NCBI GenBank assembly: GCA_040954595.2
Contig: CM082594.2
Span: 4,387,319 to 4,451,318 of the forward strand
Length of the DNA stretch: 64,000 bases
Origin: Balanoglossus misakiensis
Taxonomy: Eukaryota > Animalia > Hemichordata
Direction: 5' to 3'
The position numbers and the translations under genes are program-made. Below the pieces are notes generated by a model. It saw only the letters and a list, made by a program, of their open reading frames with translations. It was not told the DNA's origin and ran no database searches. Positions 1 through 64,000 of the stretch are shown piece by piece; position 1 is the first letter of the stretch, and each line of letters begins with the position of its first letter.

Positions 1-264
1 TGAAGAATTTTGACACAGCAAAAGTTGAACAGAAGAACTTACGAGTGGGCTCGCCGCCGGAAAGTTGGACCTATTAAAAGATTTAAGAAATCAAATAACA
101 CAAACGAAGCAAATAAAACATCAAAATCGCAACAGGCTAATCGAACTAATTATTCCTCAACCGACGCGGCACGTCATACTTGTTGTGTACAGAGCATCAC
201 CAATCATGGATGGCCAATATTAAGAATAGTACGCAGATTATAATGGTGGAAGTTCGAAACCTAC

Positions 265-1047
265 GGTATAATTCCAGCGGTGACACCGAGCGGAACTCTG
301 TAGGAACATATATCCATGTCTTTGGAAATATTTGAAAGAGCTTCGCCGAGAGCTAACGACGTGATGGAACATACGTAATCCACCATCTCTGTAGGGTGCA
401 GTTTCGAAAATGAAAATTCGGTATTAGTCAAGAGGAAAAACATGTATGCATGTATGTATGTGCGTGTGTGTGTGTCTCTCTCTCTCTCTATCTCCTGAAA
501 CCACAGTGGTGATGGTCAGCCGATCCTGTATATAAAAAACAACTTAGGCCTAAAAGCTAAAACGCCGTTCATTTTTTTCAAGTCCCCACAAAGCATTATC
601 AGCTTTCATTAGTGCATCGCTTACTAGGATCAACAAAAGAGTTAAAATCGCGCTTTCAGCGTTATATATAAACTTACCCAGTCCTTTCATGATATCTTGC
701 TTTGCATCAGCCAATGTCTTGCCTTGTTCCAGAGTGTTAACTTTGACAATGTCGCTCTGCAAAGAATGAAACCGGATGTGAGGAACACGTGTTTAATTCT
801 TTTGATGTACGCAGACCATTGCGGTGGTCGTCGAATATTTAGCTTTTATAAGAGAAATTGGTGATCTGATATTGTACATGAGACATCTGTGCTTGATTAA
901 TCAATCAATACTCACTCTGTTTTCTATGATCAACCTCCGAAAGTTAAACATGATCTGTTGTCTGGTAAGAATGGATGTCTGCGACCAGGCTGGGAATGCC
1001 TCCTTGGCGGCTGACACGGCCGCTTGCATCTCATCAGGTACATAAAT
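265..1047 (-). CDS. ALDH6A1: Methylmalonate-semialdehyde dehydrogenase (ALDH6A1-like), partial: three internal exons, 3' part continues left of the window, 5' part missing
   Basis: GT-AG exons 916-~1047 (PDEMQAAVSAAKEAFPAWSQTSILTRQQIMFNFRRLIIENR), 678-756 (SDIVKVNTLEQGKTLADAKQDIMKGL) and 265-388 (EMVDYVCSITSLALGEALSNISKDMDICSYRVPLGVTAGIIP) splice in frame. They match the MMSDH motifs AFPAW..TS.L.RQQ, LEQGKTLADA and KDMD..SYR.PLGV.AGI.P. Similarity stops abruptly at about 1039. Confidence 0.88.
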
Positions 1048-1107
1048 CTGTCATTGAATACACAATGTTGCTTATATTTTTTTTACTTATTTTAAAAGCT
1101 TTTCCAG

Positions 1108-4100
1108 ATAAAGATATATACAACGAAATGAATACCAAAGGTAAGTTTTTTCGCAGCCTGATGAATATTCCACTTCCTTAGTTGTGCTGTCAGTGATGCA
1201 TATCTTGATATCAAAAAGTTGTTAATTTTAAACTTTTTCCAGTGCAAGCTTTTTTTAAAAGCAGTGGTTCAAAAGTATACACGTTCCTATAGTTATCTAA
1301 TTCAGATTTGTTGTGATGGAGTATGCGATTTTTATATCATTAATATGAGGTTTATTACACAAATACTGCAAAGTATGCACGAGGACATTTGCGCCAGTAT
1401 CGCCCGATCGAAAAACCGCTCAGCTGAAACAGTGAGCAGCCATCTTTCTTTTTTGTTTACATGCGTTGGAGTGGGGGTGTCTTGAAACCGTCCGCACAAC
1501 AGCGTATTCCTGTACACGCTGAGTTGGGGAGCCTTGAAACTTAAGGCATATTTAACACGCGTTCCGTACGTACCGTTCCGTACGGCTTTGTTAGATTTTA
1601 TGACATGGTAATTTACCTCACCCTTGTCGCTTCCATATACACACTCGGTCATTAATTTTTTTAGAAAAAATAGCAGTTTTCCTTTTATTTTAGAAACAGT
1701 GCAGTGCCTATGGACATGTGAAGGAGGTGATAACACTATTCTTGGCAGTATTGGACCCCATACTATTACAGTGGGAACAATACGAACTTTGAAACCTGGA
1801 AACTGGCTGGTAGATAACGTAAGTTGTGTTGTAAATTTTAAAAAAAAGATTGTCACTGTTTATTGGCGTAAATTGTCATACAGTTATACTGGTGGTATCA
1901 CTGCGTGTTTCAGCATGCGCTCAAATGGATGTGGCCCATCATAACACATTACATAAGAATGCTGGTCATGACAATAGAACATTGTCACAATTATTACATT
2001 GTATTTTTATTTTTTTATAGGCTGTTGATGCATATCTGTTCTTATTGCAAAAAGCCTTGCCACAGTCTTCAGTAAGTCATCACTATAATATACTAATGCT
2101 CTTCACTGACTGTTTATATCTCTCACCTGGAGCGTGAATCGTCAGTGGTACAAACAAAACAATTGAAATATGCATGGACACATACATGTATTCACTAGGC
2201 ATTTAAGTTTCGTTTTTGTAAATCAACGCTGCTTAATAAATGATCAGACCTGACCTCCAGGTGTCACCATGAAAACAAACACTGCTTGCTAAACTCTGAT
2301 GATATTGCCCCATGTGTGAAACTCTGATAACTGAATATTTTTATATAATATGCCCCCCCCTTCTATATATAAATAAATATATACACTGAATTCTCTCAAC
2401 AGAATGCTGTTATACTACCCCATCACTTGTGTAGTGAAATAGTAATGGGAAAAAGGAAAACAGTTAAAAGGAAGAAAAAACTTGCGGTAGGATTTGCAGA
2501 TCAAGTAGCCTTAGGTTACAAAATAACAAATTTTAGTAGTAGTTAGTAGTACCATCTCTTCTCACCAATAAAGGATATTTCGGGTTTCGGCAGCCTATTG
2601 TCTGTCAAGTGAAATAATTTGCTAAAGCTATTGTTAATTTGCAAAATAGGGTTGAGACACTGCCCATTGAATCATTTATCCTTGCTGCTAATCTGGGGTA
2701 ATGGATCCGTAAGTGATTTGCTCAGATGATTTGAAAAGCAAAAAAAGAGCTCAGTTCGTTAAGATTTTCTCAGGTGTTTTCCTGACATGCACTAGTATTC
2801 ATGTACAGATAACTAACCTTCATTTTGAAGATTCTTGGTGAATTTTGATATTTTTTATTTACGATTCTTGTATTTTTAATTGTAGGAACAAATAGCAGCA
2901 GCAGATAAAGTTGTAGGGGTTATTTACAACCCAGGCCACTGGACTGTCTTTGTAAGTGCGATGAATTTGTATTTACAGACTGGTAGGGTTCTGATTGAAT
3001 TTTGTTTGACCAAAGTTTGCTTGGAGACAAATTTTAATTAAGATTTTAATGCAGTAATTATGCAATTGATATACATAAGTCACCTTTACCTGTATCAATT
3101 CTAATTGAAATGATAACTCGGTTTCATTTGCTCTATCATTTTTACTTTTCATCAAATATGTCAATGTTTAGTGATGCGAAGAGGTTTTGATACACCCAAT
3201 TCTTGATAATCACACATAAATCTATTGTATAAATATGTGCTCTGTGACCAAGAGGGTCATTGATGGCATTTTTGTTATACTAATTGGTACTTGTTTTATG
3301 TACAGTGTGCTGATATGGTCAAGTGCACCTTTTGCCTCTTGGATCCATTACGTCAAGATAGGGACTTTAGACTTGAAATGAACAATTGGAGGTATGTACA
3401 GGAAATCATTTTTAGTCCTCATGGATGCAGTCTGGCGGGGACTTACAGATTGGGTCCTGTGAGTCTGTCTGTCAGCAGCTATTTCTCAGACACCCATGAA
3501 CTGATTTTGTTAAAACCTGGCACATAGGCATTTTATTGTAGTGTCCGTGTGCATGTCAATTTATTTCAATTCAATCCAAGAAGGCTGCCAGGTGGCTATT
3601 TTGTTGTGAAATTTGGTTGCCTTTGGGCCGTAAATGAACTATCCCTAAACACATTTTGTTCAAAGTTGGTATAATAACATCTGGTGAGCACATCGCAAGG
3701 TACACTTAAAGCTTTAAAGAAAATATGAAAATGCATGTACTGCAAAAAGAATATGTCACAATTACACTTGATTGGCATAACTTTATTGTCATCTGTAATG
3801 GTTTTAACTTTCTTCAGTGAGTTTCTTGGCTATCTTGGACTGAAGAGGTCATGGAAGGCACTGAAGCTACCACATGACACTCAGCAAGATGGCTCATCAT
3901 GTGGTGTGTATGCATTAGAGGTGAGTGTTTTGAATTGTATTTAGCTGCTCTGTTCACACAACAGTAGACTAACCCACTAGTCACTTGGCACTTTTTTGCC
4001 TGAAGATTCTTAACCAATTCTGTTGTTCTCTAATTATCTTACCATTTGTGTGGGGTTTCGTTACCTCTCACCAAGCCATCTCATAGCTTATATATTCACT

Positions 4101-7100
4101 AGTCACTCGCCATAATATCAACACGAAAAACACCTGAAATTTGCTTACTATACCATAGCATTATATAGCCAATACACTGGGAACAAGTGCCTGTCTTTCT
4201 TTTTATCTGTGTTCCATTAAACCCCCAGTAATACTGTCGTTAGGCTGTTTTCCACTAGTATTTTTTTCTGATAAGAACTGCCATGTTTTGATTATGGAGT
4301 CAATACACACTAGGACAAGTTTATTAGATATGTTTTAATGCAAATTATCTTTTTCTTTATGTGAAACCTGTGTTTAATTTTGGCAGCACTAAATTGTGTG
4401 CACCAGCCTGATAATGAGTATCCATGTTTACAAATTTGTGCCGAGTATTGGGTGGAAATTTGTGACTTTCTTGTCGACAAATGATGTTTCAGAGAAAACA
4501 TTCTGATGAATTCATTGAGTGTAGGAAAATTTACATGCAGGCCAGCTTTTAACGATGGAGTGAAAAGGCTATAATTATATTAGAAATGTCATGGTATTTC
4601 CCTACAGTTTGCTGACCTTTTTCTGCAAGGGAAAAAGGTATTTAGTTTAGACAGACAAGACACACGATTGAAAATAGCAGTAAAGATAGTAGCAGAGATC
4701 GGTAGGTGAAGCTCAGGGCTAGATAGTCTTTTGTACAATTACCAAGTGCATGTCGTGTTTTTATCTAATCAAAGGGACAATAGCGATTTTTAGGTTATTT
4801 TTTTCAGTGTTTATGTAAAATTTGAAGGGGAAGTCTGGTCCAGCAGATTTCTACATAATTTTGTTGCTTTGAGATTACTCTTTCAGAAATAAAAACTTTT
4901 CGCATGAATACATCACACATTTTTTTACAATAACAAGGGAAAGTTGGCAGAATTTCCAATATGGTGTTTACTGTAATTTGAATCCTAGGGAAAACACGCC
5001 AAATCTAACTTCTGCCCAACATGATGTGGGTGATACCATTTTCCGATTGGTAAACAACTGCTCTTGATTGTTTATCAACTGCACTGTAAAGTACAATCAG
5101 TTGCTATGCAAATACACCCAGACTGGCGTACACTGCAGTGACCTCAAAGCCAGCAAATTATGTAGAAATCAGCTGGACCGGACTTCCCTTTAAATTCACT
5201 GGTCAACATGACCAAGCTGATTGCACTTACACAAGCTGTGTTCAAAAGCTGTGTCATTCAAACATCTATTGTCTGAACTTATGATTCTAGGCTCACACTA
5301 ATTATGATTTTTCCAGACTTATCTATTCAAATGTGTAGTTGACACAGAATTATAACTAACTCATGCAACTGCGATGTTATATTCACAACCTACATTGTAA
5401 TCTCTACTCTTTCTGTTCATAATCTCAACTACAGCAATTGATTGCACAATATAGTTTTGAAATTTTCATAAGAATCCTTTAAACATTAATATGTTTACCT
5501 TGTGTAAAAAATAGTATGGTTTTACTTTTAAGGCAGGAGACTGCCCAGTGTTATTACATTATTACCTTGTATGTTTTCTGTAGAATTTACATGCAGGTAT
5601 AGGTATGGAAGAAACTATACTTCAAATGTTGTAAAATTGTTTCCGTACATACATTCTTCCCAACCCCACCACTTTTCCTTCACTGAGAATGCATTTATTA
5701 GGTTTGTGCATGTGATGCTGCATCTTTTTCCTACAAGTTAATATATGCCTGATCTTCTTTACACGCAGATTCCACCAAAAAAAGATGTCATGGATGTGGC
5801 AAGGGTAGCCCTAGGGTAAGCATCACTGAACTCCTAATGAAGTATCGGTAATAGTTTTGACTTTTTGGACATTGGTTTCATGGCTGCTGGCCATAGAGTG
5901 CATAGTCAGGAGAATCAACATCCAATGTTAAATACAAAAATGAATGCTTCAGAGTGACAAATTGCAGTTTTAGGGACATAATACGACATCTTACTAAATT
6001 GGGTCCATTTTATGACTGAGCTCACAAGCCAATGTGGTAAGCCTGCAGTGGCTTTGAATTGGTTAAATATCAAACTGGGGATAAAATAATTGAGCATAAC
6101 AATAAAATGCCATATACAAATATGTGAATGAGATTCATTTGTTATTTACATTTCAGATGTCATGTGTATCATGTGGCAGAAAGTACCACACAAAGTGCCA
6201 TAGGCAATTGAAATGCTTTATTTGTACAGTGACTTGTGGTAAGTAACTGCGATTTTTGGCTATTTGCAATATTTTTGTTCATGTTTCAAGTCCAGATACA
6301 GTTCTACTCGCTAATAGCATGACGAAATGCCCAGTTGTTAGAATATCAATGTAACATGTACCGTATATGGGTAATGGCCATTGTTATTGTTGACAAATGA
6401 ATTCAAGGCCAGACTAGAATTCAATTTTCAACAATAAAATTGCTGATTGTACACATAAAAGCTGTGTTGCAAAGCTAAATACTGGCATTTATTCATGCTT
6501 TAGGCAGTCAAACAATAAATTGCAGTCCCTACCAGAAACAAAACATAACTTTCTATAGTTTTAGTTCATGTATTCTATAATGTTTCAACATGGCTACGGG
6601 AGTAGACCAAATAACAATGGTTAAGACTCATGAATTGTGATCAAAAATCAACAAAACTTACAGCTGATGACCCTCAATTAAATGATTGCTCTCAAGTTCT
6701 TTCTCAGATATGATCTTGCATTATTTTTTGCTTTCGTTGATTCTGTCCAGTGGATACAGAAGACCGTTCTGGTGAAGAAGTTGCTGCCATCCAAAGTGTG
6801 GACAATCAAGCTGCCGATGGTAAGATCTTGTTAAATTTGTTTTGCTTATAACAGCGTTAAAACAATGTGGTCAGTAGTTGTACATACTAGCTAACTTAAG
6901 TTGTGAACTATATCTAAAATTTCACACTTTCAGCCAATTTTTATATCTTTTGCCAATTTTGTTGGACTGTAACCAAGTTCTTTCTCAGATATGATCTTGC
7001 ATTATTTTTTGCTTTCGTTGATTCTGTTCAGTGGATACAGAAGACCGTTCTGGTGAAGAAGTTGCTGCCATCCAAAGTGTGGACAATCAAACTGCCAATG

Positions 7101-9525
7101 GTAAGATCTTGTTAAATTTGTTTTGCTTATAACAGCGTTAAAACAATGTGGTCAGTAGTTGTACATACTAGCTAACTTAAGTTGTGAACTATATCTAAAA
7201 TTTCACACTTTCAGCCAATTTTTATATCTTTTGCCAATTTTGTTGGACTGTAACCAAGTTCTTTCTCAGATATGATCTTGCATTATTTTTTGCTTTCGTT
7301 GATTCTGTTCAGTGGATACAGAAGACCGTTCTGGTGAAGAAGTTGCTGCCATCCAAAGTGTGGACAATCAAGCTGCCGATGGTAAGATCTTGTTAAATTT
7401 GTTTTGCTTATAACAGCATTAAAACAATGTGGTCTGTAGTTGTACATACTAGCTAACTTAAGTTGTGAACTATATCTAAAATTTCACACTTTCAGCCAAT
7501 TTTTACTTGCTGTTTACTTTCTGAAGAATGTTCCCATCAGTTGCATATTGTATCAACAACACTGTCCTGATCTCTACTGAAGGTGTGAAGAAAAAAAGAA
7601 GATGTATGTACGAAGTCCCCTCATTGTTGAAACTAGCGCATAACAAGAAGGCAAAAAGGTATGTAAGGCTAAAAGAAAAATATTGTTCCTCGTGTGATTT
7701 TTTTCGACAGAGGAACAGAAGCGGCAAGCAAAATGTTAATGTTGCTTTTTTGTTAAAAAAAAAAATCAAAATCAGAAAATGGATAAGCAGCAATCCCAAG
7801 GAACAATTCCATTTTTCTTCCTGGCCTAAGAATACTTTCACCACAATGACATGATTGCCAGGCAGGGTCTCCGTCTTTTATGATGACCTTATTCACCCTT
7901 GTTTGGTGGACGGAACATTTTGATATAGGCTTAACAAACTTTTTAAACTTTTCATGAATGCCACCTTAAAATATTGTCATAGATGATTTGTTTTAATTAA
8001 ACATCACGCTGTTTCATTATTAATGTTTCAGGTATAATATTTCCGAAGATGAATTACTGAGAAGAACAGGGTCACCAGAAAAACTGTGCCCATATACAAT
8101 AAATTCAATGATGAGATGCGCTAAGAGCAACATCAACAATTTAAAAGAAGATCTACGAGCCTGTGCCATCCCTATTCATAAACAATCAACATTAACTTCC
8201 TCATTCACGAGGTTGTGTGAAGGTACGATTCACCTTGAAATAAAAACATTCAATGCTGCCTGTACCTACATATGTTAACTAAGCCTAGATAGACGACTGT
8301 AAAACATGGTCTTATTTTAAGGGATGAGTTTGAATAGTATTATAATGTCATGCATTCACACATTTTCTACTTAATAACCATTTAATACTTCTAAAAGTAT
8401 ATGTCTGCCCTAACATTATCATGCCGAGAAACGCAACCAAATGCTTGCATGCACTTCACTAAGTATTATATCAGGGACCACACATCATGGGAGCTGCATG
8501 TATGTGTGTGTGTGTGTGAAAATTACTGCATATTGTCTTGTTGCTGCTGTTTACTTTTTTAGTAATGGGAACTTTCATTGTTTTCGTAATAGGTGAAGTT
8601 GAACACTTGTGTCAGGACTTTAAAAAAATGACTGGATCATTTATACATTTAGAAGAAACAGTTGAAGCCAACCAGGACAGACCAGAGGATAGCCTCAACA
8701 AAATGAATATGTTTAAGTGAGTATTAAAACATAAATAACAAACAATTATTCAATCTGAGATTCAGATGAAACGAGTGGGTAAAATTGGAAGGGAGAACCA
8801 TACATTTGCCTCGTGACTTCAGAATTCCCAAGGGTAGAAAGCGCATCCCCACTTATGATCTTCCATTTTGTAATAATAATAAAAAAATATTTTTAACAGG
8901 GAGACCTTGAGTGACCTGTCCAAAAGGCTGATGGGTGCATGCCATGAGGCCGATTTGGTCACGCATGGCATGACCAGTGCAGTTGTGAGTACCGTTTCAC
9001 AGTTGCTGTATGATGCTGCAGACTGTGAAAGGAAGGCATGTCTTGAAGTCCTGGTAAGTGTTAAGTTCACATGTGATGTATTTAGTTTATTTTGCTGTGC
9101 TAAAATCTGTGGAATACTTGTGTCAATTTAGGGGTTAATTAAATTGAGCCATCCCTCTTTATGAGGAGTAGGATATACATTAGCTGAAGGATATATACAA
9201 TATATACAGGCTTCGTTGCTCTAGACCTCTATGCCAGATGACACCCTGATCAATGTGTTCCACACCAATACAAAATACACCTGTATTATGAGCATTTGAA
9301 AGTGTCACTTTTATCCACTGTGCAATAGAGAATAAGCTTGTTTTTGTTGTCTTTTAAGTGCGTATACAGTGCTTGGTGTAGTCGCAGCAATGCATTTTGG
9401 GATAATTGACAAATTACTATTAAAACTGACTAATTATTGTCACACTTTACATTCTGTAGACTTCCAAGAGAGGGAATGAAAGCGAAGGGTCAGCGGATCT
9501 AACTTCGCTGCCAGTAAAACAGTGA
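1108..9525 (+). CDS. Transposon-borne fusion protein: Ulp1/SENP (peptidase C48) + compact PHD finger + acidic repeats + AP-2 (TFAP2)-like DNA-binding/dimerisation domain, about 540 aa visible
   Basis: 18 phase-compatible GT-AG exons: 1108-1140, 1694-1818, 2021-2071, 2403-2486, 2886-2951, 3306-3391, 3818-3920, 4608-4701, 5769-5815, 6157-6238, 6751-6819, 7032-7100, 7313-7381, 7541-7658, 8032-8222, 8593-8716, 8900-9053, 9460-9525 (TGA; AATAAA at 9552). Ulp1 motifs: TLKPGNWLVDNAVDAYL, GHW, LLDPL, QQDGSSCGVY. PHD: CHGC..CVSC.RKYHTKC..CFIC. AP-2-like: EVP..L, YNISEDELLRRTGSPEKL, RCAKS, TRLCEGEVEHLCQDF, LVTHGM. Possible start ATG at 1128. Confidence 0.85.
3410..3690 (+). mobile_element. Possible Helentron-associated (DINE-1/HINE-like) non-autonomous fragment in an intron
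   Basis: Starts TTTTTAGTCC, has a short GTCT run, then ATTTCTCAGACAC...ACTGATTTTGTTAAAACCTGGCAC. This resembles HINE elements from memory; boundaries are uncertain. Confidence 0.35.
4826..5189. mobile_element. MITE with ~35-bp TIRs at a TTAA-type site (Kolobok/piggyBac-like), nested in an intron of the Ulp1 gene
   Basis: Left end AGGGGAAGTCTGGTCCAGCAGATTTCTACATAATTT is the near-perfect inverse of right end AAATTATGTAGAAATCAGCTGGACCGGACTTCCCT. Flanks are TTGA and TTAA. Confidence 0.7.
6693..7505 (+). repeat. 281-bp tandem repeat (~2.9 copies), each unit carrying a 69-bp phase 1-1 exon
   Basis: Units start at 6693, 6974 and 7255 and are nearly identical. Each has ag|TGGATACAGAAGACCG...ATG|gtaaga. 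Confidence 0.95.
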
Positions 9526-9873
9526 TACTTGGAGCACCTGTTCAATCAAACAATAAAATATTGATTTTTTTTTCTATTGACAAAGGAAATGCACATGTTA
9601 ATGTTCAACAGATTTGTCACATCAGTTGGTCAATTGCTTGTTCCCCCAATGTGTGACATTTGCAGTGCATGCATACTATGATTTCCAAGACTTCAATTGT
9701 TATTATTCCTCAATATACTTTTCCTCAATAAAAGTAAAGTTTTTAAAAATGGTACAAATCATGGAGAATTATGAGTAAAATATTTTATTGTGTACGCGTG
9801 AGCTAACAATATCTGCCAGGACAAAGTACTCAAGTAAGGCACACTTCACCAACATTAAAAAATAAAACTTGTT

Positions 9874-10527
9874 TATTACACCTCACGTATTATACCATAT
9901 TCGTGATTGGCTGAGACGCGCTCACGTGATATAGAAAAAAAAGTGATATAACATGGCTAGAGTTGATAAAGCCCTGTCGCGTGCGCTGATATTGCCCGCT
10001 GGGTTGTTTTGTGTTCTGCGCGCGACTTCTGCGCGTTCCAAACTGTCGTTCAATGGCTTCCTCCACGATCAGTCAACTCCCGCATCTATGGCTTCAAAGC
10101 GACACATAGGCTTAACACCTGTTCAACTGGACGATATTTTACCACAAACGGACAGTAAATACAACAAAATCGCAACCAACAGTGCAGTATTTTCAAAATA
10201 ATCTAAGTTCGAAGTAGGTATCGTATAATTCTTGGGAGATCGAGACATTTTACATTCTCAGCAACGTACGACATATGGACGCGCGTCTACGTTCTTCTAT
10301 GCCTGCCTTGTATGTACGTTCAAATGTTCGGCGTAATAAAATTAATAACACATGATGCTCGGGCAACATCACGATTTGAAGCCTGCCCTCGGGCTGGTGA
10401 TCTCTGACCACAATATTGATGATACCCTCGCCTGCGGCTCGGGCATCATCAATATTGTAGTCAGAGATCACCATCCCTCGTGCAGGCTTCAAATCGTGAT
10501 ATTGCCCTCGCTATCATGTGTTATTAT
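9874..10527. mobile_element. Non-autonomous element with a long terminal hairpin (Crypton-like), between the two MULE genes
   Basis: GC-richer island. Imperfect ~184-bp palindrome at 10343-10526 with central CCTCGCCTGCGGCTCGGG; other end TTATTACAC...TGATTGGCTGAG. The Crypton call is from remembered architecture only. Confidence 0.5.
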
Positions 10528-10953
10528 TTAATTAATGACAAAACAGACTTCTGAAGCCCCAGCAGCTACTTCATACATTTCATGTTTAAACAATGTTCAG
10601 TTTTAATGGATACAGTCCAAATTACACACTAAACACTACATGACTAGTTTTATGTTATGGACCATAACAAGTAAAATCTTCAATTTGGTGAAGATAGCTA
10701 GGTGAAAACGTAATAGATCAACAATTCAACTGTTCCTGATATAGTGAACATTATGGAAAGTACATGCAGTTGCAAATGGGTGCTTAAAGTGACAATGCTC
10801 ATCAGGAGACTAAACTGGCCAGTTTGTTTTCCTGATGAGTGAGTCCAGTGACTCACGAAACAACATTGTAGAGATTATACCGCCTATCGTTTCTCCATGC
10901 AGCTACCCTTACTTTATATATTTATGTATATATAAATACATACATACATGTGC

Positions 10954-13900
10954 TCAACGGTTTTTGCATGGTGTTATACGCCTTTTATTTGTCTTTACTT
11001 CATATTCTCTGTCTCCATCATGAGATGTGCATCTGATAGGTCTTTCAGAATTTCCACAAGATAAGTCATAGCTATGATCAGCTGAGTTTCTCTTTCTTTT
11101 AGTCCTATCAATATCTTTCCTATATGGATGTAGTGGCTTTATGAGCTTTACCCTAGTTTGAACTTCAAATGTGGAAAAAGCTTCATTGTGAGCCTTTTCC
11201 AACAAACTCTTTAATGAAGGGGTATCCACAAAATTCTCACTCAAACTCCAATTAAACAAATCCCTGATCATATCTGTTGAAGTCAGCTGGGCCTTGACAT
11301 CACTACATATTGGTGGTTGCACTTGTTGACACAGATCGTCTGCTGCAGGTGCAACAAGTTCTGGCTCAGTGTCCTTGTTTCTATAGGCCCATGCTAGCAT
11401 ACACAAACACTTTTCACTGTAACTACTGGCAATACAGGAACAAGACATATGCTTAAGATCAATAACATTTAAATTGCCATTGTCATACACTGTAAATTGA
11501 TCAGCCTCACACTTAAATGAGCCCGTTTGAATTATATTTTTCCCAATTTTGTCCCGCACGTTCAATATTTCAAAGCCAACATTTGATGAATGTAATTTAA
11601 CAAACAACAGATGTTTACACAATTCTCCCTTTGAAAATGCCAGACATTCACATGTATACCTAATAAGGTCAACCTTATAGTGAAGGGATGCTGTCCTTTC
11701 AGATGGCACATCCCAAATACCATCTGTATCTGTCATCTTCACACGCTTGTCATACCCTAATAGAAGCATTCTTTGTACACCCTCCTCGCTGCTTTTCTTC
11801 TTTATGGATAGTCTGCCAGCCAGATGCAACCCCTCAAGGTAACTAAAAGGTAAAACAAAGATTTTTACATACATTTACGAACATTTGGTCACACTCTCTT
11901 GGTGTTACATTTACATGATGTCAGTCAGCAAATTTCAGCAAAGTGGTTTCATATAAAATAAATGGCACTACCTGGAACATGGGGGAAATTTGGAATTGTG
12001 TGAAAAAAATGAATAAATATTGATAAAATTATCAAATCGAGAAGAATACTAAGAAACAAATAGATGTAGCTTCACATGTGAGGGTCTGTGCATAGACAAA
12101 TAGAGGGGGAAGACTCTACTGTCTATGGTCTGTGGTAATACACAACATTTTTGCTTACCTATAGTAGATTTCAACTTTTGTAGAAAGCAAGTTCAAGAGG
12201 TCATCAATTCTCCTATTTGCAATTCCCTTCAAAAACTGATACTTCATAGAATGGAAAAATCTGTAAAACAATGCCACAATTTAAATATCAATTCCATTTC
12301 TTCAAGCACATATATAATTATATCAAGTTCATGAAAACACTAGGTTAGTTTTGATCGAACTTTCAACATTGGACTTGATGTGATAAAAAAAACACATCCC
12401 GATCTCTCCTTTAGAATATTCTCTCAAAGATCTTCCAGAGAATGTTATGCTAGTGAGTAGTTCATAAATATACGCACTTCTGCAGCTAACTCATGAATAT
12501 TCAAGGTAGATTCTCTGCATTTAGCATTCCCAGTGTATACATATGTAAAAGCAGCGCATGATCATGTCAGAGATATATCTACATGGCTAATCAATTAAAA
12601 ATCACAATTGACGGCCCTCTACTTTTTCCAAGAAGACTGAAATCATTCTTAACCTTTCTGCAATATTGTTGGTGTCTTGGCCTGCATGATAAATCCTCCG
12701 ACCAAATTTGCTCCACATATGAGCCACAGAAATCCACTGATCTGTTAAGTACTTTGAGACATGCTGACTCCCAATTTCTTTATCAATTGCACCAATAACA
12801 GCAAATGATGTCTTCTCAAAGTCTTCTTTCTGCAGAAAAAAAAGTGATATGGGTTTCTTAATAAGTAAATGTGAAACAAGCACCCTAGTGGCCAATCTTA
12901 TTAGAACAGAAAAAGGGAGAACAGTGTCAGTTATAAATGAAAAAAATATGGAAAGTTTTGCTCCAAAATTTAGGCGAAAAAAATATGGCGGTCAAGTAAT
13001 TCTTGAGCAGGTTTTAGAGAAGAAAATTGCTGACGGACAGAAGGATGACAAGAGCCAATCAGCCCATATGATAACGTCCACGTCGCTGACAGCTGAGTGA
13101 AAAAATAGACAACTTTACTCATCCGATTGGAAAGCTACCGGTATTTGTACTTACCGTAGTACATTCTTTCATTTTATACAAAGCATCAATGACGGTGTTC
13201 CTTTTCTCAAGATTTGACTGGCCTGACAAACCACCTCCTGAAGTCTTCGTTAACCAACGATGAACTGCCTTTATTAATATAAAATTATATGGTAAAATAT
13301 TAACAAATACCGTCAATGACAGTGTTGCTCATAATACCATCTTGATCAGGGGAAAAAAAAGATATTAACTCGATGAGTATTTTAAAACTTGCAGACTGAA
13401 TAATTACATGAAAAAAACTTGAACATTGGTGTATGTTATCTGTTCATTTAATAAGTAACGTACTACGGAACTTTTATCTCTAAAACAACTTTAAGTTGTA
13501 GTGTCATTTTAGAGTCATATGCAGATCAGAGTGTATTAAATTCTGCTTGAACAAGTTGGCTAAACATTTCATAAATCTTGCAGTTGTCAGCATATTAAGA
13601 CTGATAGCTGAAATCCATTGAGACCAAAAGTATCAGTGAGACAGTGACCAGAGAATTAAATCTAATGACCTACTGCAATACATGGAACCAGCACAGTAGA
13701 ATATCTGACTGTGGAAATACACTCTGTAGAGCTGCTATTTCTGTTGGGTCTTTATCAACCATAATCACTCTTTAAGAAATTAGAATTGTAATTGTTAATG
13801 CAACAAAACCCTTACCTTTTGGCATTTCTGTCACAGGGGTACTTGGATAGAACAGATATAAATTTGCTGAAATTGCATGTGTGTTCATTTGAATACAAGA

Positions 13901-15117
13901 GATCATAATATCAAAAAGCACAAATACTTTGGAAGGTGCCATCACATAAACCTTACATGACTTCATAACATGGAAAAAGTAGCCTTTGGGTAAAAAAAAC
14001 ACTGTGTTATATGCAGCATAATTGTAATAGCTAACAAAGGAAGTGAAGAACATATCCTGTAATACAGCTAACAAAACCCTGAGTATTGTGAAAATAAGAA
14101 CAAATCAGCAACATTAGTTAATCACTGACTTTATAACAGCTTCAAAAGTACCATATCTGAATGATTTATTTAGCAGTAAAGAATATACCAATGAATTTAC
14201 CTTGGACTGATTGTTGTAGCCTCATACAATTTAGTGAAACATCGCTCCAGAACTGCTTTGTCTTCTCTGCTGATGATGATGAATGCAATAGGCACACCAT
14301 GCCCAACACCATTCTTGACAATTACAGCATAGAATGCATAACCATACGCTGTTATTCCTCTGTATGTAGCATCTATAAATACCATACTTTTTCCGAATTT
14401 CAGATATTGGTCTTTCTGAAAGGGACTCATGTAAACTATTTCTAATGGTTGGTTGGCAACTTTGGAGAATGGTTGATAGTGGATGATGTTTGCCTGTAGA
14501 TCACTTTTCAATAGTTTATCTACGCTGATGGCATCATTTCGATCAAACCTGGTTTCAGCCAAGGCCTTGTTTCGTAGATATTTTACATCTGCTGGTGTGG
14601 GGTAGTACTGGCGGTTTTTCATGTCAAGCTCCCCTCTGTTTTGTGCCCACTGAGAGCACTTAACAATAATTTCACTGGTCTGCAAATTTTGTAAGGTCCA
14701 GAGCCTTATTAGTTCAGTCAGCTCAGGTGATATTTTGCTCACGCGATAGTCATCACTGTTAGACAGATCGTGTCCCACATGGTGACTTCGTAATCTAACA
14801 ACACACACCTGATGGGTACCCACTTTGGTGAAACAAAAAGACGCGTATGAGTTGCAGCCATTAGCACGGGTCAGATTTGGAGCTCCAGAGGATTTACCCT
14901 TTGCTTTCCCTCCTCTTTCACACCTAAAATGATAGTTCCCATCTGTTTGCTTCCGCAAACTTGTGTATACCCCAAGACCTCTCTCAGAAAGGGAGGCAAG
15001 ATGTGCGTTAACAAATTGTTCCTCTGATCCACTCTCTACAACATGAAGTGAACGCTGAACTCCAGTTGGCTCCTTGCGTAACTTTGATTCCACAATGGAC
15101 AGTACTGAAGAATTCAT
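10954..15117 (-). CDS. MULE/Mutator DDE transposase with N-terminal Zn-binding (WRKY/FAR1-like) domain and C-terminal SWIM fingers, about 764 aa; one apparent splice-donor lesion
   Basis: Exons 15117-14201, 13769-13673, 13268-13155, 12829-12654, 12260-12159, 11842-10954. Motifs: FRCERGG..GC..HHVGH, VFIDATY (D1), GHGVPIAFII, VIMVDKD (D2), VFP...LLCWFH (CxxH), TNNIAER (E), SWIM CECLAFSKGELCKH. Confidence 0.92.
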
Positions 15118-15176
15118 CCTGTAAAATATTAAATAATGGAAAAATAGGCATTGCTGAGTAAGTGTATGAAACAAAT

Positions 15177-16304
15177 GTCTGCCCTCAGATGCTATGCAAT
15201 GACATGTATAAACATATGAAATGAATGTCTGCCCTGAGGGCAGCTAAGATATAGTGTTGCCCTCAGGGCAGATGCTATGCAATGACATGTATAAACATAT
15301 GAAATGAATGTCTGCCCTGAGGGCAGCTCAGATATAGTGTTGCCCTCAGGGCAGATGCTATGCAATGACATGTATAAACATATGAAATGTATGTCTGCCC
15401 TGAGGGCAGCTCAGATATAGTGTTGCCCTCAGGGCAGATGCTATGCAATGACATGTATAAACATATGAAATGAATGTCTGCCCTGAGGGCAGCTCAGATA
15501 TAGTGTTGCCCTCAGGGCAGATGCTATGCAATGACATGTATAAACATATGAAATGAATGTCTGCCCTGAGGGCAGCTAAGATATAGTGTTGCCCTCAGGG
15601 CAGATACTATGCAATGACATGTATAAACATATGAAATGAATGTCTGCCCTGAGGGCAGCTAAGACATAGTGTTGCCCTCAGGGCAGATGCTATGCAATGA
15701 CATGTATAAACATATGAAATGTATGTCTGCCCTGAGGGCAGCTCAGATATAGTGTTGCCCTCAGGGCAGATGCTATGCAATGACATGTATAAACATATGA
15801 AATGAATGCCTGCCCTGAGGGCAGCTCAGATATAGTGTTGCCCTCAGGGCAGATGCTATGCAATGACATGTATAAACATATGAAATGTATGTCTGCCCTG
15901 AGGGCAGCTCAGATATAGTGTTGCCCTCAGGGCAGATGCTATGCAATGACATGTATAAACATATGAAATGTATGTCTGCCCTGAGGGCAGCTCAGATATA
16001 GTGTTGCCCTCAGGGCAGATACTATGCAATGACATGTACAAACATATGAAATGTATGTCTGCCCTGAGGGCAGCTCAGATATAGTGTTGCCCTCAGGGCA
16101 GATACTATGCAATGACATGTACGTACATATGAAATGAATGTCTGCCCTGAGGGCAGCTCAGATGCTATGCAATGACATGTACAAACATATGAAATGTATG
16201 TCTGCCCTGAGGGCAGCTCAGATATAGTGTTGCCCTCAGGGCAGATGCTATGCAATGACATGTATAAACATATGAAATGAATGTCTGAGTTGCCCTCAGG
16301 GCAG
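15177..16304. repeat. 83-bp tandem array (~13.5 units) with 26 palindromic TGCCCT(G/C)AGGGCA sites, in the predicted transposase intron 1
   Basis: Unit GTCTGCCCTGAGGGCAGCTCAGATATAGTGTTGCCCTCAGGGCAGATGCTATGCAATGACATGTATAAACATATGAAATG(A/T)AT starts every 83 bp from 15227 to 16140. A 60-bp unit at 16140 is followed by a full unit at 16200. Confidence 0.97.
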
Positions 16305-16692
16305 ATTACTAGTATTTCCCGCCTGCCAAATATGCTAATTTTTACCCCAGAGGTCTCATATTCAAAACCAAATAGCCTAGCTTGCCGTTTATAAGTTATA
16401 ACCTCTTAATATTGCTACGATCAGAGCAGATTGATAGATATACACATGGAGGTATTATCGGATATTCACTATGCAACGAATTTCTAAAGAAGTTGTAATT
16501 TTTCTGTCATGTTTAATATATATGTCTCGTGCATGCATCATGAGGGCCTGGTCAGCTGCGAACCATTAGATATTACTAACAAAATAACATCGTTTGCAAA
16601 TTTAATTGCCCATGCAACTCTGCTAATGTAGTCAGTACGAACGTGTTGATATATTATGTATTTTCAACATATCTTTCGGGAATTTAACTTAC

Positions 16693-16904
16693 CTTCAACA
16701 ACGGTAGGATCCCACACGAGGTGTAATCTGCAGCATGCAGGACACTGGCAGCCAGGACTTGGCACTCGCCGCATGGGTTCTTACGCGGGACTATTTTTTG
16801 TGACGTCATTGAATGTTGTGTACCCATTTGCTGCTGCCCTGAGGGCAGCGCTGCCCTCAGGTCATTTTCCAGTTGCAACTTCTACCGTCTGCCGCTGAAC
16901 CCTG
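16693..16904 (-). promoter_or_regulatory. Putative transposase promoter and non-coding first exon with AP-2-type sites, near the element end
   Basis: Strong donor AAG|gtaagt at 16693/16692 on the - strand pairs with acceptor ttttacag|G ATG at 15118. Perfect TGCCCTGAGGGCA at 16835-16847, imperfect TGCCCTCAGGTCA at 16852-16864, and CRE-like TGACGTCA at 16801-16808. Confidence 0.5.
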
Positions 16905-17125
16905 CGCCCTCAAGCGGTCGGGACAACTAAGTCATATAAATGGCCATAGAGCTAGAGAGTCAAAAGAAGTCAAAATGATAGCAGGCTAGAGGGTCGCATT
17001 AGGTCAAAGTTTACAACTGGTAACATGTGAGAGGACCGAAGAATCGCCGATCTGATGGCCATGGACGTGTGACGTTTGTAGGAGTCCAATTCCAATTTAT
17101 TTTATCTGTAGCAGAGATAAAGAAA

Positions 17126-20100
17126 ATGGATTTGACTTTCCTTGGCACAGCATCGTGTTTTCCGATGCCAAGTCGTGGGGTGTCGTGCATTGTATTGCGT
17201 CAAGGTGGGTGTGTGACTCGACCAGGCTGCGTCGCCAGTGTCATGTCGTCTACTTTTAGTCTCTTTGCATCATGGAGTTACCACTGTGATATTCTGGCTT
17301 TTAACTGGACATTATTAAGACAAAGTAGGACAGAGGTTATAATATAAGATAATACGCATGTGTTTGCACTAAAATTATTGCTTTGTTTTCAACACTATTT
17401 TTGTTTTTAGAAGGAGAATGTTGGATGTTTGATTGCGGAGAGGGCAGTCAGATTCAAATACACCAGTGTAACATACGGCCAAGCAAGATCACCAAAATCT
17501 TCATAACTCATCTCCATGGGGACCACGTAAGCATAATTTTTCTCATATCAACAGTATTTTTGAAATGTGACAAGAAGTAAATTCTGTTGTTCAGAATCAT
17601 TACTACTGGTAATGCAGAAATTCTCCATGTCTGATAAAAGTAATATTATCACATGTAAATATGGGAATTGATTTTTAAAAATCATGATTGTTACAGAGCA
17701 CAGTGTGAGCAAAATTGTTTTCTTTAAAACCCACAGTTGTTTGGTTTACCTGGACTGATGTGCACAGTTGGACAGACTTGCAGCGAGAGAGATTCGGCGT
17801 TGGAGCTTTATGGTCCCGTGGGACTCCGGAAGTACGTACGCGTGTGCCTGGAGCTGTCGCGTTCCATGCTCGGCTTCGACTACGTGGTCCATGAATTGTC
17901 TGTCCCCGAGGAGGAGTTGCCTGTTGAATGGGAGGTGAGTACCATAACTGTTTCAAATTTTATATATTGTTTGTAGTGTGGAAGGACAATTGTTCTGGCA
18001 TCCGGAAGAATATCCTTGAGTTGCATTTCTGGTGTTGGAATAAATTGTGCAGGAGTATAAAGGTCCCTGATGTTGTTTTACCGTACTCCACAAATTTCTC
18101 ACACCACCACACACTACTCCTTTGGATTTGATGGCACACTGAAATTAACTCATGGACCCCCCCCCCCCCCCCAAATCAATCGTCCATGCATTTCAACTAA
18201 CACTAAATTTGATGGGTTTGATCCTTAAAGGCTCCTATTTCTTGACATGGGCGTTTCTGTAGATATAAACAATAGACCAAATTGTCTGTGCACAGAACTG
18301 CTTATTGAGGAACAAAGGGGACAGCTGTGCATAACATATGCCCCTTTAGTACAGAGGATATTATGACAACCTATGGTTCAACATTTGTCGTTGGGTTGGG
18401 CTACGCTACTCACTGTGTGGTAAACCAGGCTAAGTAATTAACTGAGATACTGACAGTACATACTGTTTCATCTGTTTGAGAGACGTGGCACCCCGATCAT
18501 GCAGCTGCAGGACCTGCGCATCTGAACGAGAAGGAAGGAAGATTGATTGAGCCTGATGAAAATGGAGTCTGGCACTGGTAAGTGTACTACCACGTCACCA
18601 CAGTCACTTGATTGCTTCCCTGTCACTGTCTCATACAGAGTATGGTGTTTTACCAATTTCAAAAATACGCATCTGATTCATCTGGGTTATTTTCAATTTA
18701 TTTCCCAGCTGTGAAACCACTCAAATGAAGGTGATGGCGGCCCCACTAACACACAGAGTGCCGTCGTTCGGGTTTGTTATCCACGAAAAAGCACAGCCGG
18801 GCAAGTAAGTACATACTAGAACCGAACGAATAATATTGTAAGTTATAATAATATTTTTTTTTATTTAGTTATAGTGACAGTGATGTTCTTTCTTTCTTTT
18901 GTGACTCACCAAATTTCCTTTCTTCACAGACTAGACCCTCAAAAACTCAAAGATAAAGGTGTCCCGCCTGGACCACTGTATGCACGAATAAAAAATGGCG
19001 AAGCTATCGTTACAGATAGTGGCGTTACGATACGACCAGAAGATGTACTTGGCCCAGAAAGACCAGGCAGAAAAATAGGTAAGTCTTCAGATATTATATG
19101 CCCATTATTTGCATTGTGTGCATTATTAGATAGCCTGAGGGGATATTTTTCAAAATTTGACAAAAATGTTTAAAAATGTGTTTCTGTTTTATACAGCAAT
19201 GGCATAAATGTGAATATTAGCATTCTTGCTGCTTTCTGTCTAGCCAATATTTTTGATTTGTCCATTTTGTTTTGTCTTTTCCATTGTTAGTCATACTGGG
19301 AGACACCTCATGTAGTTCCAAGATGGCTGCCATCTCCATGGACGCAGATGTGGTGGTTCATGAAGCTACGTTAGAAAATGAGCTGCGGGAAAAATGCATT
19401 GAAAATGGGCACTCAACACCAGGTGGGTAGAGTATGTAATGAATGTATGCGTTTGTCCCCCCCTGGTTGCAGTGGCTTTGTGTTTGGCCCAGTTTTCTTT
19501 CACTGAAAAGACTGTATAGACCTAGAAATTTGCAGTTGTCTGTATTGGTATCATACCACTGTACAGTGATGTCATCAGGTCACTGGGGTGTCACTCCACG
19601 AAAGATATCCCCCAGTCATGTATGGGAAACAGAACTGCAGTTTTGATGATGGTGGTGGTGGTGATGACGGTGGTGGTTGTGGTAGTGGTGATGGTGGTGG
19701 TTTCAAAGTCTTTCCATGTAAAATCAGCCTCTAAAGTATGCTTGCAGTCATTTGCATAATCAACTGAATTCGAGCGACGTCAAAGACTAGTGCTTCATTC
19801 GTCTAACACCAAGTCCTCGTATAAATTTGTCCCCCTGCGCAGCGATGGCCGCGGAATTTGCCAATGACATAAATGCCAAGAAGTTAATTCTGACACATTT
19901 CAGTCAGCGCTACAGACCAGCATCACACATATTGAAGGTAAGAATTATTTTCTGTCAATGATTCTTGTTACATATTTGAAACATGGTACATGTATTGTCA
20001 GACATTTACTTTAGAAGATATTCTATCGATCATTCTTTACTGCATAAAGTGAAAATTTTGTCAGGAATTCTTTTTCTGACCAAAAAATTGGCTTCAGTAC

Positions 20101-20407
20101 ATTTGATGACTTTGACATGTCTGTTATACATGATTTGTCACTTGTGTGGTATCTCGTATCTATTTTTTTCAAGGAAAAACCCACAAGCAAATAATAAAAC
20201 CCACATACAGCTGTTAACTGCTCCGATCTTCCACTTATTATTAGAAGCTTCTCAGAGTTGATGAACTTTCTATTCCAAACGTTTCCAATCTAGGAAGGTG
20301 AGGAATCGGTGACAAAACTTTTGGACCAAGCGAGGGCAGTATTCGCCAACGAAGATGTCATGGCTGCCGAAGACTTGATGCAGGTGCCAATACCGATGAA
20401 GAAATAG
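17126..20407 (+). CDS. ELAC1: Zinc phosphodiesterase ELAC1 / short-form RNase Z, 357 aa, 9 exons
   Basis: Exons 17126-17204, 17411-17526, 17737-17934, 18483-18577, 18709-18804, 18930-19078, 19291-19422, 19843-19937, 20294-20407. Motifs: [52 protein letters not shown] exosite, [23 protein letters not shown]. Confidence 0.96.
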
Positions 20408-21380
20408 AGGAAGACGTTACTTTTACAAGTCCGAGCTGAAAACATTGCAGACACGAGAGATTGTTGCAGGACTGTACTGTAACCACCCCAGCAGTGGACA
20501 GTGGTTGCCAATGGCAAGGGAGTGGATTTGTCTAGTGTGACGTTGGTGGCGCTCTTCAGAGGTTACTGCTTGTAAATCTTTGAAATGTTAAATGTTAAAT
20601 ATTGTATTTTTCCACTAAGACTTCTTTCTCTAACAAATGAAATGTTTTAACCATATACCCGTGAGACTAGTAAATTATATAAATGCCTTTCTATAAATTA
20701 TGTACTTGCAGTATATTTTGTGTGTCTGTCTCTGGAATTATTACTGTCTGTGGATCTATGTCTCTCTATCTAGCTGTCTGTCTGTCTGTCTGTCTATCCG
20801 CCCATCCGTCAGCCCCATGAGCCCGTCCATCTACCCGTCGAACCACCCACCCACCCACCCACTAAACCAACCACTCATCCACCGACCAACCTGTATGTCT
20901 GTCAATCTAACAATGCTCAGTGGCACTCAGGGTTAAGGATAAATGAAAATGTTCTCTGAAAGTCGCGAGATTTTAAGCATCTTTTAAAAATCTGGAGAGG
21001 TTGAATGTTTACGAGAGGGTATATAGAGAGCTCCAAATGACAGGAGTGCTGCATATAGCGTACATGACCGGGTGTAATATTGCGCCAATCTTAAACTCGT
21101 CCATTAAATAATTAATTTTGTCGTGGTACCAAGTTCGTTCAAGAATGGAAACCAGTCAAATGTGATGTTAAATTTTATTGGTTACTCCAAGGCTCGTGGC
21201 CCCGTGGTCCTATGAGTTCAGCAGCGAACGTGTGACATTTTCAGAAGAATTCCCGTTGTCGTATACATTCTTTCCTTCACTCGATCGTGTTGAATTATAT
21301 ATCTAATAGTGTGTAATTAGTAACGAAAACTGAGTTTTACCCTGTATGTATAGGTATTGGCTCATACAGCTGAAAGTGGT

Positions 21381-21542
21381 CATTGTTTAAATATTGGCAT
21401 ATTGTCGAAAAGGCTTGTTATGGAACTTCGAATTTCTTCAAGTATTTAGAGCGTAAAACGGCCATTGTTTAAACATTTGGCATATTGTTGGAAAGGCTTG
21501 TTATGGAACTTCGAATTTCTTCAAGTATTTAGAGCGTGAAAC
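21381..21542. repeat. Two-copy ~82-bp direct repeat overlapping the glycosyltransferase stop codon
   Basis: CATTGTTTAAA..TTGGCATATTGT..AAAGGCTTGTTATGGAACTTCGAATTTCTTCAAGTATTTAGAGCGT occurs at 21381 and 21463. Confidence 0.9.
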
Positions 21543-23127
21543 ATTTAAGGTTCATGTTGAATAAGTTGTGTTTGACCATCGCGTTTGTGTCAGGATTTTC
21601 TCTGTATTTTAAGTATTTAGCGTTTCTAAGTGGAACGTGCAGGATGCTCACGTCGCTGCAACTGGCCACGCGAATTTTCCCCAGTCTGTTGATGAAATAC
21701 TCGGTGTGTCCGACCCTCTCGTACTCTGGATCGAAGACTCCCCGGCGGAAGGCTTCCGTTCTCGCCATGAAGAACATGGTTATGGAGTCCGTCATGTAGC
21801 ACTGCGGGTACTCCGGGAGTTGGTGGTAGTGGTCGCCGCTGTGCCGGACGAAGCAGTCGCCGCCCGTGTCGTCCCCGCCAGTGCGCCAGTGCACCGTCCG
21901 GCAGCCGAAGCACTCTCCCCGGGACTCGCCCTCCCCGTTCTCGAACGTGCCGCCGATGACGTCCAACTTCAGCCGGGGGTCCTCGAACTTCTCGACGAAC
22001 CGTTCCAGCGTCGTCCGCTCGGTGAATACGAAATCGTCGTCGACGTAGAGGAAGTACTTGGTGCGGACCTGGCTCAGGGCCAGATTCCTCCCGGCCGAGG
22101 CGCCCTCGGCGAACGGCATGATGTACTGCTTGACGTTGGTGGCGTTGATTTTCCTGGGGTTCTCCGAATCGTCCGCCACCACTATGGTCATGCCAGGGTA
22201 GTATTTATTTACGCTGGCGACCAGATTGTTTACGCATGTGTACCGCTCAAACGTCTTCGTGATCACTGTAACCTTCTGTTTAATGTCGCCCCCGTCTCCG
22301 GGGTCAAACAGAAATGGAACCGTCGTGCGGCGTATGTGAATATGTATCGGAAAAATGAAATTGTTGAAATCAAACTTGACGGCGTCTCGGTCGTTTATGT
22401 CATACACGGTGCTGTTGTAGAAGAGATTGGCCAATACCTCACCAAGCAAGGCACTTGTGAGCTTACCGCGTATTTGCAACGATTTTGTGTCGTTTCCTGT
22501 AGTTGTCAGGTCTTTCGTTAGAGCAGTCGGGCGCAGGTACAACACACCTAGTGATTTCATCGACCGGAGTCCGATCACGAAGGTGCTCCCTTCGGGGAAT
22601 TGTCTGACCACTTCTGGATGTACCGCCAGTCCGATCAAGCGCACGCTCCGCAGCGGCTCCACGGTTATCCCGCTGCCGATGTACTGGATCGGAGACAAGG
22701 CGCGGCAGAGGGACGGGGGCTCTGTCTCGGCTTGGTGGTGGCGCGTCCATTCCTCCGCTTCCCGGAGTCGACGCCCGTCGGAGGGTTCGTCCAGCGGTCC
22801 GTACGTGTCCGCACCGTCTTCGCACGAACAGGGACTGGAATCGCTGTCGACTTGAAACGGTAGTGGTGAGTTCCGCTCTGCTCGTTCCGACGGCTCCATG
22901 TCACCGACGTCGTCCGCACGCGTGAGCAGTCCTTCGTAGATCTTCCTGGACAAGGTCGACTCGAATCCGAAGTAGCTGCTGTTTCTCTGTGTGTTTGAGA
23001 ACACCGAAAGCGCGGCAAAATACAACACTGAGCACAGCAGCAGACAGCAAGTCACGGCAATCACACGTACAGTCAGTCTCGAAAGATGTAGACGACGATT
23101 CATCGCCATGTTGGAAGCGGCGCGCAT
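21529..23127 (-). CDS. Beta-1,4-N-acetylgalactosaminyltransferase (B4GALNT1/2-like), intronless type II membrane protein
   Basis: 532-aa ORF with N-terminal TM (VIAVTCCLLLCSVLYFAALSVF), SCSC stem, G.TVEPL, VTVITKTFERY, IVVADDS, YIMPF, GRNLALSQVRTKYFLYVDDDFVF. The start may be the ATG at 23109 instead. Confidence 0.9.
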   Translation of the reverse strand: MRAASNMAMNRRLHLSRLTVRVIAVTCCLLLCSVLYFAALSVFSNTQRNSSYFGFESTLSRKIYEGLLTRADDVGDMEPSERAERNSPLPFQVDSDSSPCSCEDGADTYGPLDEPSDGRRLREAEEWTRHHQAETEPPSLCRALSPIQYIGSGITVEPLRSVRLIGLAVHPEVVRQFPEGSTFVIGLRSMKSLGVLYLRPTALTKDLTTTGNDTKSLQIRGKLTSALLGEVLANLFYNSTVYDINDRDAVKFDFNNFIFPIHIHIRRTTVPFLFDPGDGGDIKQKVTVITKTFERYTCVNNLVASVNKYYPGMTIVVADDSENPRKINATNVKQYIMPFAEGASAGRNLALSQVRTKYFLYVDDDFVFTERTTLERFVEKFEDPRLKLDVIGGTFENGEGESRGECFGCRTVHWRTGGDDTGGDCFVRHSGDHYHQLPEYPQCYMTDSITMFFMARTEAFRRGVFDPEYERVGHTEYFINRLGKIRVASCSDVSILHVPLRNAKYLKYRENPDTNAMVKHNLFNMNLKCFTL

Positions 23128-24367
23128 CCAAGGAAAGAGAGAGCGGGTTGGAAATCCTTAAGTTTCAGATCGATGAAGGAAACGACCTCGTAAAATCCCC
23201 GCAAAGGGAAGAAGAACCAACCAATAGAGCACTAGCAAATCATCTACTGTAAGTGACACTTCGCTGACCCCAAAGCAAAATCGGCCATAATATTTAGCTA
23301 TGGATAGTAAATACCAACGCGATTGTCGGATCCCCAAAGATGCAACGAGTATATACAGACTCGCTGTTACAGACGATACGTGGTCCCGCTCTGACACGCA
23401 CGTGACCTAACTCGTCTGCTGTGGTTATTCTTGGCAACTTCCAGCTCAGTCGGTTTACGTCATCGTCCCCGTTTATAAGATTTTGAAGAACGGCTTACTT
23501 TTACAGAAGAGATTTTCTAGCCATTTCCAGTGAATAGTAAATGTTTTCAAAACTTCGATATGTCGTTCATATATACAAAAACTACGCATGGCAATCATTC
23601 ATGTCCCCTCCCCTTTCTCGCCCCACAAGCTTAATATAAACGCGACGCCACAAATTTTAACGTCTATACTTCAGACAATATCGTGTTTCAACTTCATCCA
23701 GTAAAAGAAAACGCAACGTGGTCGCATCTCATCAAGTAAACTGACATCACCCTTCGGCGCAGAGGTCAAGCTAAGGGATACAAACCCCTATGAGAGAACA
23801 TGGACGAAATACTAGTAGCATCTGAATTGGTTAATTCAACTTTAATGTCAACATTGCCGACATTTTCAAAATGTTTCGCTTTAGCTACTGACGCTGATTG
23901 GTAGGCTACTAATGGCTGAAGTGATGTTTGTTATGTCGGTTATCATACATACATGTGTAGCACTTTAAGGTAGTAAGTGTGAAATAAGATCCCCAGGGGT
24001 ATAGGTATCTTGTTGTGGGGAATCTCTCGCTTGGCTTAGTTTGGGATACTCAGGATCTTGAATGTTGGTCAACATGTTTCAGCCTGAAATTAGCACAGAT
24101 CATGCCTGGCTTTGGGGCATCTTGGTACAGATAGATAAACTGAGTGATTTAACAACGTTCTTGCTTAGACTCTGCACAGATTTATTGGAGTTAAGAACAT
24201 GAAATATTGACATGACTGTGACGAAACGTCTGTACACGTGGTCGTAAGCATATAAATCAAACGCCTTTTACAAAACAACACTGTAGTAAAGTCGTGGCAG
24301 TTATTATAGTCATCGTTATCGAGCGATACTTTAAAGGTTTCTCATCGCTTTAGCACAACTGTCCGTC

Positions 24368-28657
<4,290 letters not shown>

Positions 28658-30102
28658 TTTTGCAAGAAGATGAAGCGTTCCAACAGTGGCGCTGTACAGC
28701 GTTGACTAAACAGCTAAAGCGACACTGAGAGAGTAGAGAAATCCCTGTAATACCATTACCCAGATGACACTGCTTCGAAGATCGGCTAGGCGTATCCCTC
28801 CGCCGCCGTCTGCACTTCTTTTACCCGATGAGGGTACTTCGATTATGAATTCGCGTGTAAGATGACGTCATTGATTATATTAAAGGGACATTTTATATCC
28901 ATGATTATCTAATCTTGGGTAACAGCCTATCCAGTCATTGCACCGTATACGTGTAAAAGTGGTATCTGACTGCATGTAAGAAGTTACTAGTTTTGTTTTC
29001 ATATACGTAGCTAATCTTTCACGATATCACAAACTCTACCGAAAGGTAGCACTTTTTAGTTATTTTACTAATTTGAAATAGACATCCATTCCTAATTGAA
29101 ACTGAATGAGGGTGCGTGCCAACATGGCAATAAGAATTTTGTGCTTCTGTATTCTGAAATTCTGGGTCCACAAGTGAAAGGCATAGCAGACTTTGGGGCG
29201 TTGTCATGGTGACTGTCATGGCCGCAATTCATCAGTGCCACTTTCAATGACAGACTGGGTGTTTTCAACAAGATTTCATTGCTGGCATGTATCAAGAGAT
29301 ATCAAATATGCGCTGTAATCAGTGACAAAATATCCCGGCAGAATAAGTGCAAATTTGGACATGTCAGCTTACTATAATATTCTCACTGTCTGTCCATCCG
29401 CCCATCTCCCTGCTTCTGCTGGCCTATGCCTCTGTCTGTCTGTACCTCAGTCTATCTGTGTTAATATTGCATTTTGAAATCAAGGTTGCTTGATGCTTGC
29501 ATCCATGTTTATTTCAACACGTAGTGACAGTTTTTTATATTTAAATATCTGGGAATTGTGATCGTCACATTTCTAAGCACACGAAGTTCAAACTGTACAT
29601 AACGTCACTTAAAAAGCGTCAACCAACCGTATCAATAATTTAAAGACCTGAAAATGAGAAGCTTTTATTTTTGTACTTCCCAACAGTTCCTCTCAGGTTA
29701 ATTACCAGCTGTCTTGTGTCGTTAATTGGCTATGAACTATGGATCTGTTCCGGACGTAATTAGATTTGCGTTTTGATTGCTTTGGTAGCAAGGCTTTGGA
29801 GTTAGCATCAGGACTACAGTCATTGTTGTTTTATCTTTGTCATAAATTTAATTACCAGTGAATATTAATATTGCTTGAGTGCTGAGATATCGAATGAGGG
29901 GTCGCATTCCACATGCTGACGATCTCAGTTGCCCTAGACTCCGGCATCCACCGTGAAATGGCATACGTTTGTTTAGAGAGCAGATATTGTGTGATTGTGT
30001 TCTGCAGAAAGTGAATTGGTGAAGGGAGCTGCCTACACACCCACCTATATCTGTCTGTCTGTCTGTCTGCTACCATGCGCAGATGCGTAAATACAGAGTT
30101 TA

Positions 30103-30221
30103 CTACATACATGTACGAACATACATACATGTGCATACATGTACATACATACATACATACATACATACATACATACATACATACATACATACATACATAC
30201 ATACATACATACATACATACA
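30103..30221. repeat. (TACA)n microsatellite
   Basis: Directly visible tetranucleotide run. Confidence 0.97.
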
Positions 30222-30715
30222 TGTATGTGCGTGTGTATGGACAGAGGGCTTGCTATTGTAATGATCAATGATCCATGATGTTAATTTATTTATTGTGTGT
30301 AATTACATGCAAGTGGGTCAAGGGGAAAATAGTCAGGCCATAGCCTTGTACATGTAGTTTCATTATGTTTATTTTCCGTGAGATTCCTACACGAGATATA
30401 TAAATGGTAAAATACCACAAACTTACAAAAATGTACAAATTGATCGATACTGCATAAGTAACAGATACTTGGCCCGTTTTTTCCTATTTGACGACGTAAA
30501 GTATAGATAGCCGCGTGTGAATTCTTTTTATGATGAAAGCTCGGCGATTTGAAAGCTTTTATATAGCTGAACCATAATTACAGATCGGAACGTAAATCTT
30601 CTATTTAATACGACAAAAATTACTACACTTAAAAGGGGGTCATTGGAACGAGGAAACGATTTATGCATTGTAAATCGAAAAATGATTATTTGACAAGTTC
30701 GGGTGCAGCGCCCTC

Positions 30716-34831
<4,116 letters not shown>

Positions 34832-35883
34832 TTTTGAAAATAAAATGTCGTTGGCAAAATTTCAGTCACAAACTGCAACGTCAACAAGACGGGCCACTAC
34901 GTGACACAACCTGCTTAGCCGAGACAGTGGCTGAAGAGAATTCAAAACGCCTGCGACGGATCACGCATATATCTACGCCCCAGCTCCCTGTGTATTCTTC
35001 CGCCAATGTCTAATTAAGACGGGCAGTGGAAGCGATGGTTCCGTTTCACTTTTGCTATTCAATGGGACTAGTGTGTCAAATTATGCATCAGTTCATCTGA
35101 GGATATAATGCCATTAATATTTAACAGGCGCAATGACAGCTGAGCCTTGCCAGTCTAATTTCCGTCGGCCGCGTCATGACTGCGGATCTCGACGCGAACA
35201 CAATAGCATCAATTTACATGAATTTTAATGCCAAAAACCCTGAATCCGTATAAATCGTTGTCATGGCACCATCTCCCCATTGTTCGGATTAGTGTGTGCA
35301 CCATTTCCGTAAAAGTCGTAATAAAAAGCGTAACTGTAGTAATAACTCGCTTGTATAGAAAATCAGTACGCCGTAAACCTATAGCTAGCAAAACCGGTAG
35401 GTCACTGACTTGGAATAAATTGTCTCTAAGCGTCACTGTTTCATCTCATATCATGACATTTCATCCCCATCTTTTGTCAATTATGTAATATAATATCACG
35501 ACGCGGCTGGGCTAGTGTTTCTCTATTCATGACATTTTTAATATTCATGTGAACCCATTTCAATCTGCGCATGTCAAGTAAATTCCCCTCAGAAATCAAT
35601 CACAGGTTATCTTCGGGACAGCAGCCCCGGTATATTCCTTCTCACCACGTGACAATTTTCGGTTTTGGTTAATTGGTTCTGCTGTGAAAATCACAAAATG
35701 CAAGTTATTAAACCGAATTGAACCCGGAAGAAGCACCGCTCGACGGTTCCTGCACGTACACATCGTGTAATTTTACTGCATACCTTGCATTAGCACGGCA
35801 TCTTAAAACAGATATATGTAACCGTGTGTATATAAGCATAGACAGTTGAAGGGTGAGAAAATTCTGCTGCCTATGATATTAGG

Positions 35884-36890
35884 TAATAAGTAAAGGATAA
35901 TGTACGAGTGGAGTGCAATCGTTCAGATATTGAACGACACTCGGGCCTGCGGCCACGACACGAGTACATTATCCGGCTTACAACACGTCGCAACATCTGT
36001 GATCTTGATATAAGCTAAACAACTTCTCAATCACATCAACCAATCACAAGCGTCGCAAAATACACCTGGTGTATGACTCGTTTCGATTGGATACTTGTCA
36101 GCCAGGGCATTTGTCACGTGGTCATTGAGGTGCCACGTTTCCATCATCATTCGGAACTCAACCTTCGACAGACAAACACCATGGCCGAAAGTAGCGACGA
36201 GCACGAGCTTTTCATTACCCAGAGCACGTTCCGACACCCAAGCGAAAGCGAAGGTGATGACGGTGGCGATATGGACTGGATTTTCCAAGATTTTGATAGC
36301 CTCGTCGAAGATAGCGTACATAACCCAACGGTCACGGAAAGTGACTTGGCGAAAATGCAGCCCCCACTGCAGACATCCTCTTCTGTAAGTAGCAGCTCTC
36401 TGTATTTTTTGCAATCCGGCCATATGCTATTTTTTCAACCTCGCTGTCAGAATGAATATTTAAACGGATCAACGGATTTACTCTCATATCCTTGACTGCA
36501 CAAACCTTATAGCGCAGAGATCACGACAAAGAAATAAAACTTGTGCCTGTCTTTATAGTACCCACGCCCTTCTGACTTTAATTGTGGAGTCTTGAATTAA
36601 TGGGGGATGGCCCACTTGTTTTTATACGGTGAGAAGTACTTTCAACGCAAGAATTATTGCTTGTATCAAACACTACTCATACGTCGAAAAAAATCCGTAA
36701 TATGAAGATGGACGAACCAAGTGTGTGCACCTGGAAGCAGCATATCCTTCAAAATGGATAACAACTAATTTGCTTTGTATTCAGTACCTCCTGTCAAAGC
36801 TATCTTGTTTGTTGTTGTGAATCTTATTATGCCAGGTGCAGTGCAATATCCAGATATTGCACTGGTACCAGTGCAATATCATAGATAATG
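35884..36890 (+). mobile_element. Crypton-like non-autonomous element between the head-to-head tubulin genes, with a residual first coding exon
   Basis: Left hairpin GGATAATGTAC...GTACATTATCC; CCAAT boxes; ATG at 36181 (MAESSDEHELFITQSTF...) ending at a gtaagt donor near 36385; right palindrome GATATTGCACTGGTACCAGTGCAATATC. Family call is from remembered architecture. Confidence 0.45.
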
Positions 36891-37399
36891 TCCCAAGAGT
36901 ACAAAGAGTCTGGTCACATGTAGTGTTGTAACAGACCAGAATCCGTCGTGTGTACTCTTGGTTTCGTGTACTCTTGGTTTCACTGTGTGATTAGATAATG
37001 ATTCGTGTCACGTACCAGTTTACGACACCACAGAAAGCAGTTAATAAAAAAAATCAAGGGTATAGCCAACATGACAACAATATCCAGGTGTGGTATTCGA
37101 ACACAGTGTACTCCCACGAAGCCTTTGTTGTAATTCTTGTCTTTGCCTGGGCGTACAACGACCTAAAGCGAACTTTGGCACCACCCCGAGCGTTTTATTT
37201 TTTTTACGACTGCCGGGTTTCTTTTATCTGCGGCAGAAATCATTTTCGGAAATAATTTGCGATGTTACTATCGGCTGGCGATACGCACAAACTGATGCTG
37301 AAGGGTTTTTCTATAGAAGAACTCGTCAGTAATTTTGGACCATCCCCAAGGGAACAGTTGCGCCGTGTCGGTCGCAGTTTACTCCAACTGTAGAGAAAT

Positions 37400-40300
37400 A
37401 TGCGCGAAATCGTGAATATCCAAGTTGGACAATGCGGCAACCGAATCGGTGAAAAGGTGAGTCCAGTTTGCACGTAAACTTTTCTAATTAGTATGAACAT
37501 TTCTGAGTCGGCAATATACAACTCGTGGACTGGTGGAATCTTCACCTTTGTGGGTTTTTTTTCTAAATTTATCGATGCGGGAGCTTGCCAAGGGAGCTGG
37601 TTGATTTGTGTATGGGAAGTTGTTGCTCTTTGCAAAAAATCTGATCGAAAACCTCAAAGAACCCTCGCCGATTCCCTTTAACTTAGAGGATCTTTGACTC
37701 ATGGCGTAGGCATGTAAACGACAGACACAAATCACACACGACTGGATTCGTGGACTTTTCAGCCATGACAATATTTGTCTTTATCTGAAAGTTGTTTTTA
37801 CAATTTCTACACTTTCTTTGTTCAGTCAGTGTCTTTACGTTTCTGATTTGACAATACTTTACATTTTCTGAGAAATCTTTGTCTAATAACCTTATCAACT
37901 CGTATAGAACACGAAATCTTGCATGAGAATAGGACCACCCCCTCCTGATCCTGGGGATTGGGAAGTTTATTTTAACTTAAAATGTCAATTTTTGAACGAC
38001 CCGTTCGAATAACGCCCCCCCCCCCCACCCACCAGCCATCAAAGTTTACTGCCTCCACGAGTTGAAAAATGCGCCTGGCGCTTTATCGACGCACTTCGAG
38101 TGTATTCAAATGTTATCACGCGGTGTTGTATGGCTAATTACAAATCCTCGATTGACCTGCCCAACCTGTAGTGGAGTCGCATTTAAACCAGTTTTTATTA
38201 TATTTAACAAGAGGGTGGCTAACATGCTCACACACAAAACAATGCCGACTCCTCTATGAACTGTGTCGCTAAGCTACTGCTGAGAAGTCAGGGTTCGAGG
38301 AAGCTCAGTAAAAAAATAATTTGATGGGCGCCGGCTTGCTGAATACGGGCCAACATTTCAGGCGTTGTATCGCTGTTGTTGGGCAAAGTGCATGTACAGA
38401 TAACGATGTCAGTGCAGCTGAAAACATTGCCTTGTATATGAAATAGTTGTGCCGCACTGGCCACTATGTGCCAAATATGATGTAAATACATTGATATAGA
38501 ATTTGCGCTGAGGTGCAGGACAGATAACGCCAGTGATCTGGTCACGCCTGTGATAGTGATAACGGATTGTAGGTAGGCGGCGTAAAGGTAGATGCATTGG
38601 TACGTTCAAGGAGGTCATGCAACGCGAACCAAGTCAGGCGTGAGACACATAGAAAATTGGATGGCGGCTACCTAGAGCATACCCTTTTGATAAATCCAGT
38701 GTCCTCATGCAGCCATCGTGAATTTGAACTCAAAGCGAGGCCAATCAGGAAAAGTTGACCAATTAGACCAAGCATCTCACCACCTTCTGAAAAGTTGTAA
38801 ATCAACTTATTCCGTCACAGTTGGCGAGTTCTTATATTGTCGAACGACTAACCACTTGTCCTCATCTGTTTCTCCCAACAACAGTTTTGGAAGTATGTCA
38901 TAGAGGAGCATGGCATCAATCGGAACGGAGTCTACGATGGCAATCAGCCCGAACTCGAGCTTGACAAGAGCAACGTATACTTCCACGAAGCCATTGGAGG
39001 GCGGTACGTACCACGGTCTGTCATGGTCGACTTGGAAGACTCGGTTGTGGAAAGAGTGCGATACGGATGTCTGAGGAACATGTTCCGACCGGATAACTTC
39101 ATTTGCGGTACGTACGCACGCACGCACGCACATACATGTACATACATGTACATACATACATACATACATACATACATACATACATACATACATACATACA
39201 TACATACATACATACATACATACATACATACATACATACATACATACATACATACATACATACATACATACATACATACATACATACATACATACATACA
39301 TACATACATACATACATACATACATACATGTACAAATGTACATACATACATACATACTTTGTATATGTCTCATGCCTATATCAGACAAAGAAGGGCATCG
39401 AGTTGACATACGTCACTGATTGTTATGTACTAATTGATTTCCAGGCAATACTGGTGCCGGGAACAACTTCACCAAGGGTTACGAGTATGGCATGGAATAT
39501 ATCGATCCAGTTTTGGATTCTGTGAGGAAGGAAGTTGAAAGGTGTGACCGACTTCAGGTACGTGACTCAAGACAGTCGGACAGACGAGTGAGGGCGGTAC
39601 AGCGATAAAGTCCACAGACAAATGGAGAACGAGGAGACCTGCGTGCAGAGACTGACGTGGAACTTGTCATTTCTGATCTATAGCTATAAAATGCCGGGTC
39701 ACGCTTTGTTGCAATATTCCCCTTTTCGCAAGCATATTATAAGTCGTATACCTTCGTCACAATACAATAATTGTGTGTTGCTGTTAACTTCTGTATGCCT
39801 TCTTTTCTCCCCTATATATTTCTGTAAGGTTTTCAACTAGCGCACTCCATTGGAGGAGGTACTGGCTCGGGTATGGGCGCGCTGTTACTGGAAAAAATAC
39901 GCGAGGAATATGCGGACAGCATCATCAGTACGTTCAGTGTGGTTCCCTCACCCGTGGAGAACTCGGCATTTGTGGACACCGATGTAGGGCCATTGAACGC
40001 GCTGCGTAGTTTCGAGTATTTGATCGAACATGTCGACGCAACCTACTGCATCGACAACGAAGCCCTGACTGGGATTTATGAGCGCACGACTGCCAACAAT
40101 AGGTCCCTACGCTCGCGCAAAATGTCGCAATACGCGTGCACGTGCGAAAATTGTGCCAGGAGCGCAGCCGCGGGCAGTATCCTGCACCCCGACGTCCCTC
40201 GAGATATCAGTGGTGATATTTCGCGTCGAGTGAGTCAAAGCAGGTTTGCAAACGGCGAGTGCTTAGAGATTCCCCGCCAGGCCAATCGGAGAGGGCGCGC

Positions 40301-41018
40301 TTTCACAATGCCAGACATGTACGGGGACGTCAACCGCCTGGTGGCCGCCACCATGAGCGGGATCACCGCCTGTCTGCGTTTTCCCGGTCAGCTCAACACC
40401 GACCTGCGCAAACTGGCCACCAACATGGTGCCGTTCCCTAACCTCCACTTCTTCATGTCCAGCCTGGCGCCGCTGACCACGCCCAGGATGTTCCGCTCCA
40501 TGGCGGTGTCGGAGCTGGTCCAGGAGATGTTCGACGTGAAGAACATGATGGTGTCGTGCAACCCCCTCCGGGGGAAGTACCTCACTGTCGCCGCCATCTT
40601 CCGCGGCAAGGTGTCCATGAGGGAGGTGGACGAGCAGATGTTCGAGCTGCAGGACAAGCACAGCCGCAGTTTCGTCGACTGGATCCCGGACCACGTGAAA
40701 ACCGCCGTGTGCGACATCCCCCTGAACCGCGGCGTGCCCGTGTCGGTGACTTTCCTGGCCAACAACACCTCCATCCAGGAAATTTTCAATCGGGTCTTGG
40801 AAGACACCAAGAGGTGGGTGCCTCAGTTGGGACAGGTCATACCCCGTCGTGGTCTCCCGTTTATGCACTTGTACAGCACAAAGGAAGACGACAGCGGCTG
40901 CGTCGAAATTCAAGAGGCACAGAGTGCAGTCGTGGACCTTGTAGACGAATACCAGCAATGGCAAGAGGCACCTGGCGGGGTCCAATCAGATGAATATGAC
41001 GAAGAGGAAGAAGAATGA
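37400..41018 (+). CDS. Highly divergent beta-tubulin-like gene (copy C), about 527 aa, 4 exons; intron 3 acceptor is anomalous (possible pseudogene or slid intron)
   Basis: Exons 37400-37456 ([19 protein letters not shown]), 38885-39107, 39445-39557, 39828-41018, at the same intron positions as copies A and B. Retains [36 protein letters not shown] (beta-type K) and KTAVCDIP. Confidence 0.85.
39130..39357. repeat. (TACA)n microsatellite in tubulin C intron 2
   Basis: Directly visible. Confidence 0.97.
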
Positions 41019-44000
41019 AAAACAAAACAAAGAAATTTAAACCAACTTATATATCTCAAATGACACCAAGTGTTGACAAGAAGACAATAACAGTCAACGG
41101 ATGCGATTAAAAGCTGAATGCAGCTATACTGACTAAGACGGCAATTGAACAATAATAAACACAAACTAACATAAATTGTTTTTCTGAAGTATGATTTTCT
41201 GACTAATTAATAACAATATCACAACCTCTCTCTGTCTGTCTATCTGACTGTCAAGAATGTTGCATATATGCATTAATTTTTTATGAGACTTGGTATGATC
41301 CTCGCCAAACTTGCCAATATCCGTCATTACAGAATTTAAGAAAATTGCGTGCGTGCTAATCAGAGCCCGATCGACATTGAAAAAACACACCGTGTAACTT
41401 ACAACGCTCTGATCTTACATCAAAAAGCCCGTTCACAGCTAGGACTCAACCAAAGCACATTCGTGATGGCGCCCTCACCCCTTACTAACGAATATTTTTA
41501 GAAGAGTAAAATACCTGTCTGTATTTGACACATACAATTATTATACAGTCGTTCCCTTGCCGTTATGTATTACTTTGATGCGAGGCTTAATACACCTACG
41601 AGTTCTTTCTGATCATTGAAAAGGTGCGGCGATTATAAAGTATGCATTTACATGTATCTTATGTTTCAAAGGTTTGCTGAATTTAATAGCAAATTGTAGA
41701 ACACATCCGTGTCGGCACTGTTTCAAGTATGCATTCTGAAAACTCCATTTGCGGCAAGTGGCGTATATCTCCATTTTATGTGAAATCTTTCGAGGGTGCG
41801 CAGAAGCATCCTTGTAAGGAACGTACTATACATGACTATAATCATCAAGGTGTGAAGCTTGTGGTGTGCGCACGTTACTTCGCCAACACTCAAGGCACAT
41901 ATACTTCAGAATGAGAACCACAGAAAGACATCTCCGCGCAGGCGCTAGGCCGGCCAAGCTATATTTCTTACGGGCAGGGGTACCTCCCTCAAGGGAGATT
42001 TTACCCAGACCCAGGCTAACCAAGCTGTGCTGACCGGGATGTGAGAAAATGTGTGTCTTTAGAGTTGAACCGTATCTAGAATGTTCATTGCCTTCATCCG
42101 TACGTGCTTCAGCGCATCAGACAGCAAGCGATCATGTGATAGCAAAATTAAATATGATATTTGTTCTATTTCGATAGTACTTTGAATAGTATCATTACAT
42201 GTATTATAGCCGGTCTTTTCTTGGGTTCAACCAAGGGTACGCAGCCAGCCCACGCATCTAAAAACAAACGCTCTGCACGCTACCGGGTTTTACAGGTTCG
42301 ATTATCCCGGGTATTAAATTTAGCTCATGGTTGCGAGTTACTACTTCTGGAGCTAAATCAGGAAGTCTTACATGTCTTCCTGAGAATAACAGCGGTCTAT
42401 CATCTGACCAAAACCGCCATTGATTAATTGATTAATTCGTCTGGATACACTGTCGCTGTGTACCGTCTTGGGAGACTGCCCCCGCACACATGCTTTTCGA
42501 GTCGCTGCTGCTAAAACGCAGATAATTGCATTATAAAAGACAGAACAGCGGGCAACCAATATGGAGATACGTGTCTCCTACAAGGGAATTGACGGCACTC
42601 CCTTCGTACATAAACTAGGCGTAAGTACCTTCTGTCTCGACTAATGACTTGATGTATTCGACTGAAAATAAGCCGCCCGACCAAGTGTTATTTAGAATTC
42701 TTTCCTGTTCTGTCGCAGTGCATTACGTCAGCTCATTGGTCCGCGCGAGCGTACAAAGCATTGAGCTGCAGGCTTTTAACGTTAAATATAAAAAAATGAA
42801 AATAGAAGATATGGGAAGGGCGTTGCGGAGTGTAAATGTTACCCGCGGGAAGGAACTTGCAGCGTTGGCTTGTTATGATGCGATGATGCGGGTTAAGGGG
42901 GCAAAATCCTAGTCTCCTCGCATAAAGAATATATCGGAGTTTTTTTTATGTTGAAGGAGGCCGATATATGCCTTGTAGGCCTGTAAGGTGTAGCGCGCAA
43001 CGCTCACATTATTTTAAGCAAGAGGAAAGCCTGTCGCCAGTGACAACCATTTAGAATCGGGGTCGGTTAACTGTTGCCATGGGTACAGTATCTTCGTGGC
43101 CACGTGTACAAAATAAAGGGCGTTTTCATTTTAAGCAATGTTGTTTTGATACTAAGTTCATGACGACACATTTTGAAAAGGGTATATCTTGAAGAAGTTC
43201 ATGCAGTACCCGAGCCCTGCATGATATAGGGCAACTGTGAACATGGTCAATTGTGTGTATGGCGCCACTATCGACAAATTATAGTCTTCACTAGTTAGTG
43301 AAGGTCAATGCAGCCTCAGTTTGGATTTAAATTTGCGACTGCCTTCAGGGCGAAACTGTGCGATATGACATGAGTATGGAAAACGATTTGCGAGAGAGAA
43401 ATTCGAAAAGCTACGTGACAATCAGTGAAGGTATTACAATACCTCTCAGGGTTATGATATTAATAGGACTAGTGCGTGTATTTCAGTGCTTTTATTTGAA
43501 AATAACAATTATCCGATCGGTAGGTGCGTCACCTTGTAACAACTGACGTAAAGTCGGTATTGTTTACCTTTCAAACTACCTTCATTTTGAAGACTCGTTT
43601 TCCCTTTTGTCTCTAGGGGTGAAAAGAGTCAGATATCAAAATGTCTGATATACACCTCCGGTACCGGTTTTCAGAAAAACGATAGTCCTCCAATAAACCG
43701 CGCCAGTTCTTTTTGAACACAAAGAAGAAACCTGGGGTGTTCACCGTCTTGCTTTCATGATAATCGATACTTCAACGTTTCCCCACAGAGTAAACACAGA
43801 GATTGGCGGCCATTTTTAAATTTCAGATTTGAGGCAGTTTTGCTATCTCGTTCAAAATGTCTGCGACCGCCATTTTTCATTCTATATTTAAGAGAGAATA
43901 ATCGAAGATTGCCTTGAGCAATATATGAGAGAAAGTTAAGAGTCGACTTTCGAGGCGCATGCTGCATTTATGGGTGTACATTTACAGAACTGTAAGCCTT

Positions 44001-47000
44001 ACAGCAGCAGACGACACAGTCAAAATCCACAAAAATCATGCAGATATCAAGTTTTTTTCCAAGCGACAGGAAATGATATGATCTTCCACTGACTTCTTGA
44101 CTTCACCCTAGGACAAATCATTTATTCATATCAAATAACAGATAAGGAAAAGATTCATTTCATGCAACAGGAACTGGGATCTGCCACTGCACGATATTAC
44201 AAAAATACAGCATGACGTCACACACTGGTAGATTTCGCCTTTCCCAGAGTCCACCGCGCGCTTAAGACTTTTAAATCTTTACCTGACCATTAATCTACAT
44301 CATCTTCAAGAAGAATGATTGAAATGGACATGTCAAAAGCGCTGAACACGAAAAAGTTAACAGACAATATTAGCCAAATTTTAACACTACTATTATTAAG
44401 ACGTGCGTCTGTCGACTATGAGTATGCAATTTAGTTAAATATCAAAATTTACAAGGGAAAAACCAGTCGTTTAGCTTCATAATCATATACATAACACAGG
44501 CATTGCATAAAACATCTTCGCTATGCTCTTTCCGAAGCTTGCAGACAGAAAATGTTTCCAAAAAATCTGTTACATTGGAAAGGTATACACCTTACGGGGG
44601 AGATTCAGCTGGTAATAGACATCAATGTTGTTACTGGTTTGTAATCAATATGTACATGTATATTAAATTACCTAGTACATGTAATTCGGTATACCATTGA
44701 AGTACATGACACAGACCTTAAATGTACAAATCTTAGAGATCCACAAACGTTAAAGATCACATTTCTTAACCAACAGTCATCTACTTGTTAATTTTGACAT
44801 ATTGATCAGCCATTTTAAATCGACGCGTCTTAGATTACCGAATATGTCAACTGTAATTGACTTTTGACTTTGAATGGATGGCGCACCGGAACTTGAAACG
44901 TTTTGGAAACGAATGTAATCGCCCGATGTCTCTATCTTGGTCCAAAAGCTCATTCGTTCAAGTGGTGCAGTTCATACCACGATACCTAAATCCAAGATGG
45001 CGGCTTGTGACGTTATTTCATCAGTCGATGTACGTTGGTTCCGTAAGGCCGGCACGGTGTCGACTGTGTTCGTCGCTTACACTCGAGTGTTGGATGCCGA
45101 GGCTGTTGGTTTTTCTGACTTTTCAGGGTGTGATTCGAAAGCTTGCTCTGTGAGTCCACTCTGTCTGCTCTGTCCGCCTTTTGATTCGTCCGTTCCCTGC
45201 TGTCAGAAGAAAAAAATCCCGTCAAAATGTTTGTGAAAAGTAAAAATTTTCTTCAATTTGTTCCTTAATTTTGGGCCAAGTAGACTTAATTTTCCACTAG
45301 CTACATGTTTTGACCAAAATTTAAGAAAAAAAATATGGGAAAAGTTCGTATTCTCGTTAAAGCTTAATCCTGCAATGGACATCCATGCGTGCATCGACTT
45401 GCCATTTGTCGATCGCGACGCAAGAAGAAACGTTTTTCGAGTGAGATGATTTGTTGCCACCCAACGTACGGCGTGTATAAGGTAACCTTGCTCAAATAGA
45501 TGCCGACAAATATAACTGCTTCTCTACTCAAGTTGCGCGGCGTGAGAATATAATTTGATCGGGGTTTCTTTCGGTTTTCTTTGCTTTCGCGGGTGTAATC
45601 ACGACTGCATTTACGCATGTACGTCTTTGTGAACGGGAAAATTTGAATCAGATCTCCACTAAGCAGTTGGATAAGGCAAGGATAAGCTCACACGTCACAT
45701 GTATTTCCTTGAAACGTGACAGAATGTTTTACGAAAGGAAAATAGAGCTGATTGTTGAAAGTTTTTTGTCTGTGCGGCGAAACCAGGGAAAATGTAGTCC
45801 TCCCTCGTTTGATATCCACAAGTGAATTATTTACGACAATATATCAAAAGTAGACACAAAAACAAATTGCAGACATATCTCTGGCACTTGAGCAAGTCTT
45901 TTGACATATTTACATATTTATAGCGATTTCAAAAGCAAGATAATGAATCATGTATTAATGTTACTGGCTTACTCCGTGATGTCTGCCTGTTCCTCGTTTT
46001 CCCGCCTTCACGTCTTGGTAGTGAGATAAAACGATCAGAAGGCCATAAATCTAGGGAAAAAAGATATAAAACAAGTTTTTATGATTTGTGTTTTGCATAC
46101 ATTTGCATATATTACAATATTTGCATATGTTGATATGTTTTACTGGTACAGTCTGACGAGTCATGGTTGGCTGTGGGTGTTGTGAACGAACTGGAAAGCT
46201 TGACTACCGGACTCGCTTTTCAACGTTGTGGATGACAGTCTAAACATTCTCCTTAAAGATTATTAGACCCTTATTGCATTCGTACATATTTTATATCATC
46301 ATTTAATAGGCTGAGTTTAATATGTTCTTCTGATGCCATTTTACCTATAGCACTTACGACGCATAGATTCGTCACGACATTTAAAAACATTAAAAGTTAC
46401 TTCATTGAAATGAAATTTCAAGAACATTTGACGAGAATTGTGAGCTGGCAGGCTCAAAATATCGTTTCTACATTGTAAGTCCTCCTCGTCGATATACTTG
46501 TTTTCAACTGTATGTTGAAGTTTCGCAGAAAACCATCAGAACACCGTCTAATCGGTTTATCGCTAATCAGTTTGATAGAAAACTTTCTGGTGGCGCCGGC
46601 GTGCCGCTTCCAAACCATGCCGTGAAAACAGCGGCATTTCGGAGCGAGCCGCGCTGTTAAGTAGGTTTGAACGCATGACGACAAGATCCAAACAGCGTCA
46701 AAATTAATATTTCATCGCTCGCTAATCTTCAGGAAGCCTTGTGGTTTTTTCCTCGATAGTTCAACAGTAATCGGACGCCGGTGCCAGTCGAATTAATGAC
46801 AGTGAAGGCAGAATTACTCGGCGCGTCGGCAAACATAAATCGTTGCCAAGCATTTCGCTGTCGTCGATTTTTGTGAGGAACACGTTCAACGAGAAACGAA
46901 CCGTGACAAATCGTGATAGTTGAGTTTGTTTTCGGTTGGATTTGCTCATTTGCACATCACCTATCTTCCTTCAGACAACTTACCATGAAATTGAAGTTGG

Positions 47001-47184
47001 CGCATTTCGCCCCCACCCAGAGCGTGTTCACATGATATACGCGCACACTGTAGCACACATACATATTTATACATTATACATAACGTATACATGTATTAGT
47101 ATCATTATATACACGAAGCACCACATTGCTATTTAAATATTCAGTGGCTTTGTGACACCATGTACCGTCAGGTGAAAAAAAGAC

Positions 47185-47243
47185 GGACGGACGCACAGGC
47201 AGACAGACAGGCAGGCAGACATGCAGACAGACAGACAGACAGG

Positions 47244-47288
<45 letters not shown>

Positions 47289-47289
47289 G

Positions 47290-47381
<92 letters not shown>
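47185..47381. repeat. Compound (GACA)/(TAGA)n microsatellite
   Basis: Directly visible. Confidence 0.96.
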
Positions 47382-50300
47382 CTTACATTAAAACAGCTTG
47401 TGACAATCCAGAGGCCGAGATATACAAGAGAAAAAATTGAAAACCTCTGTAGGATGAAATGAAACCAGAAATATCATTATTCATAAGAACCCTGACAAAT
47501 AGATCATTTTCCAAAGTCCACGAGACCCTACGAGATCTCGCGTGGGTATGCAAATTATATGGGAGTACGTACATTCTCATTTGACTCAGAACAAACAACA
47601 CATGGTCCATCGCGTTCAACTGCGCACAGAAGTTAAAATTTGTGTTGAACCTATTCTAGTTTCATACAGAGCTTCACTTGTATTACTTGGCTACGACCGG
47701 TTGCTATCGCGGTAATTATCCAAAGTGCGCGAGCTCTAACAGTGAGCGGAAAATCATCTTTTGAACGCATGATCGCGCGGCTGATGAATCAAATTTTACA
47801 ATATCGTACGCACTCGCGGGAACAAGACTGGTGTAGACGGCAAAACGGTGCTGTTTCAATCAATTTTATCAGCGTGTGAACAAACGTCGAAGACCCTCAG
47901 TGACGATCAACGGTCTCAATTGATGTTCACCTTCAATCCGCATACGCACCTTGAAGGTTTTCACTGAAGTCATGAACAAACTGTCCTTCAATTCGACTTT
48001 GCCTTTTAACACGGTAAACGCGGCGACTTGTGAGAATTTTCCCCCTTGATTATTTTTTATGTAGGTCTTGATATTTGAATTGACAACGGCGCCGCAACTG
48101 ATGAACGTTACAGCATCATTCTGGAAATAAAACTACCTATTGTCGCTGATATGATCCATCAGGGATCACTAGTAATCGTCTCAACAAGAGACCCGGTTTT
48201 CCCTGGATGCATAGCGTCTTACGTCATAGGGATATGTTCACTTCCGGTTGTCAAAAATGGCAGCCGACATGTGCAGTTGGTCGTTGGGTCAAGTTGTCAC
48301 CGGGTGTCGTACAAGTATTTGAGTAAGGTTTAACTTTTTGCCAAACTTCGGAGTTTTATGTGAAGTTGAACATATCAGCGCGGTTGTGAAGAAGGTAGTT
48401 AATTGTTCTTTTTCATATTTGATCATTGCAGATACACGTACTACCAAATCATGCAGAACACCAGGATTCCTCGACAGCCCGTATGGACGTCGCGATGGAT
48501 GCAATGCAAGTACATGTAAGTCATGCCTTTTAATTTTTAGATGGTCAGCATAAACGTTTGTGTTGTAGCAATCAAACATTACATTCAGGGCTATAGTGAC
48601 ATTGTATGTTGGCTGTGCTGGGGAGTCTTTTGGAGGCCAGTTCTCCCGGCCACCTGTGCTTTTCGACCAGCGCTTGCATCATTCAGTGATGCTCTGGACC
48701 GGAAGTAAACATAATCCTGGCGCGCGCGTGAGGCATCGCGGGACATTTTTAAGAACCGGTGACGGAAAATTGAACGCATCAAGGTGCAAATGACACCACG
48801 ACCGACGAAAAATTGTACTTTCACGTACGGTTACTTATCAGAGTTTGAAAACTTCGTTTTTCTTGGCACCTTGTAAAGGCACTAAGAAACCCGTATGGAC
48901 ATTTCTGACTGCACGCTTATCCATAGCCCTGGCAGAAAGCAACTTTCACCATGATAAAAGAACACGCTTTGCCGCATGGAGCTAGCCACAAATGCTGTAG
49001 CTCTAAGAATAAAATTGCCCAGGGATCGAAGTAAATAGGGAAATTACTTTACATCGTGACGTCATTGCTCGACAGTGGGAGGTGAAAGGGAGACAGATGT
49101 TAAGTAAAAACCGGCGGTTTAGTCGTGCCTCGGCACCGCAAAATCCTATTTGGCGGGTCAAGGGGGTATTCATTTAACATAGCCAAGATCTAATTGCACT
49201 TATCGGTACGCATCTAGCACTATGTGTTACGTGCTCACTATGTGTCACGTGCTCACACATTCTCAACCAATCAGTGCCCAGGATCGTTTGCATTGCGAGT
49301 CTCGACCAAGCTGGTGGTGTATATGTAATCAAATCTGGGGGATGGATCGGTCATGCGTCTATCTCATCTCACTCCTATACGTCTAATGCAGATTTGCACC
49401 GGGGCACCACGGACATGCCCCGAGGAATATTCCCCTGTTGGTAGCTCATGATGATGCCGTGCGTATTGGCGCCATTGTGTTTCGAGTCCAGTTGGCAAAA
49501 TGTCTGCAGTCGACAACCACACCATATGAATTGCAGAAATGTGGTCCGGTTTATTGTTTGTTAACTTCTGAGTTGTAGATTTATTCCTTCCTAATGTGTT
49601 AGATGCGGCGTTTTACTTTACAGGCGTATAGGGAACTGGGGAGGTGGTTAGGTGCCGGACCATGTCCCTTGCTTTAAAAAGTTTAAATATTAAATATTTT
49701 AATCATTCACCAGTTTTCATGATGACATGCCCAATTTTCGCCAACTCTGCCTCATAGATCGGTACATGTCACCCAACTAAAGTAATTCTTTATTGCCCCC
49801 TCCCGCTGTTGTTTTGTTCCCTTCGGGTGTTTCAAGTGGCGGACCCGTTCATCAATATTATCAGCGAGCAAAACAGTGCAAGTCAATGACTTCACGACCG
49901 CCTGAAGTGTTGTAGGCTAAAATCGACTTTCCTGTTCGACCTTGTGCTAATTGAAATATTTGATTCGAATGTTTAAATCGAGTTGCCTCAAAAACACTGA
50001 GTGCACCGCGGGTCTGCGGCACACGTTTCCAGCAAAATAACAAGATTAGCTAAACATCATTCCAGTAATAGGTTTATTATGCCTGTGGGACATCGACCTG
50101 TACACGAGGACGTGTCCCCTCGATTGAATTAAACTCTGTGGCAGACAGGATTGGCCGAGTCAGTTGCGAAGCTCGATTTTTCTTGCGGCTATTCTACCGC
50201 ACTGGAGTTAATCAATAACAAATACCTTGTCAAATGTATCATCCAGAAACTGTCTATATAAACGCCTGTTGTTGTTTTTTTTTAACTCGGATTGTGAATT

Positions 50301-50952
50301 TGGTGAATGACTAGGTTTATATCATAATGATGTCGTTCATAATTCCCCTTATGAACTTTGATATAATGAATACTTATATACACAAAACTAGACATAAACG
50401 AAAATAAATATATTAATATGAATGGTAAGATAATACCTTATGGTAAATTTATAACCTGAGTAGGAGACATCCATATGTCAGAACTCGAATATGCTGAACT
50501 TTCTAATGAAACATCTGACATTCAAATTTCTTACAAACAAACTCAAGGGGTTCGATGAACAGGTTTCTTGATTAATGGGTTTCATGGATCAGTGGTTTTG
50601 AACAGGCAGTCTGCATGTTTCTGGCTGAGACGCGGTGCCCAAGGCACCAGGCCGAGCAGTTGTTTTAGATGGCACTAATGTCCGTAGACAATCCCCCGTA
50701 TATTGTCATATGCCAATCTTTTTATCAAGGTACCAAAGAAAAGAAAAATTGTCTAAGTCAAAATGGACTGGCCGGTTGGTGCTCTGAGGTTAGATTCGAA
50801 ATCCTTTACCCGTACGTTACCATGGCAAAGAGCAAACGAAATCCAAGATGACATTAATTCTACAAATGATAATGCAACGTGTACCTTCTGACTTCATTTT
50901 CGTCGCGCCCTGAGGGTACGCTGTGTCAGGTACCTGGCGTGGGACTACTTAC

Positions 50953-51489
50953 CGCTGCAAGTAACACTATGACAACCACGAGTGTTGATATTACTGTCAC
51001 GATAATACACAGCATCCAGGGTAGGAACAGTACAGCAATATCCTGGAATAAAACCACAAGAACAAAGATCTGATTTTTGCCAATCTATGGCTATGTACCG
51101 GACTGTGTTACCAATTTTAGCAAAATAATTCTTAATCCATCCTGTAGCCAAAGATATGACGAAAACGTGATCCTGTCCAAAAGGTCTATGTTGTTTAATA
51201 TTATGCTAAACTTTCTTTTGCTATTAGTAGAAACAGTAGTAGAAACGCTTGTTATAATGCCCAGACTGTCAACTAGAAAGACTACACTGTCAATCGCAGG
51301 TTCTCGTACAAACCTCAACACTGCTAATTTGTTTAAAATACATGTATTGAAATTCTTTGGCGTGGCAATACAAAACTACGGTGTGAGGTTCCCCAGTTCT
51401 TACCTTCAGTATCCCAAACAGCAATACAATGGAGGTGGTGAATACGGCTGCAAACACGACAGCGTAGACAATGAGGCAAATGTATCCAA
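50953..51489 (-). CDS. Two internal exons of a multi-pass membrane protein resembling LAPTM4/5-like tetraspan proteins
   Basis: Exons 51489-51404 (VGYICLIVYAVVFAAVFTTSIVLLFGILK, donor gtaaga) and 51042-50953 (DIAVLFLPWMLCIIVTVISTLVVVIVLLAA, donor gtaagt) join in phase 0. The LLFG..K....LFLPW pattern resembles TM2-TM3 of this family. Other exons were not resolved. Confidence 0.55.
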
Positions 51490-51536
51490 CTGTGAATGAA
51501 AGGTGTACACAATGTAATGTATATGCATACAATAAC

Positions 51537-51537
<1 letters not shown>

Positions 51538-51567
<30 letters not shown>

Positions 51568-51814
51568 TGTATGTATGTATGTATGTATGTATGTATGTAT
51601 GTATGTATGTATGTATGTATGTATGTATGTATGTATGTATGTATGTATGTATGTATGTATGTATGTATGTATGTATGTATGTATGTATGTATGTATGTAT
51701 GTATGTATGTATGTATGTATGTATGTATGTATGTATGTATGTATGTATGTATGTATGTATGTATGTATGTATGTATGTATGTATGTTTGTATGCATGTAC
51801 GCATGTATGCATGT
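51538..51814. repeat. (TATG)n microsatellite
   Basis: Directly visible. Confidence 0.97.
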
Positions 51815-54800
51815 ATAGTCTATGCGCAGTGGCGGTGTGATATTGCCCATTTATTATTGATTAGTATAATTTTCATATTTTGTCCTTCAGGCAGGTTGTA
51901 CTGAAGACGATTAACATAGGCAGACAGGCGGTGAATTTTTCTTTGGTTAATGCTGCATTATTCAGTGGAATTGTTTGGGGCAAAGCTTTTAGGATAACGT
52001 ATCCGAGGATGTGTCTCTTTTGATTCACAGAAAACAATACGAGTAAAATTGCACCAAATGTCGCAGTTAGGTCTATTACAGGTTTAGGCTTAAAACATTA
52101 GGAATGCGACATAATCGTGATTATCAGAACATGTTAAGCATTTTTCCATTGGATATTTAAGGCAATGTGATACAACACTTCCAGTGTTTGTGGGTGTCGA
52201 AGGAATTATGCATTGGTGTCGCTGAGGGAAATTAAGTTCTGATAATATTCCCGAAAGTCCTAGGTTACATTCAGATTGCCACTTGTTCCCATGCCTATAA
52301 CCGTAATATAGATTTTCATTCCCGGATCATCGCCCAGACCCTCTCAATTTCCAAAGCAATCTTTGAAAGCTCTCTGATGCGTATATGCAGTAACCGCTCT
52401 AATCAATTATCAAGTACCCATATAGGCAAGTATCGTGTGCACGTATACACATGGCCTGCCATTATTCAAAACACCTTCGCTCATTACTTCAGCGCGCCTC
52501 TGTCTGTTATTGCTGGCCTGCGTTGTGCCACAAAACGACAGTTTCTTGCTGTATTTATTTATTTATGCCAAGTGTGCAGTTGGTGAACACGGTTATACTA
52601 ACATTTGTGTAAGCGCCATGTAGTTGTTAAAGGTATACGGTCACCTATAGAAAATTAGCTATAGTTACCATTGCAAATTGAGATCTATAGCCAATCACAG
52701 GTTTTCAGTGGGTGGCACACGCGAAAAAAAGAGCGCCACCATATGTTCTTTAGAACGCTCAAATACGCCATTTCAGCCATATATGGGCGTATGTAAATTG
52801 GAGGTGACTGTATACCTTTAACATTAAAAGTGATAGTTATACGTATAAAGGCTCTGATGTTAGTCTGAACATTGGTCATGTCAACATGGGGTGGGGGCGG
52901 TAATGTATACTGACAAAATGCATGCTAATACTGAAACTAATATGAAAAGTTTAAAGTTTCCCCAAAGCTGAAGGGAGAGATTTTAGAAAAAAGTTCTTCC
53001 TATCGACCACGCAAGTCGATTTCCCCCATGCGCCTGCATTAGTTATACTAGTAATGCGATTATGGTGGGTTTCTCGCGGATGGATATACCGGATTGTTTT
53101 ATAGATGCCCACGCGCAGATCTATGATTATTGATGAGACCATGTCGATATTACCGGTAACAGCTTACTTGCCCTTATTCCGAGGGGCTGTATATCAAGTC
53201 ACTCAGTTGTTCTTGCATTTATAGGCAATTCAATAATTGGTGACTAGATATAGCGAGAAAAATAGAAGCTTCGCTTTTTTGGTGTCTAAGATGATGTAAC
53301 AAGTGGCATGTTTTTCTTTCACGAGCGCGGATAAATTTTATGCCTCGCATCCTTCATAATTGTCTCATTCAATTCCAAACTCAATGCACTTTCCGACTCT
53401 TATTTCGGGTCAGTTTTGTAGGCGAAGCCATAGCTCCATTTTCTCCGTCTCGATCATTCAAAATGTGTAACTACACAGTAGACAAGACGAATTTTGGCGC
53501 CGTCGATAGTTTACCTGTAAAATGAGGAGCGGTATGTCCTTGTACATAGCCTGATATTTTACGCTGATCTCAATACACTTTGATCTTGCTCACATATAAT
53601 TCAGGAATGTCCAAAAATTTATTATGCATGCGACAAAAACATTATGCTAAATCTACCTACCTGGCGTGTAGAAACCGAAGACGATTAGTAAGACATTCAG
53701 GGTTGCTTCGAGGCAGGATAAAATCTAAAAAGATTAAAATAAAAACCCAGGTGTTAATATCACACGACTACGGATATTGCAACGTATCAGATTATGGTTC
53801 TGAATTTGATACCGAAATACCAAGTAACCGTAAATCCAATAGCTAAAGCAACATGTACTTAGAATTTGATAGTTTCCATTTCATAATTGCCCATCTATAG
53901 TGAACAACTGAGTCCAACATGCGTGCAACGTTTAGTAAAGTCTGGACGATGGCACCGACTTTTCACTGTTTTAATCATTCCCATGCTGTTGGATCGCATG
54001 AAGGAGATTGTTGGAACGCAACGACGGTGATAATTAACCTGTGTTAACTCGAGAGACGTTTCCAAAGTGTTAGTAATCAATTGTACACGTTTTCTCGTGT
54101 TGAGAAGCCCTATAGCTGGGATTTGTATGCCATCTAGAATTTCGGTGCTGCATGTAGACTCGATTACATTCAGAACACCAGTATCGTGTTATTAAGAACA
54201 CCTGATATGTATTGCTGTCCAGCATGTTGGGGGACAAGGGTGCGTGTATATAGTGTGGAGAACTTAGCAGGAGTAATGACCAGAGCATGCGGTAGTCTAT
54301 AAAGAAGGGAGTGTGTACATTTGCAGTGAGTTGCCTATGATCAGACATGTACGGAGGATCATTTTGAGCGTTTGAAATGACAGGATATATTTTTTGCATC
54401 TCTTTGTAACTAGTATATAGTAGGCTGAGCCGAGTGTATTGGTTTGTGGAGTAATTGTGATAGCTTTTGCGCGTAACCTCAAATCTCTTTAGTACCAAAT
54501 TGTGGTCTATGAAAACACATCTGCAGAAAATCAACTTCGCTTCAGTAGCTACCGTCTGAAGTAAATGTCTCATATACGTATAGCTACATTTTCAGTGTTT
54601 GGCATTTTCACCAGGCCATCAATTATTTACCGCCGGCTGTCTCTCTTCCGTCTTCATCTTTTGACTATCCTGCGAGCGTGCATATATTGTGCAAACTCAA
54701 AGCCGCGTCTGTGTCGCCATAATCATAATCATTGGCTTTCGGAATCGGTGAAAAGTGTAACATTCTCTTTGAGATTCCAAAATGGCGTGGATAATGCGTC

Positions 54801-57800
54801 AAAAAGCTACATGGCAAATCGTCAACATGCATTTGAAAACCAGGAAAGGGGGGTATCCCGAAATTCTGAACCATATTGATTATAGATTACAGGGCATGGC
54901 CGTGCTTATTCGACACGATTCAGTAAAGGCGTCATGTGAAAGGGCACTGTGATCGACGGTCATCTTCTAAAGACAGTCAAGCCCTGTTAGGCACGTCTGC
55001 AATTTTTTTTGTAATTTCAGACAAGCCGCTGTGATAATGGGTTCGTTTCAAAACTGAAATCCAGTATTGACTTGATCGCGTCAGATGCAGACGCAGCACG
55101 GCGAGTAATCCTAACTGGTGTCGCCCCGGTGATACTAATTAAATTACTGCCGGCAAGGTTTTCTGAAAGATCGATATAGTGATGAACCAAGGAGATAGGT
55201 GTCGCTCTCTTTGAACCGCGTCTATTGCCCCCCCCCCCCCCCCGACTTGCGATCCACCCACTCGTCGAAAACACACTTTCATATCTTCCATTATCACACA
55301 CACACACACACACACGCTCATCGATCGTAGGAAATCCTTGCGGTGGATTCTATAATTATAGATTTTGTCTATCCTGAACCCTCGCGGCGGTTGTCTTTCA
55401 ACTCCCTGTGGTTTTTTCTCTCCACCTGTGGCACAACTGTAGACTCCTACTTGTGTTGTGACCTTCAGTAAATAGAATGAAGCTACTCACATCACACTTC
55501 TACTATCTTTAGTGTGGATTATACACTGGCCTTGTCGATTTTACCCACTTGACATGTAATTGGAGGGGGAAATGGCGAATTATCCGGCGAGTTTTACAAA
55601 TCTTGCACAACAGGGGGTGCCACTATAAGGGCGATAATATCTTCTCGTCGAAGACACGATACACTATATCTTCAGTGCCGTCGTTACGGTGGAACGCACG
55701 AAACAACCACCCCTACCGTGTTTTTTATCCAACCTCCCGTAATACCCTTAATAGATTAATTCTCGAAACGAAAGATTTAAAGAAGATTTTACCGTCAGGG
55801 TATTTATAAACGATCGATCTTCCATTAAGTGCACTCGATCATAAATCCATCGTGCTTTTCCCTACTAGGAGTACAGCTGATTGAGACAATTTCTCAAAAT
55901 CGCAGTATTCTTTCAATCAAGCCTCGTTTCACAACTGCCATGTTGTCAGAGGGCTTGGTAAATCAGCGCGTCCTTGCCATTACCCCGGATGTGGCTACGA
56001 AATTATGCTTCCATCTAAACCACTTTTTTCAGTCACAAAATTTGAATTCTCAGAAAATCTGACTCCGGTGCAAGAATACAATGTACGTAGCCTCATTTGC
56101 CGTCACCCCGAAGTCATTCCATCAGACCCGGCGGCGTCCGCAGAGCCCGACACTCTAAATTGTTCGCAATGCAATCAGAGTAAGGGTGCAAATTGCGTTA
56201 CTTTTCCTTCCTTGCGAAACTACAGCGTAATTGCCTGATTCTTATAGGTTCGAGACCTTAATATTTACTAGTAGTCCACGAGGGAACTCTTCCCAATCTA
56301 TGAAAGTCAAGAGGTCAACACAGTGGGTAATTTTTTGCAGTCGTAGGAAAAGTGTCCAAAGAATTATTTTCTTCTTGAAAATCAATGATCAAATTTAAAT
56401 TTAGGTATAGGCAGTACATATACGCATGTGGTGTCGTAGGACCGCCATTCGTAGAAACCAGCTTTCGAATGCCCCAGGCATAAACCTGGGACTAGTATAC
56501 CTTAAGGTATATCCGTCTCAGCATAAACCTAGAATTTTTTTACGACATCGTGTAAAAGTCTTTCGAAGAATCGGGAGTGCGCAGTATGTGTATTATACGC
56601 TGCTACGACACCCAGTCACACAGAAAATAAAATGCAAGGATTTATAGCGCGGTCTGATCAGCGCAGCACACCCTGGGCGTGTTCCCACACACCCAAGTGC
56701 TTTGAAATTTGACTGCTAGCTCAAGAAGGCAATGACGTGTGATGTTGCTCGCTTTAATAGACTGATCGCTATTCAGATTTGAAACGTACGTTCCCTGAAC
56801 GCGCATAATTGGCCACTGTCTCGGAATGTTGAGATTTCGGGATAATTGATTCTGAGTTATATAGTCCGACGTTATAAATATTTTAAAAAATATAAATAGG
56901 CAGGGTCGATTTACTGTCTTGTTTCGTAGAGTCGACATGTAGTCTCGTCTTTAGTTTTACAGTCTCCTTGATTGTTTTAGCTAACATGGCATGAGATGGT
57001 GCCTGGCCTTGTCGTCTTCTTTTATGACTGAAGTAGATGGAACTATATATCACTGCAAGTTTATGTTCCGCAAAACAGGAGCGGAACTACATTATCACAG
57101 TCATATAAGTAAAGCCATTGACAGCGGTATTCTCCGAAAGTACATTTTATAGGTAGATCTTTAAAGAAGGCTTATGGTAGATATAGCCGTTTTTATCCAC
57201 GTGTGCTTGTTGTCACGTACATCAGAAGCTAACTTTTGACAGGAAGGTAAATTTAAAGCTTTATCAAGCTGAAGATTCACATTCTTGGGTATAAGGTCGT
57301 CTGACACATCCGGGAAATCACGCATTAACACTGGCAATTCAGTAAAGCTTATACACAAATCCCAAATCCCCGGATGGATATGCCATTGCATACCACACGA
57401 GCACATGTAAATTCATCGTGTTGGCAAAACGGTGCCACCTATAATAATGTGTTTAGCCTCGAGGTCTTGCGTTCAGTCTGTGCCACTCACAGCTGGGATA
57501 AGGGCAAGACCGTCACGATAAAACTGCGTTCATGCATCACGATGGACGCAAAAGTCTGCGTTCCGGTGAAAAGTAATACCAATCAGTTACGTTTAGAATT
57601 ACCAACATTTTGCGAAATGTCCTGGAGGTTTGGACGCGTCTGTCAAAAGTGACTTTTTGATCGACGTGCGGGCAATTTGTTTATGTAACAAATTACTTTC
57701 CTAATCACTTGGAAAAAGCTCTTGTGGCATTGCATTACACGCTGTAGGGTTTCTGGGTGATTGTGGCCATGCTTCGTACATTACTTGACTTCCTGCGAGC

Positions 57801-58180
57801 TAGGTTTTGATCTGAGTAAATTGAACATTAAGAAAAACCCCGGACCGCAGCTAAGCTCGACTCTGGGATACCGGCGTCGCTTTCTCTCTTCGGGGGCTTT
57901 CTGCAGATGTCGGAAAAGGCTATCTGAATTTTTTGAGCCGAATATAAGCTGTGTAAGGTTCACGCGTCCATGGGGCGATGGGAGCATCACTGTTCGGAGC
58001 TCCCGAGATTTGGACTTTGCAGTAGCGATATATAGCGACACTTTTGCCTCCACCCAAGAAGAACGGTTATTAACCTATACTATTATAGAATTATCTAACT
58101 GAATATTTGTCGTTATTACTGTTAACAATAGTATTGTTCAGCTGAGCATATCCATACTTACATACTCACGCATACACACG

Positions 58181-58261
58181 TACATACATACATACATACA
58201 TACATACATACATACATACATACATACATACATACATACATACATACATACATACATACAT

Positions 58262-58328
<67 letters not shown>

Positions 58329-58717
58329 TACATACATACATACATACATACATACATACATACATACATACATACATACATACATACATACATACATACA
58401 TACATACATACATACATACATACATACATACATACATACATACATACATACATACATACATACATACATACATACATACATACATACATACATACATACA
58501 TACATACATACATACATACATACATACATACATACATACATACATACATACATACATACATACATACATACATACATACATACATACATACATACATACA
58601 TACATACATACATACATACATACATACATACATACATACATACATACATACATACATACATACATACATAGGCACACACTCACACACATGCACACACGTA
58701 CACACACCCACACACAC
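58181..58717. repeat. (TACA)n microsatellite interrupted by (CA)n
   Basis: Directly visible. Confidence 0.97.
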
Positions 58718-59156
58718 ATTGGAGATATTTGCGTTTCACGTAAACTGCGCACATTATTTCAATTTCGGTGTTATCCACGTCCAACCAAGGATTCAATTGG
58801 CACCCATCACTCAGCACAGCTAAAAATAGAGTTGCTAATATCAGGATTTGGAACCCCATAGTCAGCCGGTAAGTCGGAAAAGAGCAAATCTGAATCTGCG
58901 CTGTTCAACCCAAAAGATCATACGAATTACCACGCTTCAATGCAGGGGGATGCGGAGCCTGGAAAAAATGACATAATTACCATCCTGCATGCGCGGATGT
59001 CGGTGTCATCAACGCTTTTTGTATTTTACGCTCCAGCTCCGTGCGCCTCTTTAGATAAATTTGACAACTATCCATGCAGCCTGGCAGTTATCCAGGGTAA
59101 ACACTGTCTTCCAGTCATGACAAGGAAAATGGGAGCGAAGCCGCTGTCTACACACC

Positions 59157-59305
59157 ATTCCCTTGGTCGAGTAACGGTATTACTCGCCCCATTCCCTTAA
59201 AAGTAACGGTATTACTCACCCCATTCCCTTAAAAGTAACGGTATTACTCACCCCATTCCCTTAAAAGTAACGGGATTACTCACCCCATTCCCTTAAAAGT
59301 AACGG
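59157..59305. repeat. 32-bp minisatellite, about 4.5 copies
   Basis: AGTAACGGTATTACTCACCCCATTCCCTTAAA units start at 59170, 59202, 59234, 59266 and 59298. Confidence 0.93.
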
Positions 59306-60389
59306 CCACTCTTTCTACTCTCGCTATCATTTACACTGAAAAAGATTGACTTTTCGGTCGACATGAACACCATCAGCGGGGTGTAGTATTTTTTTACTTC
59401 CGTCCAGCGTCCCGTGAAATGAAGAAAAGCCACGAAGGAGATCGCTGAATGCGTTTTTCTCTCTGGGGAGGTTAGAATTTTAACTGAAAGTTACCCAATC
59501 GCGTTAAAAACAGCCGCTCGCTTAGAAAGCGGCAGCGTTCCAAAATTACAGGATCAAAATTCCCTGACCTTTCCGCAAGCTCTGATGCAAAAAGGTGCAC
59601 GAAAGACTGGATTTCGATTTAAATGCCTTTTTTGCGATGATGGTTGTATGTGCTGCTTGAACGTGTATGAGAAAGGCCCTTTGACATACACAAAGAATGG
59701 TTGGCTGATGATGATATGTTATCATTATATCTATATTTGGGGGATGAAAACGATGGGGAAAGAAAGCGACATGCATACGCACACTTTGATATTATTGTAT
59801 TTTTTGTCCATATTACCAAAAGAAATAGTTTGAGGCACAGATCAACGGTCTCGACACGCATACACAAATCGAAATGAGTGCCTATACCCCAGCAATTACA
59901 TTGTCCACGGAGAGCACGTATAGGCTTGTGTATCTTCGAGCGGCCTTGCTCCTGTTTCTTCTAGAATATTTGCCATTTTGCCTCGAGTATGCACACGTGT
60001 TTGTTCTGCTGTGTACATTCAATTATGTTGGGTGAAATTGATAAATAAGATGATAAGATTACTTGCATTGGCGGTGTAGTAATGACTAGACAAGTCTCCT
60101 TCGGGAGAGCGGGAATAAGGCAATGTAGGCCTGCTTGGGAAAAAACGCCTGAAAACAACGTGCATTCTCATAAACAAGGTGGAAAATTACTTTGTCTGGC
60201 CCTAAATGTATAGTCAAATTCAAACTATTTTCTCAAGAGGAGAATCCGCCTTGTTAATTTTACATGTTGCCAAGACGACAAGCATAACCTTGAGGGCATG
60301 AGTTTTCTCATGATCAAAGTGAAGCCTGTATTTACATTATGCATGAACATGGGTATAGACACTGAAGTGAAGAAAATAATATAATTCAG

Positions 60390-60463
<74 letters not shown>
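60390..60463. repeat. (CAT)n microsatellite
   Basis: Directly visible. Confidence 0.97.
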
Positions 60464-60465
<2 letters not shown>

Positions 60466-63400
60466 ATTCCATCAGGTAGAAAGTTGTTTTCGCGGACATC
60501 AAATACCCATCGGGGTGTACAGAAGCTACGAAATAACGTATAGTGCTTAACATGGCTTTCTATGATAAAAACAAGGCTCTTTCTATAATAAAAAAATAAG
60601 GGCGGCGTGGCAGGACTCTCCTTGCATGTCGCAAAGACTAGATCAAGTCCCAATGAGTTGGAAGTGGCATTCTTGTGCACGTTCTCAAACTCCTGCTTCA
60701 CGTGTTTCGTGAAAAATGCAAAAATCGCATAAATTGTACAAATGCGTACTTTTACGACAACGTTAATAGCAATCGTATCATTTAACACACTGGTTCGCAG
60801 AATCGTTGGCTGCCACACATAACGCACCTGCACAATGAATTCCCCTAAGGGTGGGATATATGGGAAGATTTTGCTCGTATTTATAATGAACATATTTCTT
60901 TGGTAGCAACTTAGCACCATCAATAATCCATCTAAAGGGCCGCTTGTAATGGCTCAGCGACAGGAGACAGTATCTATAGAATGATGGGGAGGGGCGCGAT
61001 TTAAGAGAACATTGAAAATCTGTGGCATCTTATCATTTAAGGTCGTTGAAAATCGTTTTTGACATACACTCTCGTGTTTTTGTGGTTCTAACATAAAAGC
61101 GTGACACTGTGAATTGGTCCTGGTTCTGATGTCTCGTTTAGATGCCCTGAAATATGTTTTTGTGTCACTAACCAGCGTAAATGTTCTTTTTAGTACTTAT
61201 TATGAATGATAACGTAAGGTGCGGACGTTGCAAAAACGGTCTCTCATAAAACAACTGTTCTGTAGCGTAAGGCAGGTGGGTCATTTTTTTGCGCGCTGTC
61301 TTCAAGTTCGGTAACGAAAAAATGGAGAACTCTCGAAAACGATATGAAATTTATGCTTCTACACTGTAAGAAATGATGTCGCATTATTAAGGCTGTAAAT
61401 TCAGTCATATACGTATATTAACGTGAAACTTCCATCGAACAGTGCGTAATTTTATCGGGGGGAAAGTCGTGAGAAAAGAGGATTGGAATGTTTTGATGCA
61501 TAATAAGCAATGTCCGTCGCACATGGTATTAATGTGAAATTCAGACTTACCAGGGTATATATGACAACAATTAGACTGCCCGTTCGTACATTACAACAGC
61601 AGCAACACGTAGTTAGCAGAGACATTTCTCGCTGGATAGCCTATCTTGTGCGGTTGATTAAAAGTCGGCTGCTTATATGTAATACGGCTTATCCAGAGCC
61701 TCGGTTGAAGTCAACTGAAAGGAACTCCATCTAACGCCGGATGTCTACGGAATGCTTTGCTAGGCTGCGCCAACCCTCCCACTGGATGTCGTCAACAACT
61801 GTTGCGCTGGCTCTGATAAAACAGCGTCCTACCCAAACTGGCTGTTCTATCAATTGTATGTTTGTGTGAACTTCGTTGACGGGTCTAATACGGATGAAAT
61901 GAAACTGTATACGCTTGAAGTATCAGTACGGTATATTCAATATAAACAGAGCGTATAGTGATGGGTAGAATTTGACAAAACGGAAGTAAGGGGATAAAAT
62001 GTGCAAATTTCTCAGCATCGTACATGTGCTACGTGTCAACTTGCCATTTTCGTTCAATCAAACAATTGCATAACTACGACTTTCTCCTCAAATGCAACAC
62101 ATAGCGCACATTTTACAGACTTTCCTCGTTTATATGCAATTATCCCAAAATAGCTTCAATCGTGTGGGGGTTGTAATTTGTTTCCTGTGATGGTCATATT
62201 TTATTCATTATATCATGTTCTAATTTGTTCTTTCGATATATTCATGTACCTTCTAGCCAACTTTGGAAGTAACCCTTATGATTGCCATAAAACGCACGTG
62301 ATTCCATTCCATATTTTTTTTACTCGATTCCGCGACGTCTAGACCATCCTATACCTCCCCGCACAGCTGGTATAGTGTATCTAGTGACGGTAGACGGTCG
62401 CCAATTAATTTTGGCTGCAGCGTTTAATGATGTGCAATTCTGGCTTGCTGCGTTCGAAGGAATCCCCGATGCCTGTCAGGCACTTAATCCCATGAATTTG
62501 TAACGACGTGGCGTGTAGTAGCACCGCTTTTAATTTGGCGCGTGGATTCCCCAGAACTGTGTTTTGACACCGGTTGTGAAACAAACGCACGTTTCGCGAT
62601 GACACTTGGGGATAATGGAGAAGTAAGCGCCGTGTGTGTGTGACTCTTTGAGGCCAACTAATAGATAATCGCAAAAGCAAGGGGTATTTAGTATAACAAT
62701 ACAAGACATCGTTTACTGCTATTTTCTGGTCTATTTCAAACGGATATAAATGTAGTCCCGGAAACATGCAGAATTCGCATGATAATTTCTGTTTGCTAAT
62801 AAACTTTTACGCTATATTTCATATTTATAACAATTAATATCTCCACCGTTGGTCTGTCTGAGTGTCTGTCTGTCTGTTCCAATACGTCAAGTGCCCCTCC
62901 AGTTAAGCCTTCAACTATCCCACAACCCACCTTGTTTCCAAGATGGCGGTAAAGACAAACCTCCCCTAAGTAAAGGATAAACATTTCTCTCGGGAGAGCC
63001 TGCACATAGAAGCGAATTCCGCCGGAAGGTCTGCAAGGAAAACCCATACAGTTTTTCCGAACGCCAGACAATCGGTATTGTTCACTGGTGGCAGGCAAAG
63101 TTTAAACCAGATTGCAAGCTCGGGCAATACATCTCTTCCCTTAATGTATCTCCCTCTAATGAAAATGCCAAATGAAACTTTGTGAACATTGAGACCCCCT
63201 TCGGAGTCCATCACAATAACATCACTGGCTCCTGCGTGTCCTACTTGTAGTAGAGTATCGTTTTTGGATTCTGCCATCTATACAGAAGATTAAATCCGCA
63301 GGGTAGAAAACATCAATGTTTGCGTCTTAAGGAATTCTCGGAATCAATTATATTAAAGGATTCTGGGAGAAAGGGATTAGGTAACTAGTACGCGGCAGCC

Positions 63401-63916
63401 ATCTTTGTTTTTTACCGGGCCAGTACATATAAGCAATTTAACGTTATTCAGTGACGCCAGGTTACCAAAGCGGCACAGTATAGCTCTAATCATTGACCAA
63501 CAGCAAAAAGTCCAACTTAGCAATCTTCTTCCACGGTGTAGTGAACAACATAGTCCCTTGTTCGTTTCGGCATTTTATACACAGTTGCCAATCACTATAC
63601 GAGGCTGCAGCTTTGCAAAAATGACCCGGTCTTTCAAAAGGCAAAACATGTGGAGGACAATTTACTTTCATATATAGAGATCCTAAATTATGGAATACTA
63701 CCCGCAAGATATCGGAAATTATTTTCAGCTAATGAACTAGGGTGAAAATTTATATCTACATACGCACAGAAAACATATATATTATTTATTTGTAAAATTG
63801 AAGCAAACCCTGTATTAGTTATAAAATATTTATTTTTGTGTGGAGACGGATAGTTTAGTCGTTTTCAAAATAATATTTCCTACTCTAGTTCCATATAAGT
63901 AATGTAAGCTTTATTT

Positions 63917-64000
<84 letters not shown>
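63917..64000. repeat. (CAT)n microsatellite running off the window end
   Basis: Directly visible. Confidence 0.97.

Follow-up and report, generated by a model that had tools for sequence, protein, structure and literature searches.

A Mutator-like locus of the acorn worm Balanoglossus misakiensis combines a predicted Ulp1-type protease with an AP-2-like region and an array of TFAP2-type palindromes

Introduction

Ulp1 proteases turn up again and again among DNA transposons, and on what they act PMC2836005 offers only suggestions. A locus of Balanoglossus misakiensis makes the question of their targets testable, because an AP-2-like domain whose motif can be guessed, the predicted address label, is combined there with a putative address, an array of that motif in the control region. 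If this holds true, animals would have a transposon-encoded, sequence-specific anti-silencing system like plant VANC, acting via SUMO, and nature would have produced a deSUMOylase that is targeted to DNA. We analysed a window of 64,000 nucleotides around this locus (features in Table 1).

Results

Two facing genes

An initial sequence-only reading had placed a minus-strand MULE transposase convergent with a plus-strand gene, and this arrangement is confirmed. The transposase carries D249, D311, C332-x2-H335 and E434 (DDE, C/D-x2-H) followed by a SWIM zinc finger (PF04434, 22.7 bits against a cut-off of 19.6), and it faces the 18-exon gene. PF10551 is matched by the partial transposase exon (E=4.3e-5) and by two full-length relatives (1.6e-16 and 6.7e-17). 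These two, P0004 with 56% and P0005 with 54% identity (53-56% over full length), are the only relatives found, one per annotated genome, and a transposase profile returned the same two proteins; the DDE residues are intact in all three. No transposase relative was found on metagenome contigs (0/120 stretches). The donor past coding exon 2 (13673) is not GT in the window; contigs of the sequencing runs X1 and X2 have one extra base there, at full depth. The segment 16693-16800 may be a non-coding first exon of this gene. Its use as a coding exon was rejected, because no frame links it to the transposase ORF. It is also possible that it represents exon 1 of the neighbouring ALDH gene, though without a fitting frame.

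The second gene had been described as 18 exons spliced in frame. The GT-AG frame of 536 aa stands, while exon 1, of 13 nt only (1128-1140), is a putative assignment; exon 14 requires the acceptor at 7541. The predicted protein consists of a Ulp1/C48-like protease, a C4HC3 finger, an acidic spacer, a basic NLS-like patch and an AP-2-like DBD-HSH region. Its nearest homologue is the Ptychodera finger-AP-2 model XP_070551136 (P0001), which is cut at both ends and out of frame past the first half of the AP-2 exon; a profile search found no partial transposase model near it. With the 63-aa AP-2 exon as query, three proteins were returned among 1.84 billion representatives, only P0001 being a real relative, and a word search of longer proteins gave no match. 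A full-length protease-AP-2 protein was not found among these protein representatives, which is weak evidence, and a search of the ESM Atlas gave no usable match. Relatives of the second protein and of the transposase were found only in acorn worms, at a similar distance for both.

Table 1. Coordinates of the features at the locus, in positions of the 64-kb window.
Feature	Position	Strand	Details
ALDH6A1/MMSDH-like exon, left flank	904..1040	-	match ends at about 1035-1040
Second gene, 18 exons	1128..9525	+	536 aa; 17 introns, each GT-AG; single open frame; exon 1 putative
Second gene, exons 1-6	1128-1140, 1694-1818, 2021-2071, 2403-2486, 2886-2951, 3306-3391	+	
Second gene, exons 7-12	3818-3920, 4608-4701, 5769-5815, 6157-6238, 6751-6819, 7032-7100	+	
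Second gene, exons 13-18	7313-7381, 7541-7658, 8032-8222, 8593-8716, 8900-9053, 9460-9525	+	
Ulp1/C48-like protease part, exons 2-8	1694..4701	+	W42-x-x-D45, H109-W110, D126, Q164, C170
Compact C4HC3 (PHD-like) finger	5769..6238	+	C214/217/226/229-H234-C237/243/246
281-bp unit, 2.9 copies	6693..7505	+	98% matches; triplicates 69-nt exon (acidic 23-aa spacer repeat)
AP-2-like region, exons 14-17	7541..9053	+	
High-copy palindromic insertion between the facing 3' ends	9873..10531	.	72-nt arms
MULE transposase, 6 coding exons	10954..15117	-	764 aa; 15117-14201, 13769-13673, 13268-13155, 12829-12654, 12260-12159, 11842-10954
83-bp minisatellite, about 13 units	15186..16311	.	units 97% identical
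Possible non-coding first exon of transposase gene	16693..16800	-	GTAAGT donor at 16692; start and ownership putative
Second palindrome cluster	16835..16864	.	one exact and one 1-mismatch (16852) palindrome, forming a 24-nt inverted repeat
Start of RNase Z (ELAC1-like) gene, right flank	17126..17577	+	PF13691 E=9e-7

Protease, finger and AP-2-like region

The His-Asp-Cys triad, the Gln before the Cys and the Trp clamp (W42) are all present in Ulp1/SENP (C48) order, as judged from the residue pattern and reference spacing that we take to be those of this family. The catalytic motifs (H109/D126/Q164/C170) named in the sequence-only reading are intact, but Peptidase_C48 in Pfam was not matched by the single exons of 22-41 aa that were scanned. 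A PDB sequence search with exons 2, 7, 15 and 17 and a four-row profile returned no SENP or TFAP2 chain, and a plasmid search with exon 7 gave no match. From its residues the second protein is predicted to be a SUMO-removing (Ulp1-type) protease; NEDD8 and ubiquitin are possible alternative substrates of such C48 proteases. The adjoining finger had been read as a PHD finger. Its C4HC3 ligand pattern is identical in P0001, but neither the exons nor P0001, which contains the whole finger, matched PHD in Pfam (E<=10 for P0001), and the last spacer has 5 aa and no Trp. In usual PHD fingers the last spacer is longer than this. With a model of poor quality, Foldseek listed PHD rows at E=6.0 and 9.9.

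Exon 15 (63 aa) matches PF03299 (TF_AP-2) over profile positions 17-79 with E=1.2e-4 and 22.4 bits, not reaching the curated cut-off of 23.4, and P0001 matches it in the same register (8-47, E=0.03); a Pfam scan of exons 14, 16 and 17 singly gave no match. The claim of a TFAP2-like domain is thus sustained by Pfam in two species, but weakly, below the curated cut-off and with the DNA-contact residues partly kept. Compared to TFAP2A, R254, A256, K257 and S258 are retained and R217 and K226 conservatively so, while S222 is changed to K and S247 to Y, and R255, K259 and N260 are changed as well. K257 is the main base reader of TFAP2A, S222 and S247 read the outer G:C pair, R254 contacts the backbone, and R255G nearly abolishes binding (excerpts of PMC10450164). 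The changed outer-pair readers would fit a site that differs from GCC-N3-GGC at that pair, which is suggestive only. A 22-residue TFAP2A template (from the same excerpts) falls in the expected register; shuffles score as high in 1549/2000 cases. The structure model of exon 15 (pLDDT 74) has four predicted helices, that of P0001 has a pLDDT of 44, and fold searches gave no significant match (best Z 5.2), with TFAP2 absent among the matches listed.

The palindrome array

The exact palindrome TGCCCT(G/C)AGGGCA occurs 27 times, with 26 copies at 15230-16303 and one at 16835, and nowhere else in the 64 kb. This upholds the earlier count and its confinement to the 15.9-kb stretch at 1040-16930, but not the placing in intron 1, which holds only if 16693 to about 16800 is indeed a non-coding exon. 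The array lies upstream of the transposase coding sequence, because in the alignment with the two relatives its ATG (15117) coincides with residue 1 of each. All palindromes are confined to one end of the stretch, and none lies near the left end. Allowing at most one mismatch, there are 28 matches against 0.01 expected (0/100 shuffles), and for the 15.9-kb stretch the chance expectation of even a single exact site is 8e-5. Each 83-bp unit contains two inverted 13-bp palindromes 28 bp apart. The 26 sites are therefore one minisatellite, and we count about two independent clusters, not 27 events. The minisatellite has one CpG in 1.1 kb. Its motif columns are invariant, none of the 6 variable columns falling in the 26/83 motif columns, which is not significant (P=0.10). 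A TGACGTCA box lies directly left of the second cluster.

In agreement with the proposed fit to TFAP2 motifs, the 13-mer equals the SELEX consensus of human TFAP2B (PMC5449588). Host-type TFAP2A/B bind cCC-N3-GGg at about 336-360 nM, 18-fold weaker than the optimal GCC-N3-GGC (excerpts of PMC10450164). The optimal site is not amplified here.

The possibility of an unrelated genome-wide satellite, against which the sequence-only reading had warned, was rejected on the basis of run X2, in which the array unit loop has, among the matches listed, 9-13 times the depth of the transposase contigs, compared to 10^4-10^5 for small insertions. An assembly artefact was rejected on the same read evidence. 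Five of the 13 metagenome loci carry arrays of a related kind, and no MULE, Ulp1 or AP-2 match was found on the array-bearing contigs, which are short. Palindrome arrays with periods of 25 bp and 28 bp are present in animal-like contigs of two other assemblies. Among array loci, which were chosen by the motif, motif columns vary less than spacers in L013 (6/108 vs 27/135) and L014a (6/96 vs 42/120); the difference is not significant in five other array runs.

Boundaries and copies

At the left edge a host ALDH gene breaks off, and a search of the 64-kb window did not yield its 5' part; at the right begins an RNase Z gene, presumably ELAC1-like. The proposed bounds at 1040 and 16930 are marked by neither TIR nor TSD. 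No TIR was found in the longest 25 of 383 inverted pairs (positions 1-20000) or by end-to-window blastn. MULE insertions typically duplicate 8-11 bp of target; the only TSD candidate, of 10 bp, GTCATTGAAT (1050-1059/16805-16814), was not accepted, and joining there fails to restore the ALDH frame. Non-TIR MULEs exist (excerpts of PMC6446971). An insertion-free version of the intergenic region is found in the main contigs of runs X1 and X2, which join 9872 to 10532 and skip 659 nt. In the data examined no second copy or empty site was seen. Among the matches listed, the contigs of the two genes have depths of 98-121 in run X1 compared to 38 for the flank contig, and there is no depth step in run X2 (flank bins 224-323, interior contigs 187-338), read depth not being equal to copy number. 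Both genes are depleted in CpG, with ratios of 0.41 and 0.35, whereas the left flank has 0.99. The Ptychodera transposase (XP_070533937) is located on another contig than the finger-AP-2 model (53.1 and 50.6 Mb, respectively).

Discussion

We favour, with a probability of about 0.4, a low-copy Mutator-like element whose AP-2-like domain docks the protease on the element's own array, similar to VANC. The two facing genes and the array would form one mobile unit in a MuDR-like convergent layout, with ends that are degenerate or lost. The AP-2-like part would dimerise and read the CC-N3-GG core, and binding to the tandem palindromes upstream of the transposase would bring the predicted SUMO protease to the control region. 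There it may strip SUMO off repressive chromatin proteins and keep the element expressed, and the array could have been enlarged by slippage, with selection favouring additional docking sites, in the manner of VANC targets. This reading is favoured by the 536-aa open frame over 18 GT-AG exons, by TF_AP-2 matches that share their register in the second gene and its Ptychodera homologue, by the retained R254, A256, K257 and S258, and by the identity of the 13-mer with the TFAP2B consensus and its presence in two distinct clusters, each of them on the upstream side of the transposase. In animals, Mutator transposases are known to be accompanied by Ulp1 and PHD (excerpts of PMC2836005), and the tandem targets and tandem exon/peptide repeats of VANC (excerpts of PMC5735166) are mirrored here. 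The broken ALDH gene and the existence of an insertion-free version point in the same direction, and a single unit is favoured by the shared acorn-worm relatives at similar distance, the CpG depletion and the X1 depth. The reading is weakened by the absence of a TIR, of a credible TSD, of a second copy in the data examined and of an X2 depth step, and by the location of the Ptychodera homologues on different contigs. Likewise, the AP-2 match is below the Pfam cut-off, contact residues are changed, the template does no better than shuffles, the motif-column constraint is not significant, and the sites lie at one end and are not spread over introns as for VANC. Related metagenome arrays without a MULE, Ulp1 or AP-2 match on their short contigs and the ability of host TFAP2 to bind this type of site also count against it.

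These last two points make a host-factor enhancer a live rival, although we consider it unlikely. The array would have been amplified to drive the transposase through host TFAP2, for example in the germ line, and the AP-2-like domain would do another job, or act as a damper by competing or heterodimerising. The altered DNA-contact residues, the arrays of the same palindrome in two other assemblies and the better kept motif columns in L013 and L014a are in line with this; however, the 18-fold weaker site is amplified in place of the optimal one, and the AP-2-like gene would have come to lie next to an array of AP-2 sites by coincidence. The array could also be a neutral, hairpin-prone minisatellite that resembles AP-2 sites by chance. 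Palindromes probably seed such repeats, 26 of the 27 sites stem from one recent expansion, and the array shows no significant motif constraint, yet the separate double site at 16835-16864, the expectation of 8e-5 for one exact site and the exact TFAP2 consensus next to an AP-2-like gene render this very improbable.

Two other explanations leave the protein or the locus a different role. Binding to the array could serve transposition, through end synapsis or deSUMOylation of the transposase or of repair factors in an element lacking good TIRs, or it could repress the transposase in a feedback loop. Sites near one end only and the failure to find a TIR would fit, mudrB is required for integration (excerpts of PMC6446971), and Ulp1 domains have been suggested to act in transposition or repair (excerpts of PMC2836005). 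Since synapsis would want sites at the left end, which has none, and the array occupies a place in which one would look for a promoter or first intron, we regard this explanation as rather improbable. The presence of one transposase relative per genome also fits domestication: the two would be acorn-worm genes, each with a single locus, that happen to adjoin here in a head-to-head arrangement with ELAC1, and nothing would move. The 53-56% identity of the full-length transposases, the many introns, the lack of TIR and TSD and the flat X2 depth agree with this. Against it, DDE is intact in all three transposases, the ALDH gene is broken, the tandem expansions are young, X1 has a depth step, and the Ptychodera second-gene model is truncated and loses its frame, as decayed copies do. 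We give domestication little credence.

The docking model can be extended, tentatively and with considerable doubt, to an animal Mutator lineage, old among the acorn worms, that carries a sequence-specific deSUMOylase. Its Ulp1-fused AP-2 domain would have been retuned from GCC-N3-GGC to CCC-N3-GGG, co-evolving with the CpG-free array, and the arrays in two other genomes would be non-autonomous relatives. If so, VANC would have its first counterpart in animals, and there would be a hint that the AP-2 domain has passed between transposons and host transcription factors, as WRKY-GCM and BED fingers have.

Both the Ulp1/PHD MULEs and VANC have been described before. Our search of the openly accessible literature returned neither an AP-2 cargo combined with its cognate sites nor an AP-2 domain in a transposon, and 'AP2' is absent from the main text of PMC6446971. 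The element's domain agrees with the TFAP2/AP-2 transcription factors in R254, A256, K257 and S258, in its Pfam register across the DNA-binding domain and in four predicted helices of exon 15; in contrast, it is very diverged, and its fusion partner is a protease, not an activation domain. In MuDR, the two genes are convergent. The maize element encodes mudrB besides mudrA (excerpts of PMC6446971), and CACTA elements encode TnpA, a regulator that binds motif clusters within the very element it comes from (excerpts of bioRxiv 10.64898/2026.08.24.746577). Both thus have a second element-encoded protein, but the DNA-binding domain of TnpA is transposase-derived, whereas the one described here is similar to that of a family of host transcription factors. 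Mutator elements with a Ulp1(C48) protease include MuDR families of hydra and lancelet and the plant KAONASHI/ULP1-MULEs, and Ginger1 has Ulp1 and PHD (excerpts of PMC2836005); Rehavkus combines PHD with a minisatellite in the element (excerpts of PMC6446971). Our locus resembles these in its MULE DDE and SWIM transposase with a Ulp1 protease, a PHD-type finger and, as in Rehavkus, a minisatellite. In contrast, protease and finger belong here to a gene of their own, with 18 exons, convergent with the transposase and AP-2-like at its end, no TIR was found, and the minisatellite is made of transcription-factor-type sites. The parallel with VANDAL/VANC of Arabidopsis is closer than the sequence-only reading had stated, since VANC targets are tandem motif repeats upstream of the transposase and VANC genes have tandem exon/peptide repeats (excerpts of PMC5735166), as has the accessory gene here. 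No VANC-type match was among the Pfam results. The differences are the animal host, the palindromic sites at one end only and the Ulp1-finger-AP-2-like accessory protein; and while binding and de-silencing by VANC have been shown experimentally, here they are predicted from sequence.

Results

The minus strand gene of the stretch encodes, as the sequence-only reading had proposed, a MULE transposase (764 aa) with the DDE residues D249, D311 and E434, C332-x2-H335 and a SWIM finger. Its two relatives among the proteins scored come from Ptychodera flava and Saccoglossus kowalevskii, one each (56% and 54% identity). The ATG at 15117 lines up with residue 1 of both, hence the palindrome array lies upstream of the coding sequence. 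At 13673 the splice donor departs from GT in the window, which lacks one base at 13672; contigs of both sequencing runs covering the locus (X1, X2) have that base at full depth. Either the assembly is wrong here or the window copy alone carries the lesion. In P0006, an older Saccoglossus transposase model, residues 1-85 hold a 12-aa tandem repeat ahead of where the transposase begins, a hint that a 36-bp minisatellite lies upstream of this gene as well; judged by eye, its translation does not suit an in-frame AP-2 palindrome.

The 18-exon plus strand gene does splice in frame, with GT-AG introns throughout and an inferred 13-nt exon 1, into a 536-aa product that has a 69-nt exon in triplicate. 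W42-x-x-D45, H109-W110, D126, Q164 and C170 (motif positions) follow in what we take to be the Ulp1/C48 protease order. The H/D/Q/C residues of the claimed protease are thus in place, but none of the single exons scanned matched Pfam Peptidase_C48. Similarly, the proposed PHD finger has its C4HC3 ligands after the protease part, but a last spacer of 5 aa and no Pfam PHD match. A TFAP2-like domain is suggested by exon 15 (TF_AP-2, E=1.2e-4), although its 22.4 bits fall slightly below the cut-off of 23.4; exons 14, 16 and 17, each scanned alone, had no Pfam match. Of 1.84 billion representatives searched with the AP-2 exon, a single one proved a genuine relative: the 213-aa P. flava model P0001. 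It is cut at both ends and contains the finger, the spacer repeat and the initial portion of the AP-2 region (TF_AP-2, E=0.03). Thus, the finger-AP-2 fusion exists in a second species. Linkage of both genes was not seen in P. flava, where P0001 lies on a 50.6-Mb and the transposase on a 53.1-Mb contig.

A pattern search of the 64-kb window recovered all 27 exact TGCCCT(G/C)AGGGCA palindromes claimed, confined to 15230-16847; chance predicts a single exact copy 8e-5 times in the 15.9-kb stretch. Allowing one mismatch gives 28 matches against 0.01 expected. Since 26 sit in one minisatellite (units 97% matching) and the rest in one double site, they represent two clusters, not 27 independent events. 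The 26 are indeed clustered, but placing them in transposase intron 1 requires 16693-~16800 to be a non-coding exon. An 83-base loop at depth 2419 in X2, against 187-274 for transposase contigs, rejects both an assembly artefact and a genome-wide satellite. The 1.1-kb array contains a single CpG, so it could not be blocked by CpG methylation.

Features of the window and of metagenome loci found by the motif
Feature	Position	Strand	Remark
ALDH6A1/MMSDH-like gene, diverged	264-1040	-	broken at ~1040, no 5' exons in window
Palindromic insertion	9873-10531		high-copy, polymorphic; GCCCTCGGGC-type hairpins
Minisatellite	15186-16311		83-bp unit with a pair of inverted sites; 26/27 palindromes
Separate double site	16835-16864		remaining palindromes, outside minisatellite
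RNase Z gene start	17126		Pfam scan, 132/156 window ORFs
542-aa open frame	21532-23157	-	Glycos_transf_2 / FKRP_N matches
Tubulin gene, clustered	24371-26266	-	
Tubulin gene, clustered	30719-32487	-	
Tubulin gene, clustered	39828-41015	+	~70 additional residues between GTPase and C-terminal domains (Pfam coordinates)
25-bp-period arrays	L005, L010, L012		
28-bp-period arrays	L013:1372-1608; L014:744-1029 and 1382-1702		

The palindromic insertion is presumably a Crypton-like MITE; other small high-copy repeats lie in introns (~1350-1590, 4820-5190, 6360-6460). Between the transposase and RNase Z genes, next to the terminal AP-2 double site, lies a TGACGTCA box (16799-16810) that we take to be CRE-like. 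This region is possibly a promoter shared by both, and the double site could belong to the RNase Z promoter.

Discussion

SUMO takes part in animal transposon silencing. We tentatively read the locus (probability about 0.4) as a Mutator-like element of low copy number. Its second protein is predicted to bind the element's own array, bring a SUMO protease to the transposase control region and lift repression. The AP-2-like protein would dock there as a dimer, and the predicted protease it carries would, at the control region, relieve repression. For one element speak the convergent genes, CpG observed/expected of 0.41 and 0.35 in the genes versus 0.99 in the left flank, X1 contig depth of 98-121 inside versus 38 in the flank, run contigs lacking the 659-bp central insertion, and the broken ALDH6A1-like gene, whose 5' part is absent from the window. 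Against it count that neither a TIR nor a credible TSD turned up, that X2 has no depth step between flank and interior, and that no second copy was seen. Among the rivals, an array acting as an enhancer for host TFAP2 is unlikely. A domesticated gene pair is somewhat less probable still in our estimate, and to the same degree we doubt that the second protein is an accessory factor for transposition or a feedback repressor. The least probable reading is a neutral repeat as the origin of the array.

The 13-mer fits the TFAP2 motif as claimed, being identical to the TFAP2B consensus tabulated in the accessible part of PMC5449588. According to the portion of PMC10450164 available, TFAP2A has affinities of 19 nM for GCC-N3-GGC and 336 nM for cCC-N3-GGg. 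In that work it reads the bases mainly through K257, with S222 and S247 contacting the outer pair; the substitutions R254A, K257A and R255G leave almost no binding. In Pfam register, the plus strand product keeps R254, A256, K257 and S258, has R217 as K and K226 as R, and differs at S222, S247, R255, K259 and N260. Outer-pair readers and outer base are both altered, which may hint at retuned specificity. A 22-residue TFAP2A template settled on the register expected, yet 1549 of 2000 shuffles scored at least as high, and on P0001 it chose a different register; structure models did not help on whether the domain binds the site. A double-site pattern search returned 13 metagenome loci, including degenerate palindrome arrays (9-22 sites, 25- or 28-bp period) on five contigs of two assemblies, all AT-rich and animal-like. 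Motif columns were kept better than spacers in two of seven array runs tested, at loci selected by the motif itself. Neither the transposase nor the protease/AP-2 protein matched any of the 13 loci, all on short contigs, and no relevant Pfam family appeared among the 64 of 98 ORFs scanned from six loci or three ORFs of two more. These arrays fit non-autonomous relatives and independent host-TFAP2 arrays alike. In two other animal-like genomes, families of dispersed repeats are made up of degenerate arrays of the TGCCCTNAGGGCA palindrome seen in the window, where the sites inside the 83-bp unit are spaced 28 bp apart as well.

In the accessible parts of the sources, Ulp1 and PHD accompany animal Mutator and Ginger transposases (PMC2836005), Cryptons occur with Ulp1 (PMC3212892), TnpA regulators are covered (bioRxiv 10.64898/2026.08.24.746577), and non-TIR MULEs, Rehavkus and VANC are on record (PMC6446971). 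The literature searched, Repbase and supplements aside, describes no AP-2 domain in a transposon. VANC, the accessory protein of Arabidopsis VANDAL MULEs, targets tandem repeats (PMC5735166, in part). The window protein is probably not a VANC family member; if the predicted binding holds, however, the two systems would work alike.
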